NCBI GenBank assembly: GCA_003451785.1
Contig: DMJL01000026.1
Coordinates: forward strand, 1 to 36,651
Reading direction: 5' to 3'
From: Bacteroidales bacterium
GTDB lineage: Bacteria; Bacteroidota; Bacteroidia; Bacteroidales; UBA7960
DNA: 36,651 nucleotides
The translations under genes were made by a program, and so were the position numbers. Of the stretch, positions 1-36,651 are shown one piece after another; position 1 is the stretch's first letter, and each line of letters begins with the position of its first letter. A model generated the notes under the pieces. It was given only the letters and a program-made list of their open reading frames with translations. It was not told the origin of the DNA and searched no databases.

Positions 1-879
1 AAGTCGTTTTGCGATGCTATCCATCGCAGACCTCCATCGGTAAAAACATGGCAGCAAATACCGTTTATGCCCATTTCGTTTTTTCAGCAACACAAGGTTG
101 CATCATTCGAAGGAAAGGAAGAAACGGTATTTAATAGTTCGGGCACAACTGGCTCGGTGCCATCTGTTCATTATGTTTATGATTTAGAAGTTTACAAAAT
201 AAGCTTCACCATGGGGTTTGAAAGATTTTATGGCAATCCGCGCCAATTTGCCCTTTTAGCATTGCTCCCCGGATATTTGGAGCGAAGCAATTCTTCCTTA
301 GTTTATATGGTTGACTCATTGATGAAAATGGGTGCTGATCCTCTTAGTGGATTCTATCTGCACAATCTGCAGAAACTCGCCGAGACTTTAGAGTATCTGC
401 ATAAAATCAATAAAAAAATAATGCTTGTGGGAGTAAGTTATGCTCTTTTAGACCTTGCCGAGCAACATCCTGTGAAGATTCCCAACGCTATAATTATAGA
501 AACAGGCGGCATGAAAGGGAAACGGAAAGAACTCATAAGGGATGAATTGCATGGTATTCTGAAATCAGCATTTGGTGTAGCTTCTATCCATTCGGAATAT
601 GGGATGACCGAACTTTTATCTCAGGCATATTCCAAGGGCGATGGGGTTTTTGCTTGCCCACCTTGGATGCGCGTAGCAATAAGCGACATTAACGATCCAC
701 TGGGGTATGCAGATTTTGGCAAAACAGGGGGTATAAACATAGTGGATTTAGCAAATTTACACTCCTGTAGCTTCATTGCGACCCAAGATCTGGGAAGGCT
801 TCACCCAAACAATTGCTTTGAAGTACTTGGCAGGTTTGACCATAGTGCTGCAAGAGGCTGCAATCTGATGGTTGAGTAA
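1..879 (+). CDS. LuxE-like acyl-protein synthetase / adenylate-forming enzyme, 5' end truncated by the window edge
   Basis: Frame 1 is open from nt 1 with no stop before the ATG at 67; stop at 877-879. The SSGTTGS motif resembles the (T/S)SG(T/S)TG adenylation motif. Overall it resembles LuxE/PaaK-type acyltransferases annotated in Bacteroidota. Confidence 0.55.
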   Translation, partial: KSFCDAIHRRPPSVKTWQQIPFMPISFFQQHKVASFEGKEETVFNSSGTTGSVPSVHYVYDLEVYKISFTMGFERFYGNPRQFALLALLPGYLERSNSSLVYMVDSLMKMGADPLSGFYLHNLQKLAETLEYLHKINKKIMLVGVSYALLDLAEQHPVKIPNAIIIETGGMKGKRKELIRDELHGILKSAFGVASIHSEYGMTELLSQAYSKGDGVFACPPWMRVAISDINDPLGYADFGKTGGINIVDLANLHSCSFIATQDLGRLHPNNCFEVLGRFDHSAARGCNLMVE

Positions 880-969
880 GACCTTACGGTAACTTCAACC
901 GATTTTTACAAAATGGCATAGCACAGTAAGCTTTTTTGTCGGCTAAAAGAATACAACATATTGACAGGT

Positions 970-1596
970 ATGAAAATACAAGAATCGTATAATGTTTGGG
1001 CAAAAAGCTACGATAGCGACAACAACCTTACCAGGGATTTGGAGGCCAAAGCCCTCCGCGAAACACTCGGCGGAATGAAAACTAAAATCTGCCTCGAATT
1101 GGGATGTGGCACCGGCAAAAATACTGAATGGCTTGCAGAAGTATCGGAAAAAGTAATAGCAGTGGACTTTTCCGATAAAATGCTCGAAGTTGCTAAAAGG
1201 AAATCCTACACAAAAACCATAGAATTTATAAATGCAGATATTGCTCAGCCATGGAACTTCCTATCGAATAATGCAACCCTTATAGTTTGCAGCTTAGTAC
1301 TCGAGCATTTGGAAGATCTTCAACCATTTTTTGCTAAGGCTGCTAAGGCTCTTGCTCCGAAGGGCTATCTTTATGTGGGCGAGTTGCATCCCTTCAAGCA
1401 ATACTTGGGTTCGCACGCAAGGTTTGAAAACGAAGATGGACAAGTTTCACTGAAATGCTTTACCAACCATATTTCTGATTTTGTGGGCGCAGCAAAAGAG
1501 AACGGATTTGCTTTGGAAGAATTGAAGGAGTTTTTCGATAACAACAACCCACAAGGAGTTCCTCGCATATTGACATTATTGTTCAGAAAAACCTAA
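970..1596 (+). CDS. Class I SAM-dependent methyltransferase
   Basis: LELGCGTGKNT motif I (GxGxG) followed by an acidic VDFS motif II. The ORF track starts at a TTG (961); the first ATG is at 970. Confidence 0.75.
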   Translation: MKIQESYNVWAKSYDSDNNLTRDLEAKALRETLGGMKTKICLELGCGTGKNTEWLAEVSEKVIAVDFSDKMLEVAKRKSYTKTIEFINADIAQPWNFLSNNATLIVCSLVLEHLEDLQPFFAKAAKALAPKGYLYVGELHPFKQYLGSHARFENEDGQVSLKCFTNHISDFVGAAKENGFALEELKEFFDNNNPQGVPRILTLLFRKT

Positions 1597-1608
1597 TAGA
1601 AAAGGATT

Positions 1609-2175
1609 TCAGCGAGCCAAGAAATAATATTCGATGGCAATCCTTATGCCGGCAGCAACAAACAAGACTCCGCCAAGAATGGATACATTGCGTGCAAACG
1701 CCATTCCCAATCTATGCCCGCCTGTTAAGCCCGAAAGTGTAAAAAACGCTACTGCAAAGAATGTGAACAACTGTGCTTTAAGAAGATGAGCTTGAAAAAA
1801 CCCTAAGGCAAGACCTACGAGCAGAGCATTCATAGCAGTAGCTATCGAAAGAGCCAAAATTACCCTGATGCTGTTTATATCAAACACCTTGGCTTCAGGC
1901 GAAACCCGCATAGCTTGAAAAAGGATTTTAGCACCCAGAATTACCAATAGGATGGTTGCTGCCCAAATTTCGACACCACCAACAGCGGGAAGCAAAAGTC
2001 GGCCCAAATAGAAGCCAGCAACACCCATTGCAAAGTGGCTAAGCCCAAACAAAAAAGCAGTTTTGATTGAAATACCCGGCAGCAATTTCCCGGATAGTGA
2101 GCTATTGGCAATTGCAAGCCCAAAGCAATTCATGGCCAACCCCATAGCTACAATAAAAAGACTTATAGTATCCAA
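1609..2175 (-). CDS. mntP: MntP-family putative manganese efflux pump (DUF204 repeats)
   Basis: 188-aa polytopic membrane protein with an N-terminal LAMNCFGLAI segment in the position of the MntP LSMDAF motif and an internally duplicated architecture. The start codon is TTG. Confidence 0.6.
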   Translation of the reverse strand: MDTISLFIVAMGLAMNCFGLAIANSSLSGKLLPGISIKTAFLFGLSHFAMGVAGFYLGRLLLPAVGGVEIWAATILLVILGAKILFQAMRVSPEAKVFDINSIRVILALSIATAMNALLVGLALGFFQAHLLKAQLFTFFAVAFFTLSGLTGGHRLGMAFARNVSILGGVLFVAAGIRIAIEYYFLAR

Positions 2176-2196
2176 TGCAACTTGATTTTAAAGGAA

Positions 2197-2667
2197 TTAC
2201 AACAAAGCTACTATTTTTTCGAGCCAAATCCTATCGGTTTCGTCAAAGGAATTAAAATCCTTGCTGTCAACATCCAGCACCCCTACAATTTCTCCTTTGG
2301 CATTGTACAATGGCACAGCAATTTCGCTATTCGAACGGCTATCGCAGGCAATATGACCGGGAAATTGATGCACATCGGGCACCACTTGGGTTGCGCGCTC
2401 ATTAATGGCCGCCCAACAAACCCCTGTGTTCTTTTGCAGCAACTGACAAGCAACCGGTCCCTGGTAAGGACCCACAATGAGCTCACCATTATCGAGTAGG
2501 TAAAAGCCCGTCCAGAAAAAATATTCCATCTTATGACTTAGCACAGCCACCATGGTAGCCATGCGGGAAATGTCGTTGCCCGGCTTCTTGAGTAGGTCTT
2601 GTATTTGCTTATACATTCTCTCGTATCTGCCTGCTTTCTTTTCGGAAGTGAGCCTTTGACTATTCAT
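2197..2667 (-). CDS. msrC: GAF-domain free methionine-(R)-sulfoxide reductase (YebR/MsrC family)
   Basis: 156 aa. Contains GPVACQ...GVCWAA...FPGHIACDSRSNSEIAVPL, matching the three-Cys pattern and the HIACD/SEI motifs of fRMsr GAF proteins. Confidence 0.7.
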   Translation of the reverse strand: MNSQRLTSEKKAGRYERMYKQIQDLLKKPGNDISRMATMVAVLSHKMEYFFWTGFYLLDNGELIVGPYQGPVACQLLQKNTGVCWAAINERATQVVPDVHQFPGHIACDSRSNSEIAVPLYNAKGEIVGVLDVDSKDFNSFDETDRIWLEKIVALL

Positions 2668-3189
2668 TTTTTTGTTTTAATAAAAATTTAAGGCAATTAT
2701 TTGGGGTGCGTCAACCTTACCAAACATTTGCTAAGCATACATTTGCCTACTGATTTTGAAAATGGCACAACCCATTAAAACCCATAACTTAAAAAACAAA
2801 AGTTGTGGCATTCGGTTCAAACTACAAAACCATTAAATCGCAATGTGTTTATGCACACCAATAAACATAAACTTTTGCCTAAGAGCTAACACCTAACCTA
2901 AATCGCAGTATAATTTAACTTTGAATTATTTGCCAAAATTTCCGACTATACTCTCTATTCATCTGCTGTACAAGCCTAATTACAACTTGTTGTTTTTAAG
3001 CCAATACAGCCAAATTCAGTATCATCTGGAAAAACCTACATTCAAATAAAACATAAGGATTATCCAACCTGAGCGTATGGGCATAAACCACAAATTAATT
3101 TCTTAAGATGCAAATTATAATTAATTGCACCATATCTCAGAAAACATCTATTCGCATCAAATAGGTTTGCTAAATGAGTTGAATCATAT

Positions 3190-3999
3190 CTACAATTTGT
3201 CCGTCAACTCCTTAATTAATTGCTCTTTCAGCCTTTTCTTAATCTCAGGTGCTTCTTGCTGTAGGTACTCAAGACCAAAAAACAAATTTCCTTGTTTTCT
3301 GTTTTGCCTTGGTTCAATACTCTCAATTAAAATCGCCTCCAATATATCGCCAAGGCTTTTTACTGTCAAATCCTTTAGCTTTATTTCTACATGCAATTTG
3401 CCTTCATTATTTACAGGATAGAATCCAAACCATGAAAATCTATCCCAACGACCACTAAGCCTATCTGTGGTATGCGCTTTTAAACGCTGCCCTAATGGTT
3501 GGTCAATGGCCTGCCCAACATAAATTGTTTCTCGCCCATCATGAAGCAAATAAATTCCGATTTGTTCTTTAAAGTTTACCTCCGATGCACCAATTTGTTG
3601 AATTCCCAATAAGTCGGGAGCTGTTTTCCAATGAACTAAACTCCTATTCCAATAAATACCAAAGCCATTAATTATCTTGAAAATATTTTCTGTGGCGTCA
3701 TTGTTGCCTCTGGAAGTTGGTTTGTTAGAAATTTCATCAACTGTCAATAGCAGATTAGCGTCATCAAGATACTTTCTCAAAATGTAGTTGCCTCTTTCAA
3801 CTTTGGCAAAAATGGATTTTTCTTTGTTTTCGTTAATATCTGTTGTCAAGTTTGCACTAACTGTGTCCTTTGGTGTTGCGCCTAAGTTTTTCCGATAGCC
3901 TCTTTCTGCAATTAATTGAGCAATCGTAGCATAGTGAAGTGATTTTTTTTCTTCATCCAAAACTTTTTCTATTGCCTCTTTCCATTTCAACTCAGCCAT
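3190..3999 (-). CDS. HARE-HTH domain + GIY-YIG nuclease domain protein (orphan nuclease)
   Basis: The N-terminal ~75 aa (WKEAIEKVL...LHYATIAQLI...PKDTVSANLTTDI...FAKVERGNYILR) fit the HARE-HTH winged-helix pattern. The C-terminal part has GIY(148-150)-x9-YVG(160-162), R172, E221/E226 and N233 in GIY-YIG order. The gene is A/T-rich (18 G+C in the 60 nt at 3781-3840). Confidence 0.6.
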   Translation of the reverse strand: MAELKWKEAIEKVLDEEKKSLHYATIAQLIAERGYRKNLGATPKDTVSANLTTDINENKEKSIFAKVERGNYILRKYLDDANLLLTVDEISNKPTSRGNNDATENIFKIINGFGIYWNRSLVHWKTAPDLLGIQQIGASEVNFKEQIGIYLLHDGRETIYVGQAIDQPLGQRLKAHTTDRLSGRWDRFSWFGFYPVNNEGKLHVEIKLKDLTVKSLGDILEAILIESIEPRQNRKQGNLFFGLEYLQQEAPEIKKRLKEQLIKELTDKL

Positions 4000-4061
4000 A
4001 ATTTATTGATTTAGCGTTCTATTTGTAACTACCAAAGCTACTCAAACTTGATCTCATTTTT

Positions 4062-5438
4062 CTACGCTTTTTTTAGTTCCACCGTGAAATGCCGCATAAT
4101 AGGAGCTTCTTCTACAATTACCAATCCTTTGGAAATTTCGTTTCGTCGGTCGAAAATGTTCTTAAGACATGCAGCAACATAGGCGATATGGTTGTTGGTG
4201 TAAGCGCGGCGTGGAACGGCCAATCTTAGCAATTCGAGTGCAGGGTATCGGTTTTCTCTGGTTATCGGATCGCGGTCGGCAAGTATGGTTCCTATTTCTA
4301 CTCCCCGCACTCCACCTTCCAAATAAAGTTCGACGGCCAGGGTTTGTGCCCTAAATTGCTCCCGCGGCACTTGGGGAAGAAATTTGCTTGCATCAATAAA
4401 TACCGCATGACCACCTGTAGGCTGCTGCATAGGAATACCATAGTCGTGTAGCATTTGCCCCAATAAAGCAACCTGACCAATACGGGATTCTAAAAAATCT
4501 AACTCGGTGCCTTCCATAAGTCCTTGTGCCAGAGCACCCAGATCTCGGCCGGCAAGCCCTCCGTAGGTTATAAATCCTTCGTACATAATGTTGAACACCG
4601 ATGCTTTTTGGTATAAGGATTTATCCCTGCAAGCCATAAATCCACCAATGTTCACAATAGCATCTTTCTTGCTGCTCATGGTAGCACCATCGGCATACGA
4701 AAACATTTCGAGTACAATCTCCCTAATGCTTTTGTCTTGATAGCCTTTCTCCCGTGTTTTGATAAAATAGGCATTTTCGGCAAAACGGGCTGCATCCAAG
4801 AACATGGGTACACCATATTTGCGGCATACTTCTGAAGCCTTCCGTATATTCTCCATTGACACGGGCTGCCCACCAGCAGTATTGTTGGTAATGGTGATAA
4901 TGCACAACGGGATTTTTTCTTTGGGGTATTGCTGAAAAACAGCTTCCAGTTTGCCCACATCAATATTTCCTTTGAAAGGGTGAAACAAGCTGGTGTCGGC
5001 GGCTTCGTCTATTGTGCAATCCACAGCTATGGCTCTTCTGTACTCGATATGCCCTTTGGTGGTATCGAAATGGGAGTTGCCCGGCACAATATCGCCCGCC
5101 TTGAGCATTGCCGAGAAGAGAACATTTTCTGCAGCCCTGCCTTGGTGTGCCGGTAAGAAGTAGGGCATCCCCAAGAGTTTCATAATGGTATCTTTCAACT
5201 TGTGATAAGAGAGTGAGCCGGCATAACTTTCGTCGCCCAACATAATTTCTGACCATTGCATTTGGCTCAGCGCTCCAGTACCTGAGTCGGTAAGCAAGTC
5301 AATATACACCTGATCGCTTCGTAGATTAAAAAGATTGTAATGGGCTTCGGCTATCCAAGCCTCACGCTCTTGGCGAGTACTGCGGTAAATAGGCTCAACA
5401 ACTTTGATTTTATAGGGTTCTGCAAATGGTAGCTCCAT
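4062..5438 (-). CDS. tnaA: Beta-eliminating lyase, tryptophanase / tyrosine phenol-lyase family (PLP-dependent)
   Basis: 458 aa. The N-terminal PFAEPYKIKVVEP and the PLP-lysine motif SSKKDAIVNIGG are typical of TnaA/TPL. Tryptophan versus tyrosine specificity cannot be decided by eye. Confidence 0.8.
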   Translation of the reverse strand: MELPFAEPYKIKVVEPIYRSTRQEREAWIAEAHYNLFNLRSDQVYIDLLTDSGTGALSQMQWSEIMLGDESYAGSLSYHKLKDTIMKLLGMPYFLPAHQGRAAENVLFSAMLKAGDIVPGNSHFDTTKGHIEYRRAIAVDCTIDEAADTSLFHPFKGNIDVGKLEAVFQQYPKEKIPLCIITITNNTAGGQPVSMENIRKASEVCRKYGVPMFLDAARFAENAYFIKTREKGYQDKSIREIVLEMFSYADGATMSSKKDAIVNIGGFMACRDKSLYQKASVFNIMYEGFITYGGLAGRDLGALAQGLMEGTELDFLESRIGQVALLGQMLHDYGIPMQQPTGGHAVFIDASKFLPQVPREQFRAQTLAVELYLEGGVRGVEIGTILADRDPITRENRYPALELLRLAVPRRAYTNNHIAYVAACLKNIFDRRNEISKGLVIVEEAPIMRHFTVELKKA

Positions 5439-5690
5439 AATAATGACGATAATAATGATATAATAATGTGTGCAAACTAAAAAAAATCAAATGAATAATC
5501 AGATGGACAAGAGAATCAGAACGCGAAAGAATCGCGTTTTTTGATGTTGCGGTAAATCTGCAGCGCAGAAACTGCCATAGCTTTGGCATAGTAAAAGTGG
5601 AAATGCAAATGTAAAAATTATTAAAAACCAAAGCGGCTTTTTTTGAACCCCCTTTGATGCATACTGTAGCACAATGCTGCACTTTTGATG

Positions 5691-5698
5691 TATCTTTG
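5691..5698 (+). promoter_or_regulatory. Candidate -7 promoter element TAtcTTTG upstream of the PlsC-like gene
   Basis: tatctttg matches TAnnTTTG, 62 nt upstream of the ATG at 5760. No properly spaced -33 element was seen. Confidence 0.25.
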
Positions 5699-5759
5699 CA
5701 TGGGATTTTGGCAAATACATCCCTTATTGGGTTCTTTATTTTCAAAAAAAACTTATAAT

Positions 5760-6344
5760 ATGGCTTGGATTGCAGGTTTTCTTCTGCGAATATTCGGATG
5801 GAAAGTTGAGACCGAAGATATTCATCTCGTAAAAAAGGCAGTATTGGTAATGGCACCCCATACATCCAACTGGGACTTTATTATTGGAAGACTTGCGCTT
5901 CTTTCGAGAAATGTGCCCGTCAAAACTCTGATGAAAAAGGAAATGTTTGTGTTTCCTATAAGTTACATCCTAAAGGCCTTGGGAACTATTCCCTTGGACA
6001 GGATAAAAAGCCCAAGCACCATAAAATCTGTTACTTCGCACTTTGCCAAATCCGACAATTTGCTTCTGATGATTACCCCCGAAGGTACTCGAAAGCTCAA
6101 TAAGCATTGGAAGAAAGGTTTCTACTTTATTGCTCAGGCATCCAATGCACCATTGTTATTAGGATTCTTAGACTACAAAAACAAAGTTGCGGGCATAGGA
6201 CCCACCATAGTCCCAACGGGCAATTACGAAGAAGACCTGATGAAAATAGAGCATTTTTATAAAGACAAAACCGCCCGTTATCCCGAAAAATTCAATCTTT
6301 CGCCCATTTATCGCCATGATACTAACAAGACGGAAGTGGGTTAA
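5760..6344 (+). CDS. 1-acyl-sn-glycerol-3-phosphate acyltransferase-like (PlsC family) protein
   Basis: HTSNWD (HX4D) acyltransferase motif and PEGTR motif III. I chose the ATG at 5760 (MAWIAGFLLRIFGWKV...) over the upstream TTG at 5685. Confidence 0.7.
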   Translation: MAWIAGFLLRIFGWKVETEDIHLVKKAVLVMAPHTSNWDFIIGRLALLSRNVPVKTLMKKEMFVFPISYILKALGTIPLDRIKSPSTIKSVTSHFAKSDNLLLMITPEGTRKLNKHWKKGFYFIAQASNAPLLLGFLDYKNKVAGIGPTIVPTGNYEEDLMKIEHFYKDKTARYPEKFNLSPIYRHDTNKTEVG

Positions 6345-6465
6345 TTGTAATGCGCATCATTCTTCCTCAAAGGATGTTAGAAATATTTTAGGCGACATTA
6401 CAAATTCATCGCAGAGAAGGAATAGCAAAGGAAGTATGGCAAAGTTTTTAATTTCGCCTTATAAA

Positions 6466-6536
6466 AGATCCTTCCCTTCTGTCGGGATAACAAAATGCTT
6501 ATCAGGAATTGTCATGCTCAACGCAGCGAAGCATCT
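6466..6536. repeat. Degenerate copy of a short palindromic intergenic element (the 'RSFxSLRMT...VILSEAKxL' pseudo-ORF type)
   Basis: Left arm agatccttcccttctgtcgggataac (6466-6491); right arm gtcatgctcaacgcagcgaagcatct (6511-6536). Translated, they give RSFPSVGIT...VMLNAAKHL. This resembles a motif that I recall producing spurious hypothetical proteins in many bacterial genomes. Confidence 0.4.
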
Positions 6537-6796
6537 TATTAGGACAAGGCAGTCATTGATGCTGTCGAAATGTGCCTAATGGTTGCAACTCTCCAAGAAT
6601 AGTATGTTCCATTAAAACAGAAAACCCACCCAAAGCTAATTTGGATGAGTAAAAACTTCCACTATTTATTAAAACAGAACCTTTTACATCAAAATTGCTG
6701 GGGCAAAATCATCTAAAAGTTTCCCTTCATAGAAAGTCCCAACCAAAAGCCTTGTATTTCACTGTTTTTTGAATCTACACTCAAAACAAAACGAAA

Positions 6797-7918
6797 TCAG
6801 TCAGCTTTTCTGCTCTTTTCCTTTTCAAAATACAAAGACAACAAAGATTCTGCCGCCTGATATGCGGTAATTTGATGGTTGTTGAGTAGTTGCTCAACTT
6901 TTGGCAGCATTTCAATGATTTTCGGGTTTTGATAAAACCGACTAATCAAAGCCTGGTTGATGGTGTCTAACATTCGATAGCTTAGCTGTTTAGCTCTTTT
7001 AAGCTCAAAGAAGCCGCTGTTTTTCATAGTATCGCTATGGTACTTCACCATTTGCCATACTTTTTCAATGCCAGTGTTGTGCAATGCCGAGCATAGCTCT
7101 ACTTTGGGTTTCCAGCCGCTTTGATGTACAGGAAACAGATTCAGGGCGCATTGCAACTGCGCCTGAGCCATAGTGGCACGGTGCATATTATCGCCATCGG
7201 CCTTGTTGATAGCCATTCCGTCGCACATTTCGATGATGCCTCGCTTTATACCTTGCAACTCGTCGCCGGCACCGGCAAGCATCAACAAAAGGAAAAAATC
7301 CACCATGGAGTGCACTGCAGTTTCCGACTGACCTACTCCCACAGTTTCTATCAGAATAATATCGAAGCCCGCTGCTTCGCACAAGATTATGGTTTCGCGA
7401 GTTTTTCGGGTTACTCCACCTAAAGTCCCGGCAGAGGGAGAAGGGCGTATAAAGGCGTTGGGGTCGGCAGAAAGTTTCTCCATTCGGGTTTTATCGCCAA
7501 GAATGCTCCCCTTCGAAATTTCGCTCGATGGGTCAATTGCAAGCACTGCAACCCTATGCCCAATAGAGGTAAGATAAAGCCCCAAAGTCTCGATAAATGA
7601 ACTTTTGCCAACACCCGGCACACCTGTAATCCCAATCCTCAACGACTGTCCCGAGTGAGGAAGGCATTTTTCGATCACTTGCTGTGCCAAACGATAATGA
7701 GCATCCAATGCGCTCTCTACCAAAGTTATAGCCCTGCTGAGAACCACTCTATTGCCACTCAAAACACCATCAACAAAATCGTCGGCATTCATTACCGACT
7801 TTTTCCGACTCTTATATTTGCGTAAAGCATCGTTGTTGATACTGGCGGGTTGCTCAATCCCTGGATTAACCCGCAAAGCGGATTTTTCGCTATCGATATT
7901 AGGGTCGGTTTCTTTCAT
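6797..7918 (-). CDS. meaB: Methylmalonyl-CoA mutase-associated GTPase MeaB (ArgK family)
   Basis: Walker [19 protein letters not shown], and the NKAD (NKxD) G4 motif. ATG at 7918 preferred to the upstream TTG at 7954. Confidence 0.85.
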
Positions 7919-8089
7919 GGCTAATACACAGATTTCCGCACAAATGTAAGGCAAATGCCCATCTTGAACAAAACAGGCTAAATCCCATTTATCAATTTTG
8001 CAAACAAAAGGTTGTCAAGTAAAAAAAAACAGTAATTTCATGCTGTTTTCCGAAGCTCGCATCATTAACAAAATCACCAACAAAATCGC

Positions 8090-9445
8090 ATGATCATGTT
8101 AAAACACTTTTTGAAACTTCTGTTGATTGCTTTTGTGGTTTGGCCTCTGGGTAATGCTTACTCATGGTCGGAGCACCCTCTAATTTCATACCCTGTATTG
8201 AGAAACATTCCACAGGTGGTTCAGGCACCCGATGTAGAAGTTAGGAGCTTGGCTTCTTTCTTGATGCAAAACGAACAGGCACTTGCTCAAGTGCTTGCTG
8301 CACAGGAAGCACATGCAAGACAACACATTCAAGCCTATGCGCCACTACCTGATGCGCTTGCATTTGCAGCCACAGGAAATGCCGAAGATGTGGTACAGCG
8401 ATTTTTGCAAGCAATAAGGGTAAACCCCAATTCTCGAATGGCACTTTACATACATGTGCCTCCTGGAAGTGATGGAGGCAACAGAGTACCAGTTGACCCA
8501 TTGCTACTCACAACGCTATCCAATCCGATAGATATGCTAAGGACAACATACCTTAATCTGAACGAAGGAGAGCTGGTTTCACCATTGCTGGTGCTTTCTT
8601 CTGCAACAAACGAACCAGACTATGGCTTGGACTTAGGTCTTTTTGATGACAACAATACTTGGTGGGGCGATATTTATGGTTTCGGAACGCAAACATTCGG
8701 AAACCCAAACCTAGAGTATGGAACCCAAGCCCCATTTCACATGGGTTTTTATCATGAAGCAGGCATCGTGTTTGCCGCAGCTCCTTTCTTGCGACGCACC
8801 TTTGTGGAGTATCGCATACACCTTTTTCAAACCCTTGCCGAGTTTGCGTTTAGCCGCAATCAGCACTATTGGGGTTTTCGCTTTATGGGATGGGCTTTGC
8901 ATTATATCGGCGACCTGAGCGTTCCCTACCATGCATCGGTACTGCCGGGCGTGAGTGCCCTTCGTATGATATGGATAAATCTGAAGGCTATGATTGGATT
9001 CCCGCGCAGCCGCGACAATGCCGTGCAACTTGTATCGAACAGACATGCCGTGTACGAGCATTTCCAATTTCTTGTGCTTAGAGAAGCATTCGAAACAGGC
9101 AACAAAGAACATCCTCTCCTGCTTGCATTAGCCAACCCTACTGAAAAAATAACCTTTACGCCCGACTTCCCACGAGCCATTGTGGCGAAAGAAGCATTTG
9201 AAAAAGGAAGAGCAACAAGTAGGGCAATGCGAAGAAATTTTCCTCGAACGCTGATATCCGACCCCACATTTGAAGTGGTGGGAAGTCCTGAGATGACAAA
9301 TCTTATAGAATACATGACTACCGAAAAAGGCAAAGAAAGCGTGGATGCCATGGTTGAAGTTATTGCAGAGCGTTTCAGGGCATACAGTATGCACACCCAT
9401 AGCTTTGTGGAGGCGATGACACCCCATTTCAAGAAAGAACAGTAG
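8090..9445 (+). CDS. Secreted zinc-dependent phospholipase C / S1-P1 nuclease superfamily-like protein
   Basis: N-terminal signal peptide (LLLIAFVVWPLGNA). It is followed by YSWSEH, which puts a Trp close to the predicted mature N-terminus, where this superfamily has its zinc-ligand N-terminal Trp. The HYIGDLSVPYHA motif matches the HYxxDxxxPxH zinc site. Confidence 0.45.
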   Translation: MIMLKHFLKLLLIAFVVWPLGNAYSWSEHPLISYPVLRNIPQVVQAPDVEVRSLASFLMQNEQALAQVLAAQEAHARQHIQAYAPLPDALAFAATGNAEDVVQRFLQAIRVNPNSRMALYIHVPPGSDGGNRVPVDPLLLTTLSNPIDMLRTTYLNLNEGELVSPLLVLSSATNEPDYGLDLGLFDDNNTWWGDIYGFGTQTFGNPNLEYGTQAPFHMGFYHEAGIVFAAAPFLRRTFVEYRIHLFQTLAEFAFSRNQHYWGFRFMGWALHYIGDLSVPYHASVLPGVSALRMIWINLKAMIGFPRSRDNAVQLVSNRHAVYEHFQFLVLREAFETGNKEHPLLLALANPTEKITFTPDFPRAIVAKEAFEKGRATSRAMRRNFPRTLISDPTFEVVGSPEMTNLIEYMTTEKGKESVDAMVEVIAERFRAYSMHTHSFVEAMTPHFKKEQ

Positions 9446-9595
9446 AGGAAAATCTTTATTTTTTGAGCTGACCACCAGATTTTTTGGCTCTAAGGCACAT
9501 CAGTAATTGTTTTCTCTTGGTTGCACCAACAAATAATACCGGGCTGCAATGTGTTGAAATCGCAGTCGGCATCCAAAGAAGCACACACATAATCA

Positions 9596-9625
9596 AAAAC
9601 CCCGACCTATGGTTGGGGTTTTCTT
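9596..9625 (+). terminator. Rho-independent terminator-like hairpin downstream of the PLC-like gene
   Basis: aaaaccccgacc / tat / ggttggggtttt forms a 12-bp stem with one G-U pair, followed by a T-rich tail (cttattt). The A-tract upstream would also allow bidirectional function. Confidence 0.5.
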
Positions 9626-9818
9626 ATTTGCTCACTCATGGAATAATAGGAAAATGCGCCCTAATGGACATTATTCGGGCTGGAGGATAGTTTGAAGCCC
9701 AATAAACACTGACCTTTGGTGAATTTAAAAGCTATAAACAAAAAAACCTTCTTCGTTGCTCTTTCCAACAAATACTTATGATGGAACTTCCAAAACCGAG
9801 TTCAAAAATGCCCTAAAC

Positions 9819-9858
9819 AAACCTACAACCTGAGTTTGTTGCATCAGGTTGTAGGTTT
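9819..9858. terminator. Perfect 15-bp stem hairpin between repeat copy A and the upstream intergenic region; likely terminator of the R-M operon
   Basis: aaacctacaacctga (9819-9833) and tcaggttgtaggttt (9844-9858) are exact reverse complements, with a 10-nt loop. It lies downstream of the methyltransferase stop on the minus strand. Confidence 0.5.
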
Positions 9859-9860
9859 AT

Positions 9861-9981
9861 CGTTTTGCGGCTTGGCGTAGTGGCAGATTTTTAGCACAAA
9901 AGTTCAATCGAAGAACAGCACTTGAACCTACCACAAAACTGTCATACGAAGCACTGCACCCGCCATTACGCCAAACCGCTG
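9861..9981 (-). repeat. Copy A of a ~121-nt structured dispersed repeat (inverted relative to copy B)
   Basis: The reverse complement of 9861-9981 aligns without gaps to 35932-36052 with 7 mismatches over 121 nt (hand alignment). It carries ~18-nt terminal inverted repeats. Confidence 0.85.
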
Positions 9982-11537
9982 TTACCTGCCGTTTTTCTTT
10001 TTGTCGTCCCATATTTTGTCTTTGGTTCACGAAAAATTTCAAGTTGTCCGTCAGCGTTTTTGTATGGTCGTTTCAAGTTATACTGTGCAACAATGTGTTC
10101 CGGTATCGGAAGTTTGTTGAGATTGCCCGGCTCAACTTTTATAGCTCCTGAACCGTAGCTTTTACCAACGAGTTTTAAATTCTCTAACGTGTCTGGATGA
10201 TTTAATGCTTTCCAAAGATTGTCAATATATTCTTGGTCGTTATAGATTGGGTAAACACAAAGAAAACCTGTCAATGGTAATACGCCTGCTTCGTTTTTTA
10301 TAAACCGTGTATTTCGTCTGCCGAGATAAGCAAACAACAATGGTGGAACTTTGCGTTGTTCCATTTTATACCAAGGCTTTCTTTGCTGAATTAGTGAACG
10401 TGAAGGAAGACCCATTTCTTCACCGACTTTCAAGTAGTCTTTTATTGACTTTGGGTAACTTTCTTGTCCGTTTATTGAGAGTAAAAAGGTCGGGCGGTTT
10501 TCTTTTTCCAATGCTTCAACATCTTTCAATGTCAAAATACTTTCTGTTGCATCTTTTGTTCTACCAACGGCACGTTTGAGAAATTCTTTGGGAATACCAA
10601 TGTCTTTAACTTGTTGTGCTGTCAAAAAGAAAAATTCATTTGAACCTGTCGCTATGCCTCTCATAACATTTGCAAAATCGTTCAAATGGAATTTAAACCC
10701 ATTATGATTTTGTTCAGGTCGAGATAAACCTGTTATGAGACCCTCCTTTAATTGACGAATAGTTATTTCTAAACTGTCAAACTCCTTTAATTTGAATTTA
10801 GAAGTTACAAGTTTCAATAAGTCGTCAGAGTATGCTTGATTAGCTTTAATCCATAGTAATGTTTTTTGCGGCTTACTTTTCATAATCATGAAAATAATTG
10901 CATTGGTATCAACATTTGGAAAGGGCGTAGCCCTTTCATCAAATGTAACTACACATTCAATGCAAAATTTTTCCGAAATCCATTTCCACAAGTTCTTGGC
11001 AAATTTCCCCTCACAAGTGTCTGCTGGCATTATGAAAGCAAGTTTTCCGTTTTGCTCTAAAAGATTTAATGCCTGAATTAGAAAATAAATGTGATACCCT
11101 GCTCTGCCGTCTATTGAATTTCCTGTTATTGATGTCGCAATTTTTTTGAGAAGTAATTTTGTTTCTTCATCAATTCTGTGATGCCTTATGTAAGGAGGAT
11201 TTGCAACGATTGCTTTGAATTTTCTATTAGGTGGGTTTTTAATAAAATCTCTATTCTCTACAAAGCATTTTTCTTTGTTGTAAATCTCATCTGATAAAAC
11301 TTCAGGGTCAATATCTGTCCCAAAAAAGGAAACATTTTGTTTGTTGATATTTAGTAATGCCTCATAAAATGCTCCTCTGCCTGTTGCAGGGTCAAAAATT
11401 AAGTCTGTGTTTTCTGACACGTAAGCAATCATTGCCTCCGCTACCCAACTCGGTGTCCAAAACTGACCTTTTTCACGAAGAATTTCTCTTTCGTTCCATT
11501 CGGTTGGTAGTTTCTGATGTGATTTTAGTTTCCCCAT
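9966..11537 (-). CDS. Type II N6-adenine DNA methyltransferase (gamma-class, Eco57I/TaqI-like) with C-terminal target-recognition region
   Basis: GQFWTP motif X, FDPATGRGAF motif I, and NPPY motif IV (VANPPYIRHH, nt 11190-11201). The ATG overlaps the upstream gene's stop in a TAATG. Confidence 0.85.
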   Translation of the reverse strand: MGKLKSHQKLPTEWNEREILREKGQFWTPSWVAEAMIAYVSENTDLIFDPATGRGAFYEALLNINKQNVSFFGTDIDPEVLSDEIYNKEKCFVENRDFIKNPPNRKFKAIVANPPYIRHHRIDEETKLLLKKIATSITGNSIDGRAGYHIYFLIQALNLLEQNGKLAFIMPADTCEGKFAKNLWKWISEKFCIECVVTFDERATPFPNVDTNAIIFMIMKSKPQKTLLWIKANQAYSDDLLKLVTSKFKLKEFDSLEITIRQLKEGLITGLSRPEQNHNGFKFHLNDFANVMRGIATGSNEFFFLTAQQVKDIGIPKEFLKRAVGRTKDATESILTLKDVEALEKENRPTFLLSINGQESYPKSIKDYLKVGEEMGLPSRSLIQQRKPWYKMEQRKVPPLLFAYLGRRNTRFIKNEAGVLPLTGFLCVYPIYNDQEYIDNLWKALNHPDTLENLKLVGKSYGSGAIKVEPGNLNKLPIPEHIVAQYNLKRPYKNADGQLEIFREPKTKYGTTKRKTAGNSGLA

Positions 11538-12541
11538 TAGAGTTGGTTTAATACGTTAATTGCTTGGTCAGCAATAGTTAAAGAACCTCCTTCAAATTTC
11601 ACATAGGGCAAAATGTGTCCGTTTTTATCCTCTATGAACGCAGGGATTAATTGAGGTCTTTCGCTTGCTATGCCAAGAGGATAGGCATAATGATAGTAAT
11701 ACTTATAAATGGCTTTTTTTGTTGTTGCACCACCTGGTGCTTGAAAAACTTGTTCAGTTGGGAGAATTAGTCCTTCTGAAACTAAGCGTTGTGCTTCATC
11801 AAAAGAAAGCCCATAAGCTCTGTCAAAGAAAACGTGCCAAACGTGAATTGGGATTTTGTTTTCATCTTGCCATTTATTAAGTGGAATACGGTCTTCCTCT
11901 TTTATAATTACAGTCGGTAGAACCGCAGTTTTTGCAAGTCCCATTTTACCGCCAAGTCGCTTTTGGGCTTTCATTTGGGTATTGTAGTCAGGCATTTTCT
12001 CTGCAACCCATAACGAGTTTTCGCATTCTACGGCAATGATTGCCTTTTGAACAAGGGGTTGTAATTTATCTTCCGTTATAAAAGGAAGTTCTTCTTCTCC
12101 ACCGATTTGATTTAAAAAGTCATCTACAAATTTTCTGTCAGAGTTTCTGAAAACTAATAGGTCGGGGCGTTTGATGTTGCCAAGTCCCGAAGCTTCTAAA
12201 CGTTCAAAGTATAATTCAAATGCTCTTACATCGTCTGTCGGTGCTGTGCCACTTGGACCGTATGCGATAGCATAAAATTTGCCTGTATTGTTAATTGCGT
12301 CTATTAAGCGTTTTTCACTCCATACACCTTGCGACCATCTCATTAAGAAGTCGCTTCCACGCAATTTTCTTGGATTGAGCCAAAAGTCTGCCCAAGTTAT
12401 TTCTGTAATACCCCTAAGTTCAAGTTCAATGTCCTCTGTTGAAACTGATAAAACTCTCTCAAATGGGTGCATTTCTGTTGTCATGTTTAAATTCCGAAAG
12501 TTGCTTTTTATTCTCTTTTTTTCGTTTATAAAAGTCTGCAT
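11537..12541 (-). CDS. Putative type II restriction endonuclease partner (PD-(D/E)XK-like)
   Basis: Translationally coupled to the methyltransferase through the TAATG overlap at 11537. Candidate nuclease motif RPD(129-130)...VECEN(174-178). The start is uncertain: GTG at 12550, ATG at 12541, or an internal ATG. The family (possibly AccI-like) is not verified. Confidence 0.55.
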   Translation of the reverse strand: MQTFINEKKRIKSNFRNLNMTTEMHPFERVLSVSTEDIELELRGITEITWADFWLNPRKLRGSDFLMRWSQGVWSEKRLIDAINNTGKFYAIAYGPSGTAPTDDVRAFELYFERLEASGLGNIKRPDLLVFRNSDRKFVDDFLNQIGGEEELPFITEDKLQPLVQKAIIAVECENSLWVAEKMPDYNTQMKAQKRLGGKMGLAKTAVLPTVIIKEEDRIPLNKWQDENKIPIHVWHVFFDRAYGLSFDEAQRLVSEGLILPTEQVFQAPGGATTKKAIYKYYYHYAYPLGIASERPQLIPAFIEDKNGHILPYVKFEGGSLTIADQAINVLNQL

Positions 12542-12607
12542 TTTATTCACAATCTTTCATAGGTGCACGGTCGTCCTAAAATGGCAGGTAACAATTTATA
12601 AAAAGTG

Positions 12608-13828
12608 CTATGTTCTAATTTTTGAGCCTTTCTGGGCAAAGAACACCAAGTAGGCATAGTAAATAAACAATGCGCCAACTGCAAGTATCACCGAACCGGT
12701 TGCTTTTTGAACCACGCCCATGATGGGTGTGAGAATGGCAGCACCAATCACCGAAGTTGCAATAATGCCCGATGCTATTTTGGCATGAGGACCAAGATCT
12801 TCGAGCGACAAGTTGTAAATAACCGGCCACATGATGGAATGAAACAAGCCTGTGGCAAGGAACAGCCAAATAGCCACAAGAGGCATTGTACTCGAAAGAA
12901 CAAATGACGCTGCTAACAATACAGCACCACCAATAGCACAGATGGTGAGAATAAGGGCAGGGGAGTATTTGCGAAGAATAAAAATACCCAACAAACGGCC
13001 AACCATTAGTCCGCCCCAATAGAACTTGAGCATATCTACTGCATTGATACCTTCTACACCCAGACTCCGCACAAAATCGGGAAAGAAACTGGAAATACCT
13101 ATCTCAATACCCATATACAGAAAAATGGCCAATGACCCCAACCAAACATGGGGATACTTGAAAGCACTCGACTTATAAGTCTTTGCTGCAACACCCTCCT
13201 TTTCTTCAGATTTGATTTCGGGCAATTTAAGGAAAAACATGATGAGCAAAATAACCAAAGTAATAGCCCCAATAGCAAAATATGGGCCCGAAACTATTTC
13301 CCTAATAGCTTTGTATGGAAGGGTTTCGCCTTCTGCCAAAGTAGGCGTAACTAAAAGGATTGAGACAAATACCGGAGCAATGGTGGTAGCCACCGAGTTG
13401 AGTGCATTGGTAAGGGTAAGTCGGCTTGCAGCTGTTTTGGGGTCGCCCAAGGCGTTTACATACGGGGCAGCAGCAACTTGCAATACAACAACTCCTACGG
13501 CAAAAACCGATACAGCACTCAGAAATCCGTAATACCCTCCAGAAATGGCCGGCACCGAGGCAAAGAAACCGGCTACAATAAGCGCAAGACCAGTCAAAAT
13601 GCCGTTTTTATATCCAATCTTGGTAAGCATAATGCCCACTGGAACCGACAAAATGTATGCTCCAAAAAAGAAGGTATTTGGCAACTGCCGTTGCACATCA
13701 TCAAGTCCAAATGCTTGTGTAAGAAAGCTTATGGTCGAATTGTTCATGGTGGTAATAAAGCCAAACAAGAAAAACAATGCGGCCATCACCACTAAAGGAA
13801 ACAAATACTTGTTTTGTTGATTATTCAT
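12608..13828 (-). CDS. MFS sugar:H+ symporter, FucP/GluP (glucose/galactose) family
   Basis: 406-aa protein with about 12 TM segments. The N-terminal FFLFGFITTMNNSTISFL...AFGL pattern is typical of the FucP/GluP family. It sits directly downstream of galM and galK. Confidence 0.8.
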   Translation of the reverse strand: MNNQQNKYLFPLVVMAALFFLFGFITTMNNSTISFLTQAFGLDDVQRQLPNTFFFGAYILSVPVGIMLTKIGYKNGILTGLALIVAGFFASVPAISGGYYGFLSAVSVFAVGVVVLQVAAAPYVNALGDPKTAASRLTLTNALNSVATTIAPVFVSILLVTPTLAEGETLPYKAIREIVSGPYFAIGAITLVILLIMFFLKLPEIKSEEKEGVAAKTYKSSAFKYPHVWLGSLAIFLYMGIEIGISSFFPDFVRSLGVEGINAVDMLKFYWGGLMVGRLLGIFILRKYSPALILTICAIGGAVLLAASFVLSSTMPLVAIWLFLATGLFHSIMWPVIYNLSLEDLGPHAKIASGIIATSVIGAAILTPIMGVVQKATGSVILAVGALFIYYAYLVFFAQKGSKIRT

Positions 13829-13847
13829 GCGATTAAGAATTTTGATG

Positions 13848-14915
13848 TTAAACTAAACCAGAGCTAAATTTATGGATGCTTTTTTGTATATAAACTTCCC
13901 CGGGCTTAAGTGCAGCCGAAGGGAAATGTGGTTGATTTACAGCATCGGGGAAATGCTGAGTTTCTAAGCAGAAAGCTTCGTGTTTGTTATAAACCCTTCC
14001 GAGTTTCCCTTTTTGGCTTTCTGTCCAATTAGATGAATAGAACTGCACCCCGGGTTGGGTAGTGTAGATTTTCATGGTTCGTCCCGATTTCGGGTCATGG
14101 GCAACAGCAGCAAGACCTAATTCTCCCAAGCCCTTGCGGAGCACCCAGTTGTGGTCGTACCCTGTGCCGTATTTCAACTGCCGGTAATCGGCAAAAAGAT
14201 CCCTTCCAATGTTTTTCATCTTTGCAAAATCCATGGGGGTAGCCTTCAGGCTGCAAATTTCTCCGGTGGGGATGGATGTTTCGTCAATAGGGGTGAAAAA
14301 GTCGGCATTTATCAAGAGAAGCTGGTCATAAACTTTTCCGGTGCCGTCGCCTGCAAGATTGAAGTAGGAATGGCTCGCAAGATTTATCAGGGTTGCTTTG
14401 CTTGTAGTGGCTTCATAATCAAGGATTAACTCATTTTCATCGTTCAGGGTGTAGGACACTTTCACCGTAAGGTCGCCGGGATACCCTTCCTCGCCGTCTG
14501 GAGAAAAATAAGTAAGCACTACTTGGCTTGATGATGCAGATTTTACATCCCATACAACCTTGTCGAATCCCTTGATACCTCCATGAAGATGGTTTGGACC
14601 ATTGTTTACGGCAAGTTGGTATTCCTCACCAGCGATGGAAAATTTGCCGCCTGCAATACGATTTGCACAACGCCCGCAAATAGCACCCATGTATGGACCA
14701 TTGTTTTTCACATAATCATCTATGCTGTCGAGGCCATGCACAATATCGGCAAACACGCCGTTGCTATCGGGCACAAAGATGCTCACTATGGTTGCACCAT
14801 AATTGGTAATCTGAGTTACAAGACCATTTTTGTTGCGAAGTGTATAAAGAGCAGTAGCCTTGCCATCAACGAAAGAGGCAAACCGTTTTTCATCTAAAAT
14901 TTCGTAAGGATTCAT
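13848..14915 (-). CDS. galM: Aldose 1-epimerase (galactose mutarotase)
   Basis: NGPNHLHGGIKGFDKVVW and HSYFNL motifs; 355 aa; galactose-locus context. Confidence 0.85.
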   Translation of the reverse strand: MNPYEILDEKRFASFVDGKATALYTLRNKNGLVTQITNYGATIVSIFVPDSNGVFADIVHGLDSIDDYVKNNGPYMGAICGRCANRIAGGKFSIAGEEYQLAVNNGPNHLHGGIKGFDKVVWDVKSASSSQVVLTYFSPDGEEGYPGDLTVKVSYTLNDENELILDYEATTSKATLINLASHSYFNLAGDGTGKVYDQLLLINADFFTPIDETSIPTGEICSLKATPMDFAKMKNIGRDLFADYRQLKYGTGYDHNWVLRKGLGELGLAAVAHDPKSGRTMKIYTTQPGVQFYSSNWTESQKGKLGRVYNKHEAFCLETQHFPDAVNQPHFPSAALKPGEVYIQKSIHKFSSGLV

Positions 14916-14940
14916 ATTTAAAAATGGAATTTTTAAAATT

Positions 14941-14948
14941 CAAAAATA
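14941..14948 (-). promoter_or_regulatory. Candidate Bacteroidota -7 promoter element (TAttTTTG) upstream of galM
   Basis: The plus strand reads caaaaata, which is TATTTTTG on the minus strand and matches TAnnTTTG, 26 nt upstream of the galM ATG. No well-spaced -33 TTTG was found. Confidence 0.3.
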
Positions 14949-15123
14949 CATTCAATTGTTTACATTGCCGACCAACAAACTTTGGGGCTTGTTCAAAATA
15001 GTGCCAAAAGCTGCCAAATTTAGGGGTAATTTGACCCATTCCCCGAAATCGCCGACTCCGGTAGGATAAAGCTCAATTGCTTCCAACTTCACAAATTGCA
15101 AACAACCATCAAAACATAGCTAT

Positions 15124-16407
15124 TTAAACCTCAACCCTAACTGCGCCTTGGTTTCTGATAAACAGAATGTGGCAAGCTCCTTTTCCGAACACGGGTTCTA
15201 ATGTTGCAACATATTTCTCCAAAAGGTGCTGTGGCACAAAAGCCTGAATGGTACCAGCAAATCCCCCACCATGCACCCGCCATGCGCCCTCTCCGTCTAA
15301 CACTAAATGGCTTAACGCCAACCCGAGAGCAACACCTTGATGGAAAACATCCACTATTGGAAAAATATTCTGGTTGTACATAAATGAACTATAGCCTGAC
15401 TCTATTACCATCTTGAGGAATGCGGCAAAATGGTATTGCTCAAGTGCTTCTACCTGTTGCACCACCCGTGCATTATCTCCTTGAAAGTGAATTGACCTCA
15501 GAATAGCTCTATCGCCAACCTTTTCGCGCAATGTGGGAATGGCCTGCAGCAACTTTTCCATAGTAACTTGACGAAGCACGGTAGCACCTAACCCAGCTGC
15601 AACCAACTTCATTTCGTTGGGAAGGGAAGCATATTCATCATTTAGGTTGGCATGGCTGCCTCCAGTATTGGTTATGACCAGCGCATAGCCGGATTTGGTA
15701 AAATCGAAATCCACCTTTTTTACGATGGGATCCTTGGGATTCTCAAAATCAATAGTAACAAGTCCACCTACCGAGCAAGCGGTTTGGTCCATCAGTCCGC
15801 AGGGCTTCCCGAAGAACTGATTTTCGGCATACTGCCCCACAATAGCAATCTCTATGGGGTCAATCTTTGCATCATTAAAGAGGTGGTTAACAATTGCGCC
15901 AATCAACACCTCGAAACAAGCTGAAGAACTCAACCCCGAACCGTTAGGCACTTCGCCATCAATACAGGCATCGAAGCCGCCAATGGCATGACCCAACTCC
16001 TTGAGTCGCGAGCAAATACCTCTTACCAATGCTAAAGATGTGTATTTCTCTTCTGGCACAGGTTGAAGCACTTTTAGGTCAACTTCAAATGGCTCGTAAC
16101 CTTCAGATGATATTCGCACCATGTTTAACCCATTGGGAGCTACAACTGCAATATTGTCTAAGTTAACGGCACCTGCCAGTACCCGCCCGTGGTTGTGGTC
16201 GGTATGATTGCCACCAATTTCGGTGCGTCCGGGACTGCTAAACAACATAGCCTCTTGGTGACCATATACATTACTAAACCTTTCCAAAAGCTTTTTATAA
16301 CGACCGGCCTGCCTTTTCTGCTCAATTGCATTGGAGCCATATAGATCGTGCATAACTTTGCTCTGGCCTTGCGATATTTTCTCAAGTAAAATGCTGACTT
16401 TTTCCAT
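15124..16407 (-). CDS. galK: Galactokinase (GHMP kinase family)
   Basis: SPGRTEIGGNHTDH galactokinase-signature variant and the GHMP motif PNGSGLSSSA; 427 aa. Confidence 0.8.
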   Translation of the reverse strand: MEKVSILLEKISQGQSKVMHDLYGSNAIEQKRQAGRYKKLLERFSNVYGHQEAMLFSSPGRTEIGGNHTDHNHGRVLAGAVNLDNIAVVAPNGLNMVRISSEGYEPFEVDLKVLQPVPEEKYTSLALVRGICSRLKELGHAIGGFDACIDGEVPNGSGLSSSACFEVLIGAIVNHLFNDAKIDPIEIAIVGQYAENQFFGKPCGLMDQTACSVGGLVTIDFENPKDPIVKKVDFDFTKSGYALVITNTGGSHANLNDEYASLPNEMKLVAAGLGATVLRQVTMEKLLQAIPTLREKVGDRAILRSIHFQGDNARVVQQVEALEQYHFAAFLKMVIESGYSSFMYNQNIFPIVDVFHQGVALGLALSHLVLDGEGAWRVHGGGFAGTIQAFVPQHLLEKYVATLEPVFGKGACHILFIRNQGAVRVEV

Positions 16408-16495
16408 AACCTAAATATTGTTTAAAAATTCATAAAATAATCCAATTTCGAACTGTGCCTTTTGCAAGTAAAACTGCAATCCAACAAAGGGGCTG

Positions 16496-18835
16496 CTATT
16501 CAACTTGCAAAGTGTAGATTGCTTCTTGCAAACCTTCGCCTTGGGCTTGTAAAGTAATTGTTCCGCCGCTACGCCCTATTCGCAGCAATACCGAAGCAAT
16601 ACCTGCCACAGCATTGGGCATATTGCCGCCAATAATTTCGGCATCGCCATCAACCAGAAATTCCACCGTGTTTGCGACCCCGAATACCGGATTTCCATCG
16701 GCATCGAGTATATGCGCATACACAAACAAGACATCGTTTGCCCATTTTTGAGGCGGCATGCCACTGTAATCAATTTCAAGGGTTAATTTGGCTGGCACTC
16801 CCGGAGTAGTTACCGAGTGGGTGGCTACCTCCTGCCCATTAATAAAACCTTTTGCTGTGATAGTTCCCGCTTTTGTGCTATTTACTGCAAATTCGAATGG
16901 CGGGTGCAACAGATTTTTAGAAAAGCTGGTGATGGTTGGCTTTTGGCGACCTTTAGAAACGCCATCCACAAAGAGTTCTACTTCGTCGGCATTGGAAAAA
17001 ACCCTTACCCCTCTCGACACACCAGGTTGCCAATGTGAGGCAATAAACAACACTGGTTTGGAGAATGGATTATCTTGCGAAAAGGTGCGTTGGCTTTTGT
17101 AAAACCACCAAGTGAATTTGGGCAGTCTGAATATATCCATTACACCTGAATGTACATGGTTGTGTCCCATGCCTCGATTGTAGTCGAACATCACCCAGAA
17201 GGCATCGGCAAAGGCATGGGTAGCGCGATTGTCGTTGTGTGCTTCCTGAATATTGAATGCTTGTTGCAAAAGCCTCTTTTCGCCGGCATCTCTGGCCTGA
17301 CGGCTATTTCGCTCGTAGGGTAGCAGGTTGCGCCATTCGTGCTGGGTCAATCCCGCATTTTGGGCATAATATTCCCAATCGCCATATTCGCTTACAAACA
17401 AGGGCAACTCCGGAAAAAGACCGTGCCTATGTTGGCGGGCTTCTAAGTAGATATCATACGGATGCCTTACCCAACCTGCAGTATAGCTGCCGGGATAAGG
17501 AAACTCCTCACGACCAATGGCATGGGCTTCTTCGGTAAACCAAACGGGCATATCCGTCTCATTGAGCGACAATTCCCAAGCTAGCACCGAAGCATGATTG
17601 CGGTCTCTGCGAATCAACTGCCTGCATTGCTCAAGTGCAAGTTGCGCAAATTTCTCATCTTCGCCAAAATACTGCCATCCCATAATGGCATTCAACACAA
17701 AAATCCCAAGTTCGTCGCAGGCATGCATAAATGCAGGCGACATAGGATAGTGCGATGCTCTCACTAAGTCGAACCCAGCATGTTTTATTTTATACGCATC
17801 GCGAAACTGGGCTGCGTCGCTCATGGCATATCCCACAAATGGATATTCTTGGTGCCTGTTTACGCCGCGCAGCACTATCTGCTCGCCATTGAGCCACATA
17901 CCTTCGTTGGTAATCCTTATCTCGCGAAGCCCAACCCTTGTTGCATATACATCCGAAAGCCTTCCATCGGCATATAGGCGGGTTTCAAGATTGTACAGAT
18001 TCGGATGGTTTGGAGACCAAAGTAGGGGGTTGGGCAGCACATGGTTTTGCACTATTTCGGCAGCATTGCCTGCTTCAAGCTCAAGTCGGTCAGACCTTAG
18101 CGTGGCAACCAAAACGCCTTCTCTATCAACCAGGCGATGTTCTACCCTAATAGTGGAGTTTTGCTCTGATGCATTTCGCACATGGGTTTTAATTTCGAAA
18201 GCAGCACTATCGGCATTGGCCGAAAGGTTGGCGAAAAACACGCCACCGCCTGCAACCACATTGGCGTAGTTGGGATGGGTGATATGCACCGGATTCTTGG
18301 CAATGAGCCAAGCGTTGCGATAGATGCCGCCAAACATATTGAAATCGAGAATTTCCAATGGCTTGGGGCCTGTTATGGGATTGTCGCGGTTGTCGAGTCT
18401 TACAAGAATGGTGTTTAGCTCATCAAAACGGGCTAATGGGGTAATGTTTACCAAAAATGGCAGCCAGCCGTTCATATTCGTAATCATCTTGGTATCGTTT
18501 ACCCAAACCTCGGCAACATTCATTGCGGCTTCAAACTTTATAAAAAGCTCCTTGCCCCTATGTTCTTCCTTTAGGCCAAATTCTTTCTTGTAAAAAGAAA
18601 TACCTTGCCATTGGTCAATGATTACCAGTGGCTCGATATGGGCTGTGTGGGGCAGGTCAACAGCTTCCCATTGGGCATCCGATGGGGGCAAATCGGGAGT
18701 ACCTTCGGCTCTGTAAAAAAGCCAATCGTGATTGAAGTTCTCGGGTTCTAGTACAGAAAGGTCAACCCGCCTACAAGAAAGCCAGCTCACCGAAAGACCA
18801 ATTGCTAATAGGGCGACAATGGTTTTGTTGTTCAT
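16496..18835 (-). CDS. Glycoside hydrolase family 2 protein (beta-galactosidase-like), secreted
   Basis: N-terminal signal/lipoprotein-like sequence (LSVSWLSC), NRHQEYPFVGYA, RASHYP, and WELSLNE (acid/base NE). The length and domain order are typical of GH2. Confidence 0.85.
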   Translation of the reverse strand: MNNKTIVALLAIGLSVSWLSCRRVDLSVLEPENFNHDWLFYRAEGTPDLPPSDAQWEAVDLPHTAHIEPLVIIDQWQGISFYKKEFGLKEEHRGKELFIKFEAAMNVAEVWVNDTKMITNMNGWLPFLVNITPLARFDELNTILVRLDNRDNPITGPKPLEILDFNMFGGIYRNAWLIAKNPVHITHPNYANVVAGGGVFFANLSANADSAAFEIKTHVRNASEQNSTIRVEHRLVDREGVLVATLRSDRLELEAGNAAEIVQNHVLPNPLLWSPNHPNLYNLETRLYADGRLSDVYATRVGLREIRITNEGMWLNGEQIVLRGVNRHQEYPFVGYAMSDAAQFRDAYKIKHAGFDLVRASHYPMSPAFMHACDELGIFVLNAIMGWQYFGEDEKFAQLALEQCRQLIRRDRNHASVLAWELSLNETDMPVWFTEEAHAIGREEFPYPGSYTAGWVRHPYDIYLEARQHRHGLFPELPLFVSEYGDWEYYAQNAGLTQHEWRNLLPYERNSRQARDAGEKRLLQQAFNIQEAHNDNRATHAFADAFWVMFDYNRGMGHNHVHSGVMDIFRLPKFTWWFYKSQRTFSQDNPFSKPVLFIASHWQPGVSRGVRVFSNADEVELFVDGVSKGRQKPTITSFSKNLLHPPFEFAVNSTKAGTITAKGFINGQEVATHSVTTPGVPAKLTLEIDYSGMPPQKWANDVLFVYAHILDADGNPVFGVANTVEFLVDGDAEIIGGNMPNAVAGIASVLLRIGRSGGTITLQAQGEGLQEAIYTLQVE

Positions 18836-18976
18836 AGCAACATTATTTGGTTTAGTAAATATACCACAATCAGCATTGTAAGACCTTATGGACAGTTCGA
18901 TGGTTTATTGCAAAGTGGCGAACGATTGTGATGATGAATTTTCGTAATAACAGCGCATACAATCCATTTTGGTATA

Positions 18977-21415
18977 TTAACCTTTCAGAAATCCATACTT
19001 GTAAATTCTCGGTTCAATCTTCATCTCAATTTTTCGCAACTTCTCCCGCAAGTTGATAATTAATTGCATGTAAATTTTATCATCGCTTTTGGTATTCATC
19101 TTGCCTTTATCGTTTCTCCCCTGAAAATGCATCCGGATATCATACAACGATGCATTTACATTGCAATTTGGCTGTTTGTGGTAGTATTTCCAAAGCCCAC
19201 ACCCTGCAGCAAAAACTTCGGTAGCTTCTGATGAGAAAACCAAGGGCGTTTCATAATGAACCTGTGGCTCAAGTAAAATGGAAAAAATATTCGGCGTGCT
19301 TTTATTGGGCTTTATCTTTCCTTTAATAAACCGGCTCATAAAGTTGCTTTGAAACCTTTCTCGCGCATTTACATCTTGTTCTGTGAATGGGATCCAGTGG
19401 TTGATGCCATATTCTGATTTTATACTGTTGCTAAATAGGGTATAAGCCAAGCAGTCGTTTTGAAATTCCAAATCGGTCTCCCATTTGCTATTAGGAAAAA
19501 GAAATTGGTCTCTATCGTTTAGCCAAGTAGCTTGAATGCTGTGACGAACTGTAAAATAAATTCCAACTTCAATTAAATTTTTATCAGTAATCCAGGTGCC
19601 CCTTGGGTGTGGCAATTGACTCTTATCGTTAATAATAAAGATCAAATTCGTGTTTTGAAAATCATTTCCTTTACAAGAAATAAAGCCAATATTTTTTTCA
19701 TTTTGGCGATTTCGAGTTGAAATTAACCAATCATTTATTGATTTTGAGTTTGAATAGGATGAGAAATTTTTAGTGAGAATCAGACTCCCATGCTCATTAT
19801 AAACATCTGAGCAACTTTCCTCAAACTTTTCCATTTTACCTGTATTCCAGATAAAAAATCCAATTGGAAACTTCCCTTTTACATTATCAAAGGTGTCGGC
19901 AGGGACGATGAACATTTTTTCCAGTTTGGCTTGAAAAAATTTTCGAAATTTTTCAAAATTAGGTGCTTGCAGAATTTTCAACTTTGAAAATTCTGCAAGC
20001 ACTACGCCTGGAATTTCGCTATAAATTCTTGCAAAAAACTGGGCAAAAAGCTCTCTTCCAGCAATTCCAATTTTAGGTTGGTAGTTTCTGTAAATTTTTG
20101 TGGTAACAGCAACATCGGTTTTATTTACCTTTTTTCCAGAAACGGTTCCAGTACTCGCAGCTTCAGCATACGGTGGATTAATATACACCACCAACTTCTT
20201 CCGCTTTTCGGGGTCATAAATTATGTCCTTTAGTGTTTTGGGCAATTTGTTGAAATCGTCGTTCAAAAAATCAAATTGGAAAACATGGTCTTCAAGCAAG
20301 TTTGCACCATTTTTTATGCGATCGCGCATTATTTCAACATCTTGTTGGTCTAATGTTGAAGCCCAAATATGGTATTTGTTGGTAAGCCCGTTTAGCAAGT
20401 TGCCAGTGCCCGCAGCACAATCCCAAATAAAATACTCGTCCTGCCAGTCGTCCCCCAAAACATCTGCCAAATACTTTTGGGAAAGTTCTACCCAGATTTG
20501 CGGCGTAAAAAAGCTGCCCTTTCTTTCTCTAACATCTTGTGGCACAAGCAAATCCCTTCGCTCTACAATATAATCCCAATACCCTTCCTTGGGTGGTCGT
20601 TCATACTTGTTCCAAAACTGTGTATGAGCTAATTGCTTGTCGTTGAACTCGGTTCTTTTACTACTAAACATACCGGCCTCGTCCACCTTGCGATCCAGTT
20701 CGTAATGGTCGCTCCTAAGCAACACAAAGAGCTTCTCCTTAAGTGTAGTGTTTTCATGAGAAAGCATATCGGCAAGATAAAAGTCGCCGTCAATTATTCC
20801 GCTCTTCTTTGCAATTTCCCATTTAACAGCAATAGTTGGCTTCACAGTTTGATGCCATTTGTTGTAAATGACAATGAAATTATTCTTGTCTATTCGGTTC
20901 TTTGTAAGACCGAATTTGCCAACAACAAAATTGCTCTTTATGAATCTCCGCAGTTCTTTGTCGTCTTTTTCGTACTCGAAGAGCAGCGTTTTTTGGTCTA
21001 AAATTGCTTTTACTTTTTCATGGACACTCCTGAACTCCTTAGTTTCATAATCAGAAGGTGCAACATTCCAATTGAAATCATTCTGATAAAAAACATCATG
21101 AATGTCGCTATAAGGGATGAACGCAATTTTTTCTCCATCGAATGCCCCGAGAAAACGGGGAGGCAAATACTTATCAAATGTGCGGGCTTTTCCAATGGTA
21201 AGTATAAGCTGAACAAGGGAGTTGTAAATGTTTGACGCACCTTTCTTTGCTTCTGCCCATAGGAGAGATTCTTGGTCGGCTAACTCCTTAGTGCTTTGGT
21301 GTATAGCCACGCAAAAATCAACATTACCCATAATCTTAGAACAATCGAAAATCCAAAAATAGTCGTGAGCTACTTTGTTTTTCAATTCTTCTTCTCTAAT
21401 GTTGGCGTATTTCAT
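18977..21415 (-). CDS. Single-polypeptide N6-adenine DNA methyltransferase with large N- and C-terminal extensions; type IIG-like restriction-modification candidate
   Basis: GSFFTP motif X (aa 300-305), WDCAAGTGNLL motif I (aa 331-341), and NPPY motif IV (aa 413-416, nt 20168-20179). The N-terminal VDF(33)...LLWAEAKKG(E55-x-K57) resembles the D...ExK nuclease motif of MmeI-type enzymes. The ~380-aa C-terminal region could be a TRD. Strongly A/T-rich (16 G+C in the 60 nt at 19681-19740). Confidence 0.7.
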   Translation of the reverse strand: MKYANIREEELKNKVAHDYFWIFDCSKIMGNVDFCVAIHQSTKELADQESLLWAEAKKGASNIYNSLVQLILTIGKARTFDKYLPPRFLGAFDGEKIAFIPYSDIHDVFYQNDFNWNVAPSDYETKEFRSVHEKVKAILDQKTLLFEYEKDDKELRRFIKSNFVVGKFGLTKNRIDKNNFIVIYNKWHQTVKPTIAVKWEIAKKSGIIDGDFYLADMLSHENTTLKEKLFVLLRSDHYELDRKVDEAGMFSSKRTEFNDKQLAHTQFWNKYERPPKEGYWDYIVERRDLLVPQDVRERKGSFFTPQIWVELSQKYLADVLGDDWQDEYFIWDCAAGTGNLLNGLTNKYHIWASTLDQQDVEIMRDRIKNGANLLEDHVFQFDFLNDDFNKLPKTLKDIIYDPEKRKKLVVYINPPYAEAASTGTVSGKKVNKTDVAVTTKIYRNYQPKIGIAGRELFAQFFARIYSEIPGVVLAEFSKLKILQAPNFEKFRKFFQAKLEKMFIVPADTFDNVKGKFPIGFFIWNTGKMEKFEESCSDVYNEHGSLILTKNFSSYSNSKSINDWLISTRNRQNEKNIGFISCKGNDFQNTNLIFIINDKSQLPHPRGTWITDKNLIEVGIYFTVRHSIQATWLNDRDQFLFPNSKWETDLEFQNDCLAYTLFSNSIKSEYGINHWIPFTEQDVNARERFQSNFMSRFIKGKIKPNKSTPNIFSILLEPQVHYETPLVFSSEATEVFAAGCGLWKYYHKQPNCNVNASLYDIRMHFQGRNDKGKMNTKSDDKIYMQLIINLREKLRKIEMKIEPRIYKYGFLKG

Positions 21416-21534
21416 TTTAGCTTGCTTTCTAAATCAAAATGCAACAATCTCCCTTGATCGGGTAATCTACCTCACTTCAAATTTGGGTTGTTTATACTAA
21501 GCGATTTTATCCTGTATGTAAAACCATCATTTTT

Positions 21535-24105
21535 TTACTCAAGCCAAATTTGCTCTACCTCCAGCGATACCCTTTGGCTTGCGCCCTCCCGGATGGAAAA
21601 CTGGATGGTTTGCAGTTTGTTCCAATCAAAGGGGGCATCCTCCTTTGCTTCGTGAAAAAATGACATAAACACCGGATAGGGCCTTGGTATGATTGCGTAT
21701 TTTCCTTGCGAAAAGGCACTGAGTGGAATGCGGTATTGCTTTTTGCCCGGCTCAATGCTTATCTGTGCAGTGAATGCCACTCCATTGTGGTCTATCAATC
21801 CCACTTCAACAGGTTGAGCAGTTTGGGTTAGGGTGCGGGCGTTTAGCACAAGGTATCGCTTTGCGGCAAACTCGTTTTGGCGACCTTTCAGTTCGTCGGC
21901 AAAGTAGTATTTGAAAGTGTAATCGCCAATGGAATCGCCTGCATGAAATGCGTTTCTGAGTTGGTCAAGGTCAATTCTTAGAACTGTATTGCCTTCGGGT
22001 GTAGGTAACGGACGCACATCGCGATACCACCTGCGCATGGTTTCGGACCAGCTGGTGGCGGCATCCCACAACGCCAAATTAGCATTTTGCGGAACAACTC
22101 TCAGGCTAAATGCATCGGTATGTGCAAAATCCCACTGACCGGGTCTGCCTTGGTGTGCGCCGGGGAAGGTTATATTTTGACCGCCTTCGTTCACCGTAAC
22201 CTGGTAAGAAAACAATCCCTTCTCAACAACATCGGCAGGAATAGTAACCGACCATCTAACTCCCCTCTCGAACACAGCATCAAAGTTTCTCCATTGCCTT
22301 GCCGACATTATTAGGACTTCTACTTCTTCGGGTTTTGTGAGCGAGAACACATCAAACTTCAAAGTTAGCAGGCCGCCTTCGCTAACCTCCTCCGGCGAAT
22401 GGTTTGTCAGGAATATTCCGTTGAGATTGGTAGCAGGTGCCACAAACTCATTGAGACGGATATTCTGAAACTGCATGGTGGGAGTAATATGCTTAGTAGC
22501 TCCTTGGCGTCTTATCAAGTAAGTACCGGGCTTTATGGAGAAAGCGTTGCTGGTGACTTGTGGAACGAATGGATTGCCTTCGTTCAGGGGTTGAATGGTG
22601 AATCCGCTGCCCAAATTGGGTATTTTCAGGGTCATTTTCCTTTTATTGTGTACAACTGCAGCTTTTTGGAGTCCGGGACTGGCTCTCGAATAGGGGTCTC
22701 TGATGAGAAAAGCATCGGGCATTACCTCGAGTCGCCAAATGCCGTCTGCAACCTTGTCGAGAAAATAGGCACCGAGACCATCGTACTCCACCAAAGGTGA
22801 AGAGCCAAAACCGGCAATTTCGGTAAGCAGGGCAGGATTGGCAGGAGATGATGTAGTGTTGTTGGTATAAATGAACCTTTCGTTGGTAACCATTTCGGCA
22901 AGGTTTTCCTGGTGGCTCAATCGGAAATTGCCAAACCTAAGGTTGTCGGGATATATACCCAAATTGGCATACATGGGCACCTGCCTAAAGATTTCACCGG
23001 CAATTTTCAGACTCAAAGCGCGTTGGGGGCTGTAAGCCAAATTCATAAAATGCGTTCCGTAGTTGGTGTTGTATGGGGCATTGAACATGGCATCGTAAGC
23101 AAAATAAGTTCCCACCTGCATTCCCGCTTGTCTGAAGGTACGCGCCATTGCCGGAATGAGATAGCTGCCGTGGGTGTCGGATGCGTCGAATTCATAAACA
23201 AGTTTTGCCCTTTGCCTAAACACCGGATTGTTGGCAAACGGAATATGATAATAATCTACCTGTGGCAGAAAATTGCCCTGCCGTGCATGGTTCGCTACCA
23301 GCCCAGTGGGATACCACTGAAAGGTGCCACCCTGCATTTCTGTGGTTAAGAAAGCCTCCAACTGAAAAATATTATGACTCCAATTATAGAAAATGGGCTT
23401 TTGCAATCCTGTGCGACGCATGGAGCGCGACATCCGGTTGATAAAGTCGGTTACTTCGGCTATAGTGCCAAAATGATGTGGCTCATTGGAAACCTCAAAG
23501 GCAATGATGCTTGGCTCGTCTTTGTAGGCCACGCCAGTATATTGGTTCACATGGTTCAAGAATTGGTACAAAAAGTTTTCCTGCGCGCGGATGCAATCTT
23601 CGATTACAAGACAACCCGCTTTGCTCCATCGCTGCGAAAAACCGGGGGTGGCTTCATCAGGCTCGGGCCAGCCGTTGCCCCAAAATGCTATGGGCGTTAT
23701 CACAAAGCGCATACCTCGCTTTTTCATCTCGTAGATAGCAAAATCCAATAACCGCAGATGCTCATTGTTAATCAGATTTCCCAAAGTGTCGGATATTTCG
23801 GTATCCCACACATGCACACGATATAGGTCGAGACCCAGCCGTGCAAAATGGTAAACATCTTGCCGAATAGCATCCTCATGCGAAACACCAAGACGATTGG
23901 CCATTCTAAATTCATGCGCAAAGGGCAGTGTGTAATTTACTCCAAAACCAAAGACTTCTTGGTTGTTTTGGCGAAACCGCATCACGCCATTGCGGTCAAC
24001 CACCACAAGTCCATCGTTTCTTCTGGGAGTGGCGTGAAGCCCCACACTAAGCAATAGCAAGAGGGCTGTTAAATATGTGAGCAAAGATTTTGACTGAAAT
24101 TTCAT
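21535..24105 (-). CDS. Secreted clan GH-A (GH5-like) glycoside hydrolase with C-terminal accessory domains
   Basis: Signal peptide (LLLLLSVGLHA). TIM-barrel-type segment with FEVSNEPHH (NEP acid/base motif). 856 aa. The exact GH family was not determined. Confidence 0.6.
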   Translation of the reverse strand: MKFQSKSLLTYLTALLLLLSVGLHATPRRNDGLVVVDRNGVMRFRQNNQEVFGFGVNYTLPFAHEFRMANRLGVSHEDAIRQDVYHFARLGLDLYRVHVWDTEISDTLGNLINNEHLRLLDFAIYEMKKRGMRFVITPIAFWGNGWPEPDEATPGFSQRWSKAGCLVIEDCIRAQENFLYQFLNHVNQYTGVAYKDEPSIIAFEVSNEPHHFGTIAEVTDFINRMSRSMRRTGLQKPIFYNWSHNIFQLEAFLTTEMQGGTFQWYPTGLVANHARQGNFLPQVDYYHIPFANNPVFRQRAKLVYEFDASDTHGSYLIPAMARTFRQAGMQVGTYFAYDAMFNAPYNTNYGTHFMNLAYSPQRALSLKIAGEIFRQVPMYANLGIYPDNLRFGNFRLSHQENLAEMVTNERFIYTNNTTSSPANPALLTEIAGFGSSPLVEYDGLGAYFLDKVADGIWRLEVMPDAFLIRDPYSRASPGLQKAAVVHNKRKMTLKIPNLGSGFTIQPLNEGNPFVPQVTSNAFSIKPGTYLIRRQGATKHITPTMQFQNIRLNEFVAPATNLNGIFLTNHSPEEVSEGGLLTLKFDVFSLTKPEEVEVLIMSARQWRNFDAVFERGVRWSVTIPADVVEKGLFSYQVTVNEGGQNITFPGAHQGRPGQWDFAHTDAFSLRVVPQNANLALWDAATSWSETMRRWYRDVRPLPTPEGNTVLRIDLDQLRNAFHAGDSIGDYTFKYYFADELKGRQNEFAAKRYLVLNARTLTQTAQPVEVGLIDHNGVAFTAQISIEPGKKQYRIPLSAFSQGKYAIIPRPYPVFMSFFHEAKEDAPFDWNKLQTIQFSIREGASQRVSLEVEQIWLE

Positions 24106-24546
24106 AAATGAAAGAGATTATTTGTGAAATTATAAAAACCGACAAACACAACCACTTGTATGTCAGCCATGTGAAATGAAAAACAACAAATGATTTGAAG
24201 CAAAAATAAAATCCTAAATATCGGATTTTTTACCATGCACGCAACGAACTGCAAGTTGAGAAAAACACAAAATTAAATGAGCTAACAGCAATGAAACTCA
24301 CAAAGGTGCAAAAACTACAGGCATTGCACCGCAAAGCAACAAGCAGTTTGACAAAATTTTTAACCGAAAGTTATAAGGATTGGATACATTTGTGTGGAAA
24401 ATACATGACTGTTTGAGCAACCGCAATAAATTCGTTGGTCAGGTCAAAACACAATAAAATCAAGCAATTATCAACCATCAACTTAATCTGAAGCATTTGT
24501 AAAAAAACCGGTAGCATACAAAACAAAAAAAGAGTTTTTGTTGCAA

Positions 24547-25497
24547 ATGCCTTTAAAAAAATTTCTTGTGAATTGTATGGAAAAGAAAGTCAGCAACCTA
24601 TCGGTTTTTCGCAAAAATTTGGTTTACAACACACTGGGGGAGTTAGACTCCAACCAGCCTGAGTTTTTGGTATCTGAAAGCCTTTATGAGTTACCCCATG
24701 GAAAGCTCGTAAAAGAAACCCACTGGACCGAAAACGGGCAAGTGGAACAGCAAACGGTTTACAGCTATACCCCACAAGGATTTTTGTTGCGAGAGGAGCT
24801 GGTGGATAGCGACGGCTCAACATTAGAATGCCGAAGTTTTGAGCCTGATAGCAACAACCTTATCCAAATCGAAAGATTGCATTATGCAGATGGATCTGCC
24901 GACAGAATATTGTATGTGAGGGATAGCAACCAAAAACTTGTTCGCAAGGAGTTTTATGCCGATGAAAACGACCTTGAAGTAATTGAAGAGTTTGCGTATG
25001 ATGGTGAAAACCTTTTAAGACAAACAAAAAGGGACAATAACGACGACCTTATAGCAGAATCGCATTACACATATAACGATATGGGGTTGATATCAGAATT
25101 GACTGTTAACGACTTGGAAGAAGACATTAATTATCAAAAGCATTATGCATACGATGAGAATGGTTTTTTGCTACAAGTTACCACCTTCAATGAAGAAGGC
25201 GACCCTGTGGAACGCATAACCCACGAAAATAATGAAGCCGGCAAGCCGGTAAAAATTACAGACGAAAATAAGAGACAGAAAAACACTACAACCCTTGAAT
25301 ATAATGAATTTGGGGAAGTGATATTTCAAGCAGAGACCGACCGCCACGGTCAATTGGTAAAACAATTAGAGAAATCGTTTGACGACAACAACCTATTGAA
25401 AGAAACCCAAGTATTGGTGCGAGATTTTCAAAGGGGATTTTCGCGCAGCTATGTATTAAGGCATCAATATGTCTTTTTTGATAACCAAACGGATTAA
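24547..25497 (+). CDS. YD/RHS-like repeat protein, small, no obvious signal peptide
   Basis: Recurrent Y-x-Y-D/N-x-x-G-like units (YSYTPQGFL, FAYDGENLL, YTYNDMGLI, YAYDENGFL, EYNEFGEV). The start is uncertain: TTG at 24538, ATG at 24547, or ATG at 24577. Confidence 0.4.
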   Translation: MPLKKFLVNCMEKKVSNLSVFRKNLVYNTLGELDSNQPEFLVSESLYELPHGKLVKETHWTENGQVEQQTVYSYTPQGFLLREELVDSDGSTLECRSFEPDSNNLIQIERLHYADGSADRILYVRDSNQKLVRKEFYADENDLEVIEEFAYDGENLLRQTKRDNNDDLIAESHYTYNDMGLISELTVNDLEEDINYQKHYAYDENGFLLQVTTFNEEGDPVERITHENNEAGKPVKITDENKRQKNTTTLEYNEFGEVIFQAETDRHGQLVKQLEKSFDDNNLLKETQVLVRDFQRGFSRSYVLRHQYVFFDNQTD

Positions 25498-25499
25498 TC

Positions 25500-26090
25500 A
25501 TGGAAACGGCATTTTTTGATTCATTCTGGTGGACTTGGGTGGTTCTGCCATTACTCATTTTCTGTTCTCGCATTTTAGATCAGAGTATTGGAACCCTGCG
25601 TCTAATTTTTGTATCAAAGGGTTATAAAAACATTGGACCTTTTCTGGGGTTTTTTGAGGTAATCATTTGGTTGTTGGCCGTTACACAGGTGCTGCAACAT
25701 CTCACCAACCCTATGTCGTACATAGCTTACGGCGGGGGTTTTGCCATGGGAAATTATATAGGGATGCGCATTGAAGAAAGGATAAGCATTGGCACTGTCC
25801 TTATCCGAATTATACCCAAAGATGATGCAAACGATATGATCGGCAGATTGCGCCAAGAGGGTTTTGGAGTAACAGCTACACCGGCGGAAGGTGCTATGGG
25901 CCCGGTGAAAATAATCTTTACCATCATTAAGCGAAAAAGCATTCCCACAGCCATAAACATCATCAATCAATACAATCCGCAGGCATTTTATACCATCGAA
26001 GAGATAAAATCCGTGAAGGATGGATACTTTGGAGTGCAGCAAAAAAGGGAAGTTTTCAATTGGCGGTTGTTTAGCAAGAAAACAAAGTAA
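25500..26090 (+). CDS. UPF0316 / DUF2179-domain membrane protein
   Basis: 196 aa. The N-terminal TM segments, with ILDQSIGTLRLIFVSKG, and the C-terminal soluble domain are typical of the UPF0316 family. It starts 2 nt after the preceding stop. Confidence 0.6.
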   Translation: METAFFDSFWWTWVVLPLLIFCSRILDQSIGTLRLIFVSKGYKNIGPFLGFFEVIIWLLAVTQVLQHLTNPMSYIAYGGGFAMGNYIGMRIEERISIGTVLIRIIPKDDANDMIGRLRQEGFGVTATPAEGAMGPVKIIFTIIKRKSIPTAINIINQYNPQAFYTIEEIKSVKDGYFGVQQKREVFNWRLFSKKTK

Positions 26091-26155
26091 AACCACGCTT
26101 CTCGCCAAATTTGCTTTCTAATATTAGGGCAATTTTACTCCAACAGATGCAGCAA

Positions 26156-27331
26156 CTAATTCCATCTTCCTGGAATAGCTCTATTACAAAATCTGCACCG
26201 ACCGTTTCGTATTTGATTCGAAATTAGCGTAATTCCCGCCCTGTGCATAATCCTTTCTCCGCAACCCGGGCAGAAGGTGCTATCGTAGCGATGACCCGGC
26301 ACATTTCCAATGGTAACGAAGTTTATGCCTGCATCTCTTGCTATGCGGTGGGCTGCTTCTAAGGTTCTTATGGGTGTGGCGGGAAGGTTTGTTAGCCTAT
26401 ATGCTGGCATAAAACGATTGAAGTGCAGAGGCACATCCGGTCCAAGGTTTTCGAGAATCCACAGGCTCATAGCTCTTATAGTGGCGGGATTGTCGTTTAG
26501 GGTGGGAATCACTAAGTTAATGATTTCGAGCCATACTCCTTCTTCTTGAATAATTTTCAGGGTTTCCAGCACGGGCTGCAGCGATCCTCCGCTTATCTGG
26601 CGATAAAACTTATCGTCGAATGCTTTCAAATCAACCCGCACAGCATCTATATGCCTAAGCAATGCCCTAAGTGGCTCAGGATTGATGAAACCGTTGGTTA
26701 CAAGGGTTGTTTTTATGCCTTCCTTTTGCGCCAGTTTTGCAATATCGTAAACATACTCATAAAAAACCGTAGGCTCGGTATAGGTGAACGATAGAGAATT
26801 GAATCCAGCTCTTCTCACGCCATCAACAATTTGCCTTGGAGAGCGTACAAGATTTCTTACATCTTCTACACTGCTCTGGGAAATAGACCAATTCTGACAA
26901 TTCTGGCAATGAAAGTTGCATCCTACAGTTGCAACCGTCTGGCGCCAATGCCCCGGAAAGAAATGATGAAATGGAGCCTTTTCAATTGGCCCGGAGCTTA
27001 CGGTAACCGGTCTGCCATATACAAGGGTATAAAGCACCCCGCGTCGGTTTTCTCGCACCCGGCACAATCCCCGACTTCCATCGGGAATCACGCAATAATG
27101 AGGGCACAATTCGCACATTACCCTGTTGTTGGTCAGCTCACGCCAGTATTTTGCGGGGCGTGGGCCAGCCTTCATCCCTGCTTCCGATCTGTTTGCTGCA
27201 ACACTCATTGTATTCAAAGGCTCATCAGGTGACAACCATCGGGATGGCAAATCTTTCCAATATGGATAATACACAAATGCAGCCGATACAATTATGGATG
27301 TGAGAATCAGAAAAAAAATGGTCTTTCTCAT
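26156..27331 (-). CDS. AmmeMemoRadiSam-type (AmrS-like) radical SAM enzyme, paralog 1, with N-terminal signal/anchor
   Basis: N-terminal Cys cluster CELCPHYC..GLC, PIEKAPF, radical SAM CNFHCQNC (Cx3Cx2C), and a C-terminal CPGC...CRFC ribbon. The hydrophobic N-terminus is MRKTIFFLILTSIIVSAAFV. Confidence 0.8.
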   Translation of the reverse strand: MRKTIFFLILTSIIVSAAFVYYPYWKDLPSRWLSPDEPLNTMSVAANRSEAGMKAGPRPAKYWRELTNNRVMCELCPHYCVIPDGSRGLCRVRENRRGVLYTLVYGRPVTVSSGPIEKAPFHHFFPGHWRQTVATVGCNFHCQNCQNWSISQSSVEDVRNLVRSPRQIVDGVRRAGFNSLSFTYTEPTVFYEYVYDIAKLAQKEGIKTTLVTNGFINPEPLRALLRHIDAVRVDLKAFDDKFYRQISGGSLQPVLETLKIIQEEGVWLEIINLVIPTLNDNPATIRAMSLWILENLGPDVPLHFNRFMPAYRLTNLPATPIRTLEAAHRIARDAGINFVTIGNVPGHRYDSTFCPGCGERIMHRAGITLISNQIRNGRCRFCNRAIPGRWN

Positions 27332-27364
27332 TTGAATGGTTTCCTAATTTTTTTAATGACATAT

Positions 27365-28534
27365 CTATTCCCAAATTCCGGGCACAGGTCTGCCCGAAAA
27401 AGGCGACCTTCCATTTTCAATTCTATTGTAAACCACATTGAAATGCACACGATGAATCAACCGTTTGCCGGTATGAGGACAAAAAGTGGAATTGTAGCGA
27501 TGTCCGGGTACATTTCCAATGGTAACGAAGTTGAGTCCTGCTTCTCTGGCAATGCGGTGTGCCGCTTCGAGAGTTCTAATCGGAGTAGCGGGCAGGTGTG
27601 TCAATCTGTACGATGGATGAAACCGTGTGAAGGCAAGGGGCACATTGGGACCGAGATTTTCTGCAATCCACTCGCTCATGGCCCTGATCTGCCGCAGGCA
27701 ATCATTCACCGTTGGTATAATCAGATTGGTTATTTCGAGCCACGCCCCTTCCTCCTTGATTATTTGCAGAGATTGCAACACAGTGTAGAGATTTCCACCA
27801 AAGTAGGTTTGATAGGCTTGGTTGCAAAAACCTTTTAAATCGACCACAGCTTGGTCTATGCGGTTGAGTAATGCTCGGAGTGGCATCTCTGCAATAGCAC
27901 CATTGGTGTGAAACTGCATTCGCAACCCCTGCTGGCGAGCCAAAACAGCTACATCGTAAAGAAACTCGTAGAAAATTGTCGGCTCGTTGATTGACCCTGT
28001 AATGGTTCGTGCACCTTGCTGCAATGCATAATCCACTACCTGAGAAGCTGAAAGCCTTCTTGCCCGTACCTCCTCCGGCCTTCGCTGGGTGATATGCCAG
28101 TTGTGGCACTGCATACAGCGAAAATTACAACCGGCTGTGGCCAAAGCAAGCACTCTGGTACCGGGCAAGGCGTGTTTCATGCCGTCTTTCTCAATAGGCG
28201 CAATGGTAGTAGAAGCCAACTGCCCGTAAACAAGGGAATACAACCGACCATCGCGGTTTTCCCTTACCCGGCAAATTCCGCGTCTTCTGGGGGCGATTAT
28301 GCAATAGTGCGTGCAAAGAGTACACTTTACCCTGTTATTATCAAGTGATTCCCAAAAGCGGGCTTCAACAGCCCCTCCGGAAACAAAGGTTGGCGGAGGC
28401 AAACTGGAATGCAGTGCAGGAACCAAGTTTTCTTTTGCCCGAAAAAAGGAAGGTATGTAGGCAGCAGCAATTGCTGCCAATAGGATGATTGCTACAAGTA
28501 TTTTAAAATACCTTTTTTCCATAGCTTTTGGCAT
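27365..28534 (-). CDS. AmmeMemoRadiSam-type radical SAM enzyme, paralog 2, with N-terminal signal/anchor and a degenerate C-terminal Cys ribbon
   Basis: CTLCTHYC..GIC, PIEKDG, and CNFRCMQC. The C-terminus reads CPHTG...SPFSG, so three of the four ribbon cysteines are missing. N-terminus KRYFKILVAIILLAAIAAAY. It shares an identical 23-nt stretch with paralog 1 (27510-27532 = 26301-26323). Confidence 0.8.
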   Translation of the reverse strand: MPKAMEKRYFKILVAIILLAAIAAAYIPSFFRAKENLVPALHSSLPPPTFVSGGAVEARFWESLDNNRVKCTLCTHYCIIAPRRRGICRVRENRDGRLYSLVYGQLASTTIAPIEKDGMKHALPGTRVLALATAGCNFRCMQCHNWHITQRRPEEVRARRLSASQVVDYALQQGARTITGSINEPTIFYEFLYDVAVLARQQGLRMQFHTNGAIAEMPLRALLNRIDQAVVDLKGFCNQAYQTYFGGNLYTVLQSLQIIKEEGAWLEITNLIIPTVNDCLRQIRAMSEWIAENLGPNVPLAFTRFHPSYRLTHLPATPIRTLEAAHRIAREAGLNFVTIGNVPGHRYNSTFCPHTGKRLIHRVHFNVVYNRIENGRSPFSGRPVPGIWE

Positions 28535-28635
28535 AAAGTCGTGAAAAAAACCGCAGTTTGACGCATGACCGCCCCAACCCTATTACCTCCTTCCCTTGCC
28601 CACAAAAGAAAAAGGGCAACCTAAGATGCAACTGC

Positions 28636-28667
28636 TAAATGTACAAAATTTTTCAGAAAATCACAAA
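28636..28667 (-). promoter_or_regulatory. Candidate internal Bacteroidota-type promoter (-33 TTTG, 20-nt spacer, -7 TAcaTTTA) ahead of radical SAM paralogs 2 and 1
   Basis: Minus strand: TTTG (28667-28664), a 20-nt spacer, then TACATTTA (28643-28636). It lies in the 181-nt gap between the membrane-protein stop and the paralog 2 start. Confidence 0.3.
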
Positions 28668-28715
28668 GTATTTCCGAACACTAAAAGAAGTGTAAAACAG
28701 CCTTTTGCAGGATTA

Positions 28716-31037
28716 TTAACCCAGAACCTTGAATATAGATTTGCGTTTGGAATAAGCGAACACAACTAGCAATCCTATACTGGCTAACTTGAGTAATGCC
28801 ACTACTATGCTGGTCTGCACCAGACCCATAACCGGCAGCAAGGCTACGCCTCCCAGCAGACCACCAACCCAGCCGCCTAATAAATCGGCACCAAACAGCT
28901 TGCCTGCCGTGTGGCTCACTCCATCGCGAGTGCTCAGAATTATATGACTTGCAAGCGGAAACTGCGCACCTAGCAGGAAACCGGCCAGTGCCGACAACAA
29001 AAAAAACATCCCATTCACAAGGTAGGAATTGGCCAACTCGAAAATGCCCGGAACCACTACCATAAAAACCAATGGCATTAGCACAGCAAACAAAAGCATC
29101 ATCAATTCCAAACTCAAGAAAAGCCGTATGCCGTTTTTAATAGAGTTTAACTTAGCCGTGATTACCATACCTCCAGCTCCAATTCCCATCATGAATGCTG
29201 TAACTAAAAGCCCGATATGGTGAAAAACATATCCGTGAATGATCTGAAAGGTATAAATTATGGAAAGCTCGAACAGCATCCCTGCAAAACCCGATGTTGC
29301 AATGGCAAATGTAATTGCGTTGTTAGATGCTTTGGAACGATTTTTTAGCCCAAAGAACAGCAAAACCATCATAACAACAAAAACGGGAATGGCCAAATGC
29401 TTTAAGCGAAGATTCTCTACCCAGGCGAACACTTTGGCAGCACCAGGCGAAAACAATGCATTCCAGTGTGCAATGCTGTAGAACATAGCCCGTGGTCTAA
29501 AGTCGTGGTTTGGCTGGTTGCTTGCTCCCTGCAAAGACTCAAAAAACCAATCGGTCCAGCGAGTATCCAACTTAAAGTCAATATAAAAAGGGTTAATTAA
29601 TCCCGTTTGCAAATTTCTTTCATAAAATCTATGGCTCAATGCCTCCAAAGAAATTAATGAATCGAGATTTGAATCGGAGGCCAGAAACAGGTTGATGTCG
29701 CCTGGAATGACACGCACATTTTGGAAAACAGCATTAAGACTTGCAAGAACCGACGCGTTGATATTTTTTAGTTCCCGACTCAGATAAGTCAACGACCCCG
29801 GCAGCGACAAGGCTAAGATTCCGCCTTGGCGTAGCTGTTGCTCGGCTTGAGCAAAAAACTCTTTGGTAAAAAGTCTGTTGGTTTGAAGATTTACCGGACT
29901 TGTTGCACCTACCAGAATCACATCGTAATACTCTGATGATTTTTTCACATATAGGCGCCCGTCTAAATATTCCACATTCACACGGGGGTCGTTAAGTTCA
30001 GCTTCCGATATTGGAGTGGGAAATTTTTTAACCACATCCAAAAGCATAGGGTCGAGTTCGGTATAAACCACCTTACTTACCGGATGTTTCAATATCTCGT
30101 GGATCATGCCACCGGCACCCCCACTCAGTATCAATACTGTATTTGGATTGGGATGCGACAACAAGCTTAGATGCACAAATTCCTCAAGGAAAAGCAAGTC
30201 GGGATCGGGAGAAGTAATGATGGGCTTACCGTCGGCAAAAAAAGTATTTTGCCCATTGCTGGTTGTTACGGTAATGTTTCCATGAAAGGAATTGCGGTAA
30301 TAAACCACATTTTGACCCGGCCACTGCTGCTGAACCGTGTGCTGATGAATTGCTTTTGAGCCACTACCTGCCAAAAAAAATATTGATGCTAAAATGCCCA
30401 ATGCAGAAAAACCTGCCAGTAGTTTTGTAGAAAATGACCTTTTTAGATTGTCTAACATTAAAACCAGCCCCACCAGCAGATTCAAAAACATTAGCAATAG
30501 GGCTATTTGAAATGCGTTGAAAAACGGGATAAAAAGGTAGGTAAACACCACTGCGCCTACAATGGTGCCAATGGTTTCAAAAATATAGGTATTGCCTATG
30601 GGTGACGCCTTGTGTGTGGCGACAAGGCTTTTGGCGTGCAACCTACATGAAACCGAAAACAATGCGCCGTGCATGAAGCTCAAGGGTGCAAGCAACAACA
30701 GGGATGAAATAAAGATTGGTGCAAGACCGATTCCTTCGCCGGGCAAAACACCCATGATTTCTTTTAGCAGGCGAGTGGCATAAATGATGAAGGGAAAGGA
30801 TAATGAAAAAAGCAGGTTGATGCCTACAAAAACCCCCACGCTATTGTTGCTGCGGTCTATCCATTTGCCGGCAACAAATGCACCCAATGCTTCTAAAATA
30901 AGCCAGTTGGCAAGAATAATAGCAATTACCAATTCGGTGCCGGCAAATACGATGAGAAATTCTCTTAACAAAAGAATTTGAACTACAATGCCGCTAAATC
31001 CGACTGCCAGAATGGCTAACAAAACCCTATTCTTCAT
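28716..31037 (-). CDS. Polytopic membrane protein with central spermidine-synthase-like (SpeE-fold) domain, fused transporter/SpeE type
   Basis: There are about 7 hydrophobic segments at the N-terminus (aa 1-225) and about 6 at the C-terminus (aa ~540-760). The central domain has VLILSGGAGGMIHEILKH, YTELDPMLLDVVKKF, and YDVILVGATSP aligned to the SpeE GGGDG / EID..V...KK / DSSDP motifs. Confidence 0.75.
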   Translation of the reverse strand: MKNRVLLAILAVGFSGIVVQILLLREFLIVFAGTELVIAIILANWLILEALGAFVAGKWIDRSNNSVGVFVGINLLFSLSFPFIIYATRLLKEIMGVLPGEGIGLAPIFISSLLLLAPLSFMHGALFSVSCRLHAKSLVATHKASPIGNTYIFETIGTIVGAVVFTYLFIPFFNAFQIALLLMFLNLLVGLVLMLDNLKRSFSTKLLAGFSALGILASIFFLAGSGSKAIHQHTVQQQWPGQNVVYYRNSFHGNITVTTSNGQNTFFADGKPIITSPDPDLLFLEEFVHLSLLSHPNPNTVLILSGGAGGMIHEILKHPVSKVVYTELDPMLLDVVKKFPTPISEAELNDPRVNVEYLDGRLYVKKSSEYYDVILVGATSPVNLQTNRLFTKEFFAQAEQQLRQGGILALSLPGSLTYLSRELKNINASVLASLNAVFQNVRVIPGDINLFLASDSNLDSLISLEALSHRFYERNLQTGLINPFYIDFKLDTRWTDWFFESLQGASNQPNHDFRPRAMFYSIAHWNALFSPGAAKVFAWVENLRLKHLAIPVFVVMMVLLFFGLKNRSKASNNAITFAIATSGFAGMLFELSIIYTFQIIHGYVFHHIGLLVTAFMMGIGAGGMVITAKLNSIKNGIRLFLSLELMMLLFAVLMPLVFMVVVPGIFELANSYLVNGMFFLLSALAGFLLGAQFPLASHIILSTRDGVSHTAGKLFGADLLGGWVGGLLGGVALLPVMGLVQTSIVVALLKLASIGLLVVFAYSKRKSIFKVLG

Positions 31038-31046
31038 GCAATTAAA

Positions 31047-32198
31047 TTAACTCCATATTCCCGGTATCGCAGTCCTGCAGCTCGGACAACGCCCATTGAC
31101 CAAATTGTTTTCCAAGACCCGGAAATGTGTACGATGGATAACCCTATGGTTGCATGAAGGGCAAAAAGTAGAATTATATCTGTGTCCGGGCACATTTCCA
31201 ATAGTAACAAAATCAAGACCTGCGTCTTTGGCAATGCGGTGTGCCCGCTCCAAAAGGTTGATGGGAGTCTTTGGGATTTGCGTTAACCTATAAGTTGGGG
31301 TGAATCGAGAAAAATGCAGGGGTGTACTTTTGCCAAGATTGTCTCTTATCCATATACACATTCGCCTTACATCTTCAACATTATCGTTGAGTGTTGGGAT
31401 TTTTAGGTTTACAATTTCGAGCCATCTGCCGGCTGCTTTAATCTCCCTAAGCGTTTGCAACACAGGAGCTAAACGAGCAGTGAGAATAGTGCGATAAAAC
31501 TCCTCGGTAAAGCCTTTCAAATCAATAGTAACAGCATCCGTATATTTCAACAACTCCCTAGCCGGCTCGGGATTCATTGCGCCATTGGAGTGCCATAAGA
31601 TTTTCAAACCCCGTTGCTTGGCTATCACCGCAGTATCGTAGGCATACTCATAAAAACTTGTAGGCTCGTTGTAGGTAAATGAAATGGTGCGGAGTCTTCT
31701 ACTTTGTGCCAAGTCAACAAGTGCGGCAGGCGGAAGGTCATATACCCTGTTCATATCTTCGATACCCCTTTGCGACAAGTGCCAATTGTGGCAAAATCTG
31801 CAACGAAAGTTGCACCCAGCGGTACCCACACAAAGAATTTCCGAACCCGGAAACATGTGCAATGCAGGCTCTTTTTCTATGGGTTCTACATGCACCGCCG
31901 AGGGTCTTCCATGTACCAATAGAAACAACCTCCCTCCTTGATTTTCTTTGTTAAAGCAACGCCCTCTTGCACCATCATTTATGCGGCAGTTGAGAAAACA
32001 CAACTCGCAATGCACCTGGTTGTTGGGCAACCTTCTATAAAACATGGCTTCCCTGAGTGGGGTTCGCGGTCGCCTTGCTTCTGCTTCTTTACTCATAAAC
32101 ATGGATAGGGACGATATGGCTCCAATCCCTGCAACATACTTGCAACCGACACCCAAAAAATGGCGCCTTGTGGTGTTTTTCAAAAATGGTGAATCCAT
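31047..32198 (-). CDS. AmmeMemoRadiSam-type radical SAM enzyme, paralog 3, with twin-arginine (Tat) signal motif
   Basis: TRRHFLGVG followed by a hydrophobic stretch and AEA (aa 10-41). CELCFLNC..GRC, PIEKEP, CNFRCRFC, and a C-terminal CPSC...CPSC ribbon. It ends 9 nt before the membrane-protein ATG. Confidence 0.8.
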   Translation of the reverse strand: MDSPFLKNTTRRHFLGVGCKYVAGIGAISSLSMFMSKEAEARRPRTPLREAMFYRRLPNNQVHCELCFLNCRINDGARGRCFNKENQGGRLFLLVHGRPSAVHVEPIEKEPALHMFPGSEILCVGTAGCNFRCRFCHNWHLSQRGIEDMNRVYDLPPAALVDLAQSRRLRTISFTYNEPTSFYEYAYDTAVIAKQRGLKILWHSNGAMNPEPARELLKYTDAVTIDLKGFTEEFYRTILTARLAPVLQTLREIKAAGRWLEIVNLKIPTLNDNVEDVRRMCIWIRDNLGKSTPLHFSRFTPTYRLTQIPKTPINLLERAHRIAKDAGLDFVTIGNVPGHRYNSTFCPSCNHRVIHRTHFRVLENNLVNGRCPSCRTAIPGIWS

Positions 32199-32880
32199 GA
32201 CAGTGTTGTTTTACTTACAGATATTGAGAAAAACCTAAGCCCGCTTCCTAATTATGCCTTCATCAGGGCCGGTTCGAATTTTAAATCTCGCATTATAATG
32301 CAGAGCGCAATAGGTGCAACGACAAATACCAACATTTTTTACAACTTCCACAGAGTGGCATTACTGCAAATGATAGCTTGCACCAGCTTTCCTAATGACA
32401 ATACGATCCTTGATGCATTTTGGATCTTAACCGCTCCCCCACAAATATAAAGATAAAGAAGAAACCCTTTTCCCGCAGAGAGTTTTCAAACATCATTAGA
32501 AGATGAATTATACCAGACGGCAACAGGCTATTTTGCTGATATACAGCATTTAAAAAACACTCTTGCCCACTTTTAACCATGCAATATTTAACAAAATTTG
32601 GGTGTTATCCAGCTTGTTGTTGCAACCATTTTGCACCCTTACCTTACCGATATTCCAAGCTAACCATTGCAGGAAAAAGCAGACACAAGCCCAATGAAGC
32701 AAATAGACTTTGTGAAATTGCAGCTAATTTTCGATCCGGGGCTGCGTATAGAGTATGTATAGTGGATTATTACAACAGAATAGTGAACTTGCAACAAAAA
32801 AGTGGTCAAAAAGGACAAAGAATCTACTGGCAGGCACAAAAGGGATATACTTCTTGTTTACATTTTTGAAAAACGCAACA

Positions 32881-33168
32881 ATGAACAACGGAAACCGAGG
32901 AGATGAATTTTTAGAAATCTACTTGTCTTCGGAGCAGAAAAAGTTTCTAAGCGATTTGTATTCAACCTACAAGGGTGCTTCATTGAATGCCCGCCCCTAC
33001 CATGAATCGTGGTTTTGGGAAATGATGGGGCAAATTGAATTGTCAGAAATGTACCGCATGAATTTTCGTCCACACTTGATAATCACGGGATATGCCGACA
33101 AAACATCTGGGAAATTTTTCGAGATACAGATCCTTCTGACACACACAATCACTGGCAGCACCACTTAG
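32881..33168 (+). CDS. Hypothetical small protein (95 aa)
   Basis: The ATG at 32881 sits inside the 32755 ORF and is preceded by tacattttt (a near TAnnTTTG match). The composition looks protein-like (MNNGNRGDEFLEIYLSSEQKKFLSDLY...). I recognise no family. Confidence 0.3.
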   Translation: MNNGNRGDEFLEIYLSSEQKKFLSDLYSTYKGASLNARPYHESWFWEMMGQIELSEMYRMNFRPHLIITGYADKTSGKFFEIQILLTHTITGSTT

Positions 33169-33453
33169 AAACCCAATGGTACAACAAAACATCAAAAGGC
33201 AGTTGCAATTTTATGAATGGTACTTTGTGGACAACTATTACCAATGCCACCTTGCCGGTTTCGGCTCTACAATCTTTTTCAGGCTTGTTTCCACATTTAC
33301 AAAAGGGCATGCATTACGGAAGGCTAATGCTTTGACCAATGGAGATTTAGCAATTTTTACATCAAAGCAATGCTACTCCTTGCTTTTGCAAAGGCTGATT
33401 GCAATCCACTTGGGAATGCCGGTCATGGCAGGAATGAAACTTTCTAATAACCA

Positions 33454-33492
33454 AAGAGGCTGCCATCGAAAACGAAGACAGCCTCTTATTTT
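33454..33492. terminator. Terminator-like hairpin downstream of fhs (possibly bidirectional)
   Basis: aagaggctg (33454-33462) pairs perfectly with cagcctctt (33479-33487). It is followed by atttt on the plus strand and ttggttatt on the minus strand. It lies 32 nt past the fhs stop. Confidence 0.5.
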
Positions 33493-33518
33493 GCGAAATA
33501 TGGCTAATAGACAACAGT

Positions 33519-35186
33519 CTAAAACAATCCGGTAATATTTCCTTCGTTGTCAATGTCTATTTTCTCTGCGGATGGTTGCGAGGGCAAGCCCGGCATACGC
33601 ATTATGGTACCTGCAATGGGTATTATGAAGCCTGCACCGGCTGCTATCTCAAACTCCCGGATTTTTACTGTAAATCCTGTTGGTCGGCCAAGTTTATACT
33701 GGTCGTCGGAAAGCGATTTTTGTGTTTTTGCTACGCAAATAGGTAGTTTGTCGAGCCCTAATTTTGCAAATTTTGCCATTTGCGATTTGGCCTGTATGGT
33801 ATATTCCACCTTGTCGGCACCATACATTTTGGTGGCAATGGTATGCAGCTTGTTTTCTATGGTGTCTTCAAACTTATATAAAGGCCTGAAGCAGGAAGTG
33901 CACTTATCGGCTTCTTCTTTTACCAATTGAGCCAGCTCTATGGCACCCTCGCCCCCTTTTGCCCAAGCATCGCAAACGGCAACTTTTACTCCCAATTTGC
34001 TGCAATGATTTTTTATAGCGTCAATCTCCTCTTGGCTGTCGGTTCCAAATTTGTTGATGGCTATCACCGGACTAAGGTTGAAATGCCTAATGTTTTCAAT
34101 ATGTTTTTCCAGATTTGGCAATCCGGCAACAACAGCATCAGGGTTTGGTGCCGAAAGGTTTGCCAATTTCACACCTCCGTGATACTTCAATGCTCTCACA
34201 GTGGCTACAATCACCGATGCATTGGGGCTTAGCCCGCCGTATTGACTTTTTATGTTAAGGAATTTTTCGGCTCCTAGCTCCGAAGCAAAGCCGGCCTCGG
34301 TAACAACGAAATCCGAAAGTGTCAGTCCCATTTTGGTAGCCAACAAAGAATTTGTTCCTTGCGCTATGTTAGCAAAGGGTCCTCCATGAAGTATGGCAGG
34401 ATTGCCTTCTATGGTTTGCACCAAGTTGGGCATTATGGCATACTTCATGAGTGCTGCCATTGCGCCATGGGCTTTGAAGTCGCGAGCATACACAGGCTCG
34501 TCGGTGTAGGTGAAGCCCACCAAAATATTTCCGAATTTCTCTTTAAGATCGCCTATGTCTTTTGCCAAACACAAAGCCGCCATAATCTCCGATGCAGCTG
34601 TGATGTCGAATCCCGTTTGTCTTGGTACGCCTTGTTTGGGACCTCCCAAACCGATAATAATATCGCGCAATGCTCTCTCGTTCATATCAATTACCCTTTT
34701 CCAGATAATCTTGCGGGGGTCGAGATTTAAGGCATTGTTTTTTTCTTGCAGGTGATTATCAACCAAAGCACTAAGCAAATTATGTGCCTTCTCTACGGCA
34801 GAAAGGTCGCCTGTAAAATGTAAATTGATGTCTTCCATAGGCAAAACTTGAGCATAGCCACCACCGGCAGCACCACCTTTGATACCAAAAACAGGCCCCA
34901 ATGAAGGCTCCCTCAACACTACGGTAGTCTTAACGCCAATTCTATTCAAACCCTCGGTGAGTCCGATAGAAGTAGTAGTCTTACCTTCGCCGGCAGGAGT
35001 TGGGGTTATGGCAGTAACGAGAATAAGTTTCTTCTGTTTGGCCTTTTGCTCGTCAATAAGTTTGAGCGGGAGCTTGGCAATGTGATTCCCGTAAAGATGC
35101 AAATCTTTTGTATCAATACCCAACTTTGCGGCAATTTCAGTAATGGGGCGCATCTTGGCAGCTTGTGCAATTTCGATATCGGTCAT
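33519..35186 (-). CDS. fhs: Formate--tetrahydrofolate ligase
   Basis: 555 aa. N-terminal MTDIEIAQAAKMRPITEIAAKLGI, the P-loop TPTPAGEGKTT, and full-length resemblance to FTHFS. Confidence 0.95.
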   Translation of the reverse strand: MTDIEIAQAAKMRPITEIAAKLGIDTKDLHLYGNHIAKLPLKLIDEQKAKQKKLILVTAITPTPAGEGKTTTSIGLTEGLNRIGVKTTVVLREPSLGPVFGIKGGAAGGGYAQVLPMEDINLHFTGDLSAVEKAHNLLSALVDNHLQEKNNALNLDPRKIIWKRVIDMNERALRDIIIGLGGPKQGVPRQTGFDITAASEIMAALCLAKDIGDLKEKFGNILVGFTYTDEPVYARDFKAHGAMAALMKYAIMPNLVQTIEGNPAILHGGPFANIAQGTNSLLATKMGLTLSDFVVTEAGFASELGAEKFLNIKSQYGGLSPNASVIVATVRALKYHGGVKLANLSAPNPDAVVAGLPNLEKHIENIRHFNLSPVIAINKFGTDSQEEIDAIKNHCSKLGVKVAVCDAWAKGGEGAIELAQLVKEEADKCTSCFRPLYKFEDTIENKLHTIATKMYGADKVEYTIQAKSQMAKFAKLGLDKLPICVAKTQKSLSDDQYKLGRPTGFTVKIREFEIAAGAGFIIPIAGTIMRMPGLPSQPSAEKIDIDNEGNITGLF

Positions 35187-35279
35187 TTTTATAAGTTTTG
35201 GATGTGGATAAGAAGTTTTTTAAAAATAATGCTAATTAAACCCATTCGCTTAACAATTGTTTAACAAAAATAAACTGTT

Positions 35280-35903
35280 ATGTGTTACTTTAAAGACCAC
35301 AAAACAATGACCAAAAAGGATATAAAAACATTTTTCAAAGCAGTTTTGGACGGAGACACTAATAAAGTTTCTGAACTCTTGGAAAAGAATAAAGAATACT
35401 TAACTATTTGTAATGTTGCACCACCGAAAAAAGTTGATGGACAATCAGGGCTTCAAGTCGCCTTTAAGACAGGAAACTTTGAAGTTGCCAAACTTCTAAT
35501 CGAAAAAGGAGCAAATATAAACTTTATGGAAACATCTGAAATAAATGAATGGACTGCTCCTGTATTACACGACTGTATAAGAGCGACAATTTTCAATTCA
35601 TACACGCTTCAAAGGGACACAAAACAGTTTGACAAAGCTTTTAACTTACTTCAATTAATGTTGAGTAAGGGAGCAAACCCCAAATCAATTGACTCGTATG
35701 GAAACAATTGTTTACACAGGGCATTAATGGACGCAAGACAAATGTTTGACAATCCAAGCACAGACTTAACCAACAACATTTTGATACAGCAGCTTCAAAG
35801 TGTATTTACGCAACTAATCAATGCAGGTGCTGACATTAAACATGGCAGCGATAACAGAGATAGTGCTGAAGAATTGTATTTGAATTTTAAGTTAGACAAA
35901 TAG
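35280..35903 (+). CDS. Ankyrin-repeat protein
   Basis: Canonical ANK units (GQSGLQVAFKTGNFEVAKLLIEKGANINF; GNNCLHRALMDA...LINAGADIKHG). There is an alternative ATG at 35307. A/T-rich codon usage. Confidence 0.75.
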   Translation: MCYFKDHKTMTKKDIKTFFKAVLDGDTNKVSELLEKNKEYLTICNVAPPKKVDGQSGLQVAFKTGNFEVAKLLIEKGANINFMETSEINEWTAPVLHDCIRATIFNSYTLQRDTKQFDKAFNLLQLMLSKGANPKSIDSYGNNCLHRALMDARQMFDNPSTDLTNNILIQQLQSVFTQLINAGADIKHGSDNRDSAEELYLNFKLDK

Positions 35904-35931
35904 AACCTATGGTAAAAAAGCGAACGCATTA

Positions 35932-36052
35932 CAGCGGTTTGGCGTAATGGCGGGTTCAGTGCTTCGTATGACAGTTTTGTGGTAAGTGCAAGTTCGGTTC
36001 TTCGATTGAACTTTTGTGCTAAAAATCAGCCACTACGCCAAGCCGCAAATCG
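35932..36052 (+). repeat. Copy B of the ~121-nt structured dispersed repeat
   Basis: Gap-free match to the reverse complement of 9861-9981 with 7 mismatches. Terminal inverted repeats gcggtttggcgtaatggc / gccactacgccaagccgc. Confidence 0.85.
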
Positions 36053-36252
36053 TTAGCAGTATAATAGGCACTAAGGATGGAAGTATTATCACATTCGCCT
36101 TTCTAAATGGCAATGCCATGCCGCCTACCGGATTATCGGCTTATCCAAACTAACCCCAAAAGCAAATCTATCACAGAAAAATAGCTGCACAAGCTAATGA
36201 GCAACCATAAAGTCTAATGGCAGTAAAAGAAATCGGCTTACAATAATCTTAT

Positions 36253-36651
36253 TTATCGAAGAGAAACATCTACCCCAAATCTAAAAATCGGATTTTGGTA
36301 ATATGCTTGGCTTTGTTCGTTGAAGTTGTAAAGCAGCATGATATTGAAGTGCACCCTATCCGAAAGGGGCTGGCGATAACCCGCTCCCAGAAAAATATTG
36401 GTTTCCCAAAAACGCTCATCCGGTTGGTCGAGCACCCTGTTTTCTCTAATTTGCATATTGAGTTGCTCAAACTCTGCATGGGCAAAAATTCTAGGCATAA
36501 TGTGCAATCTACCAAAAACACTATATCCAAACACATGTGTTGTGAAGGATTGTCCAAAAAACCTATCGTGATATAGCTGATAGGTGGAGCCAATACCGGC
36601 AGAAAATCTGTTGCTGATAAGAAACCCGGCCTGCGGGGAAATATTGATTGC
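36253..36651 (-). CDS. Hypothetical protein, possibly an outer-membrane beta-barrel, 5' end beyond the window
   Basis: The minus-strand frame stays open from 36534 to the window end (…AINISPQAGFLISNRFSAGIGSTYQLYHDRFFGQSFTTHVFGYSVFG…). It has an alternating hydrophobic/polar pattern with aromatic residues near the C-terminus. No family recognised. Confidence 0.35.
   Translation of the reverse strand, partial: AINISPQAGFLISNRFSAGIGSTYQLYHDRFFGQSFTTHVFGYSVFGRLHIMPRIFAHAEFEQLNMQIRENRVLDQPDERFWETNIFLGAGYRQPLSDRVHFNIMLLYNFNEQSQAYYQNPIFRFGVDVSLR

Follow-up and report, generated by a model that had tools for sequence, protein, structure and literature searches.

Radical SAM enzymes with predicted export signals and an MFS-like, SpeE-fold membrane protein form a conserved two-gene module in anaerobic bacteria

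The AmmeMemoRadiSam system, the function of which is to our knowledge unknown, contains the closest described relatives of three radical SAM enzymes, here called A, B, and C, which are encoded in the window analyzed in this work, a stretch of 36,651 nt from a Bacteroidales bacterium. A, B, and C pass the HMM of the system's enzyme AmrS and share with it an N-terminal four-cysteine cluster, the CX3CX2C motif and a C-terminal GNVPGH...CxxC...CxxC tail, which in B is devoid of the cysteine pairs. Unlike canonical AmrS, they are found without AMMECR1 and Memo, bear predicted export signals or anchors, occur in several copies and have as partner a membrane protein with MFS-like and SpeE-like folds, here called Mem. 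Furthermore, they are only 38-45% identical to canonical enzymes, and three canonical genes branch outside the Mem-linked group (40% node). The pyruvate formate-lyase (PFL) activating enzyme and other activases provide the closest solved structure and the next-best HMM matches and are likewise small radical SAM enzymes with one protein partner. However, the window enzymes score far below the activase cut-offs, no glycyl-radical enzyme is encoded nearby, and they possess additional cysteine-rich N- and C-terminal modules and are predicted to be extracytoplasmic.

Mem resembles the membrane-anchored polyamine aminopropyltransferases (NCBIfam PRK03612; NF037959, 'fused MFS/spermidine synthase'), in which an N-terminal polytopic region is also followed by a SpeE fold, but differs from them by a second half of seven helices, the loss of both active-site aspartates and the linkage to putatively exported radical SAM enzymes. 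In Tat-exported Fe-S proteins (Rieske proteins, hydrogenase small subunits, NrfC/DmsB-type ferredoxins), an RR signal likewise precedes the cluster domain, and the existence of cleaved soluble and uncleaved anchored forms parallels C as compared to A and B. The known ones are electron carriers, however, and none is a radical SAM enzyme needing a nucleoside co-substrate across the membrane. For the variety of Fe-S membrane proteins inserted by Tat, see PMC10924467. A radical SAM enzyme is also tied to a periplasmic function in the HXS anti-phage system, in which a radical SAM-matured effector reportedly exerts gatekeeping in the periplasm (PMC13128918). We assume the maturase of that system to be cytoplasmic, whereas here the enzymes themselves bear export signals and no effector gene was found.

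A, B, C, and Mem are encoded by four co-directional minus-strand ORFs (Table 1) located exactly where the initial annotation had placed them, with gaps of 9 nt between C and the Mem gene, 181 nt between the Mem gene and B, and 33 nt between B and A. The GC content of 0.42-0.48 resembles that of the flanks, in agreement with the host-like composition proposed earlier.

Table 1. Genes, domains, and predicted targeting segments of the locus (positions in the window).
Feature	Position	Strand	Remarks
A, radical SAM paralog, secondary copy	26156..27331	(-)	391 aa; TIGR04337 353 bits
B, radical SAM paralog, secondary copy without C-terminal Cys pairs	27365..28534	(-)	389 aa; TIGR04337 298.4 bits
Mem, 14-helix membrane protein, component taken to define the module	28716..31037	(-)	773 aa; AF2 model
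C, radical SAM paralog, primary (ancestral) partner, directly upstream of the Mem gene	31047..32198	(-)	383 aa; TIGR04337 331.8 bits
Predicted Tat signal peptide of C, residues 1-41	32076..32198	(-)	T-R-R-H-F-L motif, uncharged stretch, A-E-A site
Mem N-terminal membrane half, residues 1-238 (TM1-6 repeat + TM7)	30324..31037	(-)	hhalign repeat match
Mem SpeE-fold domain, residues 243-541, predicted extracytoplasmic, catalytically remodelled	29415..30311	(-)	PF01564, Foldseek
Mem C-terminal membrane half, residues 545-765 (TM8 + TM9-14 repeat), MFS-like fold	28743..29405	(-)	structure model, Foldseek
A signal-anchor-like helix, residues 4-22	27266-27322	(-)	RK, then hydrophobic helix
B signal-anchor-like helix, residues 12-30	28445-28501	(-)	KR, then strongly hydrophobic helix

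The three enzymes are paralogs with core identities of 55% (A/B), 53% (A/C), and 51% (B/C). All of them scored above the curated cut-off of 220 bits of TIGR04337 (AmrS), which confirmed their proposed assignment to an AmrS-type family, and NCBI names relatives 'AmmeMemoRadiSam system radical SAM enzyme'. No better-characterized radical SAM family claimed the enzymes: glycyl-radical activase models (best: YjjW, 73 vs 250.2; PFLA, 70.7 vs 231.75) and the viperin model NF038283 (34.8 vs 180) stayed below their cut-offs, and PADLOC pVip matches of 20-39 bits covered just the generic core and were ten-fold weaker than the TIGR04337 scores. The sole solved relative is PFL-AE (3c8f/3cb8, E 6e-13). 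The motifs quoted in the initial annotation were present in the alignment, namely CxxCxxxC...C, PIEK, CNF(H/R)Cx2C and the LPATPI...GNVPGHRY.STFCP block; the columns of the N-terminal CxxCxxxC...C cluster and of the CX3CX2C radical SAM motif were invariant in the enzyme alignment. The TIGR04337 match begins at residues 52-60 (residue 52 in C). Ahead of it, all three enzymes are extended N-terminally by 50-60 aa that include an export signal or anchor, a feature not mentioned before. In addition, three of the four C-terminal cysteines present in A and C are gone from B, which keeps C352 alone; this loss is common to B orthologs.

Among the substantial ORFs of the window, none encodes an AMMECR1 or Memo domain, and none was found when the search was extended by 4.4 kb along the source contig; these families are not conserved near 80 related loci either. 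Domain searches of the window also revealed no glycyl-radical enzyme, and near the module no gene for a precursor or effector of at least 70 aa was found to be conserved. The absence of AMMECR1 and Memo, of a glycyl-radical enzyme and of a precursor had been noted before and was borne out. No third conserved gene beside Mem and the radical SAM gene was found near the related loci.

Relatives of Mem were found in 307 species genomes. Loci with enough flank (n = 52) were scored as linked when a radical SAM gene was located on the same strand within 300 nt of the Mem gene. This was the case for 44 loci, comprising 27 with a type-2 gene downstream, 14 with a type-1 gene upstream and three with another arrangement; among the eight others, four have a radical SAM gene nearby. 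The same linkage was observed in metagenome contigs, and some signal-bearing radical SAM enzymes are solitary. Type-1 partners are TIGR04337-like; type-2 partners belong to a second, unnamed activase-like type which is not AmrS-like. Because the partner in most lineages comes from this different radical SAM family, the system appears to be defined by Mem and not to be an AmmeMemoRadiSam variant. The order radical SAM-SpeE-like-radical SAM-radical SAM, the conservation of which had been proposed as a test, is retained in the closest relatives, but across phyla only the pair of a radical SAM gene and Mem is kept. The conserved unit thus consists of two genes, not four. Module contexts are varied and of housekeeping type. 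The module is widespread in anaerobic bacteria and represents an undescribed two-gene type; no description of such a module was found in the literature. Judged from their taxon names, almost all hosts are presumably strict anaerobes, which is in keeping with an extracellular enzyme that is oxygen-labile.

In a neighbor-joining tree, C belonged to a clade (85-86% bootstrap) that unites 'upstream-of-Mem' enzymes of numerous phyla. B was sister to A (74%), and A and B each grouped with their own L007/L009 orthologs (100%). The enzyme is triplicated at this locus as claimed; the three copies represent a lineage-specific expansion, with C as the ancestral partner and A and B as products of a later duplication. 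The comparison with canonical AmrS, which the initial annotation had proposed, placed the canonical genes (n = 3; two flanked by amrB, one solitary) outside all Mem-linked enzymes at a node with a bootstrap value of just 40%. Identities within the Mem-linked set were 51-66%, as compared to the 38-45% shared with the canonical genes.

Signals and topology were assigned by motif and charge heuristics. The N-terminus of C comprises a TRRHFLG motif, 16 uncharged residues and an A-E-A site (residues 1-41, MDSPFLKNTTRRHFLGVGCKYVAGIGAISSLSMFMSKEAEA, then RRPR), and is predicted to be a textbook twin-arginine (Tat) signal; orthologs of C read SRRNFL, SRRSFL, or SRRAFL at the twin-arginine motif. The N-termini of A and B look like signal anchors: they have no strict RR pair, just RK (A; hydrophobic segment score 2.13) or KR (B) before a strong helix, and many relatives are likewise Sec-like hydrophobic. 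Since an Fe-S protein would be unable to acquire its clusters if Sec exported it in unfolded form, these Sec-like N-termini of A, B, and many relatives count against the export reading. An RRx[FLIVM] motif with a hydrophobic stretch was present in 57 of 71 module partners (80%) as compared to 9 of 499 background ORFs (1.8%; Fisher p 4e-55). Such Tat-like signals are found on both the type-1 and the type-2 lineage, which are mutually unrelated, and those of the type-1 C-clade finish in AxA-like sites. The three canonical amrS genes encode no signal and start directly at the core.

The AF2 model of Mem (pLDDT 85, pTM 0.84) consists of seven transmembrane helices, a soluble domain and seven further helices. 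Mem had been described as a protein of about 13 helices with a central spermidine-synthase fold; its polytopic nature and the central fold were confirmed (PF01564 and structure match), but the helices number 14, in an MFS-like 6+1/1+6 layout. By hhalign, TM1-6 and TM9-14 are homologous (probability 93.9%, E 1.6e-7). The top Foldseek matches of the C-terminal half (model pLDDT 87.8) were nearly all MFS transporters, with query-normalised TM-scores of 0.55-0.61 and weak E-values of 0.04-0.3; Pfam MFS models did not match Mem. Among 81 sequences, R25, E26, and N44 in the N-terminal half are invariant or almost so and E154 is acidic throughout (Glu in 78, Asp in 3), and Q598 and D718 in the C-terminal half are invariant. 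The family (1858 matches, about 765 aa, 46-53% identity across phyla) is publicly annotated as 'spermine synthase' or 'polyamine aminopropyltransferase'. In the short loops of 31 proteins, Lys plus Arg amount to 21.8 on one side of the membrane as compared to 3.7 on the opposite side, under a helix model confirmed by AF2. From this bias, the SpeE-fold domain is predicted to be exposed at the outer surface of the cytoplasmic membrane. An extracytoplasmic location of the system is well supported in silico. The earlier suggestion that the radical SAM pathway is associated with the membrane or the envelope is strongly reinforced by the Tat signals and anchors of the enzymes and by this outward domain.

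PF01564 matched Mem at residues 285-427 (99.6 bits), and the Mem model superposed on the SpeE structures 1uir, 3anx, and 3o4f with a target-normalised TM-score of about 0.75. The aminopropyltransferase equivalog cut-offs were not reached (TIGR00417, 113.4 vs 249.55; PRK00811, 123.4 vs 260; PRK03612, 180.2 vs 472); PRK03612 aligned over residues 5-410, and NF037959 passed its cut-off (50 vs 40) with a match confined to the SpeE part. In SpeE, we take the Asp of the GGGDG loop to recognize the aminopropyl amine of dcSAM and the D-S-T-D/E-P loop to hold the catalytic Asp. The GGDGG of SpeE is changed to GGAGG in Mem and VDSTEP to VGATSP. Of 81 sequences, 77 have Ala and 4 have Val at position 308 (dcSAM-selecting Asp in SpeE), and 80 have Gly and 1 has Ser at position 377 (catalytic Asp in SpeE); Asp occurs at neither position. 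Position 380 is variable, with Glu or Asp in 48 of 81 (about 60%) and Ser in the window protein. E327, D329, and D359, acidic contacts to the nucleoside ribose and adenine, are each conserved in 81 of 81. Because the aminopropyltransferase aspartates are absent, the domain is predicted not to be a spermidine synthase. Since the adenosyl-holding residues are kept and the dcSAM-selecting and catalytic aspartates lost, it most likely constitutes a module that binds a nucleoside ligand in a conserved pocket of its own, with SAM as the most likely ligand.

We consider it probable that the locus represents an enlarged version of a conserved extracytoplasmic radical SAM system with two components, in which Mem is the partner that supplies or docks SAM. 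Mem, with two homologous MFS-like six-helix repeats plus two extra helices, would display its SpeE-fold domain outside, and one or more PFL-activase-like radical SAM enzymes would reach the same side of the membrane folded and cluster-loaded, C via a cleavable Tat signal, A and B via N-terminal signal anchors after RK/KR. The transporter-like domain may carry SAM or another substrate outward, and the SpeE-fold domain may catch SAM and dock the enzyme. The latter would cleave SAM to the 5'-deoxyadenosyl radical and take hydrogen from an extracytoplasmic target, possibly Mem's own domain or an envelope component. A, B, and C could have distinct sites of action or could assemble into a hetero-complex; B would be a structurally reduced member. 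Only tentatively do we propose the full scheme in which an MFS-type Mem exports SAM, holds it on the outward SpeE-derived domain and feeds Tat-exported, cluster-loaded enzymes modifying an envelope target in strict anaerobes, two unrelated lineages having been recruited independently. If true, radical SAM chemistry, known so far inside the cell only, may also occur extracytoplasmically. Against the extracytoplasmic reading speaks that we know of no radical SAM enzyme acting outside the cytoplasm and of no periplasmic SAM pool or dedicated low-potential donor. The weak E-values of the MFS matches, the 40% support for monophyly of the Mem-linked enzymes, the 8 of 52 unlinked loci and the solitary signal-bearing enzymes also count against it.

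An arrangement facing the cytoplasm appears unlikely, yet deserves consideration. The N-termini would merely tether the enzymes to the inner face, the SpeE-fold domain would be cytoplasmic, and a glycyl radical or other modification would be installed on it with cytoplasmic SAM and flavodoxin. No extracellular supply of SAM or reductant would then be needed; the enzymes are nearest to PFL activase, whose substrate is a protein, and many paralogs bear plain hydrophobic anchors, not RR signals. As no third conserved gene was found near related loci, Mem would be the obvious substrate candidate. However, the bias of Lys and Arg puts the domain outside, the basic residues before every anchor predict an N-in/C-out orientation, and 80% of the partners bear a complete Tat signal, h-region included, which in the type-1 C-clade ends in an AxA-like site. 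Vestigial RR motifs of cytoplasmic proteins such as NarG are devoid of an h-region and AxA-like features.

The extracytoplasmic reading is also to be preferred over an ordinary AmmeMemoRadiSam system with AMMECR1 and Memo elsewhere in the genome and Mem as a coincidental neighbor. The TIGR04337 scores, the NCBI names and a search that covered the window plus 4.4 kb would agree with this, but adjacency to Mem is conserved across phyla, canonical genes are signal-less and in two of three cases beside amrB, identities separate the two sets, and the partner is not AmrS-like at 27 of 44 loci, making it very improbable. Slightly less credible still is a genuine membrane-bound, PRK03612-like polyamine aminopropyltransferase producing spermidine or spermine beside unrelated radical SAM genes: the scores below every equivalog cut-off, the replacement of both aspartates and the predicted location away from dcSAM outweigh the public annotation, the whole SpeE fold and the often acidic position 380. 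We regard as least probable of all a cassette for RiPP peptide modification or anti-phage defence. Radical SAM enzymes occur in both, weak pVip matches exist, and a periplasm-acting, radical SAM-matured defence effector is reported for HXS (PMC13128918). The generic coverage of the pVip matches, the absence of a conserved precursor or effector of at least 70 aa near the module, the host-like composition and the varied housekeeping contexts argue against such a cassette.

Finally, a gene caller placed the start of B at 28522, which is probably the true start; B would then comprise 385 aa, and the gap to the Mem gene would be 193 nt instead of 181 nt.

The four co-directional minus-strand genes described in the initial annotation were recovered with intergenic gaps of 33, 181, and 9 nt. 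Their GC content (0.42-0.48) resembles that of the surroundings, which bears out the proposed host-like composition. On TIGR04337, the NCBIfam model of AmrS-like enzymes, the three radical SAM (rSAM) paralogs A, B, and C scored 353, 298, and 332 bits, respectively, against a curated cut-off of 220; they are thus of AmrS type as suggested, and the quoted motifs were all present in the alignment. The next NCBIfam families were activases of pyruvate formate-lyase (PFL) and other glycyl-radical enzymes, with scores far below their own cut-offs. The membrane protein Mem indeed contains a SpeE fold (PF01564 match to residues 285-427), but its helix number, estimated as about 13, was 14 in an AF2 model. 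A Pfam scan of window ORFs of at least 110 aa, except shadow ORFs overlapping longer genes, revealed no AMMECR1 or Memo partner, nor did one occur in 4.4 kb of source contig past the window, in line with the initial annotation. Scans for sigma-70 promoters (16 matches vs. 12±3.7 in shuffled sequence, with a consensus that may not suit Bacteroidota promoters) and terminators (8 vs. 8.8) carry no information on operon structure.

Coordinates of the four-gene locus, of related genes in other loci, and of further genes in the window
Feature	Sequence	Position	Strand	Length
A, rSAM paralog	window	26156-27331	minus	391 aa
B, rSAM paralog	window	27365-28534	minus	389 aa as longest ORF
B, start region with second ATG	window	28522-28534		385 aa from second ATG
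Mem, membrane protein	window	28716-31037	minus	773 aa
C, rSAM paralog	window	31047-32198	minus	383 aa
B ortholog	L007	11795-12952		
B ortholog	L009	10438-11592		
Beta-lactamase-fold gene (AmpH/PBP4B-like)	L007	10474-11637		387 aa
Fer4_5 polyferredoxin-type gene	L094	6004-6525		173 aa
Eco57I/N6-type DNA methylase and AccI-like restriction endonuclease	window	9966-12550	minus	523 aa and 337 aa
Sugar-use run	window	12608-24105	minus	
RHS/YD-repeat protein, then DUF5698/DUF2179 membrane protein	window	24538-26090	plus	319 aa (RHS/YD-repeat protein)
Ankyrin-repeat protein	window	35280-35903		

Relatives of Mem were found in 307 species-representative genomes, and 80 loci were analyzed. Among the 52 informative loci, whose flanks reach 1300 nt or more to either side, 44 harbored a same-strand rSAM gene within 300 nt of Mem; linkage is not absolute, and one lineage has Mem alone. 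The linked partner was a second, unnamed activase-like enzyme (type-2) downstream of Mem in 27 loci and a TIGR04337-like enzyme (type-1) in the others, located upstream in 14, on both sides in two, and downstream in one. Type-2 enzymes reached 25-27 bits on TIGR04337 and stayed under every NCBIfam cut-off. On metagenome contigs from distant lineages, Mem directly adjoins one rSAM gene, either up- or downstream. The nearest two relatives, with 83% and 70% identity, retained the complete rSAM-Mem-rSAM-rSAM set within another genomic context, whereas across phyla only Mem and one rSAM gene are conserved. No third conserved gene of at least 70 aa, whether for a substrate, a ferredoxin, or a transporter, was detected near the loci, where the other clusters comprised shadow ORFs only. 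The conserved unit therefore consists of Mem and one activase-like, predicted exported rSAM enzyme from either of two lineages.

Several loci showed individual features. In L007 and L008 (83%-identical relative), a beta-lactamase-fold gene is inserted between Mem and B, in the place of the 181-nt gap of the window. Locus L076, on a contig titled Candidatus Undinarchaeota archaeon, carries a Mem and type-2 pair; every other carrier is bacterial, and this pair may reflect a binning error or transfer. In an Atribacteria MAG (L094), and at this one locus only, a polyferredoxin-type gene of the NapH/MauN family directly follows rSAM-Mem-rSAM; as a weak hint, its product could provide an electron route to the outer face.

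A feature unmentioned in the initial annotation is an N-terminal extension on each of A, B, and C, in which the TIGR04337 match starts only at residues 52-60. In C, this match is preceded by MDSPFLKNTTRRHFLGVGCKYVAGIGAISSLSMFMSKEAEA followed by RRPR; the extension resembles a classical twin-arginine (Tat) signal in its T-R-R-x-F-L motif, its uncharged segment of mild hydrophobicity, and its AxA site. The N-termini of A, starting with MRK, and of B, starting with (MPKA)MEKRYFK, each lead into a 19-residue helix and resemble signal anchors, the basic residues being located ahead of the helix. According to the public gene call, B begins with the second ATG (MEKRYFKIL), to which the longest ORF adds MPKA. 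This start agrees with the N-termini of the orthologs, and the true start of B is probably located four codons after that of the longest ORF.

The pattern RRx[FLIVM] plus a hydrophobic stretch was present in 57 of the 71 partner enzymes whose N-terminal region is intact (35 type-2, 22 type-1) as compared to nine of 499 other ORFs of the same loci (Fisher P = 4e-55). The remaining partners mostly show RK/KR variants or strong hydrophobic helices. A looser RR/lipobox regex was discarded because internal motifs and over-extended ORFs gave false positives, and the strict count was kept; signal and topology calls are heuristic throughout. For one sub-class, the nearest 120 relatives in the database included 82 with hydrophobic N-termini, 25 with a strict RR, and four that were apparently short. 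One of the latter, P0144 (331 aa, named AmmeMemoRadiSam enzyme), was rejected as a cytoplasmic example since its start is mis-called: its gene belongs to an rSAM-Mem-rSAM module, and translation from an in-frame ATG located 48 codons further upstream would add a membrane anchor. Likewise, the type-1 copy located 4.5 kb from the Mem gene in L085 was not counted as a canonical AmrS without a signal, because the contig ends within it and its relative at 91% identity has 427 aa. Canonical amrS genes in annotated plasmid records encode no signal; in Ideonella and Segatella, they directly follow amrB. A lipobox-like L-x-x-C right after the Tat h-region was seen, by a noisy regex, in about 10 type-2 enzymes (loci L031, L034, L038, L039, L057, L064, L078, L081, and L089), which suggests Tat-exported lipoprotein rSAM enzymes in some lineages, several of them Chloroflexota.

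The Mem family comprises 1858 database matches of about 765 aa, with 46-53% identity across KSB1, Cloacimonadota, WS2, Aerophobetes, Desulfobacterales, and Bacteroidales; an identical protein is recorded from a Bacteroidales MAG. The AF2 model (pLDDT 85, pTM 0.84) shows seven helices, a soluble domain (residues 243-541), and seven further helices. Spermidine synthases fit onto this domain over their whole fold, with a TM-score of about 0.75 (normalized to the target). In SpeE enzymes, the Asp of GGDGG confers selectivity for decarboxylated SAM, and the Asp that opens DSTEP acts as the base toward the attacking amine. Alignment of Mem with Bacillus subtilis SpeE revealed GGAGG for GGDGG and VGATSP for VDSTEP. 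Among 81 family members, position 308 was Ala in 77 and Val in four, position 377 was Gly in 80 and Ser in one, and neither was ever Asp; the other acidic site, position 380, holds E/D in roughly 60% of members and Ser in the window. The residues contacting ribose and adenine (E327, D329, and D359) were each conserved in 81 of 81. Hence, judged by its residues, the domain cannot be a normal aminopropyltransferase, as both functional Asp are replaced, and should still bind an adenosyl ligand, plausibly SAM itself, given the conserved contacts. Mem scored under every aminopropyltransferase equivalog cut-off.

Short loops of Mem contained on average 21.8 K+R per protein on the side of the termini vs. 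3.7 on the opposite side (31 proteins, 7+7 helix model), which by the positive-inside rule places the SpeE-fold domain outside the cytoplasm. TM1-6 are homologous to TM9-14 (hhalign probability 93.9%, E = 1.6e-7), and the C-terminal half, modeled alone (pLDDT 87.8), matched almost only MFS transporters (FLVCR1/2, OxlT, GlpT, and SLC37; query-normalized TM-score 0.55-0.61, with weak E-values of 0.04-0.3). With E-values as high as 5 allowed, Pfam still identified no family, MFS models included, in the two membrane halves, and the NF037959 match was limited to the SpeE part; the MFS link derives only from internal-repeat and fold searches. The repeat and the fold matches thus give Mem an MFS-like core of 6+6 helices, plus two that take the inserted domain to the other side of the membrane. 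Four polar residues within the membrane (R25, E26, Q598, and D718) were invariant in the 81 sequences; position 154 was E in 78 and D in three.

A neighbor-joining tree (333 core columns, 100 bootstraps, rooted on type-2 sequences) placed C within a clade of upstream-of-Mem enzymes from many phyla (85-86% bootstrap). A and B were sisters (74%); the orthologs from two related MAGs joined their respective paralog with 100% support. The three canonical amrS sequences fell outside all Mem-linked enzymes, with a node support of only 40%; deep nodes are weak, as are the MFS E-values. Multi-copy rSAM sets in different gene orders also occur in other lineages. Together with the tree, this points to an old split of C, the predicted ancestral partner, from A/B, followed by a later A/B duplication, and not to a recent tandem event. 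B has lost three of four C-terminal cysteines: B and its orthologs carry STFCPHTG...NGRSPFSGRP in place of the CPxC...CxxC of the others, in nearly identical sequence surroundings in three genomes (window, L007, and L009). The B lineage has thus probably lost a metal or cluster site, and the common loss marks B as a maintained, reduced form. Single-sequence PDB searches with C or a type-2 enzyme gave no match; the closest solved relative, the PFL activase, was reached by profile search only. A defence-system scan returned weak generic matches only.

Two independent lines of evidence, charge-based topology for Mem and signal peptides for the enzymes, would locate the pair at the outer side of the cytoplasmic membrane. 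The best explanation is a radical SAM system that operates outside the cytoplasm, its location and linkage being shown in silico. Tat would export cluster-loaded rSAM enzymes; C would be soluble after cleavage, and A and B possibly N-terminally anchored, Rieske-like. The MFS-like part of Mem would move SAM or a substrate outward, and its SpeE-derived domain would bind the nucleoside and dock the enzyme. We infer SAM export, docking, the electron source, and the target. Since PFL activase acts on a protein and no third gene is conserved, the domain of Mem itself is a serious candidate target. The hosts, which we take to be almost all strict anaerobes, fit an oxygen-labile enzyme outside the cell.

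We know of no exported radical SAM enzyme and of no periplasmic SAM pool, and Fe-S export is difficult to explain for the Sec-like anchors lacking a strict RR that A, B, and a large number of relatives have. The cofactor problem would be solved by the main rival, a cytoplasm-facing, membrane-tethered pair of activase and substrate; this arrangement, however, contradicts both the charge bias of Mem and the full Tat signals.

The radical SAM superfamily is among the largest of enzymes and, to our knowledge, is regarded as strictly cytoplasmic, since this compartment contains SAM, Fe-S assembly, and low-potential reductants. A module with about 80% Tat-signal enzymes and a partner exposing a predicted SAM-type binding fold outside challenges this picture; if true, it would open a new compartment for radical SAM chemistry and imply SAM export and periplasmic electron supply. 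Searches of the open-access literature returned no description of the module or of any (Tat-)exported radical SAM enzyme, and 'AmmeMemoRadiSam' was merely named in passing by six papers. The parts belong to known superfamilies; the system, with its dedicated partner, its predicted compartment, and two recruited rSAM lineages, is unlike any described kind. It would offer an initial functional clue to some members of the large 'AmmeMemoRadiSam' family, and point to a novel envelope modification in abundant sediment- and gut-associated anaerobes (e.g., Desulfobacterota, Anaerolineae, Cloacimonadota, Atribacterota, and Bacteroidales). Furthermore, it would flag a systematic annotation error in proteins labeled spermine/spermidine synthase and AmrS; public names of the module proteins are 'spermine synthase', 'fused MFS/spermidine synthase', 'pyruvate formate lyase activating enzyme', and 'AmmeMemoRadiSam system radical SAM enzyme'. 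A direct test is feasible, as Desulfobulbus alkaliphilus and Desulfosudis oleivorans are cultivated carriers.

Elsewhere in the window, the DNA methylase and restriction endonuclease genes share a start/stop junction and lie where the GC content of the window is lowest (0.36-0.37 vs. about 0.43 overall), so that they probably form an acquired type II restriction-modification unit. The sugar-use run encodes an MFS transporter, an aldose 1-epimerase, a galactokinase, and a GH2 glycosidase; next come two large proteins of 812 and 856 aa, neither with a Pfam match, and for the 856-aa protein the source record gives only a weak GH5-mannosidase match. The DUF5698/DUF2179 gene is located immediately downstream of the module on the opposite strand, and the ankyrin-repeat gene lies past a formate-tetrahydrofolate ligase gene.

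Follow-up and report, generated by a model that had tools for sequence, protein, structure and literature searches.

Four genes at positions 26156–32198 on the reverse strand of the analysed DNA (the window, a 36,651-nucleotide Bacteroidales stretch) encode three radical SAM enzymes and one large membrane protein. The enzymes are paralogues sharing 48–49% identity, located at 26156..27331 (−) (paralogue 1, 391 aa), 27365..28534 (−) (paralogue 2, 389 aa) and 31047..32198 (−) (paralogue 3, 383 aa), and the membrane protein (773 aa, hereafter the partner) is encoded between the last two of these at 28716..31037 (−). No convincing ORF for a small precursor peptide was found on the coding strand of the 181-nt gap at 28535–28715; the larger gap at one related locus (L001) contains an unrelated ORF that, by eye only, looks like a beta-lactamase-type serine hydrolase. 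A search of sequencing runs gave matches only in DNA metagenomes (aquatic, sediment, groundwater and wastewater), and there is thus no expression evidence.

All three paralogues qualify as members of the radical SAM superfamily, matching Pfam Radical_SAM (PF04055; E-values 1e-22, 9e-13 and 2e-25) and carrying the CX3CX2C motif for the SAM-cleaving [4Fe-4S] cluster (as CNFRCRFC, CNFRCMQC and CNFHCQNC), which is invariant in a 71-sequence alignment and lies at 31791..31814 (−) in paralogue 3 (C129, C133 and C136). Also invariant in this alignment are an N-terminal set (C64/C67/C71/C81) and a C-terminal set (C346/C349/C371/C374; paralogue 3 numbering) of Cys residues, with three of the four C-terminal ones lost in paralogue 2. 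The three sequences exceed the curated cut-off (220 bits) of NCBIfam TIGR04337, the AmmeMemoRadiSam radical SAM enzyme (AmrS), at 353.0, 298.4 and 331.8 bits for paralogues 1, 2 and 3, respectively, and share with AmrS the layout of an N-terminal CX2CX3C...C, the CX3CX2C motif and a C-terminal CX2C...CX2C. The family model begins only at residues 52, 58 and 60 of paralogues 3, 2 and 1, respectively (residues 52–382 are matched in paralogue 3), so that each has an N-terminal export or anchor extension of 50–60 aa that the model does not cover; they further differ from AmrS in being paired with an MFS-like/SpeE-like membrane protein rather than with AMMECR1 (AmrA) and Memo (AmrB), and in belonging to a separate, signal-bearing clade. 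The AF2 model of paralogue 3 (pLDDT 87) has the activase PFL-AE (3cb8) as its top PDB fold match (target-normalised TM-score 0.79, E 8e-14), the two sharing a partial TIM-barrel radical SAM core. Their identity, however, is 17%, paralogue 3 has the extra N- and C-terminal Cys motifs and the export signal, and no glycyl radical enzyme is encoded in the window cluster. A PDB sequence search with paralogue 3 returned no match at E ≤ 0.001.

N-terminal signals and their conservation

Paralogue 3 begins with MDSPFLKNTTRRHFLGVGCKYVAGIGAISSLSMFMSKEAEA, of which residues 1–41 (ORF translation; 32076..32198, −) are interpreted as a Tat-type signal peptide from the sequence, the AF2 model and homologue conservation. 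The motif T-RR-HFLG (residues 10–16; 32151–32171, −) meets the Tat consensus [S/T]-R-R-x-F-L-K at the n/h boundary and is accompanied by a weakly hydrophobic h-region (~32094–32159, −) and an A-E-A site (32076–32084, −) in a c-region reading SKEAEA/RRPR, satisfying the further expectation of a low-hydrophobicity core and an AxA c-region with basic residues; the AF2 model places a helix at residues 11–36 followed by disorder at 37–44. The ORFs and N-termini of all three paralogues are exactly as described in the earlier note, which had identified this combination of TRRHFLG, h-region and AxA site in paralogue 3. Paralogues 1 and 2 do not meet the Tat consensus. They have instead basic residues followed by a strongly hydrophobic helix, where the earlier note had seen a positively charged n-region and a hydrophobic stretch: paralogue 1 begins with MRKTIFFLILTSIIVSAAFV (residues 1–25 at 27257–27331, −; anchor at residues 4–22, then a Pro-rich linker) and paralogue 2 with MPKAMEKRYFKILVAIILLAAIAAAY (residues 1–30 at 28445–28534, −; anchor at residues 12–30, hydropathy 2.53). 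The paralogue 2 anchor is retained in L001, L002 and P0374 and in orthologues from the nearest Bacteroidales MAGs, and orthologues of paralogue 1 keep MRK/MKK, the TM helix and the Pro-rich linker (GPRPARYWQ). Neither paralogue contains a twin arginine, only RK or KR, and KK is frequent in their orthologues. The KRYFK of paralogue 2 was considered as a degenerate Tat motif and rejected because it is absent from the orthologues.

Among the best 120 homologues of paralogue 3 (~60% identical, from many phyla), 68 have [STLP]RRxF[LIF] at the same position, retention of the RR motif in orthologues being a check that the earlier note had proposed; the remainder have mostly RK variants (9) or Sec-like, anchor or lipobox N-termini. 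The logo of the RR-type N-termini reads S-R-R-[E/D]-F-L-K-K-G, and their maximum 13-residue Kyte–Doolittle core is less hydrophobic than that of the non-RR type (1.81 vs 2.79, n = 125 vs 117, Mann–Whitney p = 2e-34), lower core hydrophobicity being a known contrast of Tat with Sec signals. Across 46 loci, Bathyarchaeota included, nearly all radical SAM N-termini are of Tat or TM type. Lipobox signals occur in ~14 clade members (for example LLSGC in P0359, and RR with LLSC in P0331), and many anchor-type N-termini retain RR (TRRTFLL in L008, SRRKFLV in L034). Tat signal anchors are known from Rieske-type proteins, and the clade members L008, L034 and L041 resemble these in joining RRxFL to a helix that is strongly hydrophobic and looks uncleaved; paralogues 1 and 2, lacking the twin arginine, do not.

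These data bear on whether the signals could be annotation artefacts, with the true start codons lying downstream of the hydrophobic segments. Eight of the 120 homologues are indeed called with short N-termini. However, tblastn alignments to L001 and L002 run from residue 1 with 80–81% identity, amino-acid conservation of the extension holds across phyla and across the 46 loci, and in P0101, called from an internal Met, the upstream frame (L046) restores SRRDFLKK, indicating truncation by the gene caller. The downstream starts that the earlier note had allowed for are therefore excluded, and we give this explanation next to no credence. Judged from the sequences, the export or anchor signals of the three paralogues are genuine and widely conserved.

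The presence of different signal types within one cluster could be explained if only the Tat-type paralogue 3 were exported and paralogues 1 and 2 faced the cytoplasm, the module being active on both faces of the membrane protein. This would avoid Sec export of Fe–S proteins, and the partner does span the membrane. Against it, members resembling paralogues 1 and 2 swap freely among anchors, Tat signals and lipoboxes: P0264, 61% identical to paralogue 1, has MNRRRFLQ, and the lipobox member P0359 is a further case. Loci also exist with two Tat-type copies (L003, L021, L028 and L044) or two anchor-type copies (L017, L022 and L031), and the anchor-type relatives P0392 and P0394 carry an FMN_bind domain. 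We consider such a split arrangement quite unlikely.

The membrane partner and its pairing with the enzymes

The partner has 14 TM helices in an MFS-like 6+2+6 arrangement with a spermidine synthase-like domain between TM7 and TM8, and its AF2 model is well defined (pLDDT 89, pTM 0.87). TM1–TM7 (residues 5–224; 30366..31025, −) were delimited from hydropathy and AF2 helices, TM8–TM14 (residues 546–761; 28755..29402, −) from hydropathy, AF2 helices and hhalign, and the intervening SpeE-fold domain comprises residues 225–545 (29403..30365, −). The SpeE fold is supported by Foldseek TM-scores of 0.72–0.78 to the target, PDB sequence matches (1iy9 and 1uir) and the Pfam Spermine_synth model (PF01564, 99.6 bits). 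NCBIfam NF037959, ‘fused MFS/spermidine synthase’, is also matched (50.1 bits, cut-off 40), over the SpeE-like part only. Fold searches with the partner were dominated by SpeE structures, leaving the fold of the TM domain unreadable, and hhalign and Pfam were used for it instead. TM1–6 align with TM9–14 as an MFS-like internal repeat (hhalign probability 93.9%, E 1.6e-7), and Pfam MFS_1 matches partner homologues only below threshold (18–25 bits vs 33.4); the MFS assignment rests on these sub-threshold matches and the 94% repeat. A VRVIPGD stretch in the partner was considered as a glycyl-radical motif and dropped, as it does not fit the consensus.

The SpeE-like domain appears to be catalytically degenerate. 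At position 308, the dcSAM-selecting Asp of GGGDGG is replaced by A, V or T in 70 of 70 partner homologues, and in the V-D-S-x-D-P loop the catalytic Asp is Gly377 in all 70, with position 380 variable; two of the three SpeE-defining acidic residues are thus invariantly lost, making the partner unlikely to be an aminopropyltransferase. The ribose- and adenine-binding acidic residues are retained, as in SpeE, and the invariant residues are E327, D329, D359-G360, D372 and N387-R388. Unlike SpeE, the domain is inserted within a 14-helix protein and is predicted to be extracytoplasmic: ‘in’ loops contain 23.7 K+R against 3.9 for short ‘out’ loops, placing it outside in 70 of 70 homologues.

In ~35 of the 46 loci a partner gene adjoins the radical SAM gene, a pairing that spans some 15 phyla, archaeal ones among them, and that is also recovered by searches starting from the partner; ~7 loci with sufficient flanking sequence lack the partner. 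The taxa carrying the enzyme are, as far as we know, mostly anaerobes, which would fit an oxygen-sensitive enzyme outside the cell. Neither the 36.6 kb window nor the examined neighbourhoods of homologues contain AMMECR1 or Memo genes. A neighbour-joining (NJ) tree, which resolved clades that average-linkage clustering did not, places the three window paralogues in one clade of 58 representatives, in which 49 of 55 classifiable members have signals and which also includes P0361, P0364, P0368, P0372, P0392 and P0394. Of the AMMECR1 + Memo fusions, those assigned to pure clades (P0418, P0428, P0442 and P0463) sit in signal-less ones.

It could be argued that the enzymes are ordinary AmmeMemoRadiSam members using AMMECR1 and Memo proteins encoded elsewhere, and that the neighbouring gene encodes a true membrane-bound spermidine synthase, paired with them by coincidence. 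The TIGR04337 scores of all three paralogues agree with this, as do the names in source records (‘AmmeMemoRadiSam system radical SAM enzyme’ for the enzyme homologues, ‘spermidine synthase’ for those of the partner) and one exported-looking Memo + AMMECR1 + radical SAM fusion (P0414). Such a reading is nevertheless very unlikely, given the recurrence of the pairing across so many phyla, the absence of AMMECR1 and Memo from the window and the examined neighbourhoods, the lost catalytic and dcSAM-selecting Asp residues of the partner and the position of the window paralogues apart from the AMMECR1 + Memo fusions.

Fused relatives, electron supply and membrane side

Several relatives carry additional domains. 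P0392 and P0394 consist of an anchor, an FMN_bind domain and the radical SAM domain with zero TM helices between the domains, and in P0366 and P0368 six TM helices separate an outside FMN_bind domain from the radical SAM domain, P0368 also including a NapH-like module (PF12801). P0372 and P0375 are DsbD_2 + radical SAM fusions, and the N-terminal domains of P0361 (CBM_11) and P0364 (beta-propeller) are of a secreted type. The FMN_bind domains of P0365, P0366, P0368, P0392 and P0394 contain the canonical D-x-x-[S/T]-G-A-T (VDAITGAT/IDAITGAT, IDGITGAT and VDAVSGAT/VDTVSGAT). P0066 and P0073 have DAVTGAT in a linker, and no ApbE gene was found in the examined neighbourhoods of homologues with such a linker; a putative flavin tag at this position is a lead only. 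The window paralogues themselves have neither an FMN_bind domain nor a D-x-x-[S/T]-G-A-[S/T] tag according to the domain scan and the sequences, and the window contains no tat, apbE, FMN_bind or NapH genes, leaving the cluster's own electron source unidentified.

The location outside the cytoplasm proposed for the catalytic domains in the earlier note carried three difficulties: the need for SAM, the need for a reductant and the reconciliation of Sec export with Fe–S cluster insertion. The second is answered in relatives, as far as domain content can indicate, by fused putative electron conduits, FMN_bind and NapH-like proteins being documented extracytosolic electron conduits (PMC8238504). 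Systems of the NosZ–NosR and RdhA–PceC type, in which Tat-exported cofactor enzymes are served by flavinylated NapH/NosR/PceC-type conduits (PMC8238504), share with paralogue 3 the Tat signal on an Fe–S enzyme, and the relatives fused to FMN_bind and PF12801 NapH-like or DsbD modules share the same electron-supply apparatus. The window system differs in that its client is a radical SAM enzyme, which would need SAM outside as well, and in that the cluster lacks a conduit; radical SAM enzymes are not mentioned in that work (PMC8238504). For SAM, the partner offers a candidate answer.

The third difficulty is unresolved. The window paralogues 1 and 2 and ~100 homologues lack RR, and many members of the system are of Sec or lipoprotein type, so that the system, if real, implies Fe–S insertion outside the cytoplasm. 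For a protein that passes Sec unfolded and has 11 invariant Cys residues, we know of no route to such insertion. It was considered whether paralogues 1 and 2 hitch-hike on the Tat signal carried by paralogue 3, but several loci contain anchor-type copies only, so this was rejected as a general solution.

All three difficulties, SAM, reductant and Fe–S assembly, would vanish if the enzymes were membrane-tethered and faced the cytoplasm, the N-termini, including the RR-containing one, serving only to dock them at the inner face beside the partner. The flanks of the non-RR anchors have equal raw K+R (2.09 vs 2.14), and in P0373 (TM + radical SAM + Memo + AMMECR1) the charges suggest an N-out, cytoplasm-facing anchor, so a hydrophobic N-terminus alone is no proof of export. 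Net flank charge, however, favours N-in for 84 of the 99 non-RR anchors. Also opposed to such tethering are the S-RR-x-F-L-K-K-G logo with its low-hydrophobicity core, a Tat signature for which we know of no tethering role, the occurrence of lipobox variants, the fusion of FMN_bind on the side of the radical SAM domain and the predicted outside location of the partner's soluble domain. The enzyme signals and the charge bias of the partner are independent and indicate the same compartment, which strengthens the extracytoplasmic reading. Cytoplasm-facing tethers, which the earlier note had kept as an alternative, are accordingly disfavoured and in our view unlikely. A catalytic domain outside the cytoplasm is supported over both tethering and downstream starts, on wholly computational grounds and without measured localisation.

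A putative extracytoplasmic radical SAM module

We consider it somewhat probable that the four genes form a self-contained radical SAM module working outside the cytoplasm. The data above establish the conserved signals, the pairing of the genes, the fusions and, for the partner, the loss of catalytic residues and the predicted topology; export itself, provision of SAM by the partner and the reaction are inferred. Paralogue 3 would fold and receive its Fe–S clusters in the cytoplasm, be exported in folded form by Tat via its canonical S/T-RR-x-F-L signal and then be cleaved after AEA or retained as a signal anchor. Paralogues 1 and 2 would be held by their N-terminal signal anchors at the outer face of the cytoplasmic membrane, and the enzymes would act together with the MFS-like, 14-helix product of the intervening gene and its outward SpeE-fold domain. 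This domain, with its adenosyl-binding residues kept and without either the Asp that excludes the SAM carboxylate or the catalytic Asp, may serve a protein that translocates and presents SAM, or one that takes up the products 5'-deoxyadenosine and methionine, so that the co-substrate would be available to the enzymes outside the cell. Supply of SAM by the partner is no more than an inference, there being no SAM-binding or transport data. Electrons would have to come from a membrane or periplasmic donor, which relatives carry as FMN_bind, NapH-like or DsbD-like modules fused to the enzyme. Given the glycyl-radical-enzyme activase fold, the reaction is most likely a SAM-dependent hydrogen abstraction, putatively from an envelope substrate that could be a protein, a peptide or a small molecule.

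More tentatively, and with rather low confidence, the locus may exemplify a widespread, undescribed radical SAM system that operates in anaerobic bacteria and archaea, within their periplasm or pseudo-periplasm, and has its own extracytoplasmic SAM economy, in which an MFS-like transporter whose SpeE-fold domain faces outwards and is catalytically dead exports SAM to Tat-exported or anchored PFL-activase-like enzymes that receive electrons via flavinylated or NapH/DsbD-type conduits. To our knowledge, radical SAM enzymes are regarded as strictly confined to the cytoplasm by their requirement for SAM, a low-potential reductant and Fe–S assembly, and a full-text search of a literature library found no description of an exported radical SAM enzyme or of such a gene pair, two apparent matches proving unrelated. 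A clade of this size and phylogenetic breadth, bearing Tat, lipoprotein and anchor signals, with relatives fused to extracytosolic electron modules and with a conserved transporter-like partner whose SAM-fold domain is predicted outside, suggests an overlooked class of envelope chemistry. If this is confirmed, it would become testable whether SAM exists and functions beyond the cytoplasmic membrane, how electrons of sufficiently low potential are delivered there and whether Fe–S clusters can be installed after Sec export. Thousands of annotations as ‘spermidine synthase’ or ‘pyruvate formate lyase activating enzyme’ would in that case be wrong, and the orphan TIGR04337 family would gain a new functional handle.

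Gene cluster and family membership

Four consecutive minus-strand genes form the cluster, beginning with paralog 3 (31047–32198, 383 aa), followed 9 nt past its end by the gene of a 773-aa membrane protein, the partner (28716–31037), then by paralog 2 after a 181-nt gap (27365–28534, 389 aa) and paralog 1 after a further 33 nt (26156–27331, 391 aa). The three radical SAM (rSAM) paralogs share 48–49% pairwise identity; each matches Pfam Radical_SAM and exceeds the 220-bit cut-off of NCBIfam TIGR04337 (AmmeMemoRadiSam system radical SAM enzyme), with 332, 298 and 353 bits for paralogs 3, 2 and 1. Alignment to this model begins at residues 52, 58 and 60, respectively, so that each protein carries an N-terminal extension of 50–60 aa outside the family definition. 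In its AF2 model (pLDDT 87), paralog 3 has a detached helix (residues 11–36), a disordered stretch (37–44) and a compact core beyond, whose closest solved structure in a fold search with this model was that of pyruvate formate-lyase activating enzyme (3cb8; target-normalised TM-score 0.79). The C-terminus of paralog 2 (27365–27480) reads CPHTG...GRSPFSG versus CPxC...GRCxxC in paralogs 1 and 3, lacking three of the four Cys of a ribbon-like metal site, and TGSINEPT stands at the position of the SFTYNEPT motif; this copy may have a non-redox or regulatory role.

On the opposite strand, beyond the downstream end of the module (24538–26090, plus), lie genes for a small RHS/YD-repeat protein of 319 aa and a 196-aa membrane protein with DUF5698/DUF2179, neither being conserved beside the module in other loci. 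Elsewhere in the window, an Eco57I/N6_Mtase-type DNA methylase (523 aa) and an AccI-like restriction endonuclease (337 aa), with genes overlapping by one base (9966–12550, minus), are a type II restriction-modification pair. Two ORFs without Pfam match (18977–21415, minus, 812 aa; 21535–24105, minus, 856 aa, with a signal-peptide-like N-terminus) lie near GH2, galactokinase and aldose epimerase genes and may encode uncharacterised glycan-degrading proteins, while two more ORFs (8090–9445, plus, 451 aa; 5410–5865, minus, 151 aa) also lack a Pfam family.

Export signals and the side of the membrane

The N-terminal sequences of the paralogs reported in an earlier note match the ORF translations exactly, and its assignment of a Tat motif to paralog 3 holds: T-RR-HFLG precedes a moderately hydrophobic stretch with one internal Lys, SKEAEA and then RRPR. 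Paralogs 1 and 2 have, as also described there, a charged n-region (MRK and MPKAMEKRYFK, respectively) ahead of a very hydrophobic helix (Kyte-Doolittle 2.1–2.5 over 19 residues). Retention of the twin arginine (RR), which the note had left to be checked, was confirmed among the best 120 homologs of paralog 3 (57–98% identical, the majority about 60%, with source names including Omnitrophota, Deltaproteobacteria, WOR-3 and Clostridiales): the same position reads [STLP]RRxF[LIF] in 68, RK variants occur in 9 and about 26 have a strongly hydrophobic N-terminus without RR. Across all collected sequences the RR-type logo is S-R-R-[E/D]-F-L-K-K-G, and core hydrophobicity is far lower in RR-type (1.81 ± 0.36, n = 125) than in non-RR sequences (2.79 ± 0.40, n = 117; Mann-Whitney p = 2e-34), the textbook distinction between Tat and Sec signals. 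Orthologs of paralog 1 retain MRK/MKK, the transmembrane (TM) helix, a Pro-rich linker and GPRPARYWQ. Lipoprotein signals occur in about 14 clade members (for example LLSGC in P0359, AAIGC in P0332 and RR with LLSC in P0331), and many apparent anchors retain a twin arginine (TRRTFLL, SRRKFLV and SRRKILL at loci L008, L034 and L041) and resemble Tat signal anchors of the Rieske type. In the Bacteroidales orthologs of paralog 2 the anchor is preserved and KRYFK is not, so the latter was rejected as a degenerate Tat motif.

True start codons downstream of the hydrophobic segments would make these signals artefacts. This alternative is refuted by the conservation of the N-termini across homologs, and the few paralog 3 homologs with short N-termini were truncated by the gene caller (P0101, for instance, regains SRRDFLKK from the upstream frame in L046). 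Judged from sequence, the predicted export and anchor signals of this clade are real and conserved.

The proposal that the catalytic domain lies outside the cytoplasm is supported by four independent, purely computational lines: signal types, domain fusions, flank charges and partner topology. In a neighbour-joining tree of 147 representative rSAM cores, all three paralogs fall within a single clade of 58, which also includes P0361, P0364, P0368, P0372, P0392 and P0394; signals occur in 49 of its 55 classifiable members. The types of signal in use, Tat, Sec-like, lipobox and anchor, suggest an outward-facing position. Among the closest cluster representatives, P0392 and P0394 combine an anchor, FMN_bind (sites VDAVSGAT and VDTVSGAT) and rSAM without an intervening TM helix, while six TM helices separate the two domains in P0366 and P0368, placing both on the same side. 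A DsbD_2 module is added in P0368, P0372 and P0375, and a CBM_11 domain (P0361) or beta-propeller (P0364) lies behind the signal. FMN_bind domains receive their flavin outside the cytoplasm, and PF12801 proteins of the NapH-like type that carry such a domain have been described as conduits passing electrons across the membrane to extracytosolic reductases (PMC8238504). In 99 non-RR anchors the N flank has a net charge of +1.78 against -0.33 for the C flank, and is the more positive of the two in 84; this evidence is weaker because raw K+R counts are equal on both flanks.

Many anchor-type homologs carry [ST]-x-A-[ST]-P in the linker just ahead of the rSAM domain (DAVTGATPK in P0066/P0073, DAVTIATPK in P0079, DGVTLATPK in P0109, DAETGASPK in P0113; also loci L006, L007 and L014), with pattern counts of 12/117 non-RR versus 0/125 RR-type sequences; it is absent from paralogs 1–3. 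Some of these linkers are a perfect flavinylation tag, D-x-x-T-G-A-T (ApbE recognition sequence D-x-x-[S/T]-G-A-[S/T]; PMC12052999), which might provide a covalently bound flavin as reductant.

Triple fusions of rSAM with AMMECR1 and Memo, the expected companions of TIGR04337 enzymes, fall in signal-less clades (P0418, P0428, P0442 and P0463). P0414 (835 aa) has a Sec-like signal followed by Memo, AMMECR1 and rSAM in one polypeptide, and P0373 (838 aa) a TM helix followed by rSAM, Memo and AMMECR1; in some organisms, export or membrane attachment may extend to the canonical trio itself. The signal-less relatives P0400 (710 aa) and P0407 (803 aa) contain a LAGLIDADG homing-endonuclease intein inside the rSAM domain.

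The membrane partner

The rSAM gene directly adjoins a partner homolog in about 35 of the 46 loci, as a rule just upstream and in the same orientation, and the pairing was also recovered with the partner as query. These loci span Bacteroidales, Anaerolineales and other Chloroflexota, Deltaproteobacteria and Desulfobulbaceae, Zixibacteria, Spirochaetota, Eiseniibacteriota, Nitrospirae, Dictyoglomota, Brocadiia, Planctomycetia, Ignavibacteria, Omnitrophota, WOR-3, Bacillota and Bathyarchaeota. Flanking genes vary and no AMMECR1 or Memo gene was found in the neighbourhoods examined, indicating a self-contained module. In the closest Bacteroidales MAGs (L001 4859–6022 and a matching gap in L002), an ORF resembling, by eye only, a beta-lactamase-type serine hydrolase (contains SITK) lies between the partner and the paralog 2 ortholog, where the window has only the 181-nt gap.

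Hydropathy indicates seven helices, a soluble domain (residues 225–545) and seven further helices; in the confident AF2 model (pLDDT 89, pTM 0.87) residues 707–772 are drawn as a single unbroken helix, which leaves the last two unresolved from each other. Across 70 homologs, K/R-rich loops take turns with K/R-poor ones, the 'in' loops having 23.7 K+R and the short 'out' loops 3.9, a bias present in 70/70 homologs that predicts N-in, soluble domain out and C-in. The similarity of TM1–6 to TM9–14 (hhalign probability 93.9%, E 1.6e-7) and MFS_1 matches in some homologs, all sub-threshold, suggest an MFS-like 6+2+6 arrangement in which the central hairpin carries the soluble domain on its outer loop.

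The soluble domain adopts the fold of spermidine synthase. In SpeE, the GGGDGG Asp selects decarboxylated SAM and the catalytic Asp deprotonates the amine; in all 70 partner homologs the former is replaced by A, V or T and the latter by Gly377, whereas E327, D329 and D359-G360, which bind ribose and adenine, never vary, and neither do D372 and N387-R388. This residue pattern indicates that the domain, for which there are no binding data, probably has SAM or an adenosyl product as its ligand and makes no polyamines.

Proposed function and relation to known systems

We propose that paralog 3 would be exported folded through the Tat pathway, export itself being inferred, and that paralogs 1 and 2 would be anchored on the outer side of the membrane, with Fe-S acquisition of non-RR members after Sec export unexplained. 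The partner would supply or recycle the adenosyl co-substrate, again an inference, and electrons would arrive from a membrane conduit such as relatives carry fused to the enzyme; no tat, apbE, FMN_bind, NapH or DsbD gene occurs in the 36.6-kb window, so the module's own electron source is unidentified. The reaction is inferred from the activase fold by analogy, and is likely the abstraction of hydrogen from a substrate in the envelope.

The arrangement resembles in its working the NosR/PceC-type conduits serving Tat-exported Fe-S enzymes, except that the client is an rSAM enzyme. Despite their TIGR04337 scores, the paralogs do not satisfy that family's criterion at the system level, because they lack local co-occurrence with AMMECR1 or Memo, and they form a separate clade. 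No description of an exported rSAM enzyme or of this gene pair was found in the searchable literature, subscription-only papers being outside its scope. The taxa carrying the module are mostly anaerobes, and the window sequence is present in aquatic, sediment, groundwater and wastewater metagenomes, which fits an oxygen-sensitive enzyme outside the cell. If SAM is indeed supplied outside the cytoplasm, the module would represent a new kind of system.
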